DNA from: Escherichia phage 348Ecol098PP
Sequence record: OR062947.1
Strand: one strand, 5' to 3'
Length of the DNA stretch: 64,000 nucleotides
Shown here: in pieces, positions 1 through 64,000 of the stretch
Position numbering within the stretch: position 1 is the first letter of the stretch
Layout of the letters: every line of letters starts with the position of its first letter
The notes under the pieces: generated by a model
The model's input: the letters and a program-made list of their open reading frames with translations, nothing else
Told to the model about the DNA's origin: nothing
Database searches by the model: none
Made by a program: the position numbers and the translations under genes

Positions 1-70
1 TAAAAAGGTTCCTGCGCCATGGTGGCACAAAGACTCTGAATACTATCAAAATCTTAAAAAGGAAAATGCA

Positions 71-382
71 TTGTTTGAAGGCAATATTACAGCAACACCA
101 GTCGGTAATGCAGAGGTTCTAGGCGCATATTCTCCAGCACAATCTGGTATGTTTAAAGGTTTGCCAAATGTGTGCAAACTGTCGGCAGTAAAACTAAATG
201 TTTCTAATGACCTTCTTCCGGCCGAAGATTATCATTACAACCAAATCAAGGCTACTGTAGACCAACTGTCCGTTGAACTTGACAAAGCACAAGCTAAGCT
301 TCGTGATGCTCAACAGGTGGTGACCAATCTCCAGTTGCAGTACTCTAAACTTTTTAACGCAATGAATGCATTAAAATCATAA
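71..382 (+). CDS. hypothetical protein; frame is open back to the window edge, so this may be the 3' part of a longer gene (TTG at 71 only a possible start)
   Basis: ORF track; no in-frame stop between nt 2 and 71; AAGGA 5 nt upstream of TTG; coiled-coil-like C-terminus. Confidence 0.4.
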   Translation: MFEGNITATPVGNAEVLGAYSPAQSGMFKGLPNVCKLSAVKLNVSNDLLPAEDYHYNQIKATVDQLSVELDKAQAKLRDAQQVVTNLQLQYSKLFNAMNALKS

Positions 383-386
383 AATA

Positions 387-416
387 GTTTACAACCAAGG
401 ATGGTTGGAGTATAAT
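387..416 (+). promoter_or_regulatory. early-type promoter, exact copy of 42228-42257
   Basis: GTTTAC-N18-TATAAT; 29 nt upstream of ORF 445. Confidence 0.55.
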
Positions 417-444
417 GAATCTATCTTAACGAGAGGAAAATATT

Positions 445-1392
445 ATGACACGTTCACATTACATTGAATACTTTGCAGGTCTTATCGCTAACGCTCACGC
501 TCAACGTGCTACTGGTGCTTGGACTGATGTTCCACATAAAGGTGTGGTTTATAGTATTCTTCGTGATTTTCTTACATACACAGGCCAAGAAAATCATATC
601 TGTAAAGATACTCAAAATGCATATTCTCATTCATTAGGGACACTGCTTCAATGGTTCAAACGTTCTCGTTTATTATCTTCTACTGTAGCTCGCGATAACA
701 TTAAAAACTTTATGAAGCCGAGCTTTATTAAATCTGTGACATCTAAAACCGATTTGGTTGAATTCACTATTGTTAATGATGTTAAAAAGACTCATTTGGC
801 TGATTGGTTATCTACCATTCCTGAAACTAAATTTGCTGATAAATTTGCTTGTGAATTCAATAACCAAGTGAATATGCTTTTTAAACATTCTCGTAAATTA
901 TTCACAGGCGGCGATGATCGTACAAATACAGTTCATGCTAAAGATTGGGTTACTGCAGTGTTCAAACCAACCGGTAATGGTACCGCATCATTATCAATTG
1001 ATATTCAGGTTCCTTATTATTACTCACGTAATCTCGGCACCATGAAAGCTGAAGAAATTAAGAAGCACAATAAAACCATTCGTTCGTTGTCTTATAAACT
1101 TCGCATGATGTTAAGAATCATGGACGTGGTAGAAATGTATGATGAAACCGAAGATAACGGTTCAATGTTATACAGTTCTCGCATTCAAATTAAGTTGAAG
1201 AACCCTAACGAGTATAAGCCTAAGCCTATTAAAGAGCCTAAAGCAGAAAAAGTTGATAACTTAAGAGAAGAACGCGAATATCTCAAATCTCGTCTGAAAG
1301 AAGTCGAAGCCCAGATTGCAGAACAAACTAAATCGTTAAAAGCTCTGAATGCGAAAGCGGATGGTTTACGAAATGCCATTGAGGTGTTATAA
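445..1392 (+). CDS. hypothetical protein, 315 aa, K/E-rich coiled-coil C-terminus
   Basis: ORF track; RBS GAGAGGAAAA upstream; early promoter 387-416 upstream. Confidence 0.7.
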   Translation: MTRSHYIEYFAGLIANAHAQRATGAWTDVPHKGVVYSILRDFLTYTGQENHICKDTQNAYSHSLGTLLQWFKRSRLLSSTVARDNIKNFMKPSFIKSVTSKTDLVEFTIVNDVKKTHLADWLSTIPETKFADKFACEFNNQVNMLFKHSRKLFTGGDDRTNTVHAKDWVTAVFKPTGNGTASLSIDIQVPYYYSRNLGTMKAEEIKKHNKTIRSLSYKLRMMLRIMDVVEMYDETEDNGSMLYSSRIQIKLKNPNEYKPKPIKEPKAEKVDNLREEREYLKSRLKEVEAQIAEQTKSLKALNAKADGLRNAIEVL

Positions 1393-1697
1393 TGAAACTA
1401 CGTCTTTTAGAGGATATTGATATGAACACTAATCACCGCTTGGTTAAGTTTATTGACGATAGTTCAAAGATTGAATTTGTTCAGCGAGATAAAATCCACG
1501 GTGAAGAAGAGTTCGTTCCTCCGGCATGGAACGAAATCATGAAAATGGTTGAACGACGTGAAAATGCTGCCAAATCGGCAGCAAAACATCCATGCCCGGA
1601 ATGTGGAACTATCCAAGTCCAACTGGTTAACTGGACCACTGATAACTTGAAATTGAAATGCCGTAAATGCTTCCACAAATTTGAGAGAACATTATAA
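1392..1697 (+). CDS. small zinc-ribbon protein (CPECG...CRKC)
   Basis: ORF track; ATGA overlap with upstream stop; four-Cys motif. Confidence 0.65.
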   Translation: MKLRLLEDIDMNTNHRLVKFIDDSSKIEFVQRDKIHGEEEFVPPAWNEIMKMVERRENAAKSAAKHPCPECGTIQVQLVNWTTDNLKLKCRKCFHKFERTL

Positions 1698-2110
1698 TGA
1701 GATATAGCCTTCGTTGTTTTATTGCAGCTTTAGTTTTTGCCATCATTCCATTCATTTGGAACAGCCAGAATACTTACATGGAAACTAAAGTAATTCCTGT
1801 GGAGGTAGTGGAATTAATCTCAGGCCAATCTACAGGAAAATATTCTAAATTAGAATTTATTGCAGTCTATAAAGATGAGCAAGGACGAGTTTTTGACAGG
1901 CGTGTATCACCGTCGTTTTATACGCTTCTGAATAAAGGTGATACGATAGCTATAGAAATTCGTGAGATGGATATCAAACAAACTACTAAAGATAACCTGA
2001 TTTGGTTCTTTGGTACGGTGTTGTTGGTTTCTATCTGTATCACAGGTTTTATTACATGTATTGTATTTGGCGTTGCATATTTAATCGATGAAAGGAAAAA
2101 TAATGTTTAA
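1697..2110 (+). CDS. membrane protein (two hydrophobic segments)
   Basis: ORF track; hydrophobic N- and C-terminal helices; translational coupling. Confidence 0.65.
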   Translation: MRYSLRCFIAALVFAIIPFIWNSQNTYMETKVIPVEVVELISGQSTGKYSKLEFIAVYKDEQGRVFDRRVSPSFYTLLNKGDTIAIEIREMDIKQTTKDNLIWFFGTVLLVSICITGFITCIVFGVAYLIDERKNNV

Positions 2111-2366
2111 AGTGTACGGGTATGACTCTACTATTCATAAATGCATTTATTGTGATAATGCGAAACGATTGCTGACTGTTAAGAAACAGCCATTCGAATT
2201 CATTAATGTTATGCCAGAAAAAGGTGTGTTCGACGATGAGAAAATTACTGAGCTTCTTGTTAAGCTTGGACGCGAATCACAAGTTGGATTGACTATGCCT
2301 CAAGTGTTTGCTCCTGACGGAAGTCACATTGGTGGATTTGATCAACTGCGAGAATATTTTAAATGA
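2103..2366 (+). CDS. nrdC: glutaredoxin/thioredoxin NrdC
   Basis: MFKVYGYDS...CIYC active site; near-identical in length and sequence pattern to T4 NrdC; ATG at 2103 chosen over ORF-track start 2088. Confidence 0.9.
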   Translation: MFKVYGYDSTIHKCIYCDNAKRLLTVKKQPFEFINVMPEKGVFDDEKITELLVKLGRESQVGLTMPQVFAPDGSHIGGFDQLREYFK

Positions 2367-2578
2367 TGCTTGAAGGAACTGATTATATCCATGACTACCG
2401 TGGAAACGCGGTATATGTAGGTGATGAAGTTGCAGTTTACTATGGGTATGGAACTTTGATGACAGCCAAGGTTATTCAAATTAAAAATAATCGTGCTAAA
2501 CTCGAAGTTTATTATTCTAATGGCGAAAAGTCTATTTCTAAATGGAAATACGGCGATTGCATTGTTAAACTGGGGTAA
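2363..2578 (+). CDS. hypothetical protein
   Basis: ORF track; ATGA overlap with nrdC stop. Confidence 0.55.
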   Translation: MMLEGTDYIHDYRGNAVYVGDEVAVYYGYGTLMTAKVIQIKNNRAKLEVYYSNGEKSISKWKYGDCIVKLG

Positions 2579-2580
2579 AT

Positions 2581-2751
2581 ATGATTTACGATATTAGTGC
2601 AGCAAGAGCTCCATCAATGGTTACTATTCCTGTTGAAGAATTAGATCGTCTTCAGAAAATTGAAGAGCTTCTTTGGGAAATTGAATCTGATTTGCCATCT
2701 GGGCTAGAATCCTGGGTTGATTATGAAGAGCTCAATAAGCTCCGCGGTTAA
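2581..2751 (+). CDS. hypothetical small acidic protein (56 aa)
   Basis: ATG at 2581 to TAA at 2749-2751, manually translated; below ORF-track size cutoff. Confidence 0.4.
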   Translation: MIYDISAARAPSMVTIPVEELDRLQKIEELLWEIESDLPSGLESWVDYEELNKLRG

Positions 2752-2879
2752 ACCATGGTATTCGGCTCGATGGGAGACGGTCGAGCCAGACGTCGAAACA
2801 GTTTACAACGACGAAGAAACGTGTTATGATGAACCTTCAATAAATGAATTAATTGATATGGAAATGGGAAGAGATTATT

Positions 2880-3050
2880 ATGCAAGTTAAATTATTATAC
2901 CGTTTATTAAAAAATGGCAAGCATGATTGGTATTTGCTTATTAAAACCGATCCGAATTTTTTCTCTGGACAACCATTTACAGTTCGTCCTACTAAACGTC
3001 AGCTTCGCAAAGCTAAACGTTCTCATCGAGACTTTTATAACGTTTACTAA
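2880..3050 (+). CDS. hypothetical small basic protein
   Basis: ATG 2880 with GGGAAGAG RBS; in frame with ORF-track ORF 2853..3050. Confidence 0.45.
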   Translation: MQVKLLYRLLKNGKHDWYLLIKTDPNFFSGQPFTVRPTKRQLRKAKRSHRDFYNVY

Positions 3051-3052
3051 AT

Positions 3053-3060
3053 TATAAATA
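3053..3060 (+). promoter_or_regulatory. late promoter core TATAAATA upstream of gene 49
   Basis: exact TATAAATA 30 nt upstream of the gene 49 ATG. Confidence 0.6.
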
Positions 3061-3083
3061 CCCTTATCTATTTAAGGTAAGGG
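3061..3083 (+). promoter_or_regulatory. RNA hairpin (CCCTTA / TAAGGG) overlapping the gene 49 Shine-Dalgarno
   Basis: 6-bp inverted repeat 3061-3066 / 3078-3083, right arm contains the AAGG RBS; late promoter would start transcription inside the left arm. Confidence 0.5.
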
Positions 3084-3089
3084 TTTATC

Positions 3090-3563
3090 ATGTTATTATC
3101 AGGCGCAAAATATAAAGAAGAAAAACAAAAATTTTATGATGCACAGAATGGTAAGTGTCCTATTTGCCACCGTGAATTAGACCCTGATGTTCAAGGTAAC
3201 CATCTTGACCACGACCATGAATTAAACGGGCCAAAAGCAGGTAGAGTTCGTGGGTTACTCTGTAATCTGTGCAATGCAGCAGAAGGTCAAATGAAGCATA
3301 AGTTCAACCGTTCCGGTCTTAAAAGACGTGATGTCGACTACCTCGAATGGCTTGAAGCTCTTCTTGCTTATTTGAAACAAGATTATTCTGATAATAATAT
3401 CCATCCTAATTTTGTTCCAGACAAAACTAAAGAGTTCTCAAGACTAGGTAAAGAGGAAATGATGTCCGAGATGCTTCAAAGAGGATTTGAATATAATGAA
3501 TCTGATACCAAAACACAATTAATAGCTTCATTCAAAAAGCAGCTTAGAAAGAGTTTAAAATGA
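3090..3563 (+). CDS. 49: endonuclease VII (Holliday junction resolvase)
   Basis: 157 aa; MLL.G..YKEEKQKFYDAQNGKC.IC.REL... HLDHDHELNGPKAG.VRGLLCNLCNAAEG matches T4 gp49 recalled from memory. Confidence 0.92.
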   Translation: MLLSGAKYKEEKQKFYDAQNGKCPICHRELDPDVQGNHLDHDHELNGPKAGRVRGLLCNLCNAAEGQMKHKFNRSGLKRRDVDYLEWLEALLAYLKQDYSDNNIHPNFVPDKTKEFSRLGKEEMMSEMLQRGFEYNESDTKTQLIASFKKQLRKSLK

Positions 3564-4381
3564 ATGTAGTATATAAACTATCATTTATTAATAGAATTAA
3601 TGCTAAAACCCCACCATATTATTACATTGGAAGTAAAACCAATTGCACTTTTGATGGAACGAATATTATTGATAAAAATGGTAAATTTTATTATTCGTCT
3701 TCGTCATCTTCCGAATTTCAAAAAGCCTTATTGAAAGAAACGCCGAAAGTTGAAATATTATATTTTCAATTAGTCGGAGATGAACAAATAACTAGCATTG
3801 AAGCTGAATTTCAAAAGAATATAGAAAAAGATGTATGGAATAAAGAGTATTTTAATTTAGCATATGCTGATGGCAAATTTACGACATATGGTATTTCTCC
3901 TTCTAAAGAAACTAGAGAAAAACAATCAATAACCATGATTAAAAGAAATCGTAATAAAGGCAAAAATCATGGATTTTATGGAAAGCATCATACTAATTTA
4001 GCCAGAAAGAAAATATCAGAAGCTTCTAAAAAATACTGGAAAGAAAATCCGCATCGTGGATTTTCGCATACAAAGGAAGCTAAAATTAAAATTGGAATTT
4101 CATCTTCTATCAGGCATAAAGGAAGTGGAAATCCGATGTATGGTGTAAAACCTTGGAAAACTCCGAACGCAATTAAATCTGGTACTTGTATATTATGGTT
4201 AAAATACGCAGAAATTTTATATGATTATTTAGGTCCAGATTTTAAAAGTAAATCATCTATTTTTGCGGATTTAAACTTACCGAAATTTAGAATTGATAAT
4301 TTCATCAAAAGGTTTAAAATGGGTTGGAACCCATATTTAGACGAAGAATTTCAAAAGGATAAATTAGAATTATGTCTTTAG
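3560..4381 (+). CDS. freestanding homing endonuclease-like protein (GIY-YIG-like N-terminus, NUMOD-like repeats)
   Basis: VYKLSF...YYIGSKTN near N-terminus; repeated GKNHGFYGKHHT / GSGNPMYGVKPW modules; sits between 49 and nrdD. Confidence 0.6.
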   Translation: MNVVYKLSFINRINAKTPPYYYIGSKTNCTFDGTNIIDKNGKFYYSSSSSSEFQKALLKETPKVEILYFQLVGDEQITSIEAEFQKNIEKDVWNKEYFNLAYADGKFTTYGISPSKETREKQSITMIKRNRNKGKNHGFYGKHHTNLARKKISEASKKYWKENPHRGFSHTKEAKIKIGISSSIRHKGSGNPMYGVKPWKTPNAIKSGTCILWLKYAEILYDYLGPDFKSKSSIFADLNLPKFRIDNFIKRFKMGWNPYLDEEFQKDKLELCL

Positions 4382-6189
4382 AGAAAGATGTTTTAAATTT
4401 TATTTCAAATAAAGATAAAGAATTAAATACCGAAAACGCCAACAAAGATTCTCGTGTCTTTCCAACAAAAAGAGATTTAATGGCCGGTATTGTTTCTAAA
4501 CATATCGCTTGTCGTATTCTTCCAAGTCATATTGTAAATGCCCATAATGTTGGATTAATTCATTTTCATGATTTAGATTACAGTATATCATTGCCTTTTA
4601 CTAATTGCTGTTTAGTAGATTTAAAAGGAATGCTTGAGAATGGATTTAAATTAGGCAATGCTCAAATTGAAACGCCTAAATCGATTGGTGTTGCTACTGC
4701 AATTATGGCACAAATTACTGCACAAGTTGCTTCTCACCAGTATGGCGGAACTACATTTGCGAATGTAGATAAAGTACTTTCTCCTTATGTTAAACGCACA
4801 TATGCAAAACATATTGAGGATGCAGAAAAATGGCAAATCGCTGATGCGTTGAATTATGCTCAATCTAAAACAGAAAAAGATGTCTATGACGCATTTCAAG
4901 CTTATGAGTATGAAGTAAATACTCTCTTTAGTTCAAACGGACAAACGCCTTTTGTAACAATTACATTTGGTACGGGAACTGACTGGACTGAACGAATGAT
5001 TCAGAAAGCAATTTTGAAAAATCGTATTAAAGGTCTTGGTCGTGATGGGATAACTCCTATTTTCCCTAAGCTTGTTATGTTCGTTGAAGAAGGTGTTAAT
5101 CTTTATAAAGATGATCCGAACTATGATATTAAACAGCTTGCTCTAGAGTGCGCAAGCAAAAGAATGTATCCTGACATTATTTCGGTTAAGAATAATAAAG
5201 CTATTATCGGTTCTTCAGTTCCTGTTTCTCCAATGGGCTGCCGTAGTTTCTTGAGTGTATGGAAAGATTCGACTGGCAATGAAATTCTTGATGGACGTAA
5301 TAATCTTGGTGTTGTAACACTGAATCTTCCTCGTATCGCATTAGATTCTTATATTGGAACCCAGTTCAATGAACAGAAATTTGTTGAATTATTCAATGAA
5401 CGAATGGATTTATGTTTTGAAGCATTGATGTGCAGAATTAGTTCCTTAAAAGGAGTTAAAGCGACTGTTGCTCCTATTCTTTACCAAGAAGGTGCATTCG
5501 GGGTTCGTCTTAAACCTGATGACGATATAATTGAGTTATTTAAAAACGGTAGAAGTTCAGTGTCTTTGGGATACATTGGTATTCACGAATTGAATATTCT
5601 TGTCGGTCGTGATATTGGACAAGAAATTTTAACTAAAATGAATGCTCATCTTAAACAGTGGACTGAAAGAACCGGATTTGCTTTTAGTTTATATTCTACT
5701 CCTGCTGAAAACCTTTGTTATCGCTTCTGTAAACTTGATACAGAAAAATATGGAAGCGTAAAAGATGTTACCGATAAAGGTTGGTACACTAACAGTTTCC
5801 ACGTTTCAGTAGAAGAAAATATTACTCCGTTTGAAAAGATTTCTCGTGAAGCGCCGTATCATTTCATTGCGACAGGCGGTCACATTTCTTATGTTGAACT
5901 TCCAGATATGAAAAACAATTTAAAGGGACTTGAGGCTGTCTGGGATTATGCTGCACAACATTTAGATTATTTTGGTGTTAATATGCCAGTAGATAAATGT
6001 TTTACATGCGGAAGTACCCATGAAATGACTCCTACTGAAAACGGATTTGTTTGTTCAGTTTGCGGAGAAACTGATCCTAAAAAGATGAACACCATAAGAA
6101 GAACATGCGGTTATTTGGGAAATCCGAACGAACGCGGATTTAATCTCGGTAAAAATAAAGAAATCATGCATAGGGTTAAACACCAATGA
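4372..6189 (+). CDS. nrdD: anaerobic ribonucleoside-triphosphate reductase NrdD (uninterrupted, no intron)
   Basis: 605 aa continuous ORF; very high similarity to T4 NrdD recalled from memory; C-terminal glycyl-radical region RRTCGYLG. Confidence 0.95.
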   Translation: MSLEKDVLNFISNKDKELNTENANKDSRVFPTKRDLMAGIVSKHIACRILPSHIVNAHNVGLIHFHDLDYSISLPFTNCCLVDLKGMLENGFKLGNAQIETPKSIGVATAIMAQITAQVASHQYGGTTFANVDKVLSPYVKRTYAKHIEDAEKWQIADALNYAQSKTEKDVYDAFQAYEYEVNTLFSSNGQTPFVTITFGTGTDWTERMIQKAILKNRIKGLGRDGITPIFPKLVMFVEEGVNLYKDDPNYDIKQLALECASKRMYPDIISVKNNKAIIGSSVPVSPMGCRSFLSVWKDSTGNEILDGRNNLGVVTLNLPRIALDSYIGTQFNEQKFVELFNERMDLCFEALMCRISSLKGVKATVAPILYQEGAFGVRLKPDDDIIELFKNGRSSVSLGYIGIHELNILVGRDIGQEILTKMNAHLKQWTERTGFAFSLYSTPAENLCYRFCKLDTEKYGSVKDVTDKGWYTNSFHVSVEENITPFEKISREAPYHFIATGGHISYVELPDMKNNLKGLEAVWDYAAQHLDYFGVNMPVDKCFTCGSTHEMTPTENGFVCSVCGETDPKKMNTIRRTCGYLGNPNERGFNLGKNKEIMHRVKHQ

Positions 6190-6656
6190 ATTATGATAGA
6201 TTTTATCCTTGCGATTTTGTGAATGGCCCTGGTTGCAGGGTCGTTCTTTTCGTTACAGGTTGTTTGCATAAATGCGAAGGGTGTTATAATAAATCAACAT
6301 GGAATGCTAGAAATGGTATTCCATTCACCGGAGAGACACTAGAACAATTAATTGAATGTTTGAATAATGATTATATAGAAGGATTGACTATAACCGGAGG
6401 TGACCCTCTCTATCCTGACAACCGAGATGTTGTTCATTGCATCGTTCAAACAGTAAAAAATCTTTATCCCAATAAAAGCATTTGGTTGTGGACAGGATAT
6501 AAGTTTGAAGATATTAAACAACTAGAAATGCTTAAATATGTTGATGTTATTATTGATGGGAAGTATGAGAAAAATCTTCCGACTAAAAAGCTGTGGCGAG
6601 GATCAGATAATCAGCGACTTTGGTCAAATACCGATGGGGTGTGGAAACATGATTAA
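6186..6656 (+). CDS. nrdG: anaerobic RNR activating protein NrdG (radical SAM)
   Basis: 156 aa; Cys cluster CLHKCEGC; ATGA coupling to nrdD. Confidence 0.9.
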   Translation: MNYDRFYPCDFVNGPGCRVVLFVTGCLHKCEGCYNKSTWNARNGIPFTGETLEQLIECLNNDYIEGLTITGGDPLYPDNRDVVHCIVQTVKNLYPNKSIWLWTGYKFEDIKQLEMLKYVDVIIDGKYEKNLPTKKLWRGSDNQRLWSNTDGVWKHD

Positions 6657-6770
6657 ATTGAATTACATTATGGATACTATAAATGATATGATTTTTCGTT
6701 TTGGCCCAGAATTTTATTCGCAGTATAGTTTGGTGTTTATCAATGTTTGGTTAATCAATTAAGGGTAAAT

Positions 6771-6986
6771 ATGTATAAATTTCGTAAAGGTTTAGCTGAT
6801 TTTCTTACAACTGTAACGTTCTTTTTGTTTATGGCAGTTGGAGCTATTTTTCTTATTCCTTTTACTGTTGTATTTTTCGTGATTAGTTTAATTTCTCCGG
6901 AAAAGGGATTATCCTCCAGCGAATTCAATGAACGTTTGGACAAAATTACTAATAAACTGAATTCTGTTCTTGATAAAAAGGCTTAA
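6771..6986 (+). CDS. small membrane protein
   Basis: ATG 6771 with AAGGG RBS; hydrophobic stretch FLTTVTFFLFMAVGAIFLIPFTVVFFVISLI. Confidence 0.55.
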   Translation: MYKFRKGLADFLTTVTFFLFMAVGAIFLIPFTVVFFVISLISPEKGLSSSEFNERLDKITNKLNSVLDKKA

Positions 6987-6988
6987 TT

Positions 6989-7306
6989 ATGATTAGTTTT
7001 GAGCGGTATGTGGTAGAGAGTTGGAAAGGTTTTGATATGTTCGGTAATGACTATTATTTCTATGAATGTAGTCTAAATCCTAGTTTTTGGGCTGGACGTG
7101 AACGAGATTTCGAAGAAATTAATGCTCGTGCCGAATTGTTAGGTGAACTGCCTACGGTTTATTTTACCTTTGATGAATCTGGATTTGTTATCCAGGTTTA
7201 TTTTCCTGAAGAAAACTCCGGTGAGGATTCTGTTAATCCTCCTTATTGGGCTTACCAAGGAATTATTTCTCGTGGAACAAAACTCGAACTTAAAGAACAA
7301 GATTGA
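6989..7306 (+). CDS. hypothetical protein
   Basis: ORF track; RBS AAAAGG upstream. Confidence 0.55.
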   Translation: MISFERYVVESWKGFDMFGNDYYFYECSLNPSFWAGRERDFEEINARAELLGELPTVYFTFDESGFVIQVYFPEENSGEDSVNPPYWAYQGIISRGTKLELKEQD

Positions 7307-7595
7307 AATTTATGGCATCCCTGAAGAAGTAGGACGTTGTCCGGGATGTTATACTGTTACAAAACTTTTAAAGGAGCTCAATGCTCCTTATACATTTTAT
7401 AAAGTCCTCACTAATAATGGTAAGATTGAATATGACCGTCCTTTAATCGTATCTCTTGCTAAACGTGCAGGATTCACTTCACTTAATATTCGTTATCCTG
7501 TCATATTTTTAAATGATAAGAAACAAAAGAATATTGCAGAGTTTAAAAAGTCCTTGATTTCATTAGGATATGACTCTGATATCATAGAAGATTGA
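7272..7595 (+). CDS. nrdH: glutaredoxin-like protein (CPGC active site); start codon uncertain, no in-frame ATG (GTG 7272 proposed)
   Basis: IEIYGIPEEVGRCPGCYTVTKLL redox motif; ORF-track N-terminal extension (7143-) overlaps the upstream ORF and looks non-coding. Confidence 0.5.
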   Translation: MEQNSNLKNKIEIYGIPEEVGRCPGCYTVTKLLKELNAPYTFYKVLTNNGKIEYDRPLIVSLAKRAGFTSLNIRYPVIFLNDKKQKNIAEFKKSLISLGYDSDIIED

Positions 7596-7615
7596 CCAGG
7601 CGGCGCCTGGTCAAT
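7591..7615 (+). terminator. strong perfect hairpin (11-bp stem) after glutaredoxin gene; no T-run
   Basis: ATTGACCAGGCG-G-CGCCTGGTCAAT palindrome. Confidence 0.4.
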
Positions 7616-7704
7616 CTTCATCTCATTTCTAATATAATCCATTGGAATCTTCACTTCACTATCTCCTTGTGCCCCTCTCAAATCGAAAATATTTTCATAA
7701 AACA

Positions 7705-7732
7705 GTTTACATCCTCAATAGATGTGTTAAGA
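7705..7732 (+). promoter_or_regulatory. T4 early-type promoter (GTTTAC -35, TAAGAT -10)
   Basis: GTTTAC at 7705-7710, 16-nt spacer, TAAGAT; 30 nt upstream of ORF 7762. Confidence 0.4.
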
Positions 7733-7761
7733 TTAAACCATCTACTATAGAGGAAAATAAA

Positions 7762-8010
7762 ATGATTAGTTTAGATTCAAAGAAAGTTGTTCTAACTCTT
7801 AATGTAAATAACGAACGTCTGATATTCATTACCATTTCCGATTTGAACGTTGAAATTGCTAATGGCGTCCGTACTTATCAAACGTCTAAAACACATTGGG
7901 ACTATATCCCAATGTTGACGCTTACTCAGCGTTTAGAATCAATCGGTCTTAAAGACCTTTCAGTAAGTGAAGTGAATTTTATCAAACGCATTGTATCAAT
8001 CAACCTCTGA
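7762..8010 (+). CDS. hypothetical protein
   Basis: ATG 7762 with AGAGGAAAA RBS; in frame with ORF-track 7642..8010. Confidence 0.55.
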   Translation: MISLDSKKVVLTLNVNNERLIFITISDLNVEIANGVRTYQTSKTHWDYIPMLTLTQRLESIGLKDLSVSEVNFIKRIVSINL

Positions 8011-8017
8011 GGTACTT

Positions 8018-8311
8018 ATGGGTAAAACGTATCGTCGTAAAGATTTGAAAGTTCGTGATTACGACTATTTTGGTAAACGTAAAGCTCCTGACGGTGTTAG
8101 CCACAGAGACATGGTTGAAAACATTTTCCGCTCAGATAAATGGAAACGTATGAAAGGCGTTGATTCCGAAGTCAAGAATGAAATGAATCGACAACTTCGA
8201 AAAGAAGTTCGTAAGTTGAAAAAAGATGTTTACAGTAAAGAAGATTATGATTATAATACTTCTCATACTGAAGCCAAACGTAAAGCTAACGAATGTTATC
8301 GTTACAGTTGA
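8018..8311 (+). CDS. highly basic K/R-rich protein
   Basis: ATG 8018 with GAGG RBS; composition. Confidence 0.55.
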   Translation: MGKTYRRKDLKVRDYDYFGKRKAPDGVSHRDMVENIFRSDKWKRMKGVDSEVKNEMNRQLRKEVRKLKKDVYSKEDYDYNTSHTEAKRKANECYRYS

Positions 8312-8318
8312 GGAAATT

Positions 8319-8453
8319 ATGAATATCAAACGAATGCTTTTTAAGCAGGGATTATATACTTTAAATGCTAATCTAAAGGGTGATACAACTAAATGGTCTG
8401 TAAATGACTGGATTAAGTTCATCGACGAAAACGCGGCGTGGAACACAAAATGA
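8319..8453 (+). CDS. hypothetical small protein
   Basis: ATG 8319 with GAGGAAA RBS. Confidence 0.4.
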   Translation: MNIKRMLFKQGLYTLNANLKGDTTKWSVNDWIKFIDENAAWNTK

Positions 8454-8650
8454 ATCCTGAAAATATTGTGTCATGGCAACTTCGTGAAGAACGTGCCGAA
8501 TTCTTTGCCAATATGAAACTCAACGGTGTTGATGATGAAGACTTTTTACGTTGGTTCTGGATTTACAAATACAAAGAATGCCAGCACGCTGTACTACTGA
8601 CTTGCGCAGTTATGTACGAAGGCTGGAAAGGCGCTAAAAAGTTCGGTTAA
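8450..8650 (+). CDS. hypothetical protein
   Basis: ATGA overlap with upstream stop; ORF track frame. Confidence 0.5.
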   Translation: MNPENIVSWQLREERAEFFANMKLNGVDDEDFLRWFWIYKYKECQHAVLLTCAVMYEGWKGAKKFG

Positions 8651-8659
8651 TAATGTACA

Positions 8660-8693
8660 ACGATAGGAAGACATGTTATTATCTTCCTATCGT
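8660..8693 (+). terminator. 12-bp stem hairpin after ORF 8450..8650
   Basis: ACGATAGGAAGA ... TCTTCCTATCGT inverted repeat. Confidence 0.4.
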
Positions 8694-8713
8694 CTTAAAA
8701 TGAGGAAAATATC

Positions 8714-8953
8714 ATGGAACAAGAATTAGACATTACTACATCGAAAAAACGTCTTGAAGTCGTAGTGAATGGTTCAACTATTAAGTTTGTATATGACACT
8801 TTAACTGATGCTATTACCGTTAGTTGTGGTGGAAAGGCTTTTAGTCTAGATTCTACTGAAAACAAATACCCGTTCTATAAAGGTATCTTTGATATGGGTG
8901 TTGATATCAGTGTTCGTCAAGCAAACTATTTACATTATCTTATCACGAAATAA
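8714..8953 (+). CDS. hypothetical protein
   Basis: ORF track; RBS GAGGAAAA. Confidence 0.6.
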   Translation: MEQELDITTSKKRLEVVVNGSTIKFVYDTLTDAITVSCGGKAFSLDSTENKYPFYKGIFDMGVDISVRQANYLHYLITK

Positions 8954-8982
8954 TGCACAAACTCTTGAGAGCAGAGTATAAT
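8954..8982 (+). promoter_or_regulatory. early-type promoter with hairpin-forming spacer (copy 1 of a 34-bp element)
   Basis: TGCACA-N18-TATAAT; spacer contains TGAGAGCA/TGCTCTCA inverted repeat; identical element at 53806-53839. Confidence 0.4.
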
Positions 8983-9019
8983 GCTCTCATTGGATAATAA
9001 AACAACCGAGGAAAATAAT

Positions 9020-9352
9020 ATGTCTACTAAAATCAAAAACGTAGTTAATTCTTTCGCTTTCGATAAAGTTGTTGCTCTTCTGGAATCCGGCAATATTGTT
9101 ACTCCTCAAGTTCTTGACGCGTGGGAATTCCGTCTTTATGAAATCATGCAAAAACACGACCAGAAAATTGGACGTAATTCTATTCGCGAAATTCTAGTAC
9201 AATATATTCTTTCTGAATTTGACGTTGCTGCATTTGGTGTTGAATCTAAAGCTTATCAGAAACATGAAATCTCTGAAAAAACTATCCGTCGTATGAAAAA
9301 TCAACGTAAGAAAAAATTCGTTGACCTGAAAATTGTTAAGGCGGTAAAATGA
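9020..9352 (+). CDS. hypothetical protein
   Basis: ATG 9020 with GAGGAAAATAAT RBS. Confidence 0.6.
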   Translation: MSTKIKNVVNSFAFDKVVALLESGNIVTPQVLDAWEFRLYEIMQKHDQKIGRNSIREILVQYILSEFDVAAFGVESKAYQKHEISEKTIRRMKNQRKKKFVDLKIVKAVK

Positions 9353-9576
9353 GCGTATTAACAGAAACTTTGATTAATGACCTGCGTCTAGCTGGTTACG
9401 AAGTTGGTACAAATAGCCTAGGTCTTCCTCAGATTGAAGGGCCTGGATTTATTCTAGAATACGAATTCAAACAATGGTGGTTATATGCTACGGTTGACGA
9501 TGCGTTGAATATTGATTTCGTTGACCAATTTGATTCGTTGGATGCTGCCTTATTTGCAGCAAAGGAAATAGAATGA
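9349..9576 (+). CDS. hypothetical acidic protein
   Basis: ORF track; ATGA coupling. Confidence 0.55.
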   Translation: MSVLTETLINDLRLAGYEVGTNSLGLPQIEGPGFILEYEFKQWWLYATVDDALNIDFVDQFDSLDAALFAAKEIE

Positions 9577-9731
9577 AACTATCTTGAATCGCTATAACCG
9601 AAGAAAAGTTTGGTGAATTTTAAGTCGACAACTTTATGAAAGTTACGTATCTTTGATAGTATCTCGTGCTTTAAGATAGGTCTCTAAATATTATGATATA
9701 ATAGACCTATGAATTGAGCCAAGAGGTACTT

Positions 9732-10289
9732 ATGACTGAACAAAAACCTAAAAATAACTATGTGAATAATAAAGAGCTTCTCGCCGCTATAATCGAGTGG
9801 AAAAAGGAGCTCTTAAATAATAAAGACCCAAACAAAATTATTCGTCAGAATGATACCATCGGTTTAGCAATTATGCTTATCGCCGAAGGCCTGTCCAAAC
9901 GTTTCAACTTTTCAGGATATACCCAGTCTTGGAAGCAGGAGATGATTGCAGATGGGATTGAAGCCTCTATTAAGGGACTTCATAATTTCGACGAAACTAA
10001 GTACAATAACCCACATGCATACATAACTCGAGCTTGTTTTAATGCCTTTGTCCAACGTATCAAAAAAGAACGTAAGGAAGTTGCAAAGAAATATAGTTAC
10101 TTCGTTCATAATGTCTACGACAGTCATGACGATGATATGGTAGCGTTGGTAGATGAAACGTTTATTCAAGACATCTACGATAAAATGACGCATTATGAAG
10201 AATCCGCTTATAAAGCTCCTGGGGCTGAAAAGAAGGAAGTTGTTAGCGATTCGCCTAGTTTGGATTTTTTATATGAGGATGACAATTGA
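9732..10289 (+). CDS. 55: late-transcription sigma factor gp55
   Basis: NYVNNKELL...[48 protein letters not shown] matches T4 gp55; ATG 9732 after AAGAGG RBS. Confidence 0.92.
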
Positions 10290-10488
10290 CATCTCTAACT
10301 ACTTAGAAGAACCTTTTGACGAAGCAATCCCTTATTTGGTAAAACTGTTGGGTCGTGAATTTAAAATTAATTTTGACATCGACCCTTTGAACCCACATGA
10401 CGTGTCATTTTCGATAAATGGGACTCCGGTTGAGTATGAGTTCTGTATTGAAGAGGATGGACGTTTTTATTTTAATTTAATGAGATAA
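10273..10488 (+). CDS. hypothetical protein
   Basis: ATG 10273/10279 overlapping gp55 stop; ORF-track frame. Confidence 0.45.
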
Positions 10489-10489
10489 T

Positions 10490-10813
10490 ATGACTACCGA
10501 GATTATTGAAAATAAAGAAGCAGAAGATGCAGTAGCTAAAATGCTACAAGAAATCCAAAAGAAAAATGAAGCTGAAGCACGTAAAAAATCCGAAAAGATT
10601 CTTAAAAAGAATCGTTTTGAACTAAACCGTCTTTATGCTCATGCTCAAGAAGCAGCAATTCAAAACAACTTCGAAGCTTACGAATATGCTATTAAGAAAT
10701 CTCGGGATATTCTACGACAACCATATAACGACAAGCTAATTAAAATCCAGTGGGTTACTACTCGTCAGGCTATTGAGGACATCATTAATGGCGCTAGTTC
10801 AAACAAAGTTTAA
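10490..10813 (+). CDS. hypothetical protein (helical, K/E-rich)
   Basis: ORF track. Confidence 0.6.
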   Translation: MTTEIIENKEAEDAVAKMLQEIQKKNEAEARKKSEKILKKNRFELNRLYAHAQEAAIQNNFEAYEYAIKKSRDILRQPYNDKLIKIQWVTTRQAIEDIINGASSNKV

Positions 10814-10994
10814 ACGTCTGAAGCTGAACGCAGGGTTCACCCTTAAATTGGGAGGTCCTCTTTGTGTTAAAATCTCTGAAAAGGAATATCACGACTGTTC
10901 TATTACAGAAATTTGTCCGCCTATTGTAAAGGCAGACCCAAAACAACTCGTGTGGGTTGATTCATTTCAAGTTAAGAAATGGTGGAAACGATGA
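10788..10994 (+). CDS. hypothetical protein
   Basis: ATG 10788 in ORF-track frame. Confidence 0.45.
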   Translation: MALVQTKFKRLKLNAGFTLKLGGPLCVKISEKEYHDCSITEICPPIVKADPKQLVWVDSFQVKKWWKR

Positions 10995-11033
10995 GAGAAA
11001 TCGATTTAGGTATTTTCTGAGAGGTGCTTATGC

Positions 11034-11207
11034 ATGACGAACATCCCGACTTCTGAAAATTTCGATAAAATCCGTAAAGGCAAAGCAGAAAGAATGAGAC
11101 GTTTTAAAGAGTCTTATGATAAAGCTAAAGCCGAAGGAACTATTACATACAAGCCCATTCGATTTAAAAGTTCAAATGAGCCTCTGTACGGTGTACTATG
11201 TGGATAG
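11034..11207 (+). CDS. hypothetical small protein (57 aa)
   Basis: manual translation; GAGAGG RBS 9 nt upstream; followed directly by terminator. Confidence 0.4.
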   Translation: MTNIPTSENFDKIRKGKAERMRRFKESYDKAKAEGTITYKPIRFKSSNEPLYGVLCG

Positions 11208-11230
11208 GAACTCTTCGGAGTTCCTTTTTT
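11207..11230 (+). terminator. rho-independent terminator (UUCG tetraloop hairpin + T6)
   Basis: GGAACTC-TTCG-GAGTTCC-TTTTTT. Confidence 0.65.
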
Positions 11231-11253
11231 GCTTTATAAACGGATGATAGAAT
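11230..11253 (+). promoter_or_regulatory. middle (MotA-dependent) promoter candidate upstream of gene 47
   Basis: MotA box TGCTTTA, 11-nt spacer, TAGAAT -10. Confidence 0.5.
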
Positions 11254-11276
11254 GAATTAACTAATGAGGAAATAAT

Positions 11277-12296
11277 ATGAAAATTTTGCACTTAGGCGAC
11301 TTCCATATCGGAGTCAAACAAGATGACCCATGGGTTCAAGATATTCAACGTGACGGTATTCGTCAAGCAATTGAATACTCTAAGAAACACGGGATTAAAA
11401 CTTGGATTCAGTACGGTGATTGGTTTGACGTCCGTAAAGCAATAACACATCGTACAATGGAATTCAATCGTGAAATCGTTGATATGATTTCTAAAGCAGG
11501 CATTCACGTTCATGTCACGATAGGAAACCATGACATGGCGTTTAAGAATACAATAACACCTAACACTGTTTCTGAATTGTTAACTCAATTTGAAAACTTT
11601 ACTATTTACGAGCATCCAACTACTGTAGATTTTGACGGATGTCTGATTGATATCGTTCCATGGATGTGTGAAGAAAATACAGGTGAAATCTTAGAGCACA
11701 TCAAGACTTCTTCTGCAGCGTATTGTGTTGGGCACTGGGAACTGAACGGCTTTTATTTCTATAAAGGAATGAAGTCTCATGGGCTTGAACCTGATTTCTT
11801 AAAGACCTATAAACAAGTCTGGTCCGGCCACTTCCACACAATCTCTGAAGCTGCTAACGTCAAATATATTGGGACACCATGGACCCTTACTGCAGGTGAT
11901 GAGAACGACCCGCGCGGATTCTGGGTATTTGACACTGATGTTGAACGTATGGAATTTATTCCTAATGAAACAACATGGCATCGACGAATCACTTATCCGT
12001 TTAAAGGCAAAATCAATTATTCTGATTATACTAATCTAGCAGTACGTGTTATAGTATCAGAAATTGATTCAGAGTTGACTAAGTTTGAATCTGAACTTGA
12101 AAAAGTAGTTCACTCTCTTCGTATGGTTTCTAAAGTTGATAACAGTGTTGAATCTGATGATGACCAGGAAATCGAGATTAAATCACTTCAAGATATCATT
12201 AAAGAATATATTGACGCGATTCCAGATATCTCAGACGAAGATAGAGAAGCGCTGGTCAAATATTCCAACGAACTTTATATTGAGGCAACACAATGA
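11277..12296 (+). CDS. 47: recombination endonuclease subunit gp47 (Mre11/SbcD-like)
   Basis: 339 aa; N-terminal HLGDFH phosphoesterase motif, GNHD; synteny with 46. Confidence 0.92.
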   Translation: MKILHLGDFHIGVKQDDPWVQDIQRDGIRQAIEYSKKHGIKTWIQYGDWFDVRKAITHRTMEFNREIVDMISKAGIHVHVTIGNHDMAFKNTITPNTVSELLTQFENFTIYEHPTTVDFDGCLIDIVPWMCEENTGEILEHIKTSSAAYCVGHWELNGFYFYKGMKSHGLEPDFLKTYKQVWSGHFHTISEAANVKYIGTPWTLTAGDENDPRGFWVFDTDVERMEFIPNETTWHRRITYPFKGKINYSDYTNLAVRVIVSEIDSELTKFESELEKVVHSLRMVSKVDNSVESDDDQEIEIKSLQDIIKEYIDAIPDISDEDREALVKYSNELYIEATQ

Positions 12297-12550
12297 CTTT
12301 AGATGAATTTAACAATGCTGGTCTCAGGCTTGAAGTCGAAATGGACGTTAAAGATGATGATGGATTCGAGAACACTATCAAGTATTGGATTGAGCCATTA
12401 CGCGTTGAAGGCAATGAAGTTAAAGCAGTTCATGTCTGCACCGACTGGGCTATTGAATTTAGCTTTAATATAATGGACAACGATACTCCTGGCTCTATTC
12501 TTAAAATGGCTGAAGCGTGTATTGAGGACGCGTATAATGACGAAGACTGA
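12293..12550 (+). CDS. hypothetical acidic protein
   Basis: ORF track; ATGA coupling to 47. Confidence 0.55.
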   Translation: MTLDEFNNAGLRLEVEMDVKDDDGFENTIKYWIEPLRVEGNEVKAVHVCTDWAIEFSFNIMDNDTPGSILKMAEACIEDAYNDED

Positions 12551-12776
12551 TTACGAAATCCATCGTCATGAATTTAGTATTGGTGACGGTTATATTGGTG
12601 TCGTTGAATGGGCTGAGAATTACGAGGAATCAACTCCTCGTTTCTTTGGAACAATGTATGTTACCTGTGAGTACGCGCCAGGTGTTGTTATATATGCAGA
12701 ACTAGATGAATATTTTGCTGATAGAGATGACATGTTAAAATATGTAGAGGACTTCATTCGAAGAGAATACATATGA
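12537..12776 (+). CDS. hypothetical protein
   Basis: ATG 12537 in ORF-track frame. Confidence 0.5.
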   Translation: MTKTDYEIHRHEFSIGDGYIGVVEWAENYEESTPRFFGTMYVTCEYAPGVVIYAELDEYFADRDDMLKYVEDFIRREYI

Positions 12777-14461
12777 AATCATTTAAATTAAATCGTGTTC
12801 GTTATCAAAACATCATGTCGGTAGGTGGGAATCCTATTGACATCCAATTAGATAAAGTCCAAAAGACATTAATCACTGGTAAAAATGGTGGTGGTAAATC
12901 TACGATGTTAGAAGCCATTACTTTCGGACTTTTCGGTAAACCATTTCGTGATGTTAAGAAAGGGCAAATCATTAATAGCACGAACAAGAAAGAGCTCTTA
13001 GTTGAGCTTTGGATGGAATTCGATGGTAAAAAATACTTCATTAAACGTGGCCAAAAGCCCAATATTTTCGAAATCTCCGTTGACGGTGTTCGTCTCGATG
13101 AATCTGCCAGCAGTCGTGACTTCCAAGAAGAATTTGAACGTAGCATCGGAATGTCATACGCGTCTTTTAAACAAATCGTTGTGCTTGGGACGGCAGGGTA
13201 TACCCCTTTCATGGCTCTTAGCACCCCTGCTCGTAGAAAACTTGTCGAAGACCTTTTAGAAGTCGGCACACTCGCTGAAATGGATAAAATCAATAAGTCT
13301 CAAGTTCGAGAACTTAATTCCCAGGGACAAGTTCTCGATGCCAAGAAAGATGGTGTTATCCAACAAATTAAGATTTATAACGAGAATATCGAACGTCAAA
13401 AGAAATTATCTGGTGATAATGTAGCGCGTCTACAGAATATGTATGATGACCTAGCCAAAGAAGCTCGTTCATTAAAAGCAGAAATCGAAGAAGCTAATGA
13501 GCGACTACTTAATATCGTTCTTGATGAAGACCCTACTGAGGCATTCAACAAGATCGGACAAGAAGCATTCTTGATTAAATCTAAAATCGACTCATATAAC
13601 AAAGTTATTAAGATGTATCATGACGGTGGCACATGTCCTACTTGTGCGTCACAGTTGCACCAGGGTGACCCTATTGTCTCTAAGATTACCGATAAGCTTC
13701 ATGAATGTAATCACTCATTCGAGCAACTTACATGTCACAGAGATAATCTGAGTGTCCTAGTGGACGAATATAGAGCTAATGTTAAGACTAAACAGGACCT
13801 TGCATCTGATATTCGTACCAAGAAACAAGCAATGATTGCCACTATTGATAAAGCTAAGAAAGTTAAAGCTGCAATAGAACAAGCCTCGGCGGAATTTATC
13901 GACCATGCCGATGAGATAGCTTTGCTTCAAAAAGAACTTGATAAAATCATTAAAACAAAATCAGATATCGTTCTTGAAAAATACCATCGTGGTATTATCA
14001 CAGATATGTTAAAAGATTCTGGTATTAAAGGTGCTATCATTAAAAAATACGTGCCTCTGTTCAACAAGCAGATTAACCATTATCTTAAAATCATGGAAGC
14101 TGATTACGTGTTTTCTATTGACGAAGAATTCAATGAATCTATAAAATCACGTGGCCGCGAAGAGTTCAGTTATGCTTCATTTAGTCAAGGTGAAAAAGCA
14201 CGTATCGATATCGCGTTATTGTTTACATGGCGAGATATTGCTGAAAAGGTCTCTGGTGTTAGAATCAATACATTAATTATGGACGAAGTCATGGATTCCG
14301 CGACTGATTCTGAAGGTATTAAAGCTATTTCAACAATTCTTAACTCTCTAACCGATGCAAACGTGTTTATAATTAGTCACAGAGACCATGACCCACAAGC
14401 TTATGGACAGCATTTGCAAATGAGCAAAGTTGGACGATTTACTGTAATGAAAGCCTCTTAA
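12773..14461 (+). CDS. 46: recombination endonuclease subunit gp46 (Rad50/SbcC-like ATPase)
   Basis: 562 aa; Walker A GKNGGGKST, zinc hook CPTC, signature/Walker B near C-terminus. Confidence 0.92.
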   Translation: MKSFKLNRVRYQNIMSVGGNPIDIQLDKVQKTLITGKNGGGKSTMLEAITFGLFGKPFRDVKKGQIINSTNKKELLVELWMEFDGKKYFIKRGQKPNIFEISVDGVRLDESASSRDFQEEFERSIGMSYASFKQIVVLGTAGYTPFMALSTPARRKLVEDLLEVGTLAEMDKINKSQVRELNSQGQVLDAKKDGVIQQIKIYNENIERQKKLSGDNVARLQNMYDDLAKEARSLKAEIEEANERLLNIVLDEDPTEAFNKIGQEAFLIKSKIDSYNKVIKMYHDGGTCPTCASQLHQGDPIVSKITDKLHECNHSFEQLTCHRDNLSVLVDEYRANVKTKQDLASDIRTKKQAMIATIDKAKKVKAAIEQASAEFIDHADEIALLQKELDKIIKTKSDIVLEKYHRGIITDMLKDSGIKGAIIKKYVPLFNKQINHYLKIMEADYVFSIDEEFNESIKSRGREEFSYASFSQGEKARIDIALLFTWRDIAEKVSGVRINTLIMDEVMDSATDSEGIKAISTILNSLTDANVFIISHRDHDPQAYGQHLQMSKVGRFTVMKAS

Positions 14462-15174
14462 TGAGGCTTATGTTTACAGTTATCAAAATGCCAACGACGC
14501 ATATTAGCAGGGATCCCTATTTTATCGCAATGAGGACATTTAATTTTCTTGTCCTCTTTTTTCTTTCTGTTAGGATTTGATTTACAGAATTTTATATGCG
14601 GCTTTAACGCCGATAACTTAGTAGTTAAGCCACAAAACGGACAAGAATCTTCTTTCCAAATTTTCGTGGCCATGGTTTTAATTATTTTATCTTTTGTTTC
14701 TTGATCAAGTTTTACTATTTTAGGCGTAGGGCCTTGTTTACAGTTATCAAAATGCCAACGTCTCATGTTTCCTTCAGTGCCGGTTAAACCGCAGTGTGGA
14801 CATGTAATCTTTGGTTTATTTTTTGCCGACTCAGACATTTTCTTACGAGTTTCAGCAGTGAATTCTTTGTTCTTTTGAACTTCTTGATTCTTACGTCGAA
14901 GCCATCCAAATAATTTGTTTTTGCTTCTATCTGCTTTAGGAGATGAGATAGTCATCATACGAGCAGCATATATTAAAGAGGCATTATCTGGATGGATTTT
15001 TACCAACAGTTGATGTGCCAAATAATGTTCTTCCGGTGTTAAGTCTACTAAGTTTAAAGCATCATCACTTCCACCTAAACATTGTGGTATAATGTGATGA
15101 CGTTCTGTATAACCATCTAAACTTCTTGATTTAGCATTGGTGATAAGCTTTTCGTATATTGAGTTATAATTCAT
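14458..15174 (-). CDS. HNH homing endonuclease-like protein with duplicated zinc-finger modules
   Basis: HHIIPQCLGGSDDALNLVDLTPEEHYLAH HNH motif; three CPxCG modules, two ending RRWHFDNCK; convergent with gene 46. Confidence 0.75.
   Translation of the reverse strand: MNYNSIYEKLITNAKSRSLDGYTERHHIIPQCLGGSDDALNLVDLTPEEHYLAHQLLVKIHPDNASLIYAARMMTISSPKADRSKNKLFGWLRRKNQEVQKNKEFTAETRKKMSESAKNKPKITCPHCGLTGTEGNMRRWHFDNCKQGPTPKIVKLDQETKDKIIKTMATKIWKEDSCPFCGLTTKLSALKPHIKFCKSNPNRKKKEDKKIKCPHCDKIGIPANMRRWHFDNCKHKPH
14471..14496. repeat. 26-bp perfect direct repeat, copy 1 (copy 2 at 14736-14761) inside HNH gene
   Basis: TGTTTACAGTTATCAAAATGCCAACG found twice 265 bp apart. Confidence 0.85.
14736..14761. 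repeat. 26-bp perfect direct repeat, copy 2
   Basis: identical to 14471-14496. Confidence 0.85.
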
Positions 15175-15228
15175 TTACTAAATCCTTATTTGATACAGCA
15201 ACAGATAAATTGATAAACCTATTTATAT

Positions 15229-15253
15229 TGCTTTAATCTCGGAGATTTATAAT
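15229..15253 (+). promoter_or_regulatory. middle promoter candidate (MotA box + TATAAT)
   Basis: TGCTTTA, 12-nt spacer, TATAAT; the -10 overlaps the ATG of ORF 15252. Confidence 0.4.
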
Positions 15254-15443
15254 GGCGGAGTATTCAACTGGCCAACATCTTCTCGTTGTCCCTGAAATTA
15301 AAAAATATGTTTTGACCAATACGTTTTCAGGTGAAGAACATATTGTTACTGAACAAATGCTCAAATCTGCTTTTAAAGATGAGTATAATAAAATAATGTC
15401 TAATCGCAATTCCGCATGGACAGTTACCGACTTCTACGAATAA
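15252..15443 (+). CDS. hypothetical protein
   Basis: ORF track; GGAGA RBS. Confidence 0.5.
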   Translation: MAEYSTGQHLLVVPEIKKYVLTNTFSGEEHIVTEQMLKSAFKDEYNKIMSNRNSAWTVTDFYE

Positions 15444-15455
15444 GAGAGAAATAAT

Positions 15456-15872
15456 ATGTTTACTACTGCTAAAGGTTTCACTGCTGCTGATCTGAAAGTT
15501 ACTTCTATCCGTACTGACGCTAACCCACATAACCATAATCGTGTTCGTAAAGCATGGGTCCTGCATTGTGATGACGCAAGTGCTAAAAAACTCCAATCTT
15601 TGCCACAAGAAACTCGTTTTATGATTTATGGTTTTATTGATAACGATGTATCTGATATGTGGATTCATCTGATGCGTAAGCACTATAAAGATTCTATTGA
15701 AGCCGGCGGAAAAATCGTTCTTGATAAAGATGGTTCTGAGCGTCTGGAAGATTTCTACTGTGTTGATGCCGACGAACAACTAATTGCAGCTGGCGAAATT
15801 GTTGCTTCTAAAATTCCAGAATATATTGAATCACTGCCTGAAGCTATTAAAAAGCAGATGGTTGCTGCATAA
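15456..15872 (+). CDS. rpbA: RNA polymerase-binding protein RpbA
   Basis: position immediately upstream of gene 45 and strong similarity to T4 RpbA as recalled. Confidence 0.75.
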   Translation: MFTTAKGFTAADLKVTSIRTDANPHNHNRVRKAWVLHCDDASAKKLQSLPQETRFMIYGFIDNDVSDMWIHLMRKHYKDSIEAGGKIVLDKDGSERLEDFYCVDADEQLIAAGEIVASKIPEYIESLPEAIKKQMVAA

Positions 15873-15914
15873 TAAATTTGTTATAAACTTTGAATTGTCT
15901 TGAAAGGAAATAAA

Positions 15915-16601
15915 ATGAAACTGTCTAAAGATACTATCGCTATTCTGAAAAACTTTGCCTCTATTAACTCTGGCATTCTGCTGAGTCAAGGTAAATTTAT
16001 TATGACTCGTGCAGTTAATGGCACCACTTATGCGGAAGCAAATATCTCTGATGAAATTGATTTTGACGTAGCACTTTATGATTTGAATAGCTTCTTAAGC
16101 ATTTTGAGTCTAGTGTCTGATGATGCCGAAATTTCAATGCACACCGATGGCAATATTAAAATTGCAGATACACGTTCCACAGTTTATTGGCCTGCCGCTG
16201 ACAAGAGCACCATTGTTTTTCCTAATAAGCCAATTCAATTCCCAGTGGCTTCTGTGATTACTGAAATTAAAGCCGAAGACCTTCAACAATTGCTTCGAGT
16301 TTCACGTGGTCTTCAGATTGATACAATTGCTATTACAAATAAAGATGGTAAAATTGTTATCAATGGCTATAATAAAGTTGAAGATTCTGGACTAACTCGT
16401 CCTAAGTATTCTTTGACTCTTACCGATTATGATGGTTCTAACAATTTTAACTTCGTAATCAATATGGCTAATATGAAAATCCAGCCAGGTAACTATAAAG
16501 TAATGTTGTGGGGAGCTGGTGATAAAGTTGCAGCCAAGTTTGAAAGCCCTCAAGTAAGTTATGTTATTGCGATGGAAGCCGATTCTACTCACGACTTCTA
16601 A
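15915..16601 (+). CDS. 45: sliding clamp gp45
   Basis: MKLSKDTIAILKNFASINSGI... closely matches T4 gp45 (228 aa); ATG 15915. Confidence 0.95.
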   Translation: MKLSKDTIAILKNFASINSGILLSQGKFIMTRAVNGTTYAEANISDEIDFDVALYDLNSFLSILSLVSDDAEISMHTDGNIKIADTRSTVYWPAADKSTIVFPNKPIQFPVASVITEIKAEDLQQLLRVSRGLQIDTIAITNKDGKIVINGYNKVEDSGLTRPKYSLTLTDYDGSNNFNFVINMANMKIQPGNYKVMLWGAGDKVAAKFESPQVSYVIAMEADSTHDF

Positions 16602-16634
16602 GTCAAAGCTTTACGTTTATTGTGATACGATTAT

Positions 16635-16650
16635 GGAGGAGAAATCCTCC
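16635..16650 (+). promoter_or_regulatory. GNRA-tetraloop hairpin in 45-44 intergenic region
   Basis: GGAGGA-GAAA-TCCTCC. Confidence 0.35.
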
Positions 16651-16676
16651 AGTTTAATGATAATGAGGAAAATTAC

Positions 16677-17639
16677 ATGATTACTATCAATTCCAAAGAA
16701 CACATTCTAGAACAGAAATATCGTCCTTCTTCCATTGACGAATGTATTCTGCCTGCGTATGACCATGAAACATTCAAGTCTTTAGTATCTAAAGGAAAAC
16801 TTCCTCATATTATTTTGCACTCTCCTTCTCCTGGTACAGGTAAAACAACCGTAGCAAAAGCATTATGTAACGATATCAACGCTGAAATGATGTTCGTCAA
16901 CGGTTCTGATTGTAAAATTGATTTTGTACGTGGACCGTTAACTGCATTTGCTCGTTCAGTCTCAATGGAAGGCAAGCCGAAAGTTATTGTTATCGATGAA
17001 TTTGACCGTAGTGGCCTCGCCGAATCACAACGTCACCTTCGTACATTCATGGAAGAATTCTCTAGTAACTGTTCTATTATTATTACTGCTAACAACATCG
17101 ATGGAATTATTGAACCATTACGTAGTCGTTGTCGAGTTATCGAATTCGGACGTCCAACCGAAGAAGATAAAATCTCGATGATGAAGAAAATGATTCATCG
17201 TATGGTTGAAATCTGTAAGAACGAAAATATCGAAATCGCTGATATGAAAGTTGTTGCAGCTCTGGTTAAAAAGAACTTCCCGGACTTTCGTCGTACAATT
17301 GGCCAATTAGACCAGTACTCGTCTAAAGGTGTTCTTGATGCGGGTATTTTGTCTATCGTAACTAATGACCGTGGCACAGTCTCTGATGTTATCGAAGCAA
17401 TGAAGAACAAAGATATCAAACAGCTTCGTGCATTAGCTCCAAAATATGCCGCAGATTATTCATGGTTCATCGATAAATTAGTTTCAGAATGTTATGACCA
17501 AGTTGCACCCGGTAAAAGTATTATTTCGCTTTATGAAATTGCAGGCGAAAATAATAAGTTTCATGGACTAGCTAGTAATATTGAATTACATGTTATGTAT
17601 ATGCTTCTTCAACTGACCTGCGAACTGACTTGGAAATAA
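16677..17639 (+). CDS. 44: clamp loader large subunit gp44 (AAA+)
   Basis: 320 aa; Walker [11 protein letters not shown]; near-identical organisation to T4 gp44. Confidence 0.95.
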
Positions 17640-17640
17640 T

Positions 17641-18204
17641 ATGAACTTATTCGATGATGACGTCCGGCTTAACGAGCACCAAATTGCATGGAAGTCTAAT
17701 GACGCTGATGCGATTCAAAAATGTGCTGATATGTTTAAAGAAAAACCTGAGAATGGATTCTTTAAAATCATTAATGCTATTAATGAAAAGAAATCTATGT
17801 CAATTGCTCAGGTCGACTATTCAAAATTTATGGTTGAGAACTCATTATCCCAGTTCCCAGAATGTATGCCAGCTGTTTACATGATGAACTTAGTCGGTTC
17901 TGAATTAAGTGATGAAGCGCACTTCAACTATATGATGGCGGCAATTCCGCGTGGTCGTCGATTCTCTAAATGGGCTAAACTAGTCGAAGACACTTCAGAG
18001 TTACTAGTTATCAAACTGTTGATGAAACATTACACAATCAACATGAATGATGCTACTGAGTATAAGCGGCTCCTTGAAAAAAATAACAAGTTGCCAATAG
18101 TCCTTAAAGAACTGAAGGCCATGGTCACTGATGAGTTTCTCAAAGAAGTTACAAAAAATGTGAAAGAACAAAAACAATTTAAAAAATTAGCATTGGAATG
18201 GTAA
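17641..18204 (+). CDS. 62: clamp loader small subunit gp62
   Basis: 187 aa; synteny 44-62-regA. Confidence 0.9.
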
Positions 18205-18206
18205 AA

Positions 18207-18575
18207 ATGATTGAAATTAAATTGAAGAACCCTGAAGATTTTCTGAAAGTCAAAGAGACTCTGACCCGTATGGGCATCGCTAATAACAAGGATAAAGTCC
18301 TTTACCAGTCTTGTCATATCCTCCAAAAGCAAGGTAAATACTATATCGTCCACTTTAAAGAAATGCTGCGTATGGACGGACGTCAGGTTGATATTGACGG
18401 TGAAGACTATCAGCGACGTGATTCGATTGCTCAGTTGCTTGAAGACTGGGGATTGATTGTTATTGAAGATTCTGCTCGTGAAGATCTATTTAGCCTGACT
18501 AATAACTTCCGAGTTATCTCTTTTAAACAGAAAGATGACTGGACTTTGAAAGCAAAATATACAATTGGTAATTAA
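18207..18575 (+). CDS. regA: translational repressor RegA
   Basis: MIEIKLKNPEDFLKVKETLTRMGIANNK...; 122 aa; ATG 18207. Confidence 0.92.
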   Translation: MIEIKLKNPEDFLKVKETLTRMGIANNKDKVLYQSCHILQKQGKYYIVHFKEMLRMDGRQVDIDGEDYQRRDSIAQLLEDWGLIVIEDSAREDLFSLTNNFRVISFKQKDDWTLKAKYTIGN

Positions 18576-18580
18576 AGCAA

Positions 18581-18599
18581 TGGGACTTCGGTCCCATTT
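18581..18599 (+). terminator. UUCG tetraloop hairpin after regA
   Basis: TGGGAC-TTCG-GTCCCA-TTT. Confidence 0.45.
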
Positions 18600-18656
18600 G
18601 GAGTATAATAAGTTCATCAACAAACAAAAGACAATAACTCGTCTAAAGGAAATTAA

Positions 18657-21368
18657 ATGAAAGAATTTTACTTAACGGTTGAACAGATTGGTGATTCAAT
18701 TTTTGAACGTTACATCGATTCTAACGGCCGTGAACGTACTCGTGAAGTAGAATATAAACCATCACTGTTTGCTCATTGTCCAGAAAGTCAGGCTACGAAA
18801 TATTTCGATATCTACGGTAAGCCGTGTACTCGTAAGTTGTTCGCTAATATGCGTGATGCCTCCCAATGGATTAAACGCATGGAAGATATCGGTCTTGAAG
18901 CACTTGGCATGGACGATTTCAAATTGGCGTATTTGTCTGACACTTATAACTATGAAATCAAATACGACCATACAAAAATTCGTGTGGCTAACTTCGACAT
19001 CGAAGTAACATCTCCCGATGGGTTCCCTGAGCCATCACAAGCAAAACATCCGATTGATGCTATCACCCATTATGACTCAATTGACGACAGGTTCTACGTA
19101 TTTGATCTATTGAATTCTCCATATGGTAATGTAGAAGAATGGTCTATTGAAATCGCTGCTAAGCTTCAAGAACAAGGCGGTGATGAAGTTCCATCCGAAA
19201 TTATCGATAAAATCATTTATATGCCGTTCGATAACGAAAAAGAATTGTTGATGGAATATCTCAACTTCTGGCAACAGAAAACTCCTGTCATTTTGACTGG
19301 ATGGAACGTTGAGTCATTTGATATTCCATATGTGTATAACCGAATCAAGAATATTTTTGGCGAATCTACTGCGAAACGTTTATCACCACATCGTAAAACT
19401 CGTGTTAAAGTTATCGAAAACATGTATGGTTCTCGTGAAATCATTACATTGTTCGGTATCTCTGTTCTTGATTACATTGACCTTTACAAAAAATTCTCTT
19501 TTACCAATCAACCATCGTATTCTCTGGATTACATTTCAGAATTTGAATTGAACGTTGGTAAACTGAAATATGACGGCCCTATTTCTAAGCTTCGTGAAAG
19601 CAATCACCAACGATATATTTCTTATAACATTATCGACGTGTATCGTGTATTGCAAATTGATGCTAAGCGTCAGTTCATCAACTTGAGTTTGGACATGGGT
19701 TATTATGCTAAAATTCAGATTCAATCTGTGTTTAGCCCAATTAAAACATGGGATGCTATTATTTTTAATAGCCTTAAAGAGCAGAACAAGGTGATTCCAC
19801 AAGGTCGTTCTCACCCGGTTCAACCTTATCCTGGCGCTTTTGTTAAGGAACCTATTCCAAATCGATACAAATATGTAATGAGTTTCGACCTTACATCTCT
19901 GTATCCAAGTATTATTCGCCAAGTGAATATTAGCCCGGAAACAATAGCAGGAACGTTTAAAGTAGCTCCATTGCATGATTATATTAACGCAATCGCTGAA
20001 CGTCCTTCAGATGTGTACAGTTGTTCTCCTAACGGCATGATGTATTATAAAGACCGTGATGGTGTAGTTCCAACTGAAATCACTAAAGTCTTTAATCAAC
20101 GTAAAGAACATAAAGGTTATATGCTTGCGGCTCAACGTAATGGCGAAATAATTAAAGAGGCATTGCATAATCCTAATCTTTCTGTTGATGAACCATTAGA
20201 TGTTGATTATCGTTTCGACTTCAGTGATGAGATTAAAGAAAAGATTAAAAAGTTGTCTGCTAAATCTCTTAATGAAATGTTGTTTAGAGCTCAACGTACT
20301 GAAGTTGCAGGTATGACTGCCCAAATTAACCGTAAATTGCTTATCAACTCACTTTATGGTGCACTTGGAAACGTTTGGTTCCGTTATTATGATTTGCGTA
20401 ATGCTACTGCAATCACAACATTTGGTCAAATGGCTTTACAGTGGATTGAACGTAAAGTTAATGAATATCTGAATGAAGTTTGTGGTACAGAAGGTGAAGC
20501 TTTCGTTCTTTATGGTGATACAGACTCTATTTACGTATCTGCTGATAAAATTATCGATAAGGTTGGTGAATCTAAATTCCGTGATACCAACCATTGGGTA
20601 GACTTCTTAGATAAGTTTGCACGTGAACGTATGGAACCAGCTATTGATAGAGGTTTCCGTGAAATGTGTGAATACATGAACAATAAACAACACTTAATGT
20701 TCATGGACCGAGAAGCTATCGCTGGTCCTCCACTTGGTTCTAAAGGTATTGGTGGATTCTGGACTGGTAAGAAACGTTATGCATTAAACGTGTGGGATAT
20801 GGAAGGTACTCGTTACGCTGAGCCTAAACTCAAAATCATGGGTCTAGAGACTCAGAAATCTTCGACTCCTAAAGCAGTACAGAAAGCTCTTAAAGAATGT
20901 ATTCGTCGTATGCTTCAAGAAGGTGAAGAATCATTACAAGAATATTTTAAAGAGTTTGAAAAAGAATTCCGTCAATTGAATTATATTAGCATCGCGTCTG
21001 TATCTTCTGCGAATAACATTGCTAAATATGATGTTGGTGGATTCCCTGGCCCCAAATGCCCATTCCATATTCGTGGAATTCTGACGTATAACCGGGCTAT
21101 CAAAGGTAATATCGATGCACCGCAAGTTGTAGAAGGTGAAAAAGTATATGTTCTGCCTTTACGTGAAGGAAACCCATTCGGTGATAAATGTATCGCATGG
21201 CCTTCTGGTACTGAAATCACAGATTTAATTAAAGACGACGTACTTCATTGGATGGACTACACTGTTCTCCTTGAGAAGACATTTATTAAACCACTTGAAG
21301 GATTCACATCAGCAGCGAAACTCGATTACGAGAAGAAAGCATCTCTGTTCGATATGTTCGATTTTTGA
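18657..21368 (+). CDS. 43: DNA polymerase gp43 (family B), RB69-type 903 aa
   Basis: MKEFYLTVEQIGDSIFERYIDSNGRERTREVEYKPSLFAHCPESQ... exo and pol motifs (FDIEV, YGDTDS). Confidence 0.97.
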   Translation: MKEFYLTVEQIGDSIFERYIDSNGRERTREVEYKPSLFAHCPESQATKYFDIYGKPCTRKLFANMRDASQWIKRMEDIGLEALGMDDFKLAYLSDTYNYEIKYDHTKIRVANFDIEVTSPDGFPEPSQAKHPIDAITHYDSIDDRFYVFDLLNSPYGNVEEWSIEIAAKLQEQGGDEVPSEIIDKIIYMPFDNEKELLMEYLNFWQQKTPVILTGWNVESFDIPYVYNRIKNIFGESTAKRLSPHRKTRVKVIENMYGSREIITLFGISVLDYIDLYKKFSFTNQPSYSLDYISEFELNVGKLKYDGPISKLRESNHQRYISYNIIDVYRVLQIDAKRQFINLSLDMGYYAKIQIQSVFSPIKTWDAIIFNSLKEQNKVIPQGRSHPVQPYPGAFVKEPIPNRYKYVMSFDLTSLYPSIIRQVNISPETIAGTFKVAPLHDYINAIAERPSDVYSCSPNGMMYYKDRDGVVPTEITKVFNQRKEHKGYMLAAQRNGEIIKEALHNPNLSVDEPLDVDYRFDFSDEIKEKIKKLSAKSLNEMLFRAQRTEVAGMTAQINRKLLINSLYGALGNVWFRYYDLRNATAITTFGQMALQWIERKVNEYLNEVCGTEGEAFVLYGDTDSIYVSADKIIDKVGESKFRDTNHWVDFLDKFARERMEPAIDRGFREMCEYMNNKQHLMFMDREAIAGPPLGSKGIGGFWTGKKRYALNVWDMEGTRYAEPKLKIMGLETQKSSTPKAVQKALKECIRRMLQEGEESLQEYFKEFEKEFRQLNYISIASVSSANNIAKYDVGGFPGPKCPFHIRGILTYNRAIKGNIDAPQVVEGEKVYVLPLREGNPFGDKCIAWPSGTEITDLIKDDVLHWMDYTVLLEKTFIKPLEGFTSAAKLDYEKKASLFDMFDF

Positions 21369-21408
21369 TATAATGACATGGACGGTAAACTAATTAAACG
21401 AGAGAAAT

Positions 21409-22044
21409 ATGAAAACTACTCCTATTACTATCGCTATTGACGCAATCATAAAACAATCTTCTTCTTTGGCCGCTATGGCCAAAGTAATTAGTCAAAACCC
21501 TGCTCGTTATAATGCTATTCTAGAAACTCTTCGACGTCCGGGACTTAGTAATTATGAAAGTCGTGTAATTATTACAGGTGTTGGTAAGAATGCTAATATT
21601 GCAACTAAAGCTTCTGAGACATTTGCTTCACTCGGTATCCCGAGTATGTACTTGAACACTGGGCATTATTCTCACGGCGATGCAGGATTCATTGCGCCTA
21701 ATGATGTGTTGATTCATATTAGTCGTTCTGGTAAAACTGAAGAAATGATAGGCGTGGCTAAGCATCTTAAAATGATTCGACCGAACGTCAAACAGATTCT
21801 GTTGCATTGTAACCCAGACATTCCACAAGAAAATGAAGCCCTTTTTGATTACTCTTTCTGTACAGGCATCGCAGTAGAGGTTGATGAGAATTCTCTGGCT
21901 CCGACTATGTCCACTACATTGTTGTTAGCGCTTATCGATACGTTTGCTATCAACCTTTCGTCTGAACGTGGATTTACCTCTAATGATTTCCTTAAGTTCC
22001 ATCCAGGCGGTGCACTAGGTGCCATGTTACGAGGCGAGCAATGA
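21409..22044 (+). CDS. SIS-domain sugar-phosphate isomerase, KdsD/KpsF/GutQ-type arabinose-5-phosphate isomerase-like (no CBS domains)
   Basis: GVGKNANIATKASETFASLGIPSMYLNTGHYSHGD, ISRSGKTEE, LAPTMSTTLLLAL, RGFTSNDFLKFHPGGALG match the API SIS-domain pattern from memory. Confidence 0.75.
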   Translation: MKTTPITIAIDAIIKQSSSLAAMAKVISQNPARYNAILETLRRPGLSNYESRVIITGVGKNANIATKASETFASLGIPSMYLNTGHYSHGDAGFIAPNDVLIHISRSGKTEEMIGVAKHLKMIRPNVKQILLHCNPDIPQENEALFDYSFCTGIAVEVDENSLAPTMSTTLLLALIDTFAINLSSERGFTSNDFLKFHPGGALGAMLRGEQ

Positions 22045-22184
22045 AAGCAATAACAATAGGACTTTTACTATTGATGCTTGTCATGACTATCTACTGGAGC
22101 TTAACGGCTCCAGTAATGATTCCAACACTTGTAATTGGATGGATTATGATTGGACTACAAGCAAAGTATGAATGCTTTAACTAG
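22041..22184 (+). CDS. small hydrophobic protein (47 aa, single/double TM)
   Basis: manual translation; ATGA overlap with isomerase stop. Confidence 0.4.
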   Translation: MKAITIGLLLLMLVMTIYWSLTAPVMIPTLVIGWIMIGLQAKYECFN

Positions 22185-22225
22185 AATAGTGTACAATACT
22201 CCTACTTACCAATGAGGACCACAAC

Positions 22226-23911
22226 ATGAAAAAAGCTGTTATTCTTGGTGCTGGACTAGCAACTCGTTTGTATCCAATAACGCATCATATTCCTAAGGTG
22301 CTTGTTAACTATAAACAAGACACTATTCTGAGCAATTTGTATACAATTTATTCTGACCTTGGCGCAGATGAAATTATTGTAGTAGTTCATTCAAAATTTG
22401 CTGGAACTGTTCGAGCTTATTGTGAGCAAGAAGGGTTCAATGTGACTATTCGTACAGTTGATGAAGCGTATGGTTCTGCTTATGCTCTTGCTAAATTGCA
22501 CAAAGATTTAGACGGCCATAATGTAATTGTTAACTGGTGTGATATTATTCCTGATTTTGGTTCATGGTCTTGGAATGTTAACGCAATCTATGTTAAGGGT
22601 GACGAATGTCGATATAATTTCGACGGTGAAAATATCACTAACGTAGGTTCAACAGGTGGTAATGTTGTAGGAATTTACCAGTTCAAAGACTGGGAATTCT
22701 ATATGGGTTCTACCGATGAGGAAATTCATGAATACTGCAAAGGACGTGATTTCGTAGAATTCCTTTACGGCAGTGCATTCAATAAATCAGAGCTTATGAA
22801 TCTAATTGATTTAGGTGATATGCCTAAACTTGAAAAGGCTCATGAAGTTCGTGAACTTAATCGTAGTTTTAATGCAGTTGAAATTGGTGAAGAAACTGTA
22901 ACTAAATTCGCATTAACCGAACAAGGCCGAGCTCTTCAGAAAGATGAGATTTCATGGTATCTTAAAGTGAAATCAGATTCAGTTCCTCAGTTAGTTTCTG
23001 TTAATGAAAATAACTTTGAAATGGAACGCATTAAAGGTAAGCCGGCATTTGAATATATTAAATCCAAATCGAGTCTCGCTCGTCCACAAATTGTTGATGC
23101 AATTTTAGATGCACTGAAATTCAGCACAGACACTTATTTTGTAAGTCCTGAAACTGTTCGTCGTGATTTCACTAAAGAATTCTATACGAAAGTTATTGAT
23201 CGTTGTGAAAGTATTCAACCATTGATTGATTCATTTGGTAAAATAACACATGTGAACTACACTAAGATTGGGCGTCTGAAGCCAATGTTGAAACAAGCTT
23301 TAGAACACCTTATTCGTTATCATAACCGTTCTCAGGGACAGTACTCTGTTATTCATGGTGACCCGAACTTCAGTAATACTATGATTACTGATAATGGCGA
23401 AGTCAAGTTTATCGACCCTCGTGGATATTTTGGTGAAACCAAGATTTACGGGCCAAAATTGTATGATGAAGCTAAAGTGCTTTACGCTGTTTCAGGATAT
23501 GATGAATTCAACGCTAATCCGACCTGGGGGCAGTTTACTATTGATGAAACAACTTGTAATGTGACTATTAACATCAATCCATTAGTTTACAAATATGGAA
23601 AGATGAGTTCGTTTAACGAGTATCATCATTTGGCGGTGGCAATTATCTGGATTGCATTAGGTGGTTATTTCAAGAATAATCCACTTAAAGCGGTAGCCGC
23701 ATATTATAAAGGTATGGAACTTCTGACTAAGCAATTACGTAACATGGGCCGTGTACTTCAGGACGGCACCATTAGTTATGACGTAGCAGAACCTGTAACG
23801 GCTACTCTGATTACAAAAAATCCTGGTAAATGGGTACTAACTGATAAAGAAACTGGTGTTTCCTATCGTCCAATCGGTGGCGATATCACTCATCAATGGG
23901 AACGAATCTAA
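22226..23911 (+). CDS. bifunctional sugar-1-phosphate nucleotidyltransferase / sugar anomeric kinase (APH/choline-kinase fold) fusion
   Basis: N-terminal AVILGAGLATRLYPIT..PK nucleotidyltransferase signature; C-terminal IHGDPNFSN and FIDPRG kinase motifs. Confidence 0.75.
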   Translation: MKKAVILGAGLATRLYPITHHIPKVLVNYKQDTILSNLYTIYSDLGADEIIVVVHSKFAGTVRAYCEQEGFNVTIRTVDEAYGSAYALAKLHKDLDGHNVIVNWCDIIPDFGSWSWNVNAIYVKGDECRYNFDGENITNVGSTGGNVVGIYQFKDWEFYMGSTDEEIHEYCKGRDFVEFLYGSAFNKSELMNLIDLGDMPKLEKAHEVRELNRSFNAVEIGEETVTKFALTEQGRALQKDEISWYLKVKSDSVPQLVSVNENNFEMERIKGKPAFEYIKSKSSLARPQIVDAILDALKFSTDTYFVSPETVRRDFTKEFYTKVIDRCESIQPLIDSFGKITHVNYTKIGRLKPMLKQALEHLIRYHNRSQGQYSVIHGDPNFSNTMITDNGEVKFIDPRGYFGETKIYGPKLYDEAKVLYAVSGYDEFNANPTWGQFTIDETTCNVTININPLVYKYGKMSSFNEYHHLAVAIIWIALGGYFKNNPLKAVAAYYKGMELLTKQLRNMGRVLQDGTISYDVAEPVTATLITKNPGKWVLTDKETGVSYRPIGGDITHQWERI

Positions 23912-24297
23912 TGCACCGTGTAGAAAACATGCTTAATCTTTGTTTTGATGTCGATGATTGTATAACAGAGTGGAATAACAATCGTGATTACGTGAACTTC
24001 AAACCAGACGTCGAAATGGTGTCTGCCATTAATGCCCTATATGATGCAGGGCATACCATAACGCTTTACACTGCTCGCGGTATGAAGTCAGTAGGTCCTG
24101 GTCGTATAGCAATTGACATTCTCCCAAGTCTGATTCAGAACTTGGCAAACATTGGCTTGAAGTACCATAATTTGCTAACACATAAACCAGTATATGATTG
24201 GATTATCGACGACAAAGCTATGCGTCCTGACGAATTCAAAGCTCTTATGAATAAAGGCGAATTCGAAACATTTAAATCATATAAACCGAATCTATAA
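23911..24297 (+). CDS. HAD-superfamily phosphatase
   Basis: motif I FDVDDCIT near N-terminus; TAATG overlap with upstream stop; ORF-track frame. Confidence 0.65.
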   Translation: MHRVENMLNLCFDVDDCITEWNNNRDYVNFKPDVEMVSAINALYDAGHTITLYTARGMKSVGPGRIAIDILPSLIQNLANIGLKYHNLLTHKPVYDWIIDDKAMRPDEFKALMNKGEFETFKSYKPNL

Positions 24298-24351
24298 TAA
24301 TTTAAGTAAGACCTGCAAAAACCATCGCAACAATTAACGCGAGATGCAAAA

Positions 24352-25512
24352 ATGAATACCTTTAAAATCGGAACGAATTTTGATTTAGCTCTTCTTGATA
24401 AAATCGTAGAGCTCAATAAAACTTATCCTAATAGCTTGATAAACGAAGTATACGGCTCTACAAGAGAAATGGCTTTTGTAGCAGCCAGACCTGATTTTAG
24501 GCTTCCTGACGTTGACAAAAAGATGTTAGAAGATTACGTTAAACGTTGTAACGAATTAGGTATTTGCTTTAACTATACACTCAACACGATAAATCCTGGT
24601 TCAAAAAGAGAACTAGTTGAGTGGAAGAAGAAAGCTATTCAGGATTATGTTCAGTATCTTTGGTCAATAGGCGTATGGCGTATTACTATCGCTAACCCTG
24701 TTGTTATGGAAATTGTTCGTGAAGTCAATAAAGACATTGAGATTGAAGTTTCAACAATTCTACATGTCGATGCTGTAACTCAAATCAAATACTTGCATGA
24801 CCAATATAATATCAAAAAGGTCTGCTGTGGAATTCATAAGAACCGTTCAGTTTCTTTCCTGAAGCGTGCAGCAGAGTTTTGCAATAAGAACAATATAATA
24901 TTTGAAGTTCTCGTAAATGAATTCTGCTCTAATGCTGGTAAAGGGTATACAACACATTGTAGTTATCGTGACTCTTGCTATATTTTCCATAGCACCGATG
25001 TTACAGTAGATGATGCCAAATCCTTAAATGGATATCCTATGCAGCACTGTATTAAAGCTCGTGATACAGACCCATTTAACTGGTTGAGAACTCGTTTTGT
25101 TCGTCCTCAAGATTTGAAACTTTATAATGATATTGGTATCACTCAATTCAAAGTTTCAGGACGTACAGGTAGCACCGACTACATTTTGAAAGTTCTTGAA
25201 GCTTATGCTTCTGAAAAGTTTGAAGGTAATTTGTTGGAATTGTGGAAGCCTTTAGAGACTATTTTCACTCTTGAAAATGAGACCGAGTTTTCACATACGG
25301 TAAATATTGAAACCTCTTTGTTAGATGGCTTTTTAGAAAAAAGGTGGTTCAAACATCCAGATTTCGATTGTGCTAATGAAATCTGCGGGACGACGTGTAC
25401 ATATTGTGAAAGATATTATAAACGTCAGTTATCTAAAAATGGGTTAGCAGAAAACTCTATATCTATTATTGATATAACTAACTCTGATGACGCTTTGAGG
25501 TACCCGGAATGA
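24352..25512 (+). CDS. peptidase-U32-family (TIM barrel, Cys-rich) protein
   Basis: NEVYGSTREMAFVAARPDF, ICFNYTLNTINPG, EFCSNAGKGYTTHCSYRDSC resemble U32 proteins as recalled from memory. Confidence 0.5.
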   Translation: MNTFKIGTNFDLALLDKIVELNKTYPNSLINEVYGSTREMAFVAARPDFRLPDVDKKMLEDYVKRCNELGICFNYTLNTINPGSKRELVEWKKKAIQDYVQYLWSIGVWRITIANPVVMEIVREVNKDIEIEVSTILHVDAVTQIKYLHDQYNIKKVCCGIHKNRSVSFLKRAAEFCNKNNIIFEVLVNEFCSNAGKGYTTHCSYRDSCYIFHSTDVTVDDAKSLNGYPMQHCIKARDTDPFNWLRTRFVRPQDLKLYNDIGITQFKVSGRTGSTDYILKVLEAYASEKFEGNLLELWKPLETIFTLENETEFSHTVNIETSLLDGFLEKRWFKHPDFDCANEICGTTCTYCERYYKRQLSKNGLAENSISIIDITNSDDALRYPE

Positions 25513-25790
25513 TTTCTAGAAAAACTTTTAACCACCAACTTAATGAAGAGATTTTGACTATGAAAATTAACAGCAACGAACAAATTCTTAAAAAGGCCCT
25601 TATGGGCCTGTTTGAAACTAAAGCGGCTAAAGTGATTAAAGAAACCTGTTCAACTAGAATACTACGCTGATGCATTTCTTCATAGTGTTCTTGGAAGTAT
25701 CGATGCTGAAGCTTTACGTTATATCAACATCGCTAAGAAATTCAAATAAGCTTTATGAATTGAGTATATAATAACTGTATTGAGGTAAAC

Positions 25791-26507
25791 ATGGGAAAAC
25801 ATAACACAATGAAATATATTAAAGCCGCAGATTTTCAATCCGCATTTAAAGCTGTCAATCGTGAAATTTTAGAAAATCCACAGTTCGTTACTGACTCTCG
25901 TATTGGACGTTGTAATGAAATTGGGTCTATGACAGTAGTTGTTGATACCCCTTCATCATTCAAAATGACCGACCCACGTATTAATCGCATCTCTTATGAA
26001 TATGCTGAAGATTTCTGGAAATTTATGATTTCTGGTGGTACTGATGCAGAAGAAGCATTTAAGGCATATCCTAACGTTGCTAAATTTATTTCTAAACCTA
26101 AATCAGATGCTTTGCCTGCAAACTTCAACACTTTCTACGGTCCACGAATTGCGGCCCAGTTACCAGCTCTTCTCAAAGAACTTAAAGAGAAACCTAATTC
26201 ACGAAGAGTTGTGTTTCAAATTCTTGAAAGTTCAGATCAGGCTTTGCTTGATTCGGATGAAACACTTGAATATCCATGTACTGACTCAGTGACTTATTAT
26301 ATTCGTGATGGTAAGCTTTATACCCACTGTCATATGCGTTCTCAGAACTGTGCTGTTGTTATGCAGTTGGATTTTTATCTCCAAGGAAAATTACTTCATT
26401 ATATCGCTAACGAATGTGGTGTAGAAGTTGGTGATTATACTCATACCATGGTAAGTGCCCATGTGTTTGAACGTGATTTTGATTATGTTAAAGGATTCCT
26501 TGACTAA
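25791..26507 (+). CDS. 42: dCMP hydroxymethylase (thymidylate-synthase fold)
   Basis: PNSRRVVFQI and YPCTDSVTYYIRDGKLYTHCHMRSQN align with the SRR and catalytic Cys regions of T4 gp42. Confidence 0.8.
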   Translation: MGKHNTMKYIKAADFQSAFKAVNREILENPQFVTDSRIGRCNEIGSMTVVVDTPSSFKMTDPRINRISYEYAEDFWKFMISGGTDAEEAFKAYPNVAKFISKPKSDALPANFNTFYGPRIAAQLPALLKELKEKPNSRRVVFQILESSDQALLDSDETLEYPCTDSVTYYIRDGKLYTHCHMRSQNCAVVMQLDFYLQGKLLHYIANECGVEVGDYTHTMVSAHVFERDFDYVKGFLD

Positions 26508-27406
26508 TGGCTATTTTCCGCGTACCTATCTTGAGTATGCGGTCTTATGAAACTGGACAGTATGCTATCCTTAAGGATGGCAACTTCCAACTTCATTTGC
26601 ACCGTGCTAATCCGGGTGATGTGATTACATATCCACGTAATGCATCTGATATTAAAGAATGTGAACGTCTTTTCCCAGAATTTAAGTTTGTTCCATTATG
26701 GTATAAAGATAACGCATATAACACTCGTAAATATTTCTGGTCTGAAAATGAATTTGTGGTTGATTCATTAATTGATTATTATGATTGTGATTTTCTAATC
26801 ACAGATATCACTGGATATGACGGTACTTTTGACGTAGAATTCAATTTCAATATCACTGCAGACCCTAATAAACCACGTTTTTATATTGACGAATTCTTAA
26901 AAACCGATATGTTGTCGGTTAATCGTTCACTTCAAACTACTGTGTTGAATAAACGTCAAAAGGAAGTGCTGGTTAACGCTGGTGCCGATGGTAATAAGAT
27001 TATCGTAACCCAGAAAGTTATACGTCCTTCCATCATGCAGCGTCTTGTAGGTGATTTGGCTCCTATTCATCTAGATGGTATTTTTCATCCATTTCGAATT
27101 AGTGATCCGTGCTATCGTTTTGAACAAGTGGTTGAATGCGCGATTCAATTAGGTCAACCGCTTTATATAACCGATCCAAATAATAGCTTCGACAGAAATA
27201 AGTATCCTGAAGAAGCGTTGATTCGAATTTTTAAACCAACTAAAACTGAGTACTATCAAATTCTTAAAGGACGACCGAAGATTCAATATTTCGAAAATCC
27301 TGAAGAAGTATTTCATCCAGGTCTTGGTGAGTTCATCTACTTTAACGCTTTAATTTCTTCGCCGTATAATATACCTAAATATGAAGATGTCGTAATCGAG
27401 GAATAA
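26507..27406 (+). CDS. hypothetical protein (299 aa) in the syntenic slot of T4 beta-glucosyltransferase; function unknown
   Basis: ORF track; TAATG coupling to gene 42; no recognisable beta-gt similarity. Confidence 0.8.
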   Translation: MAIFRVPILSMRSYETGQYAILKDGNFQLHLHRANPGDVITYPRNASDIKECERLFPEFKFVPLWYKDNAYNTRKYFWSENEFVVDSLIDYYDCDFLITDITGYDGTFDVEFNFNITADPNKPRFYIDEFLKTDMLSVNRSLQTTVLNKRQKEVLVNAGADGNKIIVTQKVIRPSIMQRLVGDLAPIHLDGIFHPFRISDPCYRFEQVVECAIQLGQPLYITDPNNSFDRNKYPEEALIRIFKPTKTEYYQILKGRPKIQYFENPEEVFHPGLGEFIYFNALISSPYNIPKYEDVVIEE

Positions 27407-27407
27407 A

Positions 27408-27956
27408 ATGGCTAAAATTATTTTAGTAGATGGCCCAGATAATGCTGGTAAAACAACTTTCATTAATGACATAATGGAAATTAGTGAAAGATATGTAAAG
27501 ATTGATTTCCCTAAACGAACAGTTGATGGACGTTTCGATGTTAAGTCTCGAAATGAAGTTGGCTGTTTCGAAACGATGTTGAATTATTTAGACCCTACTA
27601 AGATTTATCTGTTAGACCGTGGATATATTAGTAACTGGGTTTATGGACGTATTCGACAAGACGCGGACTCGGTTCTTGACGTTTATGAACAGGATTATGT
27701 TCGTCTTTGCCAAAACCATGATGTGTTCACAATTATTTTAACACGTAACGAAATGACTGAAAGTTTTGAAGACGACCTTATTACTTTGTCTTCATTCGGT
27801 TTTAATACAGTCATTTCACATTTTGAAGAGTTTGCAATTCATAACAAAATCCAAACGTATCAATTACTTAATCATGATGGTGCTAACAAAGTTATAGGAT
27901 TTAATGCAAGCGAACGTAATGATTTGATTACAGAAATCATCAAATGGGCTCGTTAA
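27408..27956 (+). CDS. P-loop kinase (thymidylate/nucleoside-monophosphate kinase-like)
   Basis: Walker A ILVDGPDNAGKTTF; size 182 aa; GAGGAA RBS. Confidence 0.7.
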   Translation: MAKIILVDGPDNAGKTTFINDIMEISERYVKIDFPKRTVDGRFDVKSRNEVGCFETMLNYLDPTKIYLLDRGYISNWVYGRIRQDADSVLDVYEQDYVRLCQNHDVFTIILTRNEMTESFEDDLITLSSFGFNTVISHFEEFAIHNKIQTYQLLNHDGANKVIGFNASERNDLITEIIKWAR

Positions 27957-28054
27957 GAGCCATTTAAAGTTTTAAATGCTGTATAACCCTTAGTATATAA
28001 TCATCTTATCTTTTAAACATGAGTAAAATATAATGATGCCTATGGAAAAATACA

Positions 28055-29227
28055 ATGTCTGATTTAAAATCTCGTCTGATTAAAGCTTCTACTTCTAAAA
28101 TGACTGCAGACTTGACTAAGTCTAAGCTGTTTAATAATCGTGATGAAGTCCCTACTCGTATTCCGATGTTGAATATTGCACTAGGTGGTGCTCTGAATGC
28201 AGGATTGCAATCAGGCTTGACTATTTTTGCTGCACCTTCTAAACATTTTAAAACATTGTTTGGACTGACCATGGTTGCAGCATATATGAAGAAATATAAA
28301 GATGCAATTTGTTTGTTCTATGATTCAGAATTTGGTGCTTCAGAATCTTATTTTCGTTCAATGGGTGTTGATTTAGACCGTGTAGTTCATACTCCGATTC
28401 AATCTGTCGAACAACTTAAAGTTGATATGACTAATCAGCTTGACGCGATTGAACGTGGTGATAAAGTTATTATCTTTATCGATTCAATCGGTAATACTGC
28501 ATCTAAGAAAGAAACCGAAGATGCGTTGAACGAGAAAGTTGTAGGTGATATGTCTCGTGCTAAGGCACTTAAATCTCTGTTCCGCATTGTGACTCCTTAT
28601 CTGACTATTAAAGATATTCCATGTGTTGCAATCAACCATACAGCAATGGAAATCGGCGGACTATATCCTAAAGAGATTATGGGCGGCGGTACAGGTATTC
28701 TTTACTCTGCTAACACTGTATTCTTTATCTCTAAACGTCAGGTTAAAGAAGGTACAGAATTGACCGGTTATGACTTCACGTTGAAAGCAGAAAAATCTCG
28801 CACAGTTAAAGAGAAATCTACTTTCCCGATCACGGTTAATTTTGATGGCGGTATTGACCCATTCAGTGGCTTGTTAGAAATGGCAACTGAAATTGGTTTT
28901 GTAGTTAAGCCTAAAGCCGGGTGGTATGCTCGTGAATTCCTTGACGAAGAAACAGGCGAAATGATTCGTGAAGAAAAATCATGGCGTGCTAAAGCTACTG
29001 ATTGTGTAGAATTTTGGGGGCCGTTGTTTAAACATAAGCCTTTCCGAGATGCAATTGAAACTAAATATAAACTAGGTGCTATCTCTTCTATTAAAGAAGT
29101 TGATGACGCTGTTAACGACCTTATTAATTGCAAAGCAACAACTAAAGTTCCGGTTAAAACTTCTGATGCTCCGTCTGCAGCAGATATAGAAAACGACCTT
29201 GACGAAATGGAAGATTTCGATGAATAA
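28055..29227 (+). CDS. uvsX: recombinase UvsX (RecA-like)
   Basis: 390 aa; N-terminal MSDLKSRLIKASTSK...; RecA fold motifs. Confidence 0.95.
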   Translation: MSDLKSRLIKASTSKMTADLTKSKLFNNRDEVPTRIPMLNIALGGALNAGLQSGLTIFAAPSKHFKTLFGLTMVAAYMKKYKDAICLFYDSEFGASESYFRSMGVDLDRVVHTPIQSVEQLKVDMTNQLDAIERGDKVIIFIDSIGNTASKKETEDALNEKVVGDMSRAKALKSLFRIVTPYLTIKDIPCVAINHTAMEIGGLYPKEIMGGGTGILYSANTVFFISKRQVKEGTELTGYDFTLKAEKSRTVKEKSTFPITVNFDGGIDPFSGLLEMATEIGFVVKPKAGWYAREFLDEETGEMIREEKSWRAKATDCVEFWGPLFKHKPFRDAIETKYKLGAISSIKEVDDAVNDLINCKATTKVPVKTSDAPSAADIENDLDEMEDFDE

Positions 29228-29561
29228 TCTCGATGATTTAAATCTAGAAATCGTTGATGAATCCCCTTCTTCGGAAGGGGAAGACATTCGCAAAGAACGA
29301 GTGTTTAATGAATCTCTTAAAATTGTCCGTTCAGCAATGGAAAATGTCATTCAAGAGATTCTGATTACACTTGAAGACGGTTCCCATCATATAGTCTATA
29401 TTACAAAACTAGACTGGGTTGATGGTAAAATCGTAATGGACTTTGCAGTTCTTGACCAGGACAGAAAAGCAGAACTTGCACCACATGTTGAAAAATGTGT
29501 TACAATGCAAGTACAACAAGCTTTTAATGAACGAACCAAGAAAAAATTTAAATTCTTTTAA
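29220..29561 (+). CDS. 40: gp40-like head assembly protein
   Basis: synteny uvsX-40-41; ATG 29220 in ORF-track frame. Confidence 0.7.
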   Translation: MNNLDDLNLEIVDESPSSEGEDIRKERVFNESLKIVRSAMENVIQEILITLEDGSHHIVYITKLDWVDGKIVMDFAVLDQDRKAELAPHVEKCVTMQVQQAFNERTKKKFKFF

Positions 29562-29570
29562 GGAGTTATC

Positions 29571-31013
29571 GTGGTAGAAATTATTTTGTCTCATCTAGTA
29601 TACGACCAGGCTTATTTTTCTAAGGTCTGGCCTTATATGGATTCTGAGTATTTTGAGCGTGGACCGGCAAAAAATGTCTTTAAAATTATAAAGAGCCACG
29701 TTAACGAATATAATGCAATGCCATCTATCAATGCGTTAAAGGTGGCTTTAGATAACAGTTCTTTAACTGAAGCCGAATATAAAGGAACTTCAGACCTAAT
29801 TGAAAAATTGGCTGATACTCCTGAAGACCACGAATGGTTGGTTAAAGAAACTGAGAAATATGTCCAGCAAAAAGCGATGTATAACGCTACATCCAAAATC
29901 ATTGAGATTCAGTCTAATGCTGAACTACCTCCAGAACAACGTAACAAGAAAATGCCTGACGTAGGAGCTATTCCTGATATTATGCGTCAAGCACTTTCAA
30001 TTTCGTTTGATAGTTATGTTGGGCATGACTGGATGGAAGACTACGAAGCACGCTGGCTTTCTTATCTGAACAAAGCACGTAAGGTCCCGTTCAAATTAAA
30101 CATTTTGAATAAAATCACTAAAGGTGGTGCTGAAACCGGTACACTAAACGTTTTAATGGCTGGTGTTAACGTCGGTAAATCTTTAGGCCTTTGTTCACTT
30201 GCTGCAGATTATCTTCAAACAGGTCATAATGTTCTTTATATTTCCATGGAAATGGCTGAAGAAGTTTGTGCTAAGCGTATAGATGCAAACATGCTTGACG
30301 TATCACTTGATGATATTGATGATGGTAACGTATCTTATGCTGAATATAAAGCCAAGATGGAAAAATGGCGTTCAAAAACAACATTAGGACGTTTAGTAGT
30401 TAAACAGTATCCTACTGGTGGAGCTAATGCTAATACATTCCGTGCATTGCTTAATGAATTGAAACTCAAGAAGAACTTTGTGCCATCTGTAATCATGGTT
30501 GATTACTTAGGTATTTGTGGGTCTTGTCGTATCAGAGTTTACACTGAAAATAGCTACACATTAGTTAAAGCTATCGCAGAAGAACTTCGTGCATTAGCAG
30601 TAGAATCTGAAACAGTTCTATGGACTGCAGCTCAAGTAGGACGTGCAGCATGGGATGCTTCAGACATGAACATGAGTGATATTGCAGAATCAGCAGGTTT
30701 ACCAGCAACGGCAGATTTCATGTTGGCCGTAATTGAAACCGAAGAACTTGCACAAGCTGAACAACAACTTATCAAACAAATCAAATCACGATACGGTGAT
30801 AAGAATAAGTGGAATAAATTCCTGATGGGTGTACGTAAAGGCAACCAGAAATGGATTGAGATTGAGCAAGAAGGCATGAACACACCTAACACAGTAAATG
30901 AAAACGCAGGTGCTCAGATGCGTCAGGCAGAGATGAATCGTACGGAACGCGTAGGTAAAGCCAAAGCAACACGTGCTGACCTAGATAGCTTAGCCAATGA
31001 GTTAAAATTTTAA
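29571..31013 (+). CDS. 41: replicative DNA helicase gp41 (DnaB-like), GTG start
   Basis: MVEIILSHLVYDQAYFSKVWPYMDSEYFE...; Walker A GVNVGKS; AAGGAG 5 nt upstream of GTG. Confidence 0.93.
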   Translation: MVEIILSHLVYDQAYFSKVWPYMDSEYFERGPAKNVFKIIKSHVNEYNAMPSINALKVALDNSSLTEAEYKGTSDLIEKLADTPEDHEWLVKETEKYVQQKAMYNATSKIIEIQSNAELPPEQRNKKMPDVGAIPDIMRQALSISFDSYVGHDWMEDYEARWLSYLNKARKVPFKLNILNKITKGGAETGTLNVLMAGVNVGKSLGLCSLAADYLQTGHNVLYISMEMAEEVCAKRIDANMLDVSLDDIDDGNVSYAEYKAKMEKWRSKTTLGRLVVKQYPTGGANANTFRALLNELKLKKNFVPSVIMVDYLGICGSCRIRVYTENSYTLVKAIAEELRALAVESETVLWTAAQVGRAAWDASDMNMSDIAESAGLPATADFMLAVIETEELAQAEQQLIKQIKSRYGDKNKWNKFLMGVRKGNQKWIEIEQEGMNTPNTVNENAGAQMRQAEMNRTERVGKAKATRADLDSLANELKF

Positions 31014-31019
31014 TAAAAA

Positions 31020-31038
31020 GGAGACTTCGGTCTCCTTT
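31020..31038 (+). terminator. UUCG tetraloop hairpin after gene 41
   Basis: GGAGAC-TTCG-GTCTCC-TTT. Confidence 0.45.
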
Positions 31039-31042
31039 CGGG

Positions 31043-31072
31043 GTTTACATCTTCCTCTAGGCATGATATGAT
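31043..31072 (+). promoter_or_regulatory. early-type promoter
   Basis: GTTTAC-N17-(A)TATGAT. Confidence 0.45.
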
Positions 31073-31101
31073 GTACTTACACCAACCAAGAGGAGAACAA
31101 A

Positions 31102-31419
31102 ATGAAAACCATCGATTGTAAAGCAGAATTTAAGATTTTTTATCACGGTTCAAGTAGTTCAGCTAACATCGAAAACATGCTTTGTCCTCCTGAGGAAACA
31201 GGAGTTCTGTCTGAAACCGGACGTAAGAAAAACTTGGATCGTGTATTCTTTACTGAAGATATCGGTTTAGCAAAGATTTATGCAGGACGAGCAGCACGCT
31301 CTTATGGAGGTGAACCACGTCTCTATCGAGTAATTTCTCCGGTAGACGTAGTTCAAATGAATAATACTAAAGGTGCTACAGTTTATCACGCTGAATGGGC
31401 ATTTTGTGAGGAAATATGA
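31102..31419 (+). CDS. hypothetical protein
   Basis: ORF track; GAGGAGAA RBS. Confidence 0.65.
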   Translation: MKTIDCKAEFKIFYHGSSSSANIENMLCPPEETGVLSETGRKKNLDRVFFTEDIGLAKIYAGRAARSYGGEPRLYRVISPVDVVQMNNTKGATVYHAEWAFCEEI

Positions 31420-31604
31420 ACAAATTAACTAAAGTTACTTTTATCGGTTGGTTTAAAAGCGGTGAGATGTTCACTAAAGATATCATGTTATCAGGTGATC
31501 GCGAAGAAATCGAGTGGGTTACGGTACAACTTGCTGAAGTGAACAACGCATTAGTTAAAGCATTTGTTAATGACGAGAAAGTTTTCGAAGCAGATTTTCA
31601 ATAA
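31416..31604 (+). CDS. hypothetical small acidic protein
   Basis: ORF track; ATGA coupling. Confidence 0.6.
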   Translation: MNKLTKVTFIGWFKSGEMFTKDIMLSGDREEIEWVTVQLAEVNNALVKAFVNDEKVFEADFQ

Positions 31605-31616
31605 TTTTAAATAACT

Positions 31617-31647
31617 GTTTACAAGCACCACATACTGTGTTACTATC
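31617..31647 (+). promoter_or_regulatory. early-type promoter
   Basis: GTTTAC-N17/18-TACTAT. Confidence 0.4.
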
Positions 31648-31674
31648 TTTCTATCAACTACAGAGGAAATTGAA

Positions 31675-32043
31675 ATGAAAAAATTAATCGCTTTAGCAAT
31701 GGTATTTGGATTAACCGGATGTGGTGCCCACGGCTTTATCCCTAATAACGTTGGCCAACTGATTTACAATCCGAATGTTAAACAGTATGACCAACCTAAA
31801 GTTGAAGTGGAAGACCCGGTTACTGTAGGTAATCGAATGATTCAAGCTGATACCCATGCTCAACGTTATCGTGACTCTGATACTGTAGCATTGTCAAAAG
31901 AACAACGCGTTAAAGAACATTGTCTACAGGCTACTGAAATCGCATTCATTCGCTATGTTGAAACAACTGGTAAAGAGCCTACCCAGAAACAAATCGTGAA
32001 TAACTACGTCCAGTGTATTGAACGTTTAAACAAATTTAATTAA
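31675..32043 (+). CDS. lipoprotein (lipobox LTGC)
   Basis: signal peptide MKKLIALAMVFGLTGC. Confidence 0.7.
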   Translation: MKKLIALAMVFGLTGCGAHGFIPNNVGQLIYNPNVKQYDQPKVEVEDPVTVGNRMIQADTHAQRYRDSDTVALSKEQRVKEHCLQATEIAFIRYVETTGKEPTQKQIVNNYVQCIERLNKFN

Positions 32044-32046
32044 TTG

Positions 32047-32077
32047 GTTTACACCAAAGTTAAAACAAGATACTATA
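32047..32077 (+). promoter_or_regulatory. early-type promoter
   Basis: GTTTAC-N17-ATACTAT. Confidence 0.4.
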
Positions 32078-32104
32078 AACATAACAAATCAAGAGGAAAT
32101 TAAC

Positions 32105-32353
32105 ATGGAATTATTCGTAGCTAGTTCAGTAGCAGTTTTAATCGCAGGTATTGGTTCAATCATCATTTACATGTTGCCTTGGGTAATCGCACTTATTCGT
32201 GGCACAAAAAGCACAACAGCAATCTTCTTTGTATCTTTACTCTTTAACTGGACGATGGTTGGTTGGATTGGAACTTTAATTTGGTCTATCGTTGCCGAAA
32301 AGAAATCTGCTCAGCAGCCTCAACAAGTAATTATTATTCGCGAAAAAGAATAA
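32105..32353 (+). CDS. inner-membrane protein (two TM helices)
   Basis: hydrophobic segments; GAGGAAA RBS. Confidence 0.7.
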   Translation: MELFVASSVAVLIAGIGSIIIYMLPWVIALIRGTKSTTAIFFVSLLFNWTMVGWIGTLIWSIVAEKKSAQQPQQVIIIREKE

Positions 32354-32357
32354 ACTT

Positions 32358-32387
32358 GTTTACATTATAGATGGACTATAGTATAGT
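32358..32387 (+). promoter_or_regulatory. early-type promoter
   Basis: GTTTAC-N17/18-TATAGT. Confidence 0.45.
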
Positions 32388-32416
32388 AGTCCTATCAAAT
32401 CAACTAAGGAGTTAAA

Positions 32417-32710
32417 ATGAAAAAGTTATCATTGGCAGCAATCTTACTTGCAGTATCATGTGCACCGGCTCCAGTTACGGCAGGTTATGATAAAGACCTC
32501 TGTGAGTGGTCAATGACTGCAAATCAAGAAGATGTTGAACAACAAATCTTCTCTGATATCATGAACATCACTAAACGAGACCGTCCTAATATGGTTAATA
32601 AAGTTGTTGAACAACTTAAGTCTGGCGGTATCATGCAGTACAACTATGTTTTGTATTGTGACCCTAATTTCGATAACAAAGATATCGTAACCGAAATCAC
32701 AGGTGAATAA
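32417..32710 (+). CDS. secreted/periplasmic protein with signal peptide; Sp (spackle)-like by size and neighbourhood
   Basis: MKKLSLAAILLAVSCAPAPVTAG signal peptide; 97 aa. Confidence 0.6.
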   Translation: MKKLSLAAILLAVSCAPAPVTAGYDKDLCEWSMTANQEDVEQQIFSDIMNITKRDRPNMVNKVVEQLKSGGIMQYNYVLYCDPNFDNKDIVTEITGE

Positions 32711-32711
32711 T

Positions 32712-33362
32712 ATGATTTATTATATGCACAAAAATGCGCCATTTAAATATGGTAAATTTCCTAATGCACAATGTTATAATATAACGCCGAATGAAAATAA
32801 TAACGGATACCATCTCGGTGTAATTTTTGTAATTGTTAAAGATAACGAAATCGTTGCCTGGGCAGATTTTAAAGGTACAACATACGATGTTAATCCTGTG
32901 CCTTTCACATATTACAATATAATGGATTTGGCATATGATTATAATTGGTTTAATCATGACACGTTGGCTCATATTGAAGGTGTAGGATTTGACATCTCTT
33001 ATTCTAGCTATTCATTATGTCCTATGAGCCGAGCTCACGGTAAAGATGTATCATATCTTTCAATTCGGAAACGTGTAAACTTCAAACGTAGTACAGAGTA
33101 TGTTGGTGGACTCTTTGTTAAAGATAATAAAATAACCCGTATTAGTTATCCTTTAAGTGTGGGCCAAAAAGATGTTGATGTTGATTTGGACTTAACTGAA
33201 AATAACATTAATCGTATTGCTTCTGTATATTTTGATATCGATGAAAAAATTGTAGTGTGTGGATACGAATTACCACCTGAAGAAAAGGCTGAAGCAATTG
33301 AAGTCGAATTAGAAATTTCTGTTGATGACCAAATATTTAATGCATTTATGAATCGAGGTTAA
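32712..33362 (+). CDS. hypothetical protein
   Basis: ATG 32712 in ORF-track frame. Confidence 0.65.
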   Translation: MIYYMHKNAPFKYGKFPNAQCYNITPNENNNGYHLGVIFVIVKDNEIVAWADFKGTTYDVNPVPFTYYNIMDLAYDYNWFNHDTLAHIEGVGFDISYSSYSLCPMSRAHGKDVSYLSIRKRVNFKRSTEYVGGLFVKDNKITRISYPLSVGQKDVDVDLDLTENNINRIASVYFDIDEKIVVCGYELPPEEKAEAIEVELEISVDDQIFNAFMNRG

Positions 33363-33363
33363 A

Positions 33364-33561
33364 ATGACTACTGCAATTTGCACTGGTTCTAAAATTAGTG
33401 TTTTTACAAGTTTTGAAGATTATGAAGTTGTTTCAAAACACCAATGTCATATTAGCGTAAAAGCTAATGATGGTGTAATTTGGAATATTCCACAGTATGA
33501 AGGCACCACATATGAAGTCACAAATATAAATGGTGACAAAGCAATCTTTGTAATTGATTAA
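33364..33561 (+). CDS. hypothetical protein
   Basis: ORF track. Confidence 0.55.
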   Translation: MTTAICTGSKISVFTSFEDYEVVSKHQCHISVKANDGVIWNIPQYEGTTYEVTNINGDKAIFVID

Positions 33562-33580
33562 ATATACTCAGGAGGTACCT

Positions 33581-34048
33581 ATGGGTATTATTAACACTGC
33601 AATAGATTCTGTTTACGCATATAAGTTTATTCGACTAATGCAAAAACCTTTTACCGAATGGAAAGCATACGAAGCCAAAATCATCGATGAACGTGGAAGT
33701 GTTCTTAAACGTCCTTCTACTCCCGAAGAAAAAGCGGCGTATACACCTTTTCATGCTTCAGTTCGTTCAATGAAGCGAATGATGAGCACTGTTCCAGGTC
33801 TTAATGGAATGGCCTCAATGATGTCTGCCTGGAGTGCTGTAGCTTCACGCTATAACATTACTGAAGAACAACAGAAAGAAATATTTAAAGAACTCCCTTT
33901 ATTTGAGGATATGGTTGCTGGTGATTCAGGCGGCAGTCCTCAAGCTATTGCATCAGGAACAACTACAGGTGCAGTCGTAAATAAAGGTCCAGAACAAATT
34001 CCTTCCAAGAAAAGAAAGCGAATTAAAGTAAATATTAATAAGTTGTGA
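33581..34048 (+). CDS. hypothetical protein with basic C-terminal tail
   Basis: ATG 33581 after AGGAGG RBS. Confidence 0.65.
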   Translation: MGIINTAIDSVYAYKFIRLMQKPFTEWKAYEAKIIDERGSVLKRPSTPEEKAAYTPFHASVRSMKRMMSTVPGLNGMASMMSAWSAVASRYNITEEQQKEIFKELPLFEDMVAGDSGGSPQAIASGTTTGAVVNKGPEQIPSKKRKRIKVNINKL

Positions 34049-34087
34049 TATGATGGCCTTAAATTAATAAGGCCTCTGGAGAATACT

Positions 34088-35110
34088 ATGGCTGAATGGA
34101 TAGATAATGAATTTGCTTATCGTGCGTTTTCTCACCTCCCTCGTTTTAGACAAATCAATAATTCAAGCACATTTAAATTAACATTTCGATGTCCAGTTTG
34201 TGGCGACTCTCAGACAGATGCAATGAAAGCTCGCGGATGGTATTACGGTGGTACTCCTGGTAATGTACATTGCTATAACTGTCAATACCACAATACAATT
34301 TCCGGATACTTAAAAGAGTATGATGAAGAGCTTTATCGCGAATATCTAATGGAAGTTCGTAAAGAAAAAGCTAGAATGGAACCAAAGATTGAAAAGGTTC
34401 CTGAAGCTAAGCCTGAGCCAGAGAAAAAGACTATAAATTCTTTGCCGTCTTGTTCTCGTCTGGACAAGTTGCCTGAAGAGCATCCTATTGTGAAATATGT
34501 TAAGTCTCGGTGTATTCCTAAAGAATCATGGAACAGATTATGGTTCACATTAGAATGGCCCAAATTGGTCAACAAGATTCAACCTGGTACGTATAAGAAA
34601 GAGATTCCCGAACCACGGTTAGTGATTCCTATTTTTAATAAAGATGGGAAGGCCGAGTCATTCCAAGGACGTGCACTTCGTAAAGATGCTCCTCAGAAAT
34701 ATATCACTATTAAAGCGTTTGAGTCTGCAACAAAAATTTATGGTGTTGAACGTGTTAAGGAAGGAGACGTCTGGGTAATGGAAGGCCCTATTGATAGTTT
34801 ATTCATACCCAATGCAATCGCTATTACAGGCGGCTCAATAGATTTAGACGTGGTACCATTTAAAGAACGTCGGGTATGGGTAATGGATAATGAACCTAGG
34901 CATCCGGATACTATAGCTCGCATGAAGCGATTAGTTGATGCAGGCGAACGTGTCATGTTCTGGGACCGAGCTCCATGGAGATCAAAGGATGTGAATGATA
35001 TGGTAATGAAAGAAAATGCAACACCACAAGAAATTTTAGAATATATGAAACAGAATATTTCAAGTGGGTTGCATGCTAAAATGAGATTATCTCGTTATTC
35101 GAAGATTTAA
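34088..35110 (+). CDS. 61: DNA primase gp61
   Basis: IDNEFAYRAF.HLP.F.Q.NNSSTFKL.FRCPVCGDS zinc ribbon and TOPRIM region match T4 gp61. Confidence 0.93.
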   Translation: MAEWIDNEFAYRAFSHLPRFRQINNSSTFKLTFRCPVCGDSQTDAMKARGWYYGGTPGNVHCYNCQYHNTISGYLKEYDEELYREYLMEVRKEKARMEPKIEKVPEAKPEPEKKTINSLPSCSRLDKLPEEHPIVKYVKSRCIPKESWNRLWFTLEWPKLVNKIQPGTYKKEIPEPRLVIPIFNKDGKAESFQGRALRKDAPQKYITIKAFESATKIYGVERVKEGDVWVMEGPIDSLFIPNAIAITGGSIDLDVVPFKERRVWVMDNEPRHPDTIARMKRLVDAGERVMFWDRAPWRSKDVNDMVMKENATPQEILEYMKQNISSGLHAKMRLSRYSKI

Positions 35111-35304
35111 ACAAGCCCTATAATAGCAAAGGCCAAATCAACTACAGTATCCAATGGAACAGAAGGAACCATAACACCATGGGCAACTAACAATGGTGCA
35201 ATCCCGAAGTTCCATGAAATAATGCCACCTACAACTATTGCAGCGATAGCAGTTTTCTTTTTATTGCCTTTAATAGCGTTGATTAACGATGGAAGTTTAA
35301 ACAT
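35107..35304 (-). CDS. small membrane protein (65 aa) encoded antisense to the early gene block
   Basis: strong AAGGAG RBS 7 nt upstream on minus strand; two hydrophobic helices; fills the 61-56 intergenic region. Confidence 0.5.
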   Translation of the reverse strand: MFKLPSLINAIKGNKKKTAIAAIVVGGIISWNFGIAPLLVAHGVMVPSVPLDTVVDLAFAIIGLV

Positions 35305-35393
35305 AATATCTCCTTAGTTACCTATTATTTATTACGCTTTATAAAATTAATGTTAGAATTAACTTCTCTTATACTGAATTGAAAGGAAAAATA

Positions 35394-35915
35394 ATGGCAC
35401 ACTTTAACGAATGTTCACAACTTATTTCTGGTGTTGATAAAGCAGAAGAAGCTTATTTTAATGCTCTGATTCACGAAGATAAAGACCCACTGCAGGTAAT
35501 GCTTGATATGCAGAAATCTTTACAGGTTCGTCTGGCAAATGACAAGCCTGAACATAACAAACATCCTGATGAATTGGCCACTGCTGGCGATGTTGTTGAT
35601 TGGCTGCGTAATCAGAAAGATTATATTGATGATGAATTCCGTGAACTGCTGACTTCACTTGGTGGTATGAGCAATGGTGAAAAAGCCGCCAGCAGTGTAT
35701 GGAAGCCGTGGAAGGCACAACATGCTGAATATCGAAATCGTCGTATCGATGAACTGTCTCCTGAAGACCAGCTTGAAATTAAATTCGAGATGATTGATAT
35801 CCTCCACTTTGTTCTGAATATGTTCCAAGGTCTGGGTCTTTCCGCTGAAGAAATCTTTAAACTTTACTACTTGAAAAACCAACACAACTTTGAACGTCAG
35901 GATAATGGTTACTGA
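35394..35915 (+). CDS. 56: dCTP pyrophosphatase gp56
   Basis: MAHFNEC...DKDPLQVMLDMQ...LEIKFE..DI.HFVLNMF.GLG..AEEIFKLYYLKN matches T4 gp56. Confidence 0.92.
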   Translation: MAHFNECSQLISGVDKAEEAYFNALIHEDKDPLQVMLDMQKSLQVRLANDKPEHNKHPDELATAGDVVDWLRNQKDYIDDEFRELLTSLGGMSNGEKAASSVWKPWKAQHAEYRNRRIDELSPEDQLEIKFEMIDILHFVLNMFQGLGLSAEEIFKLYYLKNQHNFERQDNGY

Positions 35916-35921
35916 TTAAGT

Positions 35922-35929
35922 TATAAATA
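35922..35929 (+). promoter_or_regulatory. late promoter TATAAATA upstream of soc
   Basis: exact TATAAATA 32 nt upstream of soc ATG. Confidence 0.6.
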
Positions 35930-35960
35930 CACCTGTAATTAAACAACAAAGGAGTTAATT

Positions 35961-36197
35961 ATGGGTGGTTACGTTAATATCAAAACCTTTACACGTCCGG
36001 CTGGTGAAGGTAAAGAAGTTAAAGGTATGGAAGTTTCTGTGCCGTTTGAGATTTATTCAAACGAACATCGGATTGCAGATTCTCATTACCAAATCTTTCC
36101 ATCAGAAAAGGCAGCTTATTCTACTGTAGTTTCTGATGCAGCTGACTGGAAAACTAAGAACGCTGCAATGTTTACCCCTACACCAGTAAGTGGTTAA
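35961..36197 (+). CDS. soc: small outer capsid protein Soc
   Basis: GYVNIKTF...YQ.FPSEKAAYSTV pattern as in T4 Soc; late promoter upstream; terminator downstream. Confidence 0.8.
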   Translation: MGGYVNIKTFTRPAGEGKEVKGMEVSVPFEIYSNEHRIADSHYQIFPSEKAAYSTVVSDAADWKTKNAAMFTPTPVSG

Positions 36198-36206
36198 ATA
36201 ATTTAA

Positions 36207-36230
36207 GGAATCCTTCGGGATTCCTTTTTT
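36207..36230 (+). terminator. rho-independent terminator (UUCG hairpin + T6)
   Basis: GGAATCC-TTCG-GGATTCC-TTTTTT. Confidence 0.65.
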
Positions 36231-36239
36231 GTTTCTACA

Positions 36240-36270
36240 GTTTACAACCGCTAAAAACTGTGTTAAGATA
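36240..36270 (+). promoter_or_regulatory. early-type promoter
   Basis: GTTTAC-N17-TTAAGAT. Confidence 0.4.
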
Positions 36271-36297
36271 TTTTTACTTACTCAAGAGGAGAACAAT

Positions 36298-36525
36298 ATG
36301 TTAAATCGTTGGATTAAACCTAATAACACATTAGGTGCTTTGATTGCTCAAGAAGTTTCGTTGAAATACGGTCTTGGATATTACGATGATGTAGTCGTAC
36401 ACTCATTCATGATGGATGGTGAAGACGTCAAATTTAATGCCGAAATCCGTTGGGATGATGGTGGTGTTCGTTTTGTTCGAGGAACAATTAATGCTTACGA
36501 TGCTGAAGAAGTTGTTTGCTGTTAA
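36298..36525 (+). CDS. hypothetical protein
   Basis: ATG 36298 with AGAGGAGAA RBS. Confidence 0.6.
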   Translation: MLNRWIKPNNTLGALIAQEVSLKYGLGYYDDVVVHSFMMDGEDVKFNAEIRWDDGGVRFVRGTINAYDAEEVVCC

Positions 36526-36538
36526 ACCAGGCGAAGGT

Positions 36539-36727
36539 ATGATGCCTATTCCTGATACACACGAAAAAAGTTGGGAATACATTGGTGACGGCATGATGGA
36601 AGAAGTTATTCGTCCTAAGTCTGCTTCAAGCTCTTCCGATTATAATCATTCATACGTATCGTCTTGGCCTGGTGATTCTGGGTCAAGTTATTCTGATTGT
36701 GGTTCAAGCTCAGGGAGCTGCGAATGA
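36539..36727 (+). CDS. hypothetical protein with Ser/Gly/Asp-rich low-complexity C-terminus; start uncertain
   Basis: ORF-track frame 36416..36727; first plausible ATG 36539. Confidence 0.35.
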   Translation: MMPIPDTHEKSWEYIGDGMMEEVIRPKSASSSSDYNHSYVSSWPGDSGSSYSDCGSSSGSCE

Positions 36728-36903
36728 ACAGATTGGTAAGATGGTTTAAAAGCTGGGACGATGGTGTCGGTCCAGAAGATTGGCTGGATGTTCTTGAAGA
36801 GAATATGGCTAAAGAATTCCAGAAACATGAAGAAAAGCTCGTCGAAGATGAAGGCGAACGTATTGTAAAACTTTATATGGGTGAACCATCGAGGAAATTA
36901 TAA
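36724..36903 (+). CDS. hypothetical protein
   Basis: ATGA overlap; ORF-track frame. Confidence 0.45.
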   Translation: MNRLVRWFKSWDDGVGPEDWLDVLEENMAKEFQKHEEKLVEDEGERIVKLYMGEPSRKL

Positions 36904-37367
36904 TGGATGCTATGTTATTTAAAATGTATTTGCTTGAAGCCAAGTCGTTTAAACATATACCAGTAGAAGATAAGACTCCACTAGAAATAGCTATTCTCAT
37001 TAACAAAAGTCTAAATAATCCGCAATATATCGTAGAAGAATTCTGCAAATTGCAGATTCCTAAAGGTTACAAAATTCGTGTAGAGCGAGTTGGAGCTATT
37101 ACTCGTTCTAAAAATTCTCCGTTTAGTCTTGAAGAAGGCATAAAGGACTTAGGTTATGAATCTACGGAAAATGCAGTTTATGTGAATCCTGAAAAGCGTT
37201 TAGACTTGTTTGAAAAGCGAGACCATAAGTATTTTGCCAAAAAATACTTTATTACGTCATTAGCAGATTTAATCCATTTGCAACGAGCTATTTGGAAATT
37301 TTTTAAGACAAAAGGTGTAGCGCTAGAAACATTCTCCGAGCAGCCTAGTTTTTATTTAGGTGAATAA
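36903..37367 (+). CDS. hypothetical protein
   Basis: ORF track; GAGGAAA RBS. Confidence 0.65.
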   Translation: MDAMLFKMYLLEAKSFKHIPVEDKTPLEIAILINKSLNNPQYIVEEFCKLQIPKGYKIRVERVGAITRSKNSPFSLEEGIKDLGYESTENAVYVNPEKRLDLFEKRDHKYFAKKYFITSLADLIHLQRAIWKFFKTKGVALETFSEQPSFYLGE

Positions 37368-37368
37368 T

Positions 37369-37548
37369 ATGGACATTATGAGTATGTTTGACGAGCCTGA
37401 AGTTGAGGCTCCTAAAGTGCATCGTAGTGAACTTGTTGATGAACTAGATAGTATTATACAACGGCATGGCTTTAGTTTACCTGTTGAAGCCCTGAAAGAC
37501 CTTGCCTCTTATTATGACGACCCTCCACCATGGAGTCCTTGGAAATGA
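37369..37548 (+). CDS. hypothetical acidic protein
   Basis: ATG 37369 in ORF-track frame. Confidence 0.5.
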   Translation: MDIMSMFDEPEVEAPKVHRSELVDELDSIIQRHGFSLPVEALKDLASYYDDPPPWSPWK

Positions 37549-37709
37549 AAGAGAAATTTAAAGAGAAATTCTTACTAGAAATCAAGGAAAAAGACTTTGA
37601 GACATGGTATCGAATGGTGAAAGGGTTGACATTGCTTTTTAAAGCATCGTTATTCATGTTAGAACAACCTGGCCCTGATGGACCTTTAGTAGGAAAGCTT
37701 AAAAAGTAG
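37545..37709 (+). CDS. hypothetical small protein (54 aa)
   Basis: manual translation; ATGA coupling. Confidence 0.4.
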   Translation: MKEKFKEKFLLEIKEKDFETWYRMVKGLTLLFKASLFMLEQPGPDGPLVGKLKK

Positions 37710-37737
37710 TTTACATTCCCTCCTCTCGTGTTATGAT
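37709..37737 (+). promoter_or_regulatory. early-type promoter
   Basis: GTTTAC-N17-TATGAT. Confidence 0.45.
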
Positions 37738-37764
37738 AGGCTTATCTTTAAATGGAGGTCTATC

Positions 37765-38346
37765 ATGACATGTCAATCTGAACTTCAAGAACGTGAATAC
37801 CTAACAAATCTGATTGATAGCAAATTCACCCGCCAAGAACAAAACATTCTCTGGGCTTGCACCGATTCTAAGGAAGACCCGGATTTCCACTATGAATTAG
37901 ACCATCTTGTTCGTAAGCATATGACTTCTACAGTACCAGTAGAACTCTACCGTGGTGTAACTCCAGAAGAAGTAGAACGTCTTTCCCTTCTTTCTGTTGG
38001 ATGTCATTGGTCTCCTGGACGAGTAACATCGTTCACAACTGATTTCAGTACAGCTCGTCAATTCTCTGGGAGATGGGAATATCAGACGTACACTATTCTT
38101 AGTCTCAGGAATGCTCCATTCATTTTTGATTACTACCAAAACATGGTTAACATTGTACTTGCCGGGAAGAACCCTAAGCATGTTATGGAAGAAAAGCGTG
38201 TTGACGTCCTAGATATGATTGAATCTGAACAAGAGTACATGGTCTCAGGTATCTCTAGATTTGAGATTGTGGAAATTGAAGACTTAGAATATGACCCTTT
38301 ATCTCGATTATACAAAATCATTCATTTGAAAATGTTGAATTTTTAG
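37765..38346 (+). CDS. ADP-ribosyltransferase, ModA/ModB family (paralog 1)
   Basis: R-S-E type motifs (ELYRG, TSFTTDF) and paralogy with adjacent ORF; synteny with T4 modA/modB next to dda. Confidence 0.6.
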   Translation: MTCQSELQEREYLTNLIDSKFTRQEQNILWACTDSKEDPDFHYELDHLVRKHMTSTVPVELYRGVTPEEVERLSLLSVGCHWSPGRVTSFTTDFSTARQFSGRWEYQTYTILSLRNAPFIFDYYQNMVNIVLAGKNPKHVMEEKRVDVLDMIESEQEYMVSGISRFEIVEIEDLEYDPLSRLYKIIHLKMLNF

Positions 38347-38374
38347 TGTACAAACTCTTCCGATGATGATACTA
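38345..38374 (+). promoter_or_regulatory. early-type promoter
   Basis: GTGTAC-N18-TACTAT. Confidence 0.4.
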
Positions 38375-38403
38375 TACCTTTATCAACCACAGGAGAAACC
38401 TAA

Positions 38404-39012
38404 ATGTTTATGCCGTATAACGAGTGTGAAATTGAAGAAATGGTTCGTCGTGCCCAAAACCCTGAATATCAAGATGTATTGCAGTACGAAATTGATAGTC
38501 AATTCAGCGACATTGAACAAAGCATCCTTTGGCAGTGTATGGAAAACAAGCCAGACTGTATTCAACAGGAGTTAAGTTCAATCGTTCGTAGAAATTGGAC
38601 GTCTTCTGTTCCTGAGACAATGTATCGTGGAATCTCTAAGAAAACTATGGCCACACTCGATGATAAAGGTATTGGTAGTATTATTAAATTTGACAGAGTA
38701 ATGAGCTTCAGCCCAGTGTTCGGTGTAGCACGTAACTTTGCTTCGTATAATTTTTACGGAACATTTAATATGTTCTGCATCAAAGATGCACCATTTGCTT
38801 TCAACTTCCGTGAACATATGCTTAATATGATTCTGGCTGCACCATCTTGTGAGTTCAATGGAGCTTTCCCTGAAGCGACAAGACGGTCTAATGCTAGACT
38901 TATATCTGACGAATGTGAATTTATGCTCCCTATAGGGACTACACTGCGTGTAGATTCTATTATTCAAGATGGACGTTATACAATCTGGAATCTGTCTATT
39001 GTCAGTTACTGA
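38404..39012 (+). CDS. ADP-ribosyltransferase, ModA/ModB family (paralog 2)
   Basis: ETMYRG, MSFSPVF motifs; paralog of 37765..38346. Confidence 0.6.
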   Translation: MFMPYNECEIEEMVRRAQNPEYQDVLQYEIDSQFSDIEQSILWQCMENKPDCIQQELSSIVRRNWTSSVPETMYRGISKKTMATLDDKGIGSIIKFDRVMSFSPVFGVARNFASYNFYGTFNMFCIKDAPFAFNFREHMLNMILAAPSCEFNGAFPEATRRSNARLISDECEFMLPIGTTLRVDSIIQDGRYTIWNLSIVSY

Positions 39013-39086
39013 CTGAATTGGAATAACCGGATGGAACTCAGAACCATTATAACACATAAAAAATTAAAGCATTTTATGAAAAAAGA

Positions 39087-39115
39087 GTGTACACTACCTG
39101 AGGGCATGATATTAT
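39087..39115 (+). promoter_or_regulatory. early-type promoter
   Basis: GTGTAC-N17-TATTAT. Confidence 0.4.
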
Positions 39116-39164
39116 AAGCTTATCAGCTAAATGACCTAACGTCCGTAAGACAGAGGAAAATATT

Positions 39165-39911
39165 ATGTTGTCAAATAATAAAATTAACAAAATCAATCGT
39201 CGTCTTGACCACACCAGAGCTTCTGCGAAGAGACGCTCTAAGGATTTTAACTTAGACTTTAATTACCTTAAAAACATTCTTGATCAAAAGGTCTGCGCTT
39301 ACTCAGGTGAATCTTTTAATAACTCTGTTGAAGGTGAGAAATTATCCTTAGAACGTTTTAATAATGATATCGGCTACATTAAAGGTAATGTTATCCCAGT
39401 TAAGAAAAAATATAACACGGCTCGTTCTGATTTAACATTAGAAGAACTTATTGAAAAACGTGATGCCATTGCAAGACGTATCGCTAATCCTTCTGCCCGT
39501 AAAGTAGAGAAACTTAATCTCGACGAGAAGAAATGGGCCCAAATTAAAAAGGTTTATGGTACTATTTTAAAAATCCGAGCAAAACGTGAAAATCGTGTTA
39601 AGCATATGGCGAACATGATGAAAAATCAACCTTTATCTAACGAATCTAAACTTAGAATTGTTGCTTTGAAAGCACGCATTAATGGCTCACATCAAGCAGA
39701 AGGCCATGAACTTACTAAACTCAACGTTCTTCTTAAAGGCTCTGACTGGAAAACTAAAACTAAATTAACTGACGCTGAATCGCTTTTCGATACATATGAT
39801 AAAGTTATCCAAGGTCTGCAACGTTTTGAAAAGATTGGTTTCATTGGTAAATTAAAATTGAAACGTGGCTTACCACTTAGCGCATCATTATTCCAACTGA
39901 TTAAAGGTTAA
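39165..39911 (+). CDS. hypothetical protein with HNH_3-like motif (LSLERFNNDIGYIKGNV); occupies T4 srd position
   Basis: ORF track; motif; synteny. Confidence 0.45.
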   Translation: MLSNNKINKINRRLDHTRASAKRRSKDFNLDFNYLKNILDQKVCAYSGESFNNSVEGEKLSLERFNNDIGYIKGNVIPVKKKYNTARSDLTLEELIEKRDAIARRIANPSARKVEKLNLDEKKWAQIKKVYGTILKIRAKRENRVKHMANMMKNQPLSNESKLRIVALKARINGSHQAEGHELTKLNVLLKGSDWKTKTKLTDAESLFDTYDKVIQGLQRFEKIGFIGKLKLKRGLPLSASLFQLIKG

Positions 39912-39913
39912 TT

Positions 39914-40225
39914 ATGGTTTATGTATATGCAATAGTTTATCGAGATATGGAAGGATTTACTGTCCCGGTTCCACTTGATGAGCATCGTCCTGCAGTATTT
40001 TTTAGAAAGGATATTGCAGATAAAGTTTTCGATACTTTGAAAACACAGTATAAAACAGATTTAAAAATGGGAGTTCTAAGAATGGTCGAAACTCCGCGTA
40101 AGTTCTGGTTTAATAAGCTTGAAATGAAACACGTTAAACTAGATGCGGAGACGCAAAGATTGTATCAACGAATCCTGGACACAGGCCGTATTGTTAGTAT
40201 TCCAATTGCAGGGACTTTACGATGA
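39914..40225 (+). CDS. hypothetical protein (dda.1 position)
   Basis: ORF track; ATGA coupling to dda. Confidence 0.6.
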   Translation: MVYVYAIVYRDMEGFTVPVPLDEHRPAVFFRKDIADKVFDTLKTQYKTDLKMGVLRMVETPRKFWFNKLEMKHVKLDAETQRLYQRILDTGRIVSIPIAGTLR

Positions 40226-41535
40226 CATTTGATGATTTGACTGAAGGCCAGAAAAACGCCTTCAACGTTGTTATGAACGCTATTAAAGAAAAGAAACATC
40301 ACGTAACTATTAATGGGCCTGCTGGTACAGGTAAAACAACCCTTACTAGATTCATCGTTGAAGCCCTTATTTCTTCTGGAGAATCAGGTATTATTTTAGC
40401 AGCCCCTACACACGCCGCTAAAAAGGTTCTAAGCAAACTTGCGGGTCAAGAAGCATCGACTATTCATAGCATTCTTAAAATCAACCCAACTACATACGAA
40501 GAAAACGTATTGTTTGAACAGAAAAAGGTTCCCGACTTAGCCTTGTGCCGTGTACTGTTATTTGACGAAGCGTCAATGTGCGACCGTTCTCTGTTTAAAA
40601 TAATGTTAGCTAGTATCCCTAAATGGTGTACAGTAATTGGAATCGGCGACCGATGCCAGATTCGTCCGGTAGACCCAGGCGAATCAACTGCGTATCTAAG
40701 TCCTTTCTTCACTCACAAAGACTTCGTGCAATGCAATCTTACAGAAGTTAAACGTAGCAATGCACCAATTATTGATGTTGCGACTGATATTCGTAATGGC
40801 AAATGGATTTACGATAAAGTAGTTGATGGACACGGTGTTCACGGATATACAGACCTTAAATCGTATATGATGAACTATTTTAACGTCGTTAAAACTCCTG
40901 AAGACCTTTTCGAAAATCGAATGATGGCATTCACAAATAAGTCGGTGGACAAGTTAAATTCAATTATTCGCCGAAAACTTCTTGAAACAGAAAAACCATT
41001 TATTAAAGACGAAGTCATTGTTCTACAAGAGCCGTTTACTAAGACATATAAGCTAGATGGTAAAAATATGACCGAAATGCTTTTCAATAACGGCCAATTC
41101 GTTCGTATTCGAGATGCTGTAGAAACGTCTACATTCGTTAAAGCACGTGGTGTTTCAGGCGAATATATGATACGATACTGGAATCTTACAGTAGAAACAT
41201 ATGGGGATGATGAAGAATACATCCGCGAAGATATAAAGGTTATTTCTTCTGAAGAAGAGCTTTATAAATTCAATTTGTTTTTGGCTAAGACCGCAGAAAC
41301 ATACAAATTTTGGAATAAAGGTGGTAAAGCTCCATGGAGCGAATTCTGGGATGCTAAACGTATGTTCACTAAGGTGAAGGCGCTACCAGTATCAACCTTC
41401 CATAAGGCCCAGGGTATGTCTGTTGACACTGCCTTTGTTTATACACCGTGTATCCATTATGCCGATTCAGAATTAGCTAAACAGTTATTGTATGTCGGCA
41501 CAACTCGCGGTCGGTTTGACGTCCATTTTATTTGA
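40222..41535 (+). CDS. dda: DNA helicase Dda (SF1)
   Basis: 437 aa; Walker A GPAGTGKTT; synteny dda-dexA. Confidence 0.92.
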   Translation: MTFDDLTEGQKNAFNVVMNAIKEKKHHVTINGPAGTGKTTLTRFIVEALISSGESGIILAAPTHAAKKVLSKLAGQEASTIHSILKINPTTYEENVLFEQKKVPDLALCRVLLFDEASMCDRSLFKIMLASIPKWCTVIGIGDRCQIRPVDPGESTAYLSPFFTHKDFVQCNLTEVKRSNAPIIDVATDIRNGKWIYDKVVDGHGVHGYTDLKSYMMNYFNVVKTPEDLFENRMMAFTNKSVDKLNSIIRRKLLETEKPFIKDEVIVLQEPFTKTYKLDGKNMTEMLFNNGQFVRIRDAVETSTFVKARGVSGEYMIRYWNLTVETYGDDEEYIREDIKVISSEEELYKFNLFLAKTAETYKFWNKGGKAPWSEFWDAKRMFTKVKALPVSTFHKAQGMSVDTAFVYTPCIHYADSELAKQLLYVGTTRGRFDVHFI

Positions 41536-41544
41536 GAGAAAATT

Positions 41545-42222
41545 ATGAGCACTGATGTTATTATAGATTTTGAAACATTCGGCAATACATCAAAAGCGGC
41601 TGTTATTGACCTTGCGGTTATTGCATATAATTCCGACCCTGAAGTTGTTGAATCATTTGAAGAACTTGTTCAACGAGGTAAGCGAATTAAATTTAATTTA
41701 GCTTCTCAGAAAGGGAAGCGAGTTTTCGCTAAATCCACTATGAAATGGTGGAAAGAACAATCGGCTGACGCACGTAAAAACTTGACTCCGTCTGAAGACG
41801 ATGTCACTACGCTTGAAGGCATTAAAATCTTTTTAGACTATTGCCGAGCTAATAAAGTTGACCAATGGAAATCACAGATGTGGTGCCGTGGTATGAGCTT
41901 TGACTTCCCGATCTTAGTCGATTTGATTCGTGACCTTTATCGTGATGAAGGTGTTCTTGAACCAGATATTGATACTGATAAATTAGAACCGGTTAAATTC
42001 TGGGCTCAACGAGATATTCGTACTGCAATCGAAGCTTACTCGTTGACACGAGGATTAAGTATGTGTCCATTACCGATGGGTACGCTAAAAGGATTCGTTG
42101 CCCATGATAGTATTCATGATTGTGCTAAAGATATTTTGATGTTAAAATATGCTCAGCGTTATGCGCTTGGCCTTGAAGATGTCCCTGAGAATCCTGACCC
42201 GTTAAGTGTAAAACAGCGATAA
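41545..42222 (+). CDS. dexA: exonuclease A DexA (DEDD 3'-5' exonuclease)
   Basis: 225 aa; N-terminal IIDFETFG exo motif. Confidence 0.85.
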   Translation: MSTDVIIDFETFGNTSKAAVIDLAVIAYNSDPEVVESFEELVQRGKRIKFNLASQKGKRVFAKSTMKWWKEQSADARKNLTPSEDDVTTLEGIKIFLDYCRANKVDQWKSQMWCRGMSFDFPILVDLIRDLYRDEGVLEPDIDTDKLEPVKFWAQRDIRTAIEAYSLTRGLSMCPLPMGTLKGFVAHDSIHDCAKDILMLKYAQRYALGLEDVPENPDPLSVKQR

Positions 42223-42227
42223 AACCA

Positions 42228-42257
42228 GTTTACAACCAAGGATGGTTGGAGTATAAT
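42228..42257 (+). promoter_or_regulatory. early promoter, exact copy of the element at 387-416
   Basis: GTTTACAACCAAGGATGGTTGGAGTATAAT identical at both sites. Confidence 0.55.
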
Positions 42258-42288
42258 CTTTCTATCTTAACCAAACAGGAAAAACATT

Positions 42289-42783
42289 ATGAATATCAAT
42301 ACTATGGCTACTTACATCCTGAAAGACGAAAAACAAATCAACTGGTACGGTGCTTCAGTGCGAGCTTATGAAAAGTTTTGTGAAATTTTAGGTGCCACTC
42401 AAGGTAATAGTTTCACTATTGTTAACTTCATCAAACAAGTTGAAGGCCCTTGGTTATTCTTAGAAATTAAAAATTCATACGGTACAATTTCTACTACTGC
42501 CATTCCAAGCACCGACTTTGAACTGTTGATTGAAGAAGCACCTGTTAAAGATGGTCTCCACTTTGATATGGATATCGTTTGTATGTACGGTACTCTGATT
42601 AAGCCTATTGAGCCTACTGATTTGTTGTGTAAATATGTTTCAATTCGACGCCCATTCGATGGTCCGGTAAATGGATGGGTAACTGACCAGTGGATTGAAG
42701 ATGGGGTTGAACTTCTGAACGTTGTTCATGCCGGTGATTTTAGTGTGGTTCCACGTAGTGCAGTAGTTAATATTCTAAATTAA
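42289..42783 (+). CDS. hypothetical protein, member 1 of a three-gene tandem paralog family
   Basis: shared C-terminal motif GW/F-x-x-DQW-I/V-EDG-x-x-L-x-N-V/I-V. Confidence 0.7.
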   Translation: MNINTMATYILKDEKQINWYGASVRAYEKFCEILGATQGNSFTIVNFIKQVEGPWLFLEIKNSYGTISTTAIPSTDFELLIEEAPVKDGLHFDMDIVCMYGTLIKPIEPTDLLCKYVSIRRPFDGPVNGWVTDQWIEDGVELLNVVHAGDFSVVPRSAVVNILN

Positions 42784-42784
42784 T

Positions 42785-42815
42785 GTTGTACATCCAAGGA
42801 TGGATGGAGTATAAT
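42785..42815 (+). promoter_or_regulatory. early-type promoter, diverged copy of 42228-42257
   Basis: GTTGTACATCCAAGGATGGATGGAGTATAAT. Confidence 0.45.
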
Positions 42816-42845
42816 GAATTCAACTTAAACAAAGAGAGAAAAAAT

Positions 42846-43376
42846 ATGATTACTATTGGTGAAATCCTTCGTGTATCTCCTGCTTCTCGTTCTAAAGCTG
42901 CAGGTCGTCTGGTTGAAGTAGCAGGGCTTCGTACTAACGGCATGGGACGTGTTAAAGAAGTTAAAGTTCGAATCATCCCCAGTTTTGGCGGACAAGATGC
43001 CCAGTATGCTTACGTAAGTCCTAAATTCCTGGAAAAACATATACGAGTCCAATTTGCTTCAAGCGAAGAAGTTGCACCTGCACACTTTGCTTCTGTTGAA
43101 GAAGTTGAATCACGTGATGGATACGTATGTGAATCCACTGAGCCTAATGTACAGTTCAAATGGGCCCTTTGCAAAGGCGTTGAATTTATAACCGATAAAG
43201 AATTTGATTACATCGACGAATACGGTTATCCAAGCAAAACTGATACTATGTGCGGCTTCATCAGCGACCAATGGGTTGAAGATGGTAAAAAGCTATACAA
43301 TATTGTATTCTTAGGTGACTTCCGAGTTGTTGAAGAATCTGAAATCACTCGCTATGTGTCTCCACGTAAAGCTTAA
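42846..43376 (+). CDS. hypothetical protein, paralog family member 2
   Basis: ATG 42846 with AGAGAGAAAAAA RBS; C-terminal GFISDQWVEDGKKLYNIVF motif. Confidence 0.7.
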   Translation: MITIGEILRVSPASRSKAAGRLVEVAGLRTNGMGRVKEVKVRIIPSFGGQDAQYAYVSPKFLEKHIRVQFASSEEVAPAHFASVEEVESRDGYVCESTEPNVQFKWALCKGVEFITDKEFDYIDEYGYPSKTDTMCGFISDQWVEDGKKLYNIVFLGDFRVVEESEITRYVSPRKA

Positions 43377-43385
43377 GGAATTATT

Positions 43386-43805
43386 ATGAATATTGCAAAT
43401 CTCTCTATTGGTGATTATGTACACGTATCGGATGCTTCTCGCTCTAAAGTTGCTGGTAAGTTGGTCGAAGTTCTTTCTGTGAGTGATCCGGTTTTTGGAC
43501 GTAACGAAGTTAAAGTTAGTGACGCCGATGGTAACATTGGTTACGTTAAAAGCCAGTTCATCGAGCCAGAAGAACGCGCGTTCAAATGGAAACTGGGCAG
43601 ATCAGTTTTAGTTGTAAAAGACTACGAGTTCACCATTGCCGCTGCGACAGATGGAACACCGTGGACAACGAATCAAGTTGCTGGTTTTATTTCGGACCAA
43701 TGGGTAGAAGATGGTGTTAAGCTTTATAACATCGTTTTCGCTGGACAGTTCATGGTAGTTCCTGAGTTCCAAATCAAAAAATATTGTCCAGCATCTTTTG
43801 CATAA
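43386..43805 (+). CDS. hypothetical protein, paralog family member 3
   Basis: N-terminal SDASRSKVAGKLVEV and C-terminal GFISDQWVEDGVKLYNIVF shared with member 2. Confidence 0.7.
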   Translation: MNIANLSIGDYVHVSDASRSKVAGKLVEVLSVSDPVFGRNEVKVSDADGNIGYVKSQFIEPEERAFKWKLGRSVLVVKDYEFTIAAATDGTPWTTNQVAGFISDQWVEDGVKLYNIVFAGQFMVVPEFQIKKYCPASFA

Positions 43806-43809
43806 AGTT

Positions 43810-43838
43810 GTTTACTTCTCCTCTGGATTTGGTATTAT
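43810..43838 (+). promoter_or_regulatory. early-type promoter
   Basis: GTTTAC-N17-TATTAT. Confidence 0.45.
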
Positions 43839-43864
43839 ATCCATATCAACCAGAGGAGAATAAT

Positions 43865-44389
43865 ATGTTAGTTTACCGCGTAGAACGTAGTTTTTGTACT
43901 CAACGTGAATCATTACCAGGAATTGCTATCAAAGACGGTAAAGCCGTCAGAATTTGGGAAACCTCTTGGAATAAAGAACCTCGTTCGCCATACGGTTGGT
44001 CGGGCACCGACAACTCTGAAGAAACATGGGAGTTCCTTGATAAGCATGGAATACTCTCAGGTAACTTCTACCATCATGGCGACAACTATAATGTCCCTAA
44101 TCGTCCTACAGTAAATGAAGACAAACTCCTTGAACAAAATATCTTAAGATACTATAGAATTGATCACTCATTTGAATTGAGTGAAGATTGGGCCCAAGGG
44201 TTCTATTTTGGATTTGAAAGTGTTGACGCGGTTTATGCATGGTTTGATGACCAGGTGGATGTTGAACTCTTGAAAGCTAAAGGATACTACATCGCGGTCT
44301 ATGAAGCGCCTGATTTCATCCTCGGAAGTTGTCAATTAATGTTCAGACGTTCATTGGCAGAACAAGTTGATTTTATTTTGCTAAAATGA
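43865..44389 (+). CDS. hypothetical protein
   Basis: ATG 43865 with AGAGGAGAA RBS. Confidence 0.65.
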   Translation: MLVYRVERSFCTQRESLPGIAIKDGKAVRIWETSWNKEPRSPYGWSGTDNSEETWEFLDKHGILSGNFYHHGDNYNVPNRPTVNEDKLLEQNILRYYRIDHSFELSEDWAQGFYFGFESVDAVYAWFDDQVDVELLKAKGYYIAVYEAPDFILGSCQLMFRRSLAEQVDFILLK

Positions 44390-44446
44390 TGTACAACAAC
44401 TATGGTCTATGATACTATAGACCTATCAAAACAAGAGGAGAATATT

Positions 44447-44674
44447 ATGAAACGTCAAATCATTAAAAACGTAACTACTGATTCAAACATCGATGAGTTT
44501 GAAGATGTTCTGTTTAATCCTGATTTAGTTGTTGTACAGAAAAACTGGACTGAATTTTTATGCTACACTGAAGTGGTTTACGTTTACGAAAAACTAGGCG
44601 ATGAAATGCCTATCTATGGTATCTTCCGTGAAATCACTGAAAATGGTACAACTTATTGGAAGGAAACTTACTAA
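44447..44674 (+). CDS. hypothetical protein
   Basis: ATG 44447 with AGAGGAGAA RBS. Confidence 0.6.
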
Positions 44675-45087
44675 TGGCTAATAAATTCCGCGTTAACTCA
44701 TGGTACCAATTTATAGATAAACGTGCCCAAGAAGAGTTTATTAAAGACCACACTGATAATGGGATTTATGCACGACGTCTTGGCATGGAACCATTTAAAG
44801 TATTAGATGTTGACCATCTCGGACGTCCTACTAAAATTTTAACATCTACTGGCACGGTTGGATACGCAACAGGCGGTGATATCCTTGATGAAAACTTTAT
44901 CTGGCTCTCCACGAATGAAGCAGAGTTCTTTGACGAAGTTGAAAATCCATATCAAGCGTCCGAAGAGCAAGATTCTAGTGAACTTGACGAATTGTCTGAA
45001 TTTCCGGTGATGACGATTACTATCGAAAATAACGACCAGGCATGGTCTTTGTATCAAATGTTGAAAGCCCACTTTAAGGAACAATAA
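44674..45087 (+). CDS. hypothetical acidic protein
   Basis: TAATG coupling; ORF-track frame. Confidence 0.6.
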
Positions 45088-45266
45088 TGCCGTTATACGA
45101 CTATAAATGTCAATCTGAAGATTGTGGTCATGAATATGAAAAAATTAAAAGGATTTCTGAACGAGAAAACGATGTTTGCCCTGAATGTCATCGTCTGTCT
45201 ACTCGTCGGGTTTCTGCTCCTAAACATGTGAACGGTGGTTTTTACGACTTACTTAAGAAGGGTTAA
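45087..45266 (+). CDS. zinc-ribbon protein, FmdB-like (59 aa)
   Basis: [18 protein letters not shown]...CPECH pattern; manual translation. Confidence 0.55.
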   Translation: MPLYDYKCQSEDCGHEYEKIKRISERENDVCPECHRLSTRRVSAPKHVNGGFYDLLKKG

Positions 45267-45268
45267 TT

Positions 45269-45694
45269 ATGGCTTTTAAAGGTTTTGAAGTTGGTAAGAA
45301 ATATCGTATTATCAAAGGACAGGAAGATAATTTCTTGAGAATTCTTAATACGACTGGTAAGCGTCTTAATACTAATCTGCATACTACTTTATTGTCCAAA
45401 GATTTTATTGTGGAAGAGATGATTGGTTACGGCGTTTCGGTTATTGCTGTAGAAGCCGTAGGCGATTATGGCCGAACTATTCATAGTATGCAAGGTGATA
45501 TTCTGCTTTATGGTGCAGAATTTAAATTCTTTGAAGAAGTTCCGGAACCAGATACAGCTGTCGATTTCAAAAAAGGCTCTATAGAATTTGTTGATGGTTC
45601 GGTGATCGTATCAGGCGATGTGGTCATTACAGTTAAAAGTGAACAAGGGCGTTTAGCTGCAATTGATGCACTTCAGAAAATTAAATTTAAATAA
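45269..45694 (+). CDS. hypothetical protein
   Basis: ORF track; terminator immediately downstream. Confidence 0.65.
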   Translation: MAFKGFEVGKKYRIIKGQEDNFLRILNTTGKRLNTNLHTTLLSKDFIVEEMIGYGVSVIAVEAVGDYGRTIHSMQGDILLYGAEFKFFEEVPEPDTAVDFKKGSIEFVDGSVIVSGDVVITVKSEQGRLAAIDALQKIKFK

Positions 45695-45711
45695 GGGCTT
45701 CGGCCCTTTTT
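45695..45711 (+). terminator. rho-independent terminator (UUCG hairpin + T5)
   Basis: GGGC-TTCG-GCCC-TTTTT. Confidence 0.6.
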
Positions 45712-45735
45712 GCTTTAGATTTCGGATGATAGAAT
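45711..45735 (+). promoter_or_regulatory. middle (MotA-dependent) promoter candidate upstream of gene 39
   Basis: TGCTTTA, 12-nt spacer, TAGAAT; same architecture as 11230-11253. Confidence 0.5.
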
Positions 45736-45757
45736 ACCTTCATAACGAGGAGACAAC

Positions 45758-47575
45758 ATGATTAAAAATGAAATTAAGGTATTGTCAGATGTAGAACATA
45801 TTAAGAAACGTAGTGGTATGTATATTGGTTCTTCTGCTAAAGAAGCACATGAGCGTTTTTTGTTTGGTAAATATCAACAAGTTGAATATGTTCCTGGTCT
45901 GGTTAAATTAATCGATGAGATTATTGACAACTCGGTTGATGAAGCTATTCGTACATCATTTAAGTTTGCAAATAAAATTGATGTGCAAATTAAAAATAAT
46001 CAAGTTTCGGTGGAAGATAACGGACGTGGTATTCCTCAAGGTTTAGTTACCGACCAAACAGGTGAACAAATTCCTGGGCCTGTAGCAGCCTGGACTATTC
46101 CAAAGGCCGGTGGTAACTTTGGTGATGACTCTGAACGCAAGACTGGTGGTATGAACGGCGTCGGGAGTAGTTTAACTAATATCTTCTCTACGTTGTTTAC
46201 AGGCATCACGTCAGATGGCGAAAATGAAATCACTGTTAACTGTTCAAACGGAATGGAAAACAAATCATGGTCTTCTAAGAAATCTAAAGGTAAAGGCACT
46301 AAAGTAATCTTCACTCCTGATTTCACTTCATTTGAAGAGCATAATTTATCTCAAATTTATTTAGATATTACTTTAGACCGACTTCAAACATTGGCAGTCG
46401 TTTATCCTGATATCAAGTTCACATTTAATGGTAAAAAGGTTGATGGTAATTTTAAACGATTTGCTAAACAATTTGGTGAAGATAACATCATTCAAGAAAA
46501 TGATAAAGTCTCTATAGCATTCACAACATCACCAGATGGCTTCCGTCATTTAACTTATGTGAATAACATCCATACTAAAAATGGTGGCCATCATGTTGAA
46601 TGTGTAATGGATGATATCTGCGAACATCTTTTGCCCGGTATTAAAAAGAAATATAAGGGTATTGAAGTCACTAAAGCTCGTGTTAAAGAATGCCTCACAA
46701 TGTTGATGTTTATTAGAGACATGAGCAACATGCGTTTTGATTCTCAGACTAAAGAACGTTTAACGTCAACGTATGGTGATATTCGTAATCATATCCAATT
46801 AGATGCTAAGAAAATTGCTCAGGCACTTCTTAAAAACGAAGCCTTGATTATGCCTATTGTTGAAGCCGCATTAGCTCGTAAATTGGCGGCAGAAAAGGCT
46901 GCAGAAACTAAAGCAGCTAAAAAGGCAACTAAAGCTAAGGTTCATAAACATATTAAAGCTAACCAATGTGGTAAAGATGCAGATACGACATTGTTCTTAA
47001 CAGAAGGTGATTCTGCAATTGGTTATCTCATTGATGTTCGTGACCGTGAACTACACGGCGGATTCCCATTACGTGGTAAGGTGATGAATAGCTGGGGTAT
47101 GTCATATGCTGATATGATGAAGAACAAAGAGCTCTTTGATATCTGTGCTATCACGGGTCTTATTCTTGGTGAAAAGGCAGAGAATACGAACTATCGTAAT
47201 ATTGCAATTATGACCGATGCCGATCATGACGGTCTTGGAAGTATCTATCCGGCTTTGCTTGCTTTCTTTAGTAATTGGCCTGAATTGTTTGAACAAGGAC
47301 GTATTCGCTTTGTTAAAACACCTGTAATTATTGCACAAATTGGCAAAGCTCAAAAATGGTTTTATACTGTAGCTGAGTATGAAGAAGTTAAAGATACACT
47401 GCCTAAGCATAGTATTCGATACATCAAGGGATTAGGCTCCCTTGAAAAGTCAGAATATCGTGAAATGATTCAGAACCCTGTGTACGACGTAGTTAAACTT
47501 CCTGAAAATTGGAAAGAACTCTTTGAAATGTTGATGGGTGATGATTCAGAACTTCGTAAAGAATGGATGTCCTAA
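45758..47575 (+). CDS. 39: DNA topoisomerase II large subunit (GyrB-like), single 605-aa ORF corresponding to fused T4 39+60
   Basis: GHKL ATPase N-terminus; TOPRIM region in the same ORF; no interruption. Confidence 0.92.
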   Translation: MIKNEIKVLSDVEHIKKRSGMYIGSSAKEAHERFLFGKYQQVEYVPGLVKLIDEIIDNSVDEAIRTSFKFANKIDVQIKNNQVSVEDNGRGIPQGLVTDQTGEQIPGPVAAWTIPKAGGNFGDDSERKTGGMNGVGSSLTNIFSTLFTGITSDGENEITVNCSNGMENKSWSSKKSKGKGTKVIFTPDFTSFEEHNLSQIYLDITLDRLQTLAVVYPDIKFTFNGKKVDGNFKRFAKQFGEDNIIQENDKVSIAFTTSPDGFRHLTYVNNIHTKNGGHHVECVMDDICEHLLPGIKKKYKGIEVTKARVKECLTMLMFIRDMSNMRFDSQTKERLTSTYGDIRNHIQLDAKKIAQALLKNEALIMPIVEAALARKLAAEKAAETKAAKKATKAKVHKHIKANQCGKDADTTLFLTEGDSAIGYLIDVRDRELHGGFPLRGKVMNSWGMSYADMMKNKELFDICAITGLILGEKAENTNYRNIAIMTDADHDGLGSIYPALLAFFSNWPELFEQGRIRFVKTPVIIAQIGKAQKWFYTVAEYEEVKDTLPKHSIRYIKGLGSLEKSEYREMIQNPVYDVVKLPENWKELFEMLMGDDSELRKEWMS

Positions 47576-47590
47576 GCTCCTTCGGGAGCT
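47575..47590 (+). terminator. UUCG tetraloop hairpin after gene 39
   Basis: AGCTCC-TTCG-GGAGCT. Confidence 0.4.
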
Positions 47591-47617
47591 TCATTTTAAT
47601 TTTAATAAGGCTTAATT

Positions 47618-48718
47618 ATGAAAGTTATGTTTATCCCATCTCGTGCAGTCCCATTTAACCCAGAACGTGTACAAGGTGGTCTTGAAGCAGTACATTTAAA
47701 TGTGTTGAAATATCTTGTGTCCATCGGTGCTGATATTGATTATATCGGCTTTGATAATGACACATTTGGTGATTGGAAGGTTAATCATCATCCTGTTGGT
47801 CATCTGACTAAATTCAGTCTAGGTATGAGTTATACTATGGCTCGTAAGATTGTTGAACTGGCCGGCATCCATGAATACGATTTTGTTGTTACTATGGAAC
47901 CGACTAAACTAACCGTTCAGGCAATTAAAGACGCAGGTCTCTCTAAAGTTCATAAGAATTTTATGGCAACACCATTTGAACCTGTATCTCGTGGCATTGT
48001 TCAAATTTGGGACCAGACTATTCAAATTCATAAGAATGGCGGTAAGAGTTATGCTCCTACTAAAGCCTTCCGTGAATTTGAACGCAAATATTGTTATATG
48101 ACTTCAGGTCTGACTGACAAAATCGATTATGATTATTGGCGAGCAAATCCGTTGTTTGAAGCCGAAGATTATCCGGTTATTTGTTTGAATGAGAAACCTG
48201 AAGTTCTTCCGGCGACGGATCTGATTATTAGTGCACAACGTTATGACACTAAAATGCGTCGTACTGATGTTGCTCTTGAAGCGATTAAAGCACTAGGCGA
48301 AAATGGTGCAGGATACTGTCCAAGCAAATGGGCGCCACCAGCTAAATATCCTGTTATTATCGATGCTCCACACAGTGAAATCATGGAACGTCTTAAAACA
48401 GCTAAAGCACTTATTAATACGTGTCCTGACACAGGTACGGTAGAGAATAGTTCTATTGAAGCCATCTCTAAAGGTGTCCCTGTAATCCAGTTAGTTTTTA
48501 AGGATTATCCTCATGCGACATTCGAATACGACCCAGATACTGTGCGTGTAGAAATTGATTCCTCTACTCCTAAGAAAGAAGTAGTTGCGCTTTACACAAA
48601 AGCTGTATTAGAATTCACTGACACATACGAAGCTCGAGTTAAACGTGCTGAAGCAGTATGGAAGAAGTATAACCGAGATGCAGTTGTTGCGATGTGGGAT
48701 AAAATCTTCACAGCGTAA
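47618..48718 (+). CDS. GT-B-fold glycosyltransferase (GT4-like); candidate DNA hmC sugar transferase
   Basis: N-terminal MKVMFIPSRAVPFNPERVQGGLEAVHLNVLKYL and C-terminal TGTVENSSIEAISKGVPVI resemble GT4 signatures. Confidence 0.6.
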   Translation: MKVMFIPSRAVPFNPERVQGGLEAVHLNVLKYLVSIGADIDYIGFDNDTFGDWKVNHHPVGHLTKFSLGMSYTMARKIVELAGIHEYDFVVTMEPTKLTVQAIKDAGLSKVHKNFMATPFEPVSRGIVQIWDQTIQIHKNGGKSYAPTKAFREFERKYCYMTSGLTDKIDYDYWRANPLFEAEDYPVICLNEKPEVLPATDLIISAQRYDTKMRRTDVALEAIKALGENGAGYCPSKWAPPAKYPVIIDAPHSEIMERLKTAKALINTCPDTGTVENSSIEAISKGVPVIQLVFKDYPHATFEYDPDTVRVEIDSSTPKKEVVALYTKAVLEFTDTYEARVKRAEAVWKKYNRDAVVAMWDKIFTA

Positions 48719-48810
48719 ATCCTGAATAGCCTGAGGCACTATTACACATAAGATGATAGATTATATGGTCTTTAGTAATAGTGCCCTAGGAATCTACTGA
48801 AGAGAATATT

Positions 48811-49011
48811 ATGAGAACATATAACGTGGACTTGGAACTTTTTGATAAAGCGGTGCTCCGGGAATTCCGGCTTATCCAAAGATTTTTTGATATCGAATCA
48901 GCAGAGTCCTTTAAAGAACGCTTTAAAGAAATTCGATATAAAATACAAACCGATACAGCTACTAAAGAAGAACTTCTCGAAGTAGCAGAAATTTTTAAAC
49001 GTAACTTGTGA
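48811..49011 (+). CDS. hypothetical protein (rIIA.1 position)
   Basis: ORF track; GAAGAGAATATT RBS. Confidence 0.55.
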   Translation: MRTYNVDLELFDKAVLREFRLIQRFFDIESAESFKERFKEIRYKIQTDTATKEELLEVAEIFKRNL

Positions 49012-49023
49012 TGAGAGAAAAAT

Positions 49024-51237
49024 ATGATTATTGAAACGGCTAAAGAAACGATTATTGGTTCAGGCGGTAAGAGCACAGCATTCACTATTCAAGGCAATAG
49101 CAAAGTTTATAAGATTTTGTCTAATGACCTTTATACAAACAAAGAATTGGCTTGTGTACGTGAATTAATCACAAACTGTATCGATGGACAAATTCTTAAC
49201 GGTTGCACTGATAAGTTTATTGTTCAGGCTCCAGGTCGTTTAGACCCACGTTTTGTAGTTCGAGACTTTGGTCCTGGTATGAGTGATTTCACCATTCGAG
49301 GTAATGACGAAGAGCCAGGAATCTATAACTCATATTTTGCTTCAACTAAAACATCGAGTAATGATTTCATTGGTGGATTCGGACTCGGCTCTAAAGCTCC
49401 ACTAGCATATACCGATACGTTTAACCTTACGTCTTATCACAACGGTGAAGTTCGTGGTTACGTAATCTACCAAGATGACACAGGTCCACAAATTAAGCCA
49501 ACCTTTGTAGATAAGATGGGTCCTGATGACCGTACGGGTGTAGAAGTAGTTGTACCGGTTAACCCAGAAGATTTTGAAAAGTTCGCATCTGAAATTGCAT
49601 ATGTTATGCGTCCTCTAGGTGATATTGCAGAAGTTCGCGGTGTTAAAGATATTAAATACTTTCCTGAATTTGACGATGTATATTTGGCCAAGGAAGCTCC
49701 ATGGGGTGAACGTGGTAATATCATGGCCGTTTATGGTGGTATTGTATATCCAATCGGAAGTGTTATTAAAGAACAAACATGGATGATGACACGATGCACT
49801 ACAGCTTATATTAAATTCCCAATGGGTGAACTAGATGTTGCTCCGTCTCGCGAAGCATTGTCATTTGATAAACGTACAGTAGCAAATATCCATAAACGCG
49901 TTGCAGAAATCGATGCTAAATTGTTCGCTGAAGATTCTAAGAAATGGATTGATTGTAAATACCCACGACATGTGTTCCGCGAAATTGATTCTCTTGGCTA
50001 TACCGCTCGTAAATACATGGAAAAGGCCGGGTCTAATATTGAATCACTGAAATACTCTAAAGAACAACTAACTTATTCTGAGTTGTACAAACGTTTTAAA
50101 ATGGGACCTGAGTGGTGTAATCTTGGTGTCGTATACGATATCGTTGAATCCCCTCGTCTTCGTCGTATTCGTGAAAGTGGTAGCTCATCATCAACCATTT
50201 CAATTAACAGCCTGATTGGCATTAACATTAAAAACGTTGAAATTGTTATTGACGATGTTAAGGGACGCGTTCCATTAATGCGAGCTCTTAATTCAATTGA
50301 AATGTCTAAAGACGAGGTTAAATTATCCGGTAAAGTTCCACGCGGTTTTGGTAAAAGCGTACTATTCGTTGACCCTACAGACGAAGATGCAATGAAACTT
50401 CTGGAACGCCTTAAAGTTATCTTTGATGGCGACAACATTAACATATACAAGACTTCAGAGCTTTTACAAATCGTTAAGCCATGGATTGAAGTCAGGAAAC
50501 GGACTAATGAGCCTCGTCCTAAATCCCCGAGTGCTCATCGATTCTTTAAGAATGAAAACGATGTTTGGGTATCAGAAGACCTCTTTATTCCGGCAAGTGA
50601 AGCAGATGAAATCCAAGGTTATGCTATAGTTCGTAATCGTTCTAATGCTGAATGTCTTGACGCAGATAAAGGTTGGTTGAACTATGACTCCAATTTCTTG
50701 ACCCGTATTGCTGATTTGTCAGGTATTAAAGAGTTCACTGTAGTTCGTCCACAGATTGCTAAGAAAGTTCGTAAACTTGGTGAAGTAGAATGCTTGTTCG
50801 AAAAATCAATTAATGACTATATTACGCTAATTGATAAAGTGGATTATGATGAGTATGTATCACCAAGTCGTAGAGCACAGCCTTATTTGAATCATATTAC
50901 TCGTAACGAAGAGCTTAACTTCCTTAGTAAGTATTTTAGCTCTAAGAACAAAGAAATCAGTAAAGACTTTGCAAAACTCTCAACAGTAAATAATCGTTGG
51001 GGATGGAATCGATTCGCAGGTGCTACTAATACAGACCTGAATAAGAAGTTAGAATTGTGTGCTAAAATTTTCGATAAGCTTAAAGATAATGCTTACGATA
51101 ATGATGATAAAATGGTTATTGAATTCGAAACCAATTATCATATTGTGTCAGAATACATGGGACGACGTGGTACTCTTTCCAAAGAACAGGTCGCTCAAAT
51201 CGTTAAATTCGTGAAGGCCGTGGAAGCGGCCAAATAA
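49024..51237 (+). CDS. rIIA: rIIA (membrane-associated GHKL ATPase-like protector from prophage-induced early lysis)
   Basis: 737 aa; N-terminal GHKL motifs (ELITNCIDG, GGFGLGSKAP); synteny with rIIB. Confidence 0.92.
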   Translation: MIIETAKETIIGSGGKSTAFTIQGNSKVYKILSNDLYTNKELACVRELITNCIDGQILNGCTDKFIVQAPGRLDPRFVVRDFGPGMSDFTIRGNDEEPGIYNSYFASTKTSSNDFIGGFGLGSKAPLAYTDTFNLTSYHNGEVRGYVIYQDDTGPQIKPTFVDKMGPDDRTGVEVVVPVNPEDFEKFASEIAYVMRPLGDIAEVRGVKDIKYFPEFDDVYLAKEAPWGERGNIMAVYGGIVYPIGSVIKEQTWMMTRCTTAYIKFPMGELDVAPSREALSFDKRTVANIHKRVAEIDAKLFAEDSKKWIDCKYPRHVFREIDSLGYTARKYMEKAGSNIESLKYSKEQLTYSELYKRFKMGPEWCNLGVVYDIVESPRLRRIRESGSSSSTISINSLIGINIKNVEIVIDDVKGRVPLMRALNSIEMSKDEVKLSGKVPRGFGKSVLFVDPTDEDAMKLLERLKVIFDGDNINIYKTSELLQIVKPWIEVRKRTNEPRPKSPSAHRFFKNENDVWVSEDLFIPASEADEIQGYAIVRNRSNAECLDADKGWLNYDSNFLTRIADLSGIKEFTVVRPQIAKKVRKLGEVECLFEKSINDYITLIDKVDYDEYVSPSRRAQPYLNHITRNEELNFLSKYFSSKNKEISKDFAKLSTVNNRWGWNRFAGATNTDLNKKLELCAKIFDKLKDNAYDNDDKMVIEFETNYHIVSEYMGRRGTLSKEQVAQIVKFVKAVEAAK

Positions 51238-51246
51238 GGAAACATT

Positions 51247-52194
51247 ATGTACAATATTAAATGCTTGTCCCAAGAAGAACAGTTAGAAGCTTATGGCCTG
51301 GTTGAATCAGGCAAATGGACTCGTAAAGAAATTGCCGATTACTTCGACATTTCAACAGATACTCTTCGTAAGATTGTTAAGAATTTTAAAGCAGAAGGCG
51401 TTGTCCCTGAAGCAAACGATGCCTCTTATGTAATCGAAGAAGTTCCAGAAAATGATGAACCTATTATCGGCGGACATCGTCCTGAAATCGTATGGAACGC
51501 GTCATCTAAATTTATTTCAATTATTGAAGGACGCGTAGCATACAATGCGACTCCATCAAGTCATGCAAATTTTGAAGAAATTAAAGCTAATCTGGTCGCA
51601 GGAAACCTTAATAAAGCTGTCGAACTTATTAACATCAAGAAAGCTATTAGTAAGTTTGTTGACGGTAATGTTGTTATTGAAGGTGGTAGTTTATTTTATC
51701 AAGGTATAGAGATTCGTTCTGGTCTGGTTAATCGTATTATTGATTCTATGGAAAAAGGCGAAGACTTTAAATTCTATCTACCGTTCCTTGAAAACCTGTT
51801 AGAAAACCCAAGCGAAAAAGCTGTACAACGTTTATTCGACTTCTTGGTTGCAAATGATATTGAAATCACTGAAGATGGGCATTTCTACGCGTGGAAAGTA
51901 GTTCGTAAAGATTATTTAGATTGCTATAGCGGTACATTTGATAACTCACCAGGTAAAGTTGTTTCAATGCCTCGTACTCGTGTTAACGATGATGATACAC
52001 AAACCTGCTCCCGTGGTCTACATGTTTGCGCTAAATCTTATATTCGCCACTTTGGTTCAAGCTCAGATAAAGTTGTGAAAGTTAAAGTTCATCCACGTGA
52101 TGTTGTATCCATCCCGGTTGACTATGGTGATGCTAAGATGCGCACATGTCGTTATGAAGTAATTTCAGACGTTACTGAATTGTTTGCAGAATAA
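51247..52194 (+). CDS. rIIB: rIIB
   Basis: 315 aa; immediately downstream of rIIA; followed by terminator. Confidence 0.9.
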   Translation: MYNIKCLSQEEQLEAYGLVESGKWTRKEIADYFDISTDTLRKIVKNFKAEGVVPEANDASYVIEEVPENDEPIIGGHRPEIVWNASSKFISIIEGRVAYNATPSSHANFEEIKANLVAGNLNKAVELINIKKAISKFVDGNVVIEGGSLFYQGIEIRSGLVNRIIDSMEKGEDFKFYLPFLENLLENPSEKAVQRLFDFLVANDIEITEDGHFYAWKVVRKDYLDCYSGTFDNSPGKVVSMPRTRVNDDDTQTCSRGLHVCAKSYIRHFGSSSDKVVKVKVHPRDVVSIPVDYGDAKMRTCRYEVISDVTELFAE

Positions 52195-52199
52195 TAATT

Positions 52200-52221
52200 G
52201 GGGACTTCGGTCCCCTTTTTT
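52200..52221 (+). terminator. rho-independent terminator (UUCG hairpin + T6)
   Basis: GGGGAC-TTCG-GTCCCC-TTTTTT. Confidence 0.65.
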
Positions 52222-52235
52222 CTTTAGGGGTAATT

Positions 52236-52523
52236 ATGATTCATCCATTTGACGTATCAGAATCCAAAATTGCTAATCTTCGTGGTCATCATAAGTGTAA
52301 ATCAGTTTATTGTGCTAAATTGGTAAAACATCCTGGCGATGCACACTACGGCTGGTTAGAATGCGACGAAGTTGTTATTGAAATTCCGCCTGTAGATGCA
52401 GAATATCTTGAAGAAGGTGACCGCATTTATTTTGGCGAACTACACATCAGAGGTATCTATGGTAAAGACGAACTTGGGGCTGTTGAGGCTGAAGAATCTT
52501 CCGACATTTATCCTGTCGAATGA
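52236..52523 (+). CDS. hypothetical protein
   Basis: ORF track; AGGGGT RBS. Confidence 0.6.
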   Translation: MIHPFDVSESKIANLRGHHKCKSVYCAKLVKHPGDAHYGWLECDEVVIEIPPVDAEYLEEGDRIYFGELHIRGIYGKDELGAVEAEESSDIYPVE

Positions 52524-52539
52524 GTTTTTGACTAGTGAA

Positions 52540-53016
52540 ATGAAGGTGAAGATTGCTGACACTGCTCGGTATTCCCTGAGCCAAAATCCTGGCCAAAACA
52601 AAGAAGATGTAGTTCGACGTTGTAAGGTTGCGGTCTTTGCAGAGTATGTAGTAGCAAATTGGCTAGACGGATATGTTAATAAAGGTATTGAAGATGTAGA
52701 AGACCCGTACACGTATGCATGGGACGTGTTAGCTCATCCTAAATACTGCGGGTTGCGTGTAGAAGTCAAGACACACCAGATAGATTCTAAATGGATTTCG
52801 GTTACCACAGGATACAGCGGTGATTATCCAGGTGGTAATGGAATCAATATAGGGCCCTTCTTGAACCATCGAGTCGCAGATTGCATTATTATATTAGATG
52901 TCAAAGAAACCTCACCTGACGTCTTCTCTTATTCTATAAAGTTCGTGGGAGACCATGAAGACCTAAAGAAAATCGTCCGCAAGAGCAACTACAACGGGTG
53001 GTATCTTCAACTTTAA
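52540..53016 (+). CDS. hypothetical protein (start uncertain; T4 denB region by synteny, not verified)
   Basis: first ATG after upstream stop, in ORF-track frame 52396..53016. Confidence 0.5.
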   Translation: MKVKIADTARYSLSQNPGQNKEDVVRRCKVAVFAEYVVANWLDGYVNKGIEDVEDPYTYAWDVLAHPKYCGLRVEVKTHQIDSKWISVTTGYSGDYPGGNGINIGPFLNHRVADCIIILDVKETSPDVFSYSIKFVGDHEDLKKIVRKSNYNGWYLQL

Positions 53017-53028
53017 TTTCATAAAAGT

Positions 53029-53059
53029 GTTTACAACTAAGTAGGACTATGATATAGTA
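53029..53059 (+). promoter_or_regulatory. early-type promoter
   Basis: GTTTAC-N17-ATATAGT. Confidence 0.45.
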
Positions 53060-53084
53060 GTCCTATCTAAAAGAGGATAACATC

Positions 53085-53348
53085 ATGAAATTTAAATTTT
53101 TCTACGCAAAACATAAAGTAACAGGCGAATTTGTTTCAATGTACAACACTGCAGATGACGAAGGGATGATTTATACCCATTTGGGTCTATCTCATTGGGA
53201 CTCAGACGTGCCTTATATGTCATCTGAAGCCGAAATAACTCGTCTGGTTAATGGACATATGAACGACCATTTTAGTGTTATTCTTTCTAAAGACCTTAAA
53301 GAGGTTATCAACAAAGGATATATGGAACTCGCGGAAGTTGAGATATGA
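53085..53348 (+). CDS. hypothetical protein
   Basis: ORF track; AAGAGGATAA RBS. Confidence 0.65.
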   Translation: MKFKFFYAKHKVTGEFVSMYNTADDEGMIYTHLGLSHWDSDVPYMSSEAEITRLVNGHMNDHFSVILSKDLKEVINKGYMELAEVEI

Positions 53349-53431
53349 GCTCTAAAATGTGGATCGGAATATGGTTGCTTAGTATCCCTATGATTTGTAT
53401 AGTATTTTCAATTGTATTGAGGTACTTATGA
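53345..53431 (+). CDS. small hydrophobic peptide (28 aa)
   Basis: manual translation MSSKMWIGIWLLSIPMICIVFSIVLRYL; ATGA coupling. Confidence 0.4.
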   Translation: MSSKMWIGIWLLSIPMICIVFSIVLRYL

Positions 53432-53538
53432 AAAATGCACTTATTATTGTACTAAGAACAATTTGTGATACGGGTTTTTACATCGCATGTTCGTTCACTG
53501 GATCATGGTTGGCTTTAACATATTTTAATGTAATTTAA
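53428..53538 (+). CDS. small hydrophobic peptide (36 aa)
   Basis: manual translation MKNALIIVLRTICDTGFYIACSFTGSWLALTYFNVI; ATGA coupling. Confidence 0.4.
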   Translation: MKNALIIVLRTICDTGFYIACSFTGSWLALTYFNVI

Positions 53539-53540
53539 TT

Positions 53541-53570
53541 GTTTACAACAAGGTAGGATTATGGTATAGT
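53541..53570 (+). promoter_or_regulatory. early-type promoter
   Basis: GTTTAC-N18-TATAGT. Confidence 0.45.
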
Positions 53571-53598
53571 AGTCCTACTGAAACATGAGGAACACAAA

Positions 53599-53799
53599 AT
53601 GGCTAAGCTTTTTAAAGATGTTGAAATTGGTGAAAAATTTGTCCTGAATAATGGTCAGCAGCTTATTCGTGTAGCTTCTATCGCCGGACAAACTCATAAC
53701 TGTATCGCCCCAACGTGTTGGACTCGATTCTTTATTGAAGATGACACTGAATGTTTAACTGTTGAAGAGCTTTTTGAACGTTCTGATATAGCCGAATAA
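53599..53799 (+). CDS. hypothetical protein
   Basis: ORF track; GAGGAACA RBS. Confidence 0.6.
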   Translation: MAKLFKDVEIGEKFVLNNGQQLIRVASIAGQTHNCIAPTCWTRFFIEDDTECLTVEELFERSDIAE

Positions 53800-53801
53800 A
53801 A

Positions 53802-53831
53802 TTGTACAAACTCTTGAGAGCAGAGTATAAT
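53802..53831 (+). promoter_or_regulatory. early-type promoter with hairpin-forming spacer (copy 2 of 34-bp element at 8957-8990)
   Basis: TTGTAC-N18-TATAAT; identical ACAAACTCTTGAGAGCAGAGTATAATGCTCTCAT. Confidence 0.45.
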
Positions 53832-53875
53832 GCTCTCATGGATTACAAAAACATTAATCAATTGAGGAAATTAGC

Positions 53876-54322
53876 ATGTCCAAATATTTAACTCGTAAAG
53901 ACCTTCTGGCAGTTGGCGGTGAAGTTGTTGCAGTAGTTCGTAATGGCGAATACGGTTCTGAAGTTTCTAAAGAGTTTCGTTCTCGTGAAGGTTTTTACTT
54001 CTTTGTTAAAGGTTCATCTGACTGGCGTCAAGTTGCAGCACGATTCTTTGTAGGACGTCAACGTTCTAAACAAGGGTTGGATGCAATTCTTTCTCACATT
54101 CGTCAAGGCCGTTCGCAACTAGCCCGTACTATGGGCACTAACAATATTGAATATGATGTAATCTTTGTTGCAGCTAAGAACATGAAACCCCTGACTACTG
54201 GTTATGGTAAAGGACAATTGGCTCTGGCATTCACTCGCAATCATACATCAGAATATCAAACACTCACTGAAATGAACCGTCTTCTGGCAGATAATTTCAA
54301 ATTCGTTCTGCAGAGTTACTAA
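53876..54322 (+). CDS. ndd: nucleoid disruption protein Ndd
   Basis: FYVGNQRSKQG..A.LSHIRQ.RSQLART...[41 protein letters not shown] matches T4 Ndd. Confidence 0.88.
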
Positions 54323-54329
54323 TTTATAC

Positions 54330-54352
54330 GGGCCTATTAAGTTAGGCCTTTA
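54330..54352 (+). terminator. hairpin + T-rich tract after ndd
   Basis: GGGCCTA-TTAAGT-TAGGCC-TTTAATTTATTTTT. Confidence 0.45.
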
Positions 54353-54374
54353 ATTTATTTTTGAGGTAATTAAA

Positions 54375-54524
54375 ATGGTAGCATGGATTATTGCATTGCT
54401 GTGTTGGTCGTTTTTATTCGTTAACACTTTAGTTACAGGCGAAACAACAGTATTTCAACAGGCTGTGTCACAAGGTACCTTAGCGGTCTTAGCTCTTCTT
54501 AACGTATTAAAAGGCGAGCAATGA
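54375..54524 (+). CDS. small membrane protein (49 aa)
   Basis: manual translation MVAWIIALLCWSFLFVNTLV...; GAGG RBS. Confidence 0.45.
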   Translation: MVAWIIALLCWSFLFVNTLVTGETTVFQQAVSQGTLAVLALLNVLKGEQ

Positions 54525-54661
54525 TTAAGAAAATCTTAGCAGGAGCCTTCGGGCTCTTGTTTTTGCTTACGGTTCTGTACTACGGTGTGATGTTTGGGCT
54601 AATCCAAGTAGTGCTTTTCATTTCAGATGTTATAATGGTTATTCGTTCATTAATATGGTGA
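54521..54661 (+). CDS. small membrane protein (46 aa)
   Basis: manual translation MIKKILAGAFGLLFLLTVLYYGVMFGLIQVVLF...; ATGA coupling. Confidence 0.45.
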   Translation: MIKKILAGAFGLLFLLTVLYYGVMFGLIQVVLFISDVIMVIRSLIW

Positions 54662-54665
54662 AAAT

Positions 54666-55991
54666 ATGCAATTGAATTCTCGTAATCTAAAAAGTATTAT
54701 TGATAACGAAGCCTTAGCATATGCGATGTACACCGTTGAAAACCGTGCAATCCCAAACATGATTGATGGATTTAAGCCGGTTCAACGTTTTGTGGTTCAT
54801 CGTGCGTTAGATTTGGCTCGTGGTAATAAAGAAAAATTTCATAAACTTGCGTCAATTGCAGGAGGTGTTGCAGATTTAGGTTATCATCATGGCGAATCTT
54901 CTGCACAAGATGCAGGTGCATTGATGGCTAACACATGGAACAACAACTATCCGTTGTTAGATGGCCAAGGCAACTTTGGTTCTAGAACAGTCCAAAAAGC
55001 TGCAGCATCTCGTTATATTTTTGCTCGTGTAAGTAAAAATTTCTATAACGTATATAAAGATACTGAATATGCTCCAGCTCATGAAGATAAAGAACACATT
55101 CCACCAAAATTCTATCTTCCTATTATTCCGACAGTTCTTTTGAATGGTGTCTCTGGTATTGCAACCGGTTACGCAACAAATATTCTGCCTCATAGTTTTA
55201 AATCAGTCAAAAAGGCTGTATTACAAGCTCTTCAAGGTAAAAATGTCACTAAGCCAAAAGTTGAATTCCCGGAATTCCGTGGTGAAGTACATGAAGTTGA
55301 TGGGCGTTATGAGATTCACGGAACATATAAGTTCACATCTCGCACTCAAATGCAGATAACTGAAATCCCATATAAATTCGACCGTGAAACGTATGTGAGT
55401 AAGGTTCTTGACCCGTTGGAAGACAAAGGTCTAATCTCATGGGAAGATGATTGTGGTGAACACGGCTTTGGGTTTAAGGTGAAGTTCCGTAAAGAGTACT
55501 CGCTTCCTGATGATGAAGAGCTACGTCATGAAAAAATCATGAAAGATTTTAGTCTCATCGAACGTCGTTCACAAAACATCACAGTGATTAATGAAAAGGG
55601 TAAATTAGCAGTCTATGATAACGTAGTGGACTTAATCAAAGATTTTGTTGAAGTCCGTAAGACTTACGTTCAGAAACGTATTGACAACAAAATCCTTGAA
55701 TCTGAAAAAGCATTTAAACTGGCTTTTGCTAAGGCACACTTCATCAAAAAAGTTATTACAGGTGAAATTGTGATTCAGGGCAAGACCCGTAAAGCTTTGA
55801 CTGAAGAGCTAACACAAATCGAAATGTATAAAGAACATGTCGATAAACTGGTAGGTCTTAACATCTTCCATATCACTTCCGACGAAGCACGTAAACTAGC
55901 AGAAGAAGCTAAAGCTAAGAAAGAAGAAAATGAGTATTGGAAGTCTACTGATGTGGTAACTGAGTATGTTAAAGATTTGGAGGCTCTATGA
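54666..55991 (+). CDS. 52: DNA topoisomerase II medium subunit gp52 (GyrA-like)
   Basis: 441 aa; N-terminal NEALAYAMYTVENRAIPNMIDGFKPVQR. Confidence 0.92.
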   Translation: MQLNSRNLKSIIDNEALAYAMYTVENRAIPNMIDGFKPVQRFVVHRALDLARGNKEKFHKLASIAGGVADLGYHHGESSAQDAGALMANTWNNNYPLLDGQGNFGSRTVQKAAASRYIFARVSKNFYNVYKDTEYAPAHEDKEHIPPKFYLPIIPTVLLNGVSGIATGYATNILPHSFKSVKKAVLQALQGKNVTKPKVEFPEFRGEVHEVDGRYEIHGTYKFTSRTQMQITEIPYKFDRETYVSKVLDPLEDKGLISWEDDCGEHGFGFKVKFRKEYSLPDDEELRHEKIMKDFSLIERRSQNITVINEKGKLAVYDNVVDLIKDFVEVRKTYVQKRIDNKILESEKAFKLAFAKAHFIKKVITGEIVIQGKTRKALTEELTQIEMYKEHVDKLVGLNIFHITSDEARKLAEEAKAKKEENEYWKSTDVVTEYVKDLEAL

Positions 55992-56092
55992 GCCTTGGAG
56001 TCGAGTTCTTGTTACTATGTATCTTTGCTGTTATTCTAGGCCTGGCGACAGGCTTAGCTATAGGTTTAATAGCAGCCCACTTTAAAAAGTAA
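55988..56092 (+). CDS. small membrane peptide (34 aa)
   Basis: manual translation MSLGVEFLLLCIFAVILGLATGLAIGLIAAHFKK; ATGA coupling to 52. Confidence 0.4.
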   Translation: MSLGVEFLLLCIFAVILGLATGLAIGLIAAHFKK

Positions 56093-56113
56093 GGAACCTT
56101 CGGGTTCCTTTTT
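56093..56113 (+). terminator. rho-independent terminator (UUCG hairpin + T5)
   Basis: GGAACC-TTCG-GGTTCC-TTTTT. Confidence 0.65.
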
Positions 56114-56134
56114 GTGCATTTTTCTCACAAAACA

Positions 56135-56164
56135 GTTTACATGTGCTTCAAACATGATATTATA
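56135..56164 (+). promoter_or_regulatory. early-type promoter upstream of motA
   Basis: GTTTAC-N17-TATTAT. Confidence 0.5.
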
Positions 56165-56202
56165 GACCTATCAAAACAAAACAACCGAATTGGAGAAATA
56201 AA

Positions 56203-56835
56203 ATGTCTAAAGTTGCTTACATCATCAAAGCTTCCGAAAACGCTCTTAATGAAAAAACTGCTGCAATAATGGTTTACATCATTAAGAACAACTTCACCAC
56301 TGCTGCCAATGTCCGTGAAGCTCTGGAAGCGGAATACAATGCATCGGTTGTTAACTCTAACATTGGTGTATTGATTAAGAAAGGTTTAGTCGAAAAATCT
56401 GGTGATGGACTTATAGCAACAGGCGAAGCAATGGATATTATCCAAAAAGCTGCAGACCTCTTTGCCCAAGAAAATGCTCCAGAACTTCTTCAGAAACGTA
56501 ACACTAGAAAAGCACGTGGAGTTACTCCTGAAATGCATGAATTAGCAAACTTTGTTTTTGAAAATATTAAAGATAAAGTTGAAGTTAAAGAAATCGGTGA
56601 AAACCGTAGTAACTTGGAAGTTCGATTTGCAAAACGAGTTCTAGGTATTCGTCAGATCGAAATTCGTCGAGATGGTTCTCTTAGAATCTTTGCATACAAC
56701 ATGTCAGAAACTGAATCAAAGCTGTTTACTTCTCTTGAAAATGATGTTAAGATTAAGATCGGTGGTAAATATACTTACATTGACTTCCCTAATGTGTCCA
56801 AAGAAATCATTACCCTTGTAACTAACGTACTGTGA
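56203..56835 (+). CDS. motA: middle transcription activator MotA
   Basis: MSKV.YIIKAS...VNSNIGVLIKKGLVEKSGDGLI.TGEA.DII..AA.L.AQENAPELL.KR.TRKAR matches T4 MotA. Confidence 0.9.
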   Translation: MSKVAYIIKASENALNEKTAAIMVYIIKNNFTTAANVREALEAEYNASVVNSNIGVLIKKGLVEKSGDGLIATGEAMDIIQKAADLFAQENAPELLQKRNTRKARGVTPEMHELANFVFENIKDKVEVKEIGENRSNLEVRFAKRVLGIRQIEIRRDGSLRIFAYNMSETESKLFTSLENDVKIKIGGKYTYIDFPNVSKEIITLVTNVL

Positions 56836-56845
56836 GGAATACATA

Positions 56846-57175
56846 ATGAATAAGCTGAATATTATTAACGAACTTCGTAAATGTGCAGAACCTACTCAGG
56901 AAGGATGGGATATTTGGTACCACGGGGCTTATTTAGGGACAATTGTAAAGATTAAAGCAGGCCAATATATGGTTATTCGTGAAAATAATGACGCACCATT
57001 TGGCCTTCGTAAAAACTACATGGCAGCGATCAGTTCATTTGTTGATGCCGCTTACGAAATCTATAAAGAAGATTATAAAGAATATCAGCAGTCACAACCG
57101 GTTATTCGTTCGATCGGTGTAAATAAACAAGCACAAAAATCTATTTGGCAACGTATTAAGGAATGGTTTAAATGA
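56846..57175 (+). CDS. hypothetical protein
   Basis: ORF track; GAGGAATA RBS. Confidence 0.65.
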
Positions 57176-57633
57176 AATCATTTAAAGAACGTTTAGAGCT
57201 ATTAGATTTGGCCTTGTCTCGTGAGACTCCTGAAAGTCTAGCAGAAAAATTCCAGTCCTACGGTTATAATTATTCTGCTGATGATGTAATGAATGAAGTT
57301 CCTGAAATCTGTTGGCAAACGTGCTATTGGAATAATGACCAAAAAGTTCAACGTGTTATAGTATGTGCAGCTAATAGGTTTAAATTGAAGAGTGGTGGAA
57401 CTCTGGTTATTCCTGGAGTTCGTCATTACTCTAAAGATATGGCTGAAGTACTTGATATAGTTGGTCCTCAATTAGTCTCGCAACAAGTTTGTGGCGACGA
57501 CCAAGGCTTTATTGACCAATACTCTAATTACTGGACTCGTGAAGAAGCAATGATTATTGCAACGTATGCTGGACAGGTACGTATTGAACGTGGCGGAAGC
57601 GAGAAAGAACTTTATTCAGAGGACCTTTATTAA
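57172..57633 (+). CDS. hypothetical protein
   Basis: ORF track; ATGA coupling. Confidence 0.65.
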
Positions 57634-57914
57634 TGAATATTAAACAACTCCAGAAAGATGCTATTGAATCACGTATCCAAGATATCAAACGTCTTAATCA
57701 TATGATGGAAGAAAACTATGGTATGTATGCTAATCAGCCTGGTTGGGACGCTTTAGACCATCCTTATTTGGTTAATTTATGTAAAGGTGATACGTTAGCA
57801 ATTATTCGTGATGGGTTAAAACCTTTCTTGCGTGACATGTATATTAAAATGAACGAAGAAATTATTAGCTCGTTGCAATATCAATTAAGGAAATTAGATG
57901 ATGAGAATAATTGA
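57633..57914 (+). CDS. hypothetical protein
   Basis: ORF track; TAATG coupling. Confidence 0.6.
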   Translation: MNIKQLQKDAIESRIQDIKRLNHMMEENYGMYANQPGWDALDHPYLVNLCKGDTLAIIRDGLKPFLRDMYIKMNEEIISSLQYQLRKLDDENN

Positions 57915-58116
57915 TTCTAAAGTAGATTATTTTAATTCTGTTAATGATAAGAATAAAGCTTTAATTCGCCACTTTATTACTGAGATGGGATATACAGACT
58001 CTAAAGATTTGAAAGAGCACATTATCGAATGTTCTGTGGCTAAAAAGTTTTCTTTTACCGATAAATGTTTAAATGAGGTTATAAATCATTATGAACAATC
58101 TTGTAGCAAAACATGA
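57898..58116 (+). CDS. hypothetical protein
   Basis: ORF track. Confidence 0.5.
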   Translation: MMRIIDSKVDYFNSVNDKNKALIRHFITEMGYTDSKDLKEHIIECSVAKKFSFTDKCLNEVINHYEQSCSKT

Positions 58117-58199
58117 TTTCAATAAGGCTTCTGTTCATAAGGACAAGAAGAAATCAGAACTTCAATCTAAACGTAAACAAAAACATAAGGGTAAAGACT

Positions 58200-58499
58200 A
58201 TGCTTACTAAAATCAAAGAAAATCCTGCAACTGAACTTGTTATTCGATGCGAAGAACTTGCAGAGCTTTATCAGGTTAACCGAGAAGTATATCGTAGTGT
58301 TGTTGCAGATATGGCAGACGAAGTATGTTCTCGTATTCCTTTTAGTGTTGATTTCAATCAAATGAAGCCTGGTGAAATCACTATCGTCTTTGGTTCTGAC
58401 TATACTGAAGAACGGGCTCTTAATGTCCTAGAATATGAAATGTCATTCTTTGACATACAGGATTACATTGATAGTTATAAGGAACGATATGAGTCATAA
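58200..58499 (+). CDS. hypothetical acidic protein (100 aa)
   Basis: ATG 58200 with AAGGG RBS; in ORF-track frame 58113..58499. Confidence 0.55.
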   Translation: MLTKIKENPATELVIRCEELAELYQVNREVYRSVVADMADEVCSRIPFSVDFNQMKPGEITIVFGSDYTEERALNVLEYEMSFFDIQDYIDSYKERYES

Positions 58500-58650
58500 T
58501 CTTCAGAACGTAGTAGAGGCCGAACGTGAGCGTGAGGCTTTAGTCTATAATGAACTATTAGTTCCGTTCTTGGCCTTACACTCGTACGAACAGGAAGACT
58601 ATACCAATTACGTTAAAAGCGTAGAAAAAGCCGTTTACAATCAACACTGA
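58489..58650 (+). CDS. hypothetical small protein
   Basis: ATG 58489 with AAGGA RBS; ORF-track frame. Confidence 0.45.
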   Translation: MSHNLQNVVEAEREREALVYNELLVPFLALHSYEQEDYTNYVKSVEKAVYNQH

Positions 58651-58696
58651 TAATGGTACTATACTCATATCAATTAAGTGGAATGAATAAAACGTT

Positions 58697-58969
58697 ATGA
58701 ATAAAGACATTGAAATCGTACGTGAAATTATTACTATTGCTTCTATTTTGATTAAATTCTCTAGGGAAGATATTGTTGAAGACCGAGCAAGTTTCATCGG
58801 ATTCTTGAATGAGATTGGAATTAAAAAAGATGGTCGGCAGCTAAATCAGAATTCTTTTAGAAAACTAATTACAAATTTAACTGCCGAAGAAAAGAAAACA
58901 CTGATTAGTGAATTCAATGAAGGTTTTGAAAATATTTATCGTCATTTAGCGATGTATTCTAACAACTAA
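58697..58969 (+). CDS. asiA: anti-sigma-70 factor AsiA
   Basis: MNK.I..VREIIT.ASILIKFSREDIVE.RA.FI.FLNEIG...GR.LNQNSFRK...L...K.TLI.EFNEGFE..YR.L.MY matches T4 AsiA (90 aa). Confidence 0.9.
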   Translation: MNKDIEIVREIITIASILIKFSREDIVEDRASFIGFLNEIGIKKDGRQLNQNSFRKLITNLTAEEKKTLISEFNEGFENIYRHLAMYSNN

Positions 58970-59629
58970 TTATTTAGCCCTTCCTAGTATTCGGACCGCT
59001 TGGTTGCATATAGCCGCTAAGCGATCTTCCTCAAGTATATTATTCCCCTTATACCAATACATCGTCACAGTTCCAGCATAGATGTTATCCAAATTAAAGT
59101 ATGGACAACTATACATATAAGAAAGTTCGGCAGTTTTAGATTTTGTAGGCAAAAATGCAAATTCTGATTTAGACGAGAAATGACGGCCACTTAAATGAAT
59201 TATATATTCATTGGCCGTTTTATCCACCGGGAACCCCCCAAGGGACTTTTCAGAAATTGTGCTAGGCAGTTTGCCTTCATAAGCTATAAGGTCGACGAAA
59301 TAATTTAAGTTTTTAGGTCTGAAAGAATACACAGCACTAAAATCTGCACCAGATGAGATATGAACTATTTGCAGTTGTTCTAGAGCCGCAGATTCAAAAC
59401 GTAAAGCTCGTTCTTTTTGGATTATTTCAGTATAAGTATCATACTTAGATCTTACATAATAATCCAGCAAAATACTTCCTTTGTACCATATTAGTGCCAT
59501 TAGGAACAAAAGAATAATTACCGCTACTCGGGACATTAAAACCTTTCCAGTAGCGTTATCTTTGAAAATACGATCTAGCAACCCAAATAGAATATCACTA
59601 GGCGAAAATGACACTTTTGGTGTTGCCAT
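58970..59629 (-). CDS. t: holin T
   Basis: 219 aa; SFSPSDILFG.LDR.FKDNATGKVL.SRVAV..LLF.MA..WY... matches T4 holin. Confidence 0.92.
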   Translation of the reverse strand: MATPKVSFSPSDILFGLLDRIFKDNATGKVLMSRVAVIILLFLMALIWYKGSILLDYYVRSKYDTYTEIIQKERALRFESAALEQLQIVHISSGADFSAVYSFRPKNLNYFVDLIAYEGKLPSTISEKSLGGFPVDKTANEYIIHLSGRHFSSKSEFAFLPTKSKTAELSYMYSCPYFNLDNIYAGTVTMYWYKGNNILEEDRLAAICNQAVRILGRAK

Positions 59630-59638
59630 AATACCTCC

Positions 59639-60190
59639 TTACTTAAAGATATTTATAATTCGTTTAACAAGTGATTTGCTTTCAAGGTCAGGGAATTTAG
59701 GGAATTCGCCGCCAAGATGTTCATGTTTTTCTAAAAGGGCAAAGAATTTTTTGAGCTCTTTAAATTTTCGTTTTTCTTCTCTATTAGCAACCTCTGCATC
59801 AATAAGAGAACTTAAAACGCTGAATAATTTATAGAGTTCATGAATTTTCTTATCACGTTGAACTACGCGTTTATATGCTTCATCTTCCTTCCACCCGTCG
59901 TCGGTCCAAATGTCAAATTCGCCAGGTTCTTCTGTAGTAACATTTTGAAGAGCACCTGGAGTGTCAATAACAATTTTTTGCTTATCATAAGTCCATACTG
60001 TTTTTCCACGATGGTCTTCAACGTATACCCATTCTTGTTCGCGTTCATCAAATACAACAGCATAGCCTTCTTTAGGGTCTAAAGGTTTTTTTGGTGTCGA
60101 ATGAGCCGGAAATCCTACGCCTTTTAATGGTTTATAATTTTCTTCTTTGTAAAATTCTTTTGTATCGAAATAAAAGTGATAAATTTTCAT
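59639..60190 (-). CDS. 38: tail-fibre assembly/adhesin protein gp38 (T4 type, 183 aa)
   Basis: MKIYH.YFDTKEFYKEENYKP.KG.G.PAHST.KKPL.PKEGYAVVFDER...FALLEKHEHLGGEFP matches T4 gp38. Confidence 0.85.
   Translation of the reverse strand: MKIYHFYFDTKEFYKEENYKPLKGVGFPAHSTPKKPLDPKEGYAVVFDEREQEWVYVEDHRGKTVWTYDKQKIVIDTPGALQNVTTEEPGEFDIWTDDGWKEDEAYKRVVQRDKKIHELYKLFSVLSSLIDAEVANREEKRKFKELKKFFALLEKHEHLGGEFPKFPDLESKSLVKRIINIFK
59650..59657 (-). promoter_or_regulatory. late promoter TATAAATA (minus strand) upstream of holin t
   Basis: TATTTATA on + strand = TATAAATA on minus, 21 nt upstream of t start. Confidence 0.55.
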
Positions 60191-60198
60191 ATTCAGAA

Positions 60199-60212
60199 GG
60201 GGCCGAAGCCCC
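60199..60212 (-). terminator. UUCG tetraloop hairpin between genes 37 and 38 (minus-strand transcript)
   Basis: GGGGC-TTCG-GCCCC read on minus strand. Confidence 0.4.
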
Positions 60213-60217
60213 TCTCC

Positions 60218-63200
60218 TTATGCTAAACGAACGATATAGTTAAAAGCAATGTTTTTAACTGTGTTTTCTGTATTACCTGTACTATTTACAGTGATAGTAT
60301 GACCGTGCGAACCAATTGCTACCGAGTGGGTATGAGCACCAATACCTACAGTATGTGTATGGGCACCAATACCTACAGTATGCGCGTGGTTACCTGTGGT
60401 ATTTGTAGTTCCAGACCAAGAGTGCGTATGGTTACCTTCTGTCGATGACTTTGCAATATATTGGCCTATACCAGGCACGATTTTGTCGCTCGTGGCAAAA
60501 GAAAGAACCTGGGTTCCGCTAATTGCAGTAGCTCCATTAGGATATATTCCTGTTGGTTGATTATTAGGACCCCTTGGACCGGTCTGTGAGTGTTGGTGGT
60601 TCCCTGCTGCGCCAGTAGTACCACTAACGCTATGGTTATGGTTACCTGTTGTGTTGCTGGTTTTAGTACCATAATCGAATGATGAGGTGGTTTTAGTACC
60701 ATAATCGAATGATGAGGTGGTTTTAGTACCCAAATCTGTGCTTGATGCACTTGCACTATGGCTATGAGACTTAATACCATCAGCTTCTGTACTTAATACA
60801 GCACGCCCGGATGGTTTACCCTTGATAGTTTGACCACGCATATCAGGCAGAGCGCCGGAAGGATACACCGCAGCTAACTTAGGATACAAGTCAGTATCAA
60901 ACGTCTGGCCTTCCATGATGGCATAACCTTCAGGAGGTGTATCAGTAGGCCAAGGAATCGGAGCACCAATTGGGTAACTCGAGACAATATCCGTCTTAAG
61001 GTTATTTATTGTGGTATTCAAGTTAGCAAAATTACCAGTGCCGCCAGTGATGTTACCATCAGTACCGAATTGAGCATTACCAACTTTTAATGGTTTTGAA
61101 AAAAGAACATCGTCGGTTCTAAATGCAACCCCATGACCTAATGCATTATTATATAAGTTAAGTTCATCTGAACTACCACTCCCATTACCAACGTACCATT
61201 TAACCGTATTAGCTTTTTTACCCTGAATATAAACAGCGTTGGTCAATGAAGCCGAGTTAATAATAAGCGCGGCGTTATTAGCGTTAATTGTGATAGCTTG
61301 CCCTGATGTTGTTCCACTAGTTTCTACTTTAAATCTTCCACCACCGATATCAACATCATGATCCATGGAAACTTTACCAGTACTTAATGTAATATAGAAC
61401 GGACGTAAATTAGAAATACCACCTGATTCACCAGCATTCTGCGGGGTTGGAATAATATAAAGCTTATCTTCAGAACGACGGAAAATAGCACCGTATTCGG
61501 CATTCCAAATTCTTAATGCATCAGCAGTTCCGCCAATTTTAACTTGTCCAGTAATAGAAGAACCACCTTGGACAAACAAACCATTAGACATGGTAACATT
61601 ACCACCAAAAGAACCTGTACCAGAGGCACTTATATTTCCGAGCCCGACAATATGTCCAGTTTCTACAGTACCATTAAATTTAAAGTTAACCGGACCTACT
61701 GTTTGACCTGATGCAGGAGCAGTGCGTTGTGCATAAAAATAATATCCATGCCCGTCAGCTAATTCAAAAACTGTTTCACGAGTACGAGCGCCAGATGCGT
61801 TAAATGAATTACCCCACGCTTTAATAGATACATAACTTTTATTCTGACCTGCACGAGTACCACCAGCCCACAGTATAGTTTTAGTACCATCTACTGCTGT
61901 AGGAGCGTCAAGTTGAATACCATCGGGTCTAGCGCCAGTAAGAACTAATCCGTTATCAAATTTAATTCTTTGTATTGAAGATACTGTTCCGTCCGCTCTA
62001 ATAGCAACGCTATTGGAACCGGTTTTAATATCTAAAATTCCTGGGTCAACAATAAGCCCTTCGGCCATACTAACGGACATACGACCTGTACCACGGAAAT
62101 AGTGATACATTTTAGAATTACTGTTATAACCGATATGAGTTTGTCCATCACCGTTATTATTTCCATCAACATCAGTACGCGCAGTAAACATTGCTTGGTT
62201 GTTATTTGGGTAATCCCAAGTAGTACCAGAATTGCGGCTATAACCGACCATCAATTTCTTAGTGCTGTTAATACCGTTATTCAAAATGGTAGCGGATGAA
62301 ATACCGTTAGCCATGAAATCAATAACACCGTCGCGGACCCATTTAATACCTGTATCGTTATCACCAATGGCAATACCAATAGAAATAGCTGAATCCAAAG
62401 GATAACGTCCATTTGTACCATTATCAGGAAGACCTACTGAAATAGATTTACCTGCAGTAATACGCCCACTAGTATCAAACGCCCATTGGAAAGATTCCGG
62501 ACCTATACCAGTCCACCAAGAAATTTCTTGTGGCTTTCCTGAACGACAATCAGCTATTTCATGGAAAATACTAGAAGTATTCGAAGCCCGCATCTTACGG
62601 AGGTAGTTAAGACCATTTGTATTACGGTCAGAGCCATCTGCCGGTGGATTATAAATCCACATAGGTAAAGAAACCCAATCGTATCCAATGTTAGCATTAG
62701 CTACAAATGTTTTTGTACTAAAATTAATATTTTTAGTAACAATTTCAGGACCGGTGATAATACCATTAGCAGAGTTTATATTGCCTGAAGCAGAAATATT
62801 ACCGGTACGAACTTCAATACTACCAGAATCTACGATGAAATTACCATTTCGATTAAAAGTCCAATATTTCGAATCACCAGCTTCATTAATATAGTGAAAT
62901 TTAAAACTACCTTCGTTTACTAATGTACCAGCAGAAAAAGTACCGTCTTTATAACGCTGCTTAATCAGAGGATGGTATTCTGATACTGAGGTAGCAGAGC
63001 TCAAATCCGTAAAGATAGGAGCTTTATTTAGGTGTTGATTTGCCCACGCGCCATTTCCAGCAGTTTTTGGCAAGAATTCAATATACTTTCCTGCATAAAC
63101 AAACTGGTTTCCATTAAGATTATATGTACCGTTTTGTAAATAATCACCATTTTGAGTTACATTACCGTTAATATCCCCGCCCTTAGCAAAGCCTAGGCTA

Positions 63201-63343
63201 ATAATATTACCGAGGTCATCTTTAGTAAAAAGAGTTCGATCTTTTAAGTTTATCGCTAATTCGCCTTCGGCTAATTGTGCTGCAGTAGGATTAACTCCTG
63301 CCACTTTGCTTCTTTTAAATTGTATCTGTTTTAATGTAGCCAT
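60218..63343 (-). CDS. 37: long tail fibre distal subunit gp37 (receptor-binding), 1041 aa
   Basis: N-terminal [39 protein letters not shown]; C-terminal His-x-His repeats; synteny 36-37-38-t. Confidence 0.9.
60336..60389. repeat. 27-bp tandem repeat x2 inside gene 37, encoding HTHTVGIGA His-box repeats
   Basis: GCACCAATACCTACAGTATG repeated at 60336 and 60363. Confidence 0.8.
60661..60730. repeat. 30-bp tandem repeat x2.3 inside gene 37, encoding [10 protein letters not shown] repeats
   Basis: TTTTAGTACCATAATCGAATGATGAGGTGG at 60661 and 60691, partial third copy. Confidence 0.85.
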
Positions 63344-63351
63344 AAGTCCTC

Positions 63352-64000
63352 TTAATAATAGCCGAAATCTTGAACAGAATCCTTAATTACGATTTGGTCG
63401 AAACGAGGAACATGATTAGCCTCAGACGCCGGATTCTGTGAGAAAAAGTTTGGTGCTGTTAAAGTACCAGTCATGGTATCGCCAGAACGCAATACACGGG
63501 AATTTGCGTTATCCGTAACAATATTTATTCGTCCATCAACATAATCTTTTCTTGTGAGATCATTTGCTGCAACTGGAGCAGTCATATCGCTTCTTACTTG
63601 TCCTGAAGCAGATACAACGCCTTTTGTATTAATATCACCATTACGTGTATTGATTACTACAGTTCTACCCGCTGTTCCTTGTGATGATTTAAAACCAATA
63701 CCATACCATGAAACAATATCAATATTTGCTGTAACAAAAGTAGCTGCATCACCGTTACCAGGAAAAATACCGCTTTGGTTTGTATTGTTTATAGCATATG
63801 GTATTTGCACGCCACTGTTAAATGTTACCTTTGAAGCGTAAGTACCACCATTAGCTTTAGAAACGAAATCATTATCAGCAGCTTGCGGTTTATTATATTC
63901 TGAATAGAGTTTAAACGTTTTATACAGGACGTCATCACCTGCTGGCATTAAAGGGAAATTACCTTGATGCCATATAACAGCACCGCCAGTTGTACTACCA
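63352..64000 (-). CDS. 36: tail fibre hinge protein gp36 (5' end beyond window)
   Basis: [40 protein letters not shown] ... [17 protein letters not shown] matches T4 gp36; true N-terminus lies upstream of first in-window Met. Confidence 0.85.

Follow-up and report, generated by a model that had tools for sequence, protein, structure and literature searches.

The window, by which we mean the whole 64,000-nt stretch of the Escherichia phage 348Ecol098PP genome (OR062947.1) analysed here, is a segment of a Mosigvirus genome (RB69-like, T4-type; Straboviridae, Tevenvirinae) and is 95-97% identical to Mosigvirus coliphages. Its early genes are carried on the + strand, and three similar short elements, named P1, P2, and P3 by their order in the window, lie between genes of that strand (Table 1). 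The gene ahead of P1, whose ortholog SA79RD_090 is annotated as NrdC.5-like, is placed between P1 and a further copy, P0, outside the window. For the gene behind P1, nrdC.4 is among the annotated features beneath the matching region of the relative JS10. The 164-aa motB.1-like protein encoded behind P2 and the 176-aa MotB ortholog encoded behind P3 share 47% identity with T4 MotB.1 and 43% identity with T4 MotB, respectively.

Table 1. Positions of the three promoter copies and of the adjoining genes in the window.
Feature	Position	Strand	Description and evidence
nrdC.5-like gene, 3' part (DUF7235)	2..382	+	Cut by the window start; Pfam DUF7235, E 3.5e-39
P1 cassette	380..447	+	Upstream stop codon, A/T-rich tract, promoter, 5' UTR, RBS GAGAGGA, downstream ATG
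P1 core	386..416	+	Exact 31-mer; -35 TTTACA 388-393, 17-nt spacer 394-410, -10 TATAAT 411-416
P1 spacer palindrome	392..407		CAACCA-AGGA-TGGTTG; arms 392-397 and 402-407
nrdC.4-like early gene	445..1392	+	315 aa, phrog_1435; behind P1
dexA (exonuclease A)	41545..42222	+	Upstream of P2; Pfam Rv2179c-like exonuclease domain and relatives' annotations
P2 cassette	42220..42291	+	dexA stop codon, promoter, 5' UTR, RBS, ATG
P2 core	42227..42257	+	Exact 31-mer; -35 42229-42234, -10 42252-42257
P2 palindrome arms	42233-42238 and 42243-42248
motB.1-like gene	42289..42783	+	164 aa; between P2 and P3; Pfam motB (C-terminal part), E 2e-08
P3 cassette	42781..42848	+	Stop codon of the 164-aa gene, promoter, 5' UTR, RBS, ATG at 42846
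P3 core	42785..42815	+	26/31; -35 TGTACA 42787-42792, -10 42810-42815
P3 palindrome arms	42791-42796 and 42801-42806		CATCCA-AGGA-TGGATG; symmetric A>T / T>A relative to P1 and P2
MotB ortholog	42846..43376	+	176 aa; behind P3; Pfam motB, E 5.8e-36

The order of elements is the same in each copy, running from the upstream stop codon through an A/T-rich tract, the -35 box, a 17-nt spacer, and TATAAT to the UTR, RBS, and ATG. P1 and P2 have the form GTTTACA-N17-TATAAT, which agrees with the sigma-70 consensus at 11 of 12 positions, and P3, with TGTACA-17-TATAAT, agrees at 10 of 12. The tract preceding the -35 box is UP-like (TTAAAATCATAAAAT in P1, AAAACAGCGATAAAACC in P2, and ATATTCTAAATTAAT in P3), and the UTR of the three copies extends for about 28-33 nt before the RBS and ATG. 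All three are intergenic over their full length, from the upstream stop codon to the downstream RBS and ATG, and are oriented toward orthologs of early genes, namely the nrdC.4-like gene, the motB.1-like gene, and motB. The site orthologous to the repeated 31-mer was labelled a promoter by the depositors of SA79RD, and 57 such early promoters were predicted in RB69 (Nolan et al. 2006, PMC1524935). The first-pass annotation had called the repeat an early promoter, and the boxes matching at 11 of 12 positions, the intergenic placement 29-33 nt upstream of an RBS and ATG, and the location on the early-gene strand of a T4-type phage all support that name; based on sequence and orthology, P1, P2, and P3 are predicted to be T4-type early promoters.

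Just after infection, unmodified host sigma-70 RNA polymerase would bind the GTTTACA and TATAAT boxes across the N17 spacer with the help of the A/T-rich upstream tract, and transcription would start about 7 nt beyond the -10 box, near 423, 42264, and 42822. The predicted transcripts cover the nrdC.4-like gene (from P1), the motB.1-like gene (from P2), and motB (from P3). A (C)TATC motif recurs at about +4 to +12 after the -10 box in many early promoters of different cassette families (for example 421-426, 42262-42267, 32391-32396, 53062-53067, and 56170-56175). Additionally, GGAG is found immediately 5' of the -10 box in every copy (408-411, 42249-42252, and 42807-42810). The T4 RegB endoribonuclease recognises the tetranucleotide GGAG in RNA, and transcripts reading through a copy could conceivably be cut by RegB at that point.

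P1 and P2 share the 31-nt sequence AGTTTACAACCAAGGATGGTTGGAGTATAAT exactly and in the same orientation, and the identity is bounded by a mismatch on the left (385 T vs 42226 C) and on the right (417 G vs 42258 C). The first-pass annotation had reported an identical pair of 30 bp beginning at 384 and 42225, with a diverged copy at 42785-42815; the identical pair and the diverged copy are real, while the length is 31 rather than 30 and those two starts lie 2 nt too early. None of 100 dinucleotide-preserving shuffles yielded two matches to the 31-mer, and by an analytic estimate only about 4e-10 exact repeats of 31 nt would be expected in 64 kb. The likeness of P1 and P2 runs on into the 5' UTR (TCTATCTTAAC), with 90% identity over the 50 nt of 381-430 and 42222-42271. 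The P3 core is identical to P1 at 26 of 31 positions, and it was missing from a search allowing up to 3 mismatches because it carries 5. Spacer identity was then compared pairwise among the predicted early promoters whose spacer is 17 nt long, and the 120 pairs had a mean of 6.6 of 17 positions; the spacers of P1 and P2 are identical at 17 of 17 positions, and each of them matches that of P3 at 15 of 17. Since these values are far above the promoter mean, the likeness goes beyond the -35 and -10 boxes and points to common descent or sequence exchange. A chance repeat was ruled out by the shuffles and by the distribution of spacer identities.

Members of the same promoter family occur in Mosigvirus at up to 4 places per record, giving 583 places in 230 records. 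The fourth copy, P0, is found in relatives about 1 kb (~1020 bp) upstream of P1, before the nrdC.5-like gene. The first-pass annotation would have given up its proposal if there were neither structural variants nor additional copies genome-wide, and P0 in relatives is such an additional copy. Among the other Mosigvirus loci examined, P1 and P2 carry this same 31-mer, with the one exception being phage SF, in which P1 is one base off. Thus, the identity of P1 and P2 is genus-wide, and does not reflect a recent event in this genome.

Comparison with relatives showed that genes lying between neighbouring copies are lost. G2285, AV109, and ESCO47 lack the nrdC.5-like gene, and the junction is located within the promoter repeat, where the P0 upstream flank and -35 box are followed by the shared core and then by the P1 UTR and gene. 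Since the P0 flank is joined to the P1 UTR and gene, the crossover is placed inside the 26-bp identical core. This P0 x P1 deletion junction was present in 21 of 167 records, counted where at least 80% of the query was covered. Many genomes likewise lack the 164-aa motB.1-like gene; their P2/P3 junctions are of at least three kinds, and a single-piece P2 x P3 deletion junction was found in 16 of the best 40 records. In G2285, the P2 -35 box is joined to the P3 spacer (AGTTTACA followed directly by TCCAAGGATGGATGG); in AV118, P2 is retained through its -10 box TATAAT and continues into the P3 UTR; and in AV109, P2 is truncated at GGAG and fused to the whole of P3. These three junction types indicate at least three independent events, and they contradict the idea that all genomes without the gene form one clade with one shared junction. 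A simple homologous crossover does not account for the AV109 junction, so some of the deletions may have arisen illegitimately or by slippage and only happen to end close to the repeats. At the AV109 site itself (OR352939.1, ~82710-82745), the truncated P2 (...TGGTTGGAG) and the complete P3 remain as two overlapping promoter remnants.

The P0/P1 and P2/P3 deletions assort independently among genomes. In phi25-307, the 3' end of the nrdC.5-like gene is joined to P1 (100% of the P1 query), yet the 164-aa gene is absent, and JK42 retains the P0 copy preceding the nrdC.5-like gene, yet it also has no 164-aa gene. Since T4 and RB69 have nrdC.5 and motB.1, we infer that the polarity is one of deletion and not of insertion. 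The copies have an identical core of 26-31 bp in common, and adjacent direct copies have recombined in such a way that the intervening single-gene cassette was excised and one hybrid promoter was left, which would still drive the next gene; presumably this is done by the homologous-recombination and replication machinery of the phage itself, which needs less than 50 bp of homology. Promoter-mediated module shuffling, which the first-pass annotation had suggested, is directly supported by the relatives that lack the gene between adjacent copies and have junctions in or at the repeat, and is also in agreement with a motB.2 cassette that is permuted relative to T4 (described below).

The repeated unit is the promoter cassette rather than the gene that follows it. 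The proteins encoded downstream of P0 and P1 are unrelated to each other, as are those downstream of P1 and P2, and the proteins downstream of P2 and P3 have in common only a 36-aa C-terminal segment with 44% identity. In comparison, the promoter copies are 84-100% identical (26-31 of 31 positions). Because the downstream proteins are largely unrelated while the promoters are nearly identical, the cassette is taken as the repeated unit, and an explanation of the promoter likeness as a by-product of gene duplication was rejected, as any relationship among the downstream proteins is distant at most. A related view is that old segmental duplications of a gene together with its promoter left the copies behind as passive relics, with no part in genome plasticity. 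The genes behind P2 and P3 are tandem MotB-family paralogs, and one tandem duplication could make that pair, although their proteins have diverged much more than their promoters (84%) and the proteins downstream of P0, P1, and P2 provide no relationship of this kind. Recurrent deletions with differing junctions in or at the repeats, moreover, indicate that the copies serve as recombination substrates, and we consider it very unlikely that they are passive relics.

Recombination between distant early regions, which had also been proposed in the first-pass annotation, presents a different case. Both chimeric junctions of a P1 x P2 crossover were built and searched against 50,697 phage records, and 0 of 311 and 0 of 205 matching records, respectively, covered at least 80% of the query. 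With neither P1 x P2 junction in any record, that proposal was not supported. The interval between P1 and P2 contains a gp43-type (family-B) DNA polymerase and a DnaB-type replicative helicase. A crossover between P1 and P2 would delete or duplicate 42 kb including these essential replication genes, and since they lie inside the interval, its product would be non-viable. The exact identity of P1 and P2 probably reflects common origin and selection for a strong promoter, possibly together with short-patch gene conversion. Different copies in different genomes have in common a CTTT vs GAAY patch behind the -10 box as well as a GGACGG variant, and gene conversion or concerted evolution among distant copies is only hinted at by these shared patches. 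We believe that P0 to P3 are most probably paralogous early-promoter cassettes of Mosigvirus, of which neighbours recombine in the fashion of promoter-early stem-loop cassettes (PeSLs), and of which the distant pair owes its identity to common origin and selection.

In P1, P2, and P3, an inverted repeat with a perfect 6-bp stem and a 4-nt loop is located inside the spacer that separates the -35 box from the -10 box. Folded as an 18-mer, the hairpin has an energy of -6.6 to -7.0 kcal/mol (z -3.8 and -2.4). Folded in its 55-nt context, it does not stand out from shuffles (z -0.9 to -1.1, with -0.96 for P1), and a 6-bp inverted repeat arises in about 9% of shuffles of the segment. The stem-loop half of a PeSL is thus marginal here. 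In one GC-rich PeSL of RB49, the stem-loop acts on upstream read-through, and if the hairpin did the same here, the element would be mainly a terminator or attenuator. Its intergenic position right after a stop codon would suit such a role, PeSL stem-loops terminated in one reporter test (PMC2839356), and inverted repeats are over-represented in the early promoters of the window taken as a class; against this, the 6-bp stem has only three G-C pairs and -6.6 kcal/mol, it is followed by GAGTATAAT with no T-run, and its 55-nt fold equals that of shuffles. This role for the hairpin is therefore highly improbable. Terminator scans, which for P1 ran over 1..3500, listed nothing terminator-like at the P1, P2, or P3 cassette, and an intrinsic terminator was rejected for this reason and for the weakness of the hairpin.

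Within the 64-kb window, the palindrome is found nowhere but at P1, P2, and P3. Its arms are broken in several natural variants, namely GGACGG in P0 of L002 and in P1 of phage SF and ESCO47, TGGTTA in P0 of SF, and the mixed arms CAACCA / CGGATG in ESCO47. The covariation consists of only one symmetric double change (A>T / T>A), set beside several natural variants that break a pair, and a hairpin, a dyad protein site, or hairpin-templated mutation would each fit this double change.

The palindrome, with half-sites CAACCA / TGGTTG spaced 10 bp from centre to centre, could alternatively be an operator for a dimeric phage or host protein that co-regulates the four units, in which case the identity would be kept by selection for the binding site, and recombination at the copies would be incidental. 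The confinement of the palindrome to the three promoter copies is in line with an operator, and its second allele, CATCCA / TGGATG, found at P3 and at the Dhakavirus-type nrdC.4-like promoter, is also symmetric, although the single covarying position could be obtained by hairpin-templated mutation as well, and natural variants lose the symmetry while the element persists. The 17-nt spacer is conserved genus-wide, though spacers normally vary freely. MotB-family DNA-binding proteins are encoded behind two of the copies, but motB of T4, QL01, and Ge15 is under a different promoter family. In T4 biology, we know of no sequence-specific repressor of early promoters. On this evidence we regard an operator as unlikely. 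More specifically, it is quite unlikely that the dyad spacer, in both its alleles, is a dedicated site for a phage factor such as a MotB-family protein, acting as an operator or in the targeting of recombination; if it were, the four cassettes would make up an early regulon under common control, or a system for the site-directed exchange of cassettes, and not simple homology patches. We retain the reading of P0 to P3 as paralogous cassettes that serve neighbouring copies as recombination substrates.

As a class, the early promoters of the window (21 predicted, + strand) folded much better than their shuffles, with a mean fold z of -2.16, compared to -0.19 for random windows (Mann-Whitney p = 2e-7). 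Most of the early-promoter stems span the -10 box without a T-run after it, and are not canonical terminators; one early promoter, at 8654-8693, has a 12-bp stem of -16.7 kcal/mol. Two cassette families besides that of P1 to P3 are present in the window, and in these the -10 box is enclosed by a stem of much greater strength. One of them is a pair at 8949-9004 and 53798-53853, 44.8 kb apart and 86% identical over 56 nt, with an identical 17-nt spacer and an 8-bp inverted repeat, TGAGAGCA...TGCTCTCA, around the -10 box TATAAT (-13.8 kcal/mol). The motB promoters of T4, QL01, and Ge15 are of the same family as this pair, and the changes in their stems keep the pairing (GGGACC...GGTCCC in T4). 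The other family is found at 32341-32394, 44372-44425, 53012-53065, and 53524-53577, with a TATAGT or TACTAT -10 box enclosed by the inverted repeat TAGGACTA...TAGTCCTA or GGTCTAT...ATAGACC, whose 3' arm would fall at the very start of the element's own transcript. Repeats of another kind were also observed on the - strand. A tandem 30-bp unit, in two exact copies and one 70% copy, lies at 60658-60747 in a 1041-aa ORF (60218-63343), and a 77-nt direct repeat (14471-14547 and 14735-14811, 74% identical and 264 nt apart) lies inside ORF 14458-15174 (238 aa), which is the only sizeable - strand ORF of its region and runs opposite to the early genes around it.

The arrangement of such cassettes differs between genera. 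The motB.2 ortholog of the window (gene 43865-44389, promoter 43811-43838, GTTTACTTCTCCTC...) is located downstream of the motB genes, while in T4, QL01, and Ge15 the motB.2 promoter-gene cassette comes directly after dexA, which amounts to a permutation between genera. For Tequatrovirus Ge15, homology to the window sets in at 42278, past the P2 promoter and ahead of the start codon at 42289. Dhakavirus QL01 has a single copy of the 31-mer promoter family, located before its nrdC.4-like gene and carrying the T/A palindrome allele, and the dexA-motB promoters of QL01, T4, and Ge15 are of families other than that of P1 to P3. A pattern scan of IMG/VR for members of the 31-mer family returned 6 loci, a number too small for statistics, but it did reveal the single T/A-allele copy of a Dhakavirus-type genome.

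PeSLs were defined in RB49/phi1 (Arbiol et al. 2010, PMC2839356), where PeSL x PeSL single-ORF deletions and mini-circles were reported, and a subclass with the stem-loop between -35 and -10 has been published (PMC2839356; PMC4122927). The stem-loop of a PeSL may precede or overlap the promoter boxes, fall between them, or follow them closely. PeSLs were later extended to T4/PST and KVP40/nt-1, and it was proposed that all T4-like phages probably have them (Comeau et al. 2014, PMC4122927). The elements described here combine an early promoter with a weak sequence able to form a stem-loop in the spacer, occur as multiple similar copies in variable early regions (nrdC and dexA-motB; three in the window), and bound indels between relatives (P0 x P1 and P2 x P3). 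Terminator or attenuator activity of the stem-loop, another feature of PeSLs, was not predicted for them, as there is no T-run and no match in the scans.

Like the PeSLs of RB49/phi1, the elements comprise an intergenic stop codon, an A/T tract, a sigma-70-type promoter, a stem-loop sequence, an RBS, and an ATG, and they have many copies in variable early regions and single-gene deletions with the crossover within the cassette. They differ in belonging to Mosigvirus and not Krischvirus, in having GTTTACA or TGTACA in place of the -35 box TTGACA, and in the stem, which in RB49/phi1 is made of a G-run and a C-run and here is the A/T-rich, weak CAACCA / TGGTTG with no predicted terminator. With the PeSLs of T4/PST and KVP40/nt-1 they share the T-even consensus TTTACW-N17-TAYWAT and the indels and gene replacements in hyperplastic regions; in contrast, the stem-loop of PST, according to the figure legend, is just upstream of the promoter and often of the form AGNA-loop-TCNT, whereas here it is inside the spacer. 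RB69-like phages and the CCAAGGATGG family are outside the treatment of that study (PMC4122927). The early promoters of T4 and RB69 (PMC1524935) are similar in the GTTTAC -35 box, the TATAAT -10 box, the A-rich UP-like tract, and the position 5' of orthologs of T4 early genes, with the T4 early-promoter consensus taken from Miller et al. 2003 as quoted in the SA79RD annotation. The T4/RB69 promoter papers treat promoters as regulatory signals, unlike the present case of nearly identical paralogous copies and their use in recombination. The literature searched gave no description of the CCAAGGATGG family, nor of PeSLs in RB69-like phages. The promoter shuffling seen here matches the already published PeSL phenomenon of T4-type phages, with agreement in every defining feature that was examined except predicted terminator activity.

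Phage therapy collections make wide use of RB69-like coliphages. The nrdC.5-like and motB.1-like genes are expected to be unstable early genes in production stocks, and hybrid promoters can aid annotation as marks of past deletions. The PeSL model is extended to another genus, Mosigvirus, with no new mechanism opened, and the RB69-like coliphages provide a clean case of natural variation in which short repeated promoter cassettes delimit dispensable single-gene modules that are lost or moved at those points.

Follow-up and report, generated by a model that had tools for sequence, protein, structure and literature searches.

Does gene 49, which encodes recombination endonuclease VII, carry in Escherichia phage 348Ecol098PP a late promoter set into a hairpin that masks the gene's own ribosome binding site (RBS)? 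The first-pass annotation of a stretch of 64,000 nucleotides from this phage (record OR062947.1; hereafter the window) had proposed such an arrangement from the letters alone, and we followed it up computationally. The ORF downstream of the presumed element contains the Pfam domains PF02945 Endonuclease_7 (5.5e-20) and PF09124 Endonuc-dimeris, T4 endonuclease VII dimerisation (1.1e-31), its product shares 88% of its amino acids with T4 gp49, and the gene order nrdC ... 49 - nrdD - nrdG is shared with T4. Judged by sequence, this gene is the orthologue of T4 gene 49. The nearest public genomes are those of Mosigvirus and Tequatrovirus phages, whose annotation names the ORF endonuclease VII (gene 49), and the window is a Mosigvirus-like T4 relative.

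The leader reads ...TAAAT-TATAAATA-CCCTTATCT-ATTTA-AGGTAAGGG-TTTATC-ATG, and its elements are collected in Table 1 together with the upstream genes. A check of the sequence showed that the positions previously assigned to the box (3053-3060) and to the repeats CCCTTA (3061-3066) and TAAGGG (3078-3083) were all correct. The inverted repeat as such was recovered too, but as a larger structure. In place of a 6-bp stem around an 11-nt loop, RNAfold and the repeat finder agree on a 10-bp helix, including one U-G pair, between 3060-3069 and 3075-3084, closed by a 5-nt loop, with a centroid energy of about -12.9 kcal/mol (RNAfold). According to both programs its right arm does hold the gene 49 Shine-Dalgarno (SD), as had been claimed, with AAGGG at 3079-3083 lying inside 3075-3084. 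The corresponding AGGG of phage 107 (OQ599309) carries an annotation as ribosome binding site. Another AAGG, at 3074-3077 and 12 nt 5′ of the AUG, is by its spacing probably too distant from the start codon for an SD role.

Table 1. Gene 49 leader and upstream genes in the window
Feature	Position	Strand	Basis
Packed same-strand upstream genes, stops/starts abutting or overlapping	445-3050	+	ORFs
nrdC-like thioredoxin	2088-2366	+	ORF
DUF7279 ORF	2880-3050	+	ORF
Late promoter box TATAAATA, T4-type, gp55-read, positions -13 to -6	3053-3060	+	sequence; geometry PMC1524935
Helix 5′ arm ACCCUUAUCU; 3060-3065 upstream of predicted late +1, missing from late RNA	3060-3069	+	RNAfold, repeat finder
Predicted late +1, A, ±1 nt	3066	+	inferred from -13 to -6 rule
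Hairpin loop AUUUA, 5 nt	3070-3074	+	RNAfold
Helix 3′ arm AGGUAAGGGU, carries Shine-Dalgarno	3075-3084	+	RNAfold, repeat finder, covariation
Likely Shine-Dalgarno AAGGG, 6 nt 5′ of AUG	3079-3083	+	sequence
Gene 49, recombination endonuclease VII, 157 aa, ATG 3090-3092	3090-3563	+	ORF, Pfam

The T4 gene 49 leader is identical to that of the window over 35 nt, from ATAAATA through the base before the ATG, and thus has the same 10-bp helix, loop and SD in the same place directly 5′ of gene 49. The box differs, being AATAAATA in T4 and a perfect TATAAATA in the window: at -13 the window has T, where T4 and Mosigvirus relatives that contain pin, LF82-35 among them, have A. A instead of T at -13 occurs in 9/50 T4 late sites (PMC2988020). 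For T4, one passage of a review gives e, soc, 49 and I-TevI as genes with the SD and/or AUG hidden in a helix on long transcripts (PMC3014915), and a section of a review of T4 mobile elements describes the same mechanism for gene 49 (PMC2988022); in these portions, both reviews cite Barth et al. 1988 for gene 49. As sequestration at T4 gene 49 stands in these reviews and the leader is identical, the element was already known. No promoter features are annotated in the gene 49 region of AF158101 and NC_000866, and gp49 is absent from the main text of a time-resolved omics paper on T4. The late start of T4 gene 49 is expected near position 46879 of NC_000866, on the minus strand. In the primary study, Barth, Powell, Trupin and Mosig 1988 (Genetics 120:329), long early transcripts are reported to hide the first ribosome binding site. 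The suggestion that the classic T4 gene 49 control is kept here is supported by the 35-nt leader identity, the orthology of gp49 and the covarying stems of related leaders described below.

Other T4 genes show comparable layouts. In the passage of PMC3014915 devoted to gene e (lysozyme), early read-through RNA folds into an inhibitory helix whose 5′ strand is missing from late RNAs. Gene e differs from gene 49 in gene, sequence and the presence of two late promoters; its structure and a ~100-fold effect were shown experimentally. Similarly, the section of PMC2988022 on I-TevI describes an RBS sequestered on early/middle polycistronic RNA and freed when transcription starts from an embedded late (or middle) promoter. 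I-TevI is unrelated in gene and sequence, its hairpin has a further role in protecting intron splicing, and its promoter is overlapped by an operator.

Taken by itself, the hairpin is modestly unusual. Its z-score in an 81-nt context is only -2.0 (5/200 shuffles were equally good), about 1.1% of random 42-mers from the window reach -12.9 kcal/mol, and TATAAATA shows no enrichment in the window (4 observed vs 7.5 expected). The low z-score and the unenriched box would suit a functionless inverted repeat that happens to lie beside a chance TATAAATA in AT-rich DNA. Only one of the eight ATAAATA boxes in the window, namely that of gene 49, is followed by a hairpin at or below -12 kcal/mol. The opening cost of the gene 49 initiation region ranks 6 among 87 ORF starts in the window. 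No Rfam family matched the leader at its gathering score; two sub-threshold matches, both on the opposite strand, scored 22.9 bits vs a cutoff of 140 and 18.6 vs 46.

We obtained the evidence that decides this point from other T4-like leaders. Gene 49 loci were gathered from IMG/VR, by protein and then by protein alignment, giving a set of 48 distinct leaders from genomes of about 160-233 kb with gp49 identities of 41-97%. An xxTAAATA box is located shortly 5′ of the start codon in all 48, and in all 48 a structure burying the SD and/or the AUG follows the box or, in one case, encloses it. Throughout the set, the spacing between the end of the TAAATA core and the ATG is short and similar, and TAAAT is invariant in the 28/28 leaders that were aligned. 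Stems are wholly different between lineages, as illustrated by CCCUUAUCU/AGGUAAGGG, GGUUCAUCU/AGGUGAACC, CUCUUAUCU/AGGUAAGAG, GAGUCAU/AUGACUC, CUAUCAUCU/AGGUGAUAG, CCCAUAUC/GAUAUGGG and AUAUCAAAG/CUUUGAUAU, and the upstream flanks have no visible similarity from one lineage to another.

Covariation was computed on a MAFFT alignment of the 28 distinct leaders. Paired cells reached 90%, vs 36-48% when the partner was slid by 1-3 columns, and double-sided changes were found in 5/10 helix pairs. Compensatory cells numbered 54 vs 17±4 in shuffles, with 0/500 shuffles reaching the observed value. RNAalifold independently found the pairs 9-39, 10-38, 11-37 and 13-35, with compensatory changes in 10-15 sequences at each. 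Four of the 28 leaders (L038, L039, L040 and L046) were placed out of register by MAFFT and kept so in the counts; since these count against the structure, the covariation figures are conservative. Shared ancestry among related leaders makes the shuffle statistics overstate independence. With the layout of box, masking structure and SD/AUG kept in 48/48 homologous leaders despite dissimilar upstream flanks, and with covarying stems, a chance origin was rejected and we regard it as extremely improbable.

The box itself follows the lineage. In leaders L042-L045, from genomes of 220-233 kb, it reads (A/G)CTAAATA, which is the reported late-promoter consensus of Aeromonas phage Aeh1 (PMC2988020, PMC1524935). 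The gene 49 box tracks the late-promoter consensus of its own lineage. The leader in which the structure encloses the box, L106 (IMGVR_UViG_2974770551_000001), carries an anti-SD CCTCCAA about 40 nt 5′ of the gene 49 ATG and upstream of its TATAAATA box; this anti-SD pairs with TTGGAGG downstream of the box, so that the late promoter falls in the hairpin loop and not in the 5′ arm. On this predicted fold, L106 would preserve the switch logic in a different geometry.

How would transcription from the box change the leader? T4 late promoters consist of an 8-bp box occupying -13 to -6 (PMC1524935), and +1 would therefore be at about A3066, within the left arm. The predicted late RNA loses 6/10 left-arm bases (3060-3065), so the claim that late transcripts would lack the left arm would hold for these six, but not for the four apical bases (3066-3069). 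The latter stay in the RNA and could pair weakly with 3075-3078, leaving AAGGG free. An RNA beginning at 3067 folds at only -1.5 kcal/mol vs -12.9 for the helix. We calculated opening costs by partition function. For long RNAs with 5′ ends at 2900, 2990, 3030 or 3053, opening costs were about 9.0 kcal/mol for the SD and about 13-14 kcal/mol from SD to AUG. For late RNAs with 5′ ends at 3065-3068, they were 1.5-1.8 and about 2.3 kcal/mol, respectively. The difference holds at each 5′ end tested. Together with covariation, the computed SD-to-AUG costs (13-14 vs 2.3 kcal/mol) agree with the earlier proposal of an RBS masked in long RNA and freed in late RNA. Across the 48 leaders, opening of the initiation region was calculated at 7.9-22.3 kcal/mol in long RNA vs 1.8-6.3 in the predicted late RNA, the difference being at least 5.2 with a median of 10.8 kcal/mol.

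A hairpin at this junction could also act mainly as a rho-independent terminator or attenuator ending the upstream early unit (pin, DUF7279 gene), gene 49 being then expressed from the late promoter only. Its 10-bp stem has 4 G-C pairs and is followed by a U-rich stretch, and hairpin plus UUUAUCAUGUUAUU resembles a weak intrinsic terminator. The same hairpin is annotated in DalCa (L048, NC_054908, 313-335) as 'rho-independent terminator; discovered using MFOLD', and the records of G2285, Lutter, GiZh and G29 have a 'terminator' feature beneath the match. However, the terminator scan of the window did not flag the gene 49 hairpin. In the tail TTATCATG, T occupies 4/8 bases after the stem and the U run stops at 3, while tails of distant homologues contain 2-5 T, form no run and often begin with G or C. 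What is conserved instead of a U-tract is the SD/AUG within the helix and the abutting late box. In addition, complete termination at the hairpin would sever nrdD and nrdG, both located further downstream in the same orientation, from upstream transcription. In T4, early transcripts are said by Barth et al. to reach into gene 49. With a negative scan, a weak and unconserved U-tract and SD/AUG pairing that is always kept, termination as the main function was rejected and is in our opinion very unlikely. The 'terminator' annotations of the gene 49 hairpin in several GenBank records are, on this sequence evidence, probably wrong or incomplete.

Stable hairpins at the end of cistrons can block 3′ exonucleases, and the primary T4 paper reportedly mentions a possible cleavage of early transcripts at the hairpin. 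The structure might then be an RNA processing or stability element, for example an RNase target or a protector of the 3′ end of the upstream message, for which translation control would be incidental. Against this, the helix of the window contains no GGAG RegB motif, and a stability element needs neither an SD in the 3′ arm nor a late box at the 5′ arm, both of which are kept in 48/48 leaders; we consider it highly improbable. A dual function, in which masking of the RBS is combined with a leaky terminator or a 3′-end stabiliser for the upstream early operon, is unlikely; if true, the hairpin would tune the early transcription that reaches gene 49, nrdD and nrdG. That the inverted repeat acts as DNA, as a substrate or sensor of endonuclease VII, is far less likely, its arms being short (10 bp) for a cruciform.

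The reading we favour, with a probability of roughly 0.85, is a switch that times the translation of endonuclease VII and is orthologous to that of T4 gene 49. In the window it is supported by the sequence elements, by the predicted helix with its covarying pairs and by the computed gap in accessibility between long and late RNA. The switch as a mechanism is inferred from orthology with T4, and with it an active promoter, a +1 at the predicted place, read-through from upstream and a response in translation. At early and middle times, transcription would reach gene 49 only at the far end of long polycistronic RNAs begun upstream. In these, pairing of 3060-3069 with 3075-3084 would bury AAGGG in the 10-bp helix, leading to poor binding of the 30S subunit. 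At late times, TATAAATA at 3053-3060 would be recognised as promoter by gp55/gp33-RNA polymerase, with a start at about A3066; without six of the ten left-arm bases the RNA could not form the helix, and full-length endonuclease VII would be translated.

The upstream region is compatible with such long RNAs. A sigma-70-like site with 11/12 matches is located at 388-416, and the terminator scan found no terminator-like site on the + strand from 547 to 3060. Given this and the dense gene packing between 445 and 3050, early read-through is plausible, and transcripts reading through at early and middle times presumably come from these genes. The region also includes, at 2581-2751 (+), a 56-aa ORF with a weak Pfam match to the phage T7 gp5.9 RecBCD inhibitor (E = 0.0025, 18.1 bits, cutoff 24.5).

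The window lacks the gene pin (about 426 bp), whose product inhibits the Lon protease of the host and which is found in T4 and Mosigvirus LF82-35 between the DUF7279 ORF and gene 49. The junction was compared between the window (3039-3060) and L002 (PV660461; 1680-1705 and 2118-2137). The DUF7279 ORF runs into the last bases matching the end of pin and stops 3 nt short of the late box. phiE142, SHSML-52-1 and JM17 share this pin-less junction. On the other side of gene 49, an ORF of 273 aa, homing-endonuclease-like and bearing a NUMOD3 motif, occupies 3560-4381 (+) between gene 49 and nrdD and overlaps the gene 49 stop codon (ATGA), whereas 49 and nrdD overlap directly in T4. A homing endonuclease is annotated between gene 49 and nrdD in JM17 and in Yersinia phage fPS-90 as well.

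The T4 scheme has a second half, the nested product gp49′. Barth et al. reportedly observed that the internal 12-kDa product is made alone early and that late transcripts permit both products. In the T4 annotation, gp49′ starts at an internal GTG, codon 53. The corresponding codon of the window is GTT (3246-3248), T4's nearby TTG is TTA here, and codon 53 in most of 40-odd relatives is GTT, GTC or ATT, none of them a start codon. Conservation of the T4 scheme, which had been suggested, therefore holds for its hairpin half and not for the 12-kDa product from an internal GUG, since codon 53 is GTT. Going by these codons, the nested-protein half is probably not general and specific to few T4-lineage phages. 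The gp49′ product accompanies the T4 switch, and the hairpin mechanism does not need it.

Other starts in the window also show high opening costs or boxes close to a start codon. On the - strand (59629-59657), a perfect TATAAATA at 59650-59657 lies 20 nt 5′ of the ATG of a 219-aa ORF, which we take to resemble T4 holin t. The region following this box, AAUAUCUUU, pairs weakly with the SD region AAGGAGGUAUU (-6.8 kcal/mol), and on this fold the leader could be a weak version of the promoter-in-hairpin layout. At about 60190 (- strand), the start of a 183-aa ORF downstream of a 1041-aa tail-fibre-like ORF has an opening cost of 14.1 kcal/mol. According to a passage of PMC3014915, T4 gene 38 has a hairpin between a distant SD and the AUG; the cost found at the 183-aa ORF fits this hairpin, genes 37/38 being assigned by position and size alone. 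The highest opening costs of the window, 18.1 and 17.9 kcal/mol, were obtained at 43865 (+) and 37765 (+), where the starts used are the first ATG and may be wrong.

Endonuclease VII cuts branched DNA and, as known from T4 biology, premature synthesis of the full-length enzyme would endanger the intermediates of recombination and replication on which the phage depends. Keeping its translation for late infection would fit its role in DNA packaging. For the window, the gene 49 switch is a T4 textbook element re-identified and brings nothing new. The comparison of leaders adds that a late box and a masking helix are kept before gene 49 down to ~41% protein identity while the stem sequence is fully turned over. 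This offers phylogenetic support, of modest value, for a mechanism that in the literature found rests on T4 alone.

Follow-up and report, generated by a model that had tools for sequence, protein, structure and literature searches.

A SegG-type homing endonuclease gene between gene 49 and nrdD of T4-like phages

The junction between gene 49 and nrdD in Escherichia phage 348Ecol098PP (OR062947.1) holds an ordinary selfish gene of T4-like phages, an uncharacterised one of the SegG type. The best explanation for this homing endonuclease gene (HEG) is that it is a free-standing member of the T4 Seg group and an active or recently active intronless-homing cassette. In this model, the enzyme would target the nrdD 5' DNA of phages that lack the gene. 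The reading is based on comparisons of genome and protein sequences and is given a probability of about 0.72. A literature search found no paper describing the gene. The window referred to below is the whole stretch of 64,000 nucleotides that was analysed, and the records nearest to it are Mosigvirus phages, for example AV112, 55 and MM02.

The order of genes in the window is nrdC, small ORFs, gene 49, HEG, nrdD and nrdG. The locus has the following features.

2088-2366: nrdC.
3090-3563, plus strand: gene 49 (endonuclease VII), the upstream neighbour and counterpart of T4 gene 49, with Pfam PF02945 and PF09124.
3460-3559, plus strand: conserved 3' end of gene 49, with 96-100% identity in all phages compared, T4 included; proposed left homology arm, middle-promoter-like site, Shine-Dalgarno region and ATG.
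3560-4381, plus strand: HEG, a free-standing SegG-like homing endonuclease gene of 273 aa, with homology to T4 SegG and PHROG 7504.
4372-6189, plus strand: nrdD, intronless, 605 aa, the downstream neighbour and presumed target (Pfam NRDD PF13597, E 5e-171).
4372-4595, plus strand: divergent nrdD 5' allele linked to HEG, the presumed immunity or co-conversion tract, in which 24 of 75 codons differ from HEG-less phages.
4596-4636, plus strand: nearly invariant nrdD block, the proposed right-hand homology, where the alleles with and without HEG rejoin in the alignment.
6186-6656: nrdG.

HEG overlaps both of its neighbours. Its ATG (3560-3562) and the gene 49 stop codon TGA (3561-3563) share two bases in the sequence ATGA, and its TAG (4379-4381) lies 10 nt inside nrdD, which starts with the ATG at 4372. 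The product of gene 49 matches the Pfam families Endonuclease_7 and Endonuc-dimeris (E 1e-31). An earlier, sequence-only reading of the window had described a free-standing gene between gene 49 and nrdD, with a stop that overlaps the nrdD start and an nrdD that lacks the intron of its T4 counterpart. All of this holds. The nrdD reading frame is uninterrupted here, whereas T4 nrdD is annotated as two joined pieces around an intron that encodes I-TevII. An Rfam scan of positions 2900-6300 found no intron, and both flanking genes are conserved. Likewise, a repeat search found no repeats at the locus.

T4 and about 690 other phage records have an empty site, against which the window carries an insert of exactly 812 nt. 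At the empty site (T4, 308Ecol101PP, NHEP11), the stop codon of gene 49 overlaps the ATG of nrdD in a 4-nt ATGA. HEG starts at the same ATG that nrdD uses in these insert-less phages, and it would take over the Shine-Dalgarno region and upstream sequence of nrdD as well.

A middle-promoter-like site precedes the gene, consisting of TGCTTCA (3472-3478), a 13-nt spacer and TATAAT (3492-3497), and is kept in T4 and all relatives. At the other end, a Shine-Dalgarno-like AAGGA (4355-4359) and the ATG of nrdD sit within the 3' end of HEG. A scan for sigma-70 promoters found 13, which is not above the 8.8 +/- 3.2 in shuffled sequences, and no terminators were found. RNA folds around the two start codons are not significant (z -1.8 and +0.6). 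HEG appears to bring no promoter of its own and would be read from resident gene 49/nrdD transcripts, while its 3' end would give nrdD a new ribosome-binding site and start.

Judged by sequence similarity, the closest characterised relative of the HEG protein is T4 SegG. The two share 40% identity over 128 aa, covering aa 1-126 of the HEG protein (BLASTP, E 4e-27; tblastn, 2e-17). PHROG 7504, "homing endonuclease", matches aa 1-125 (1e-33). An identical protein is named "homing endonuclease" in GenBank for phages AV112 and 55, and "SegG" once. The predicted architecture is a GIY-YIG-type catalytic domain, followed by NUMOD3 helices and a C-terminal DNA-binding module.

3560-3874, plus strand: N-terminal catalytic domain, aa 1-105, GIY-YIG-like, of the SegG clade.
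3896-4156, plus strand: linker, aa 113-199, with one full and two partial NUMOD3 DNA-binding modules (Pfam NUMOD3, E 6e-7, two stretches).
4157-4378, plus strand: C-terminal module, aa 200-273, the presumed sequence-specific DNA-binding end, common to P0002 and P0004.

In searches of Pfam and NCBIfam, NUMOD3 (PF07460) alone passed, with 29.7 bits in two stretches against a cutoff of 20.4; TIGR01453 stayed under its cutoff. One copy of HEG is labelled "NUMOD3 domain-containing DNA-binding protein" by NCBI. NUMOD-like repeats had been predicted from the letters of the window, and the Pfam match bears this out. The repeat pattern then proposed, G-x-x-[HN]-x-x-[YF]-G-K, is complete at aa 134-142 and partial at aa 165-172 and 188-197. 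With family profiles, aa 113-199 resemble the DNA-binding domain of I-TevI (1I3J; E 3e-5 to 2e-4). The last 75 aa or so form a module common to few relatives, with a weak resemblance to the C-terminus of SegG (hhalign E 1e-4, probability 57%).

The Pfam GIY-YIG model (PF01541) does not match the HEG protein at E<=1, and it matches none of 104 family members. T4 SegG is also without any Pfam match. The missing PF01541 match therefore says little, because the model fails to cover the SegG clade, and the GIY-YIG assignment of the HEG protein rests on fold and homology evidence.

Evidence from the fold is provided by an AlphaFold2 model built from 17 subfamily sequences. The model is confident at aa 1-105 (pLDDT >90) and poor in the C-terminal half. 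The catalytic domain has an alpha/beta fold, and I-TevI is the best structural match of the N-terminal domain; a Foldseek search with the whole model gave no significant match. The motifs VY5KLSF and Y20YYIGSKTN, which the sequence-only reading had pointed out, are found where it placed them. In the model the GIY and YIG motifs lie on the first two beta strands, V4-Y5-K6 in strand 2-8 and Y22-I23-G24 in strand 21-26. The spacing between them is 6 residues longer than in I-TevI.

Evidence from homology comes from an exhaustive HMMER search of 1.84 billion proteins with the N-terminal 107 aa. The search yielded 143 cluster representatives, and the SegG-clade domain is N-terminal in every case. 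In an alignment of 104 representatives, Y5, Y22, G24, Y44, S47 and N99 do not vary, 103 have K26, 103 have E81 and 90 have R12. Residues Y5, Y22, G24, E81 and N99 align with Y6, Y17, G19, E75 and N90 of I-TevI (1LN0/1MK0). NUMOD3 is found in 67 of the 104 family members. A search for an equivalent of I-TevI R27, the catalytic Arg of the first helix, found no column from position 27 to 50 in which Arg reaches 30% of the 104 representatives. Where I-TevI has R27, the model has short strands and not a helix, and T4 SegG shows the same Arg-less pattern. Profiles built from the subfamily only gave no catalytic-domain match in searches of the PDB or in hhalign against I-TevI. Only a profile with canonical GIY-YIG members among its sequences gave a sequence link to I-TevI.

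The description of the protein as GIY-YIG-like thus stands for the strand motifs, E81, N99 and the alpha/beta fold, and fails for the Pfam GIY-YIG match and for R27, whose equivalent is absent. On these grounds the N-terminal domain may be filed as a divergent, SegG-clade form of the GIY-YIG fold.

HEG is found in 49 of about 742 records with the locus, always at the gene 49/nrdD site, and is absent from about 93% of close relatives. Carriers occur both in Mosigvirus (AV112, JK42, FL18) and in Tequatrovirus (fPS-90, PD112, MLP2, G8). Scans of IMG/VR and metagenomes for orthologs found three near-identical copies. Across both genera, the nucleotide identity of HEG among records is 96.5-99.9%.

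Among ten intact copies, HEG keeps at least 96.5% identity, while gene 49 falls into two classes, with 97-98% or about 80% identity to the window. The first 224 nt of nrdD are 94.6-100% identical among the HEG-positive phages of the two genera. Taken as one piece, positions 3560-4595 show 96-100% identity between genera, compared with about 80% for gene 49. Tequatrovirus-type carriers show 85-93 mismatches to the window in 3100-3559 and 13-36 in 3560-4595; the final mismatch on the left is at 3536, and mismatches restart at 4617-4650. In every copy, the bounds of the identity island lie within tens of bases of the cassette. Such an island can also arise via ordinary recombination in mosaic phages. 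A patch at 2400-2700 has the same cross-genus identity pattern.

The 5' end of nrdD that follows HEG is itself unusual. All intact copies of HEG carry a divergent allele of nrdD nt 1-224, which is 57-80% (about 70%) identical to HEG-less alleles, including those of the closest Mosigvirus phages. Past nt 224, identity to HEG-less phages is back to 94-99%. In a comparison of nine HEG-positive with two HEG-less genomes, 77 of 80 fixed differences fall within nrdD nt 1-225, and none in gene 49. The earlier suggestion that the gene targets the nrdD region of relatives fits these comparative data. At an identity of at least 95%, the tract is found in HEG-positive records and in OLB35, a deletion derivative, only. 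Its GC content is 29.5%, close to the 28.4% of HEG, and the flanks have 36%. In a search for the donor lineage of the allele, the next-best matches were only about 75% identical (Klebsiella phages).

Since HEG and the nrdD tract are shared across genera and the tract diverges from HEG-less phages, the transferable unit is a piece of about 1.04 kb (3560-4595) that consists of HEG and a foreign nrdD 5' allele. The variant allele is probably resistant to the cut of the HEG enzyme. Block inheritance of the tract was considered as a guide to the position of the target and rejected. A divergence of 30% would by itself suppress internal crossovers and keep the tract together, so block inheritance cannot by itself locate the target.

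Intact, decayed and lost forms have all been found, and they fit the invasion-fixation-decay-loss cycle of homing endonuclease genes. The intact copies from ten other records all encode 273 aa, with a mean pN/pS of about 0.15, and 26 of the 40 variable HEG sites among ten copies are at third codon positions. In Pu-Krd-SF4 a +1 frameshift shortens the product to 245 aa, and SF3 apparently has the same change. In FL18 the gene breaks off at about aa 201 and continues into the final codons of nrdD, so that nrdD itself is deleted. OLB35 carries an in-frame deletion of exactly 812 nt, which joins the first 22 nt of HEG to the variant nrdD and leaves the variant tract in place.

A more distant form is found in L010, a metagenomic contig of a distant T4-like phage. 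It carries a frameshifted ortholog of HEG with 55-66% identity. In a resident nrdD remnant, the ortholog is inserted behind codon 55, and an ATGA overlap is present here too. A complete nrdD comes next, with a 5' end that is closer to the variant allele of the window than the remnant is.

The proposed process starts with a mixed infection. The enzyme would cut the HEG-less allele somewhere in the stretch from the 49/nrdD junction to about nrdD nt 225; the L010 junction hints at a break near nt 165. The break would be resected and then repaired from the HEG-positive genome, with crossovers on the left in the conserved last 100 nt or so of gene 49 and on the right in the conserved nrdD block that begins at nt 225. 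The copied unit would be the cassette of about 1.04 kb, that is, HEG together with the divergent nrdD 5' allele. The variant tract presumably guards carriers against their own enzyme. Afterwards the element decays or is lost, as the frameshifted, truncated and cleanly deleted derivatives show.

An example for a related system is T4 SegG, listed as an active free-standing GIY-YIG endonuclease whose target is its downstream neighbour, gene 32 (PMC2988022). The catalytic domains are homologous and share the clade signature R12, YYIGSK, Y-x-[GS]-S-[SC], E and FN, and neither protein has a Pfam GIY-YIG match. Each of the two genes is inserted directly 5' of a conserved gene and is oriented like it, neither has its own promoter, and the target, known for SegG and presumed for HEG, is in the downstream gene (PMC2988022). 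The C-termini share a weak resemblance, GW(N/I)P..D.E(F/Y). The two differ in their sites, since SegG lies between genes 59 and 32 and HEG between gene 49 and nrdD. The HEG protein is also 63 aa longer, because it has NUMOD3 modules between the catalytic domain and the C-terminal module. Finally, the identity of about 40% is restricted to aa 1-126 of the HEG protein, and the target of HEG is only presumed.

I-TevI of the td intron (1LN0/1MK0, 1I3J) shares with the HEG protein a catalytic domain, a linker and a NUMOD3-type helix that binds the minor groove. Unlike HEG, it is encoded in an intron, and its cut falls no more than 25 bp from the insertion site. Its R27 is essential and has no counterpart in the SegG clade, and its C-terminal end holds a zinc finger and a helix-turn-helix, neither of which was detected in the HEG protein.

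SegF, SegE and the other T4 seg genes are found sporadically between conserved genes, and adjacent sequence is co-converted with them, which results in localised marker exclusion (PMC2988022). The comparative footprint of HEG is of the same kind as that of the intronless homing of SegF and SegE. Their cleavage sites and inheritance have been measured, whereas those of HEG are deduced from genome comparison alone. Other selfish endonuclease genes occur on the same nrdD-nrdG operon, namely I-TevII in the T4 nrdD intron and MobC/SegH at the nrdD/nrdG junction. These use other sites (nrdD nt 538/539 and nrdD/nrdG), encode other proteins and are distributed independently. FL18, for instance, has a canonical Seg-type HEG at nrdD/nrdG, while the window has neither that gene nor an nrdD intron.

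Other explanations of the gene have to be weighed against homing. HEG could be a non-homing relic that was spread between genera by ordinary homologous recombination, which is unlikely. The gene would then be kept because its loss removes the ribosome-binding site and start of nrdD, or for another use of the protein. The Shine-Dalgarno-like sequence and the ATG of nrdD do lie within the 3' end of HEG, and embedded host signals are a known mechanism of retention for T4 seg and mob genes (PMC2988022). T-even genomes are mosaic, the patch at 2400-2700 repeats the cross-genus pattern, and the canonical Arg is absent. Retention of signals alone, however, would not yield a pN/pS of 0.15 over the whole ORF, catalytic domain included, and OLB35 is a viable clean deletion in frame. 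Conservation extends to the catalytic Glu and Asn, and SegG, which likewise lacks the Arg, is among the enzymes listed as active (PMC2988022). The close fit of the identity island to the cassette in every copy also speaks against a relic.

The main role of the protein might instead be that of a regulator that binds specific DNA sequences and controls, for example, the expression of nrdD or nrdG, with a degenerate nuclease domain that does not cut. NUMOD3 is its sole Pfam match, the NCBI name of one copy refers to DNA binding, and I-TevI represses its own expression via its DNA-binding domain (PMC2988022). The chance of this is slim, as the most conserved and best folded part is the N-terminal catalytic-type domain and not the NUMOD region. 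Moreover, the same nrdD operon works without HEG in about 93% of close relatives, and the linked divergent nrdD allele would be left unexplained. A helper role for the nrdD group I intron, in which the enzyme would cut at the intron insertion site or close to it (collaborative or trans homing), is scarcely credible and was rejected. It is suggested by the position of HEG next to nrdD, which has a mobile intron in T4, and trans homing has a precedent in the free-standing mobE and the nrdB intron (PMC2790892). Yet the sequence around nrdD nt 538/539 is the same in intronless phages with and without HEG, so that an enzyme with this target would also cleave the genome that encodes it. HEG-positive phages also occur both with the intron (G8) and without it (the window). 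The intron of G8, 1033 nt long and 99.9% identical to that of T4, lies at nrdD nt 538/539, and in both phages it encodes a different protein of 258 aa. The link between HEG and the nrdD intron that the sequence-only reading implied is therefore not upheld, and HEG is independent of the intron.

The homing cassette can be extended by a more specific proposal, which is tentative and on balance doubtful. It holds that the SegG clade is an Arg-less variant of GIY-YIG, that HEG is mobile only together with an obligatory resistant nrdD allele, and that L010 marks the cut site near nt 165. In such a variant, the helix bearing the catalytic Arg that is universal elsewhere may be replaced by a beta-hairpin and the invariant Y-x-G-S loop, and the invariant K26 (or R12) may supply the missing charge. 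If the two-part unit is real, each homing event would rewrite about one third of the first 75 residues of NrdD.

The current understanding of homing endonucleases is unchanged by this gene. The Pfam GIY-YIG model misses the SegG clade entirely, and genes of this type are consequently under-annotated. Counted together with the classical T4 set, the 49/nrdD junction is the sixteenth kind of T-even homing endonuclease locus. It offers, in addition, a clean natural data set for the homing cycle, with intact copies under purifying selection in two genera, a sharply bounded conversion island of about 1 kb, a linked candidate immunity allele within the gene of an enzyme, and derivatives with a frameshift, a truncation or a precise deletion. 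Finally, the gene bears on phage cocktails in which Mosigvirus and Tequatrovirus phages co-infect.

The homing endonuclease gene that lies between gene 49 and nrdD is not retained by every phage that carries its mark. An example for its loss is phage OLB35 (MH992122.1, 2480-2710; a record flagged UNVERIFIED). Here the endonuclease gene is absent; its first 22 nt (MNVVYKL) now form the start of nrdD and lead in frame into the variant allele of nrdD, the divergent 5' tract linked to the endonuclease. OLB35 is a derivative formed by a precise 812-nt deletion, in which the tract presumed to confer immunity was retained.

Other copies are damaged. In phage FL18 (PP400780.1, 2501-3992), the endonuclease gene breaks off at about residue 201 and runs into the terminal ~15 codons of nrdD, which means that nrdD has been deleted. 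This fusion is followed by a second endonuclease gene at the nrdD/nrdG position, a canonical Seg-type GIY-YIG gene of 276 aa whose product has NUMOD3 and a weak match to the I-TevI DNA-binding domain; in T4, the same position is instead occupied by mobC. In Pu-Krd-SF4 (PQ759884.1, about 2233), a 1-base insertion of T at about nt 733 of the gene shortens the protein to 245 aa. The Pu-Krd-SF3 copy has the same alignment length, 823 nt. Both look like early forms of decay or sequencing errors.

A possible route of the gene into nrdD is hinted at by a contig from a distant T4-like phage (Logan SRR27536177, 2188-3300). Downstream of gene 49 come, in this order, an nrdD remnant of 55 codons, a frameshifted ortholog of the endonuclease gene, and a full nrdD, whose 5' end is unlike that of the remnant. 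Since the ortholog stands between two nrdD 5' copies that share only 47% identity, invasion via microhomology (ATGAA) within nrdD, near nt 165, is suggested.

Mosaicism is also found upstream of gene 49. The window ORFs 2363..2578 and 2581..2751 resemble Tequatrovirus fPS-90 (94-97% identity) more than they do the closest Mosigvirus relatives (38-74%), so that 2400-2700 is a further mosaic patch. No adjoining nuclease gene is evident. The protease inhibitor ORF pin, present between nrdC and gene 49 in AV112, phage 55, and MM02, is absent from this interval of the window (2366-3090).

A paralog, P0003, lies at 4001-4822 of a contig from another T4-like phage (ENA ERZ13617658), between gp5 and a gp5.1-like gene, near the T4 segC position. 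Its catalytic domain is shared with the window's protein (56% identity), but its C-terminal half differs. Throughout the SegG clade, the canonical GIY-YIG catalytic Arg is absent (alignment A5 of 104 representatives; window 3560-3874). In its place, Y44 and S47 are invariant, and K26 nearly so (103/104). Pfam PF01541 recognises none of the 104.

Finally, phage vB_EcoM_G8 has the endonuclease gene and also the T4 nrdD group I intron (4851-5883; 1033 nt, 99.9% identical to T4), which encodes I-TevII and is inserted at nrdD nt 538/539. Two selfish elements thus coexist in one gene region.

Follow-up and report, generated by a model that had tools for sequence, protein, structure and literature searches.

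A Mosigvirus DNA segment that lacks an alpha-glucosyltransferase gene in the 55-47 interval and carries homologues of the RB69 arabinosylation genes

Results

Identity of the window

The 64-kb stretch of DNA that was analysed (the window) belongs to an RB69-like T-even phage of the genus Mosigvirus, as judged by sequence comparison with its relatives, and very probably to one that has no DNA glucosyltransferase gene and uses RB69-type arabinosylation instead. The observations behind this conclusion are the synteny with its relatives, the absence of homologues of the glucosyltransferase genes a-gt, b-gt and ba-gt, the presence of genes nearly identical to those of RB69, and the GT-B fold of the transferase that occupies the b-gt position. 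Under this reading there is no alpha-glucosyltransferase gene (a-gt) between genes 55 and 47 because the genus puts arabinose rather than glucose on its cytosines, and the phage would need no DNA glucosyltransferase because glucosyl-hydroxymethylcytosine is not made. Both the absence of the glucosyltransferases and the arabosyl-5-hydroxycytosine pathway are already known for RB69-like phages, having been published in 2018 and 2026 (PMC6024577, PMC13326640).

When positions 9700-12300 were compared by megablast, 714 phage records were matched, and the best 26 of these 714 match along the whole length with an identity of at least 99%; every one of the 26 is an RB69-like coliphage of the genus Mosigvirus, with APCEc01, PhAPEC2 and mar005P1 as examples. 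The DNA of the 55-47 interval has 99% identity to that of more than 25 Mosigvirus genomes, and in all of them it is annotated as gene 55, 4-5 hypothetical proteins and gene 47. Farther to the right, the 16.6 kb segment from 12700 to 29300 has 98.2% identity to NHEP10 and 97.8% to RB69. The gene order of the window is the nrdD/nrdG region, 55, 47, 46, 45, 44, 62, regA, 43, uvsX, 41, 61, dda, 39, rIIA and rIIB, and the 55-47 interval has the same order as that of RB69 (55, a-gt.5, a-gt.4, a-gt.3, a-gt.2, 47). This interval is the normal Mosigvirus arrangement, and there is nothing unusual inside it.

The interval between genes 55 and 47

The left border of the interval is gene 55 (9732..10289, + strand), which encodes the late sigma factor and whose product has 91% aa identity to T4 gp55 over 182 aa; the right border is gene 47 (11277..12296, + strand), coding for an SbcD-like nuclease subunit with 76% identity to T4 gp47 and a Pfam Metallophos domain. 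Between them lie four small genes, all on the + strand and all orthologous to T4 a-gt.x genes. The a-gt.5 homologue (10273..10488, 71 aa, with an alternative start at 10279) begins within the end of gene 55; its product is 47% identical to T4 a-gt.5 and 100% identical to RB69p070, and it belongs to Pfam DUF5491 and phrog_1169. The a-gt.4 homologue (10490..10813) is the largest ORF of the interval at 107 aa, with 58% identity to T4 a-gt.4, 100% identity to RB69p069 and a match to Pfam DUF2654 (E = 1e-27). Its end is overlapped by the a-gt.3 homologue (10788..10994, 68 aa; 71% identity to T4 a-gt.3), which matches phrog_1648 (E = 1e-34) and no Pfam family, and the last of the four is the a-gt.2 homologue (11034..11207, 57 aa), with 76% identity to T4 a-gt.2 and a match to Pfam DUF5486 (E = 4.5e-28). 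The four proteins have 95-100% identity to RB69p070-067.

Comparison with T4 gives pN values of 0.16-0.34 and pS values of 0.47-0.76 for the four small genes (0.34 and 0.76 for the a-gt.5 homologue), and dN/dS ratios of 0.23, 0.10 and 0.25 for the homologues of a-gt.4, a-gt.3 and a-gt.2 respectively. Since non-synonymous differences are much less frequent than synonymous ones, we regard these as real genes under purifying selection. Their PHROG matches are to families of unknown function only, Pfam and PHROG searches reveal no glycosyltransferase domain in any of the four, and a search of the literature yielded no functional data on a-gt.2 to a-gt.5. These results agree with the sequence-only reading, in which the interval was said to hold four small ORFs of at most 107 aa together with a terminator and a middle promoter, and no ORF of alpha-gt size or glycosyltransferase character; the terminator and the promoter agree as predicted patterns. 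No gene of about 400 codons lies between a-gt.2 and gene 47, the stop codon of the former and the ATG of the latter being just 69 bp apart. An Rfam search of 9500-12500 returned nothing credible, the sole match being to a snoRNA model (E = 0.81), and the late-promoter motif TATAAATA was not found in the interval. The minus-strand ORFs of the interval are 31-50 aa long, and the interval is covered by the conserved genes of the + strand.

Search for glucosyltransferase genes

The sequence-only reading called for tblastn searches with the T4 alpha- and beta-glucosyltransferases, and we have carried these out on the window and on a complete genome. Searching the whole 64-kb window with T4 a-gt (NP_049673, 400 aa) and T4 b-gt at a word size of 2 and E <= 100 gives chance-level matches for both queries, the best for a-gt having E = 1.4 and none for b-gt being better than this. 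As a stand-in for the source genome beyond the window we used NHEP10, the closest complete genome, which is 98% identical, and ran tblastn on it and the window jointly using T4 a-gt, T4 b-gt (351 aa) and the T2-type ba-gt of RB27 (280 aa). Neither T4 b-gt nor RB27 ba-gt has a match with E <= 1 in the window and the NHEP10 genome, and the sole match with E <= 1 pairs a-gt residues 18-86 (69 aa) with a 200-aa ORF of NHEP10 (L007 3334-3513) at E = 0.056. We have rejected this ORF as an a-gt homologue since it matches no Pfam family, is half as long as a GT-B enzyme, and is matched at a chance-level E value. Nothing credible was thus recovered (best E = 0.056), and homologues of a-gt, b-gt and ba-gt are undetectable in the window and in NHEP10.

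Only 64 kb of the genome is visible, and a glucosyltransferase could be imagined in the other two thirds, such that glucosylation has been kept. The short match of a-gt to the NHEP10 ORF is the one result that points in this direction, and the properties for which that ORF was rejected speak against it. A published BLASTP search of RB69 for homologues of a-gt, b-gt and ba-gt likewise found none (Thomas et al. 2018; PMC6024577), and RB69 does not make hydroxymethylcytosine, the substrate that a-gt needs (PMC13326640). We therefore consider it highly improbable that a glucosyltransferase is encoded outside the window.

Arabinosylation genes

Homologues of RB69p045-p055 and of RB69p003 are all present in the window with 97-100% aa identity, most of them in a cluster between gene 43 and uvsX on the + strand. 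Directly after gene 43 is a gene for an arabinose-5-phosphate isomerase-like protein (21409..22044; RB69p055, 99.5% identity; Pfam SIS), the role of which is assigned according to PMC13326640. It is followed by a fusion of nucleotidyltransferase-like and sugar-kinase-like parts (22226..23911), 99% identical to RB69p053 and p052 with a Pfam NTP_transferase match and weak kinase matches; this RB69p053:052 fusion has been proposed to produce the activated arabinose donor (PMC13326640). Next are genes for a small phosphatase-like protein (23896..24297; RB69p051, 99% identity), which has no Pfam match and whose function is taken solely from PMC13326640, and for a peptidase U32-family protein (24352..25512; RB69p050, 99% identity; Pfam Peptidase_U32). 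The isomerase, the NTP-transferase/kinase fusion and the phosphatase make up the sugar-nucleotide genes of the cluster.

The place of T4 gene 42 is taken by a thymidylate-synthase homologue (25791..26507; RB69p048, 99.2% identity; Pfam Thymidylat_synt), the product of which is only 25% identical to T4 gp42. The window therefore has a ThyA-superfamily protein of the RB69 gp48 type instead of a gp42-type hydroxymethylase, the activity being assigned according to PMC13326640, where RB69 gp48 is reported to synthesize 5-hydroxy-dCMP (Lee et al. 2026). The modified base also differs from that of T4, since it is 5-hydroxycytosine in the RB69 type and not hydroxymethylcytosine (PMC13326640). RB69 DNA contains mono- and di-arabinosylated 5-hydroxycytosine, which corrects the earlier assignment as arabinosyl-hmC (Lee 2026, PMC13326640), and the same DNA modification is present in the Mosigvirus NP (Durham collection paper, PMC13390438). 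A thymidylate-kinase-like nucleotide kinase gene (27408..27956; RB69p045, 99.5% identity; function per PMC13326640) lies just upstream of uvsX.

In the T4 b-gt position, directly downstream of the gene 42 equivalent, is a single ORF of 299 aa (26507..27406, + strand) that encodes the putative first DNA arabinosyltransferase (RB69p047:046), with 97-100% identity to RB69p047 and p046. Searching its sequence against PDB sequences with phmmer gives no match, and when a profile of 50 sequences was aligned to T4 a-gt and b-gt with hhalign no similarity was seen (probability < 1%, and 0.09% for b-gt), so that any relation to these enzymes would be at the level of the fold only. An AlphaFold model built with 50 homologues has a pLDDT of 95.2 and a pTM of 0.89, and its Foldseek matches are GT-B enzymes, including the retaining enzyme MshA (3c4q), and UDP-GlcNAc 2-epimerases, with E values of 4e-6 to 1e-4 and TM scores up to 0.63. 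The protein is therefore confidently modelled as having a GT-B glycosyltransferase fold, which reproduces the published assignment. The putative second arabinosyltransferase (47618..48718, + strand; 366 aa), of the RB69 ORF003c type, lies between gene 39 and rIIA and has 99.5% identity to RB69p003; it is nearly identical to PDB entries 9iqz/9ir0, described as a 'Glycosyltransferase subfamily 4-like N-terminal domain-containing protein' (E = 2.8e-249), and a literature search on the code 9iqz gave no relevant paper. Pfam finds no family for either the 299-aa or the 366-aa protein, and the glycosyltransferase assignment of both comes from structure. The window thus has both of the putative GT-B-fold DNA arabinosyltransferases of the RB69 type, gp46:47 within the cluster and gp3 beside rIIA. 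In vitro transfer has been demonstrated only for gp76 plus gp77 of DLP3 (Lee 2026; PMC13326640), and the roles of the RB69-type transferases are for this reason best regarded as proposals. It had been suggested from the sequence that the b-gt slot is replaced as well, and this is indeed so, as the stretch from gene 43 to uvsX, of which the slot is a part, holds RB69 arabinosylation genes with 97-100% aa identity, among them the 299-aa GT-B-fold ORF.

A simple scheme can be drawn in which the thymidylate-synthase homologue (25791..26507) would make 5-hydroxy-dCMP, the operon between gene 43 and uvsX would supply activated arabinose, and the two GT-B-fold transferases, one of 299 aa from the b-gt slot and one of 366 aa, of the ORF003c type, from beside rIIA, would add one or two arabinoses. 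All of the replacement genes have been identified at these two locations, 43-uvsX and beside rIIA, so the whole replacement system lies inside the window. With the chemistry and the enzyme activities taken from the published work, we infer that the source phage behaves like RB69. There are some departures from RB69. The 052/053 and 046/047 pairs are each single ORFs in the window, which is how the RB69 reference should read according to Lee 2026; a MobB-like HNH gene, absent from RB69, lies between genes 46 and 45.2 of the window; and the p049 homologue of the window is split across two reading frames.

The identification as a Mosigvirus has its main value in correct annotation, in that the DNA should carry arabosyl-5-hydroxycytosine and not glucosyl-hydroxymethylcytosine. 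DNA of this kind would predict how the phage responds to restriction systems, type IV enzymes, CRISPR and DNA glycosylases, as well as why it cannot recombine with T4.

Junction with T4 and the hairpin/Mot-box module

In T4 the gene order is 55, a-gt.5, a-gt.4, a-gt.3, a-gt.2, mobB, a-gt, 47.1, 47. The flanking genes and all four a-gt.x genes of the window are orthologous to those of T4 with about 72% DNA identity, and alignment with blastn places 9744-11240 of the window on positions 13-1456 of the T4 interval and 11275-12296 on positions 3709-4730. Homology extends from gene 55 through a hairpin and Mot box to 11240 and is picked up again at 11275, immediately ahead of the ATG of gene 47, such that a junction of 34 bp (11241..11274) replaces the 2,252-bp block of mobB, a-gt and 47.1 in T4.

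The left side of this junction coincides with a compact element. A terminator scan identified an intrinsic-terminator-like hairpin with a T-run (11206..11232, + strand), with an 8-bp stem and a UUCG loop; the hairpin itself (AGGAACTC-TTCG-GAGTTCCT) is at 11206-11225 with the T-run next to it, and the RNA fold has a predicted free energy of -13.9 kcal/mol (z = -3.86). Overlapping the hairpin/T-run element is a Mot-box middle-promoter-like site of the form TGCTTTA-N11-TAGAAT (11230..11253, + strand), located by a pattern search, which lies 24 bp before the ATG of gene 47. The pattern occurs at 13 sites in the window against an expectation of 1.55, an eight-fold enrichment, and chiefly on the transcribed strand. 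Both the terminator (11206..11232) and the middle promoter (11230..11253) are thus predictions from consensus and pattern matches.

A homologous hairpin follows a-gt.2 in T4 too, and the module after a-gt.2 is common to both phages; in T4, however, it precedes mobB, whereas in the window the predicted module directly precedes the ribosome binding site and ATG of gene 47. Hairpin/Mot-box modules upstream of gene 47 or 47.1 are also found in TG1, IME281 and CC31, as a single copy there and in the window. T4 and the Klebsiella phage Mineola have a copy of the hairpin plus TGCT-box module on each side of a-gt, and the window junction also aligns with the Mineola module downstream of a-gt.

Discussion

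Gain or loss of a-gt

The sequence-only reading was that the phage appears to have exchanged its glucosylation system for an island of genes. That no glucosyltransferase homologue is found and that the RB69 arabinosylation set is present agree with it, but exchange would imply the loss of a-gt from this slot, where four other genera lack it too. In one genome of each of the other Tevenvirinae genera that we inspected at the a-gt slot, a-gt is present in Jiaodavirus (Mineola), where it lies between a-gt.2 and 47 without mobB or 47.1; Karamvirus CC31, Tegunavirus TG1, Dhakavirus IME281 and Mosugukvirus PM2 have 55, small a-gt.x genes and 47 with no a-gt at the slot. The gene 47 match in several cyanophages spans an annotated late sigma factor gene, and 47 and 55 therefore appear to be adjacent in those phages.

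Since four other genera are without a-gt at this location, the site may originally have been empty, and we lean slightly towards this view. It is quite plausible that a-gt, together with mobB in T4, was inserted between a-gt.2 and 47 in Tequatrovirus and Jiaodavirus through PmSL recombination, and that Mosigvirus lost nothing. The slots of CC31, TG1, IME281 and PM2, the adjacency of 47 and 55 in several cyanophages, and the flanking of a-gt by two module copies in T4 and Mineola, as against a single copy in the window, TG1, IME281 and CC31, all fit an ancestral empty site, as does the published description of promoter-stem-loop modules shuffling genes in T4-like phages (PMC4122927, PMC2839356). 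Several independent losses could nonetheless leave the same distribution, which comes from a comparison of slots in one genome per genus; moreover, T4 and Jiaodavirus a-gt share only 66% protein identity, which would also fit with an old gene at the site. Alternatively, the ancestor of Mosigvirus may have had a-gt and, after gaining arabinosylation, lost it in a clean deletion when the two flanking modules recombined, in which case there was a true exchange. The breakpoints are exactly at the module, with T4 homology running through the hairpin and Mot box, stopping, and resuming at the gene 47 ATG, and such a junction is what is expected from recombination between two repeats; the alignment of the junction with the Mineola module downstream of a-gt is likewise in keeping with deletion. 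However, insertion in the other lineages leaves an identical footprint, there is no a-gt remnant in the 34-bp junction, and most of the sampled genera are without a-gt at the slot, and we consider deletion possible but rather doubtful.

The a-gt gene behaves as a cassette in that it is flanked by module copies in T4 and Jiaodavirus and is missing from other genera, with the window representing an unoccupied site. As a tentative proposal, the T-even a-gt could be viewed as a mobile cassette with repeats of the stem-loop/Mot-box middle-promoter module at its borders, and the small a-gt.x genes as unrelated to glycosylation despite their names, because phages with either sugar system retain them.

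Modular shuffling in T4-like phages has been ascribed in the literature to promoter-stem-loop modules, Mot-box versions (PmSL) among them (PMC4122927, PMC2839356), and from the positions of the breakpoints we infer that the module described here may mediate recombinational gain or loss of the genes it flanks. Its likeness to the PeSL/PmSL modules (Arbiol 2010, PMC2839356; Comeau 2014, PMC4122927) lies in the stem-loop followed by a predicted promoter of the Mot-box type at the border of a variable cassette, and in its duplication around a-gt in T4 and Mineola; a-gt bounded in this way by terminator/middle-promoter modules would be a further example of the published model of cassette shuffling. 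The published PeSLs have mainly early sigma-70-type promoters and are in hyperplastic regions, and the PmSLs are from the Vibrio phage nt-1, whereas the modules around the a-gt slot are of the Mot-box type.

The a-gt borders and the segment between genes 43 and 42

A module composed of a hairpin and a predicted Mot-box promoter is present twice in T4 and in Jiaodavirus, flanking the alpha-glucosyltransferase gene (a-gt), whereas phages lacking a-gt contain it only once. The paired copies lie on both sides of a-gt at approximately 14585-14625 and 16680-16740 in the T4 sequence piece (L002) and at 3900-3950 and 5200-5250 in that of the Klebsiella phage Mineola (L008); the single copy in the window is at 11206-11253. 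The module looks like a cassette border of the PmSL type, the stem-loop and middle promoter combination proposed for cassette shuffling in T4-like phages (cf. PMC4122927).

We note a weak match (28% identity, E = 0.056) between residues 18-86 of the T4 a-gt product and a 200-residue hypothetical protein of NHEP10, a complete genome ∼98% identical to the window. The gene (L007, a piece of NHEP10, 2998-3600) lies outside the window and its product has no Pfam family; with such an E value, the match is probably due to chance and we do not regard the protein as an a-gt homologue.

Homologues of imm.1 and imm (33% and 64% identity to T4, respectively) are located at 31681-32350, downstream of gene 41, whereas T4 has both of them in its 43-42 interval. 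The changes to that interval in the window thus go further than an exchange of sugar genes.

Putative homing endonuclease genes

An HNH-type ORF of 238 codons (14458-15174, minus strand) is situated between genes 46 and 45.2, oriented oppositely to both, with a late-promoter motif TATAAATA closely upstream (15220-15227, minus strand). Its product and the N-terminal half of MobB from T4 share 43.5% identity. The ORF is carried by NHEP10, ST0 and F2 but is missing from RB69 and mar005P1, and Dhakavirus IME281 has a homing endonuclease gene of equal size in the same slot, on the opposite strand; the ORF in the window appears to be an inserted mobile homing endonuclease gene. A 273-codon ORF with a NUMOD3 motif (3560-4381, plus strand) is flanked by gene 49 and nrdD and lies in a segment for which NHEP10 gives no BlastN match. 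It probably encodes another homing endonuclease, one that varies among strains.

Differences from the RB69 annotation

The RB69p049 homologue (25509-25746), which has the U32 gene on one side and the ThyA homologue on the other, appears to carry a frameshift, as the 79 residues of RB69p049 align to it in two different reading frames and a 53-codon ORF is all that is left. Single ORFs of 561 codons (22226-23911) and 299 codons (26507-27406) correspond to gene pairs 053/052 and 047/046 of the RB69 reference annotation, consistent with Lee 2026 (PMC13326640), in which 52:53 is handled as one two-domain protein and the 46/47 split is attributed to sequencing error.
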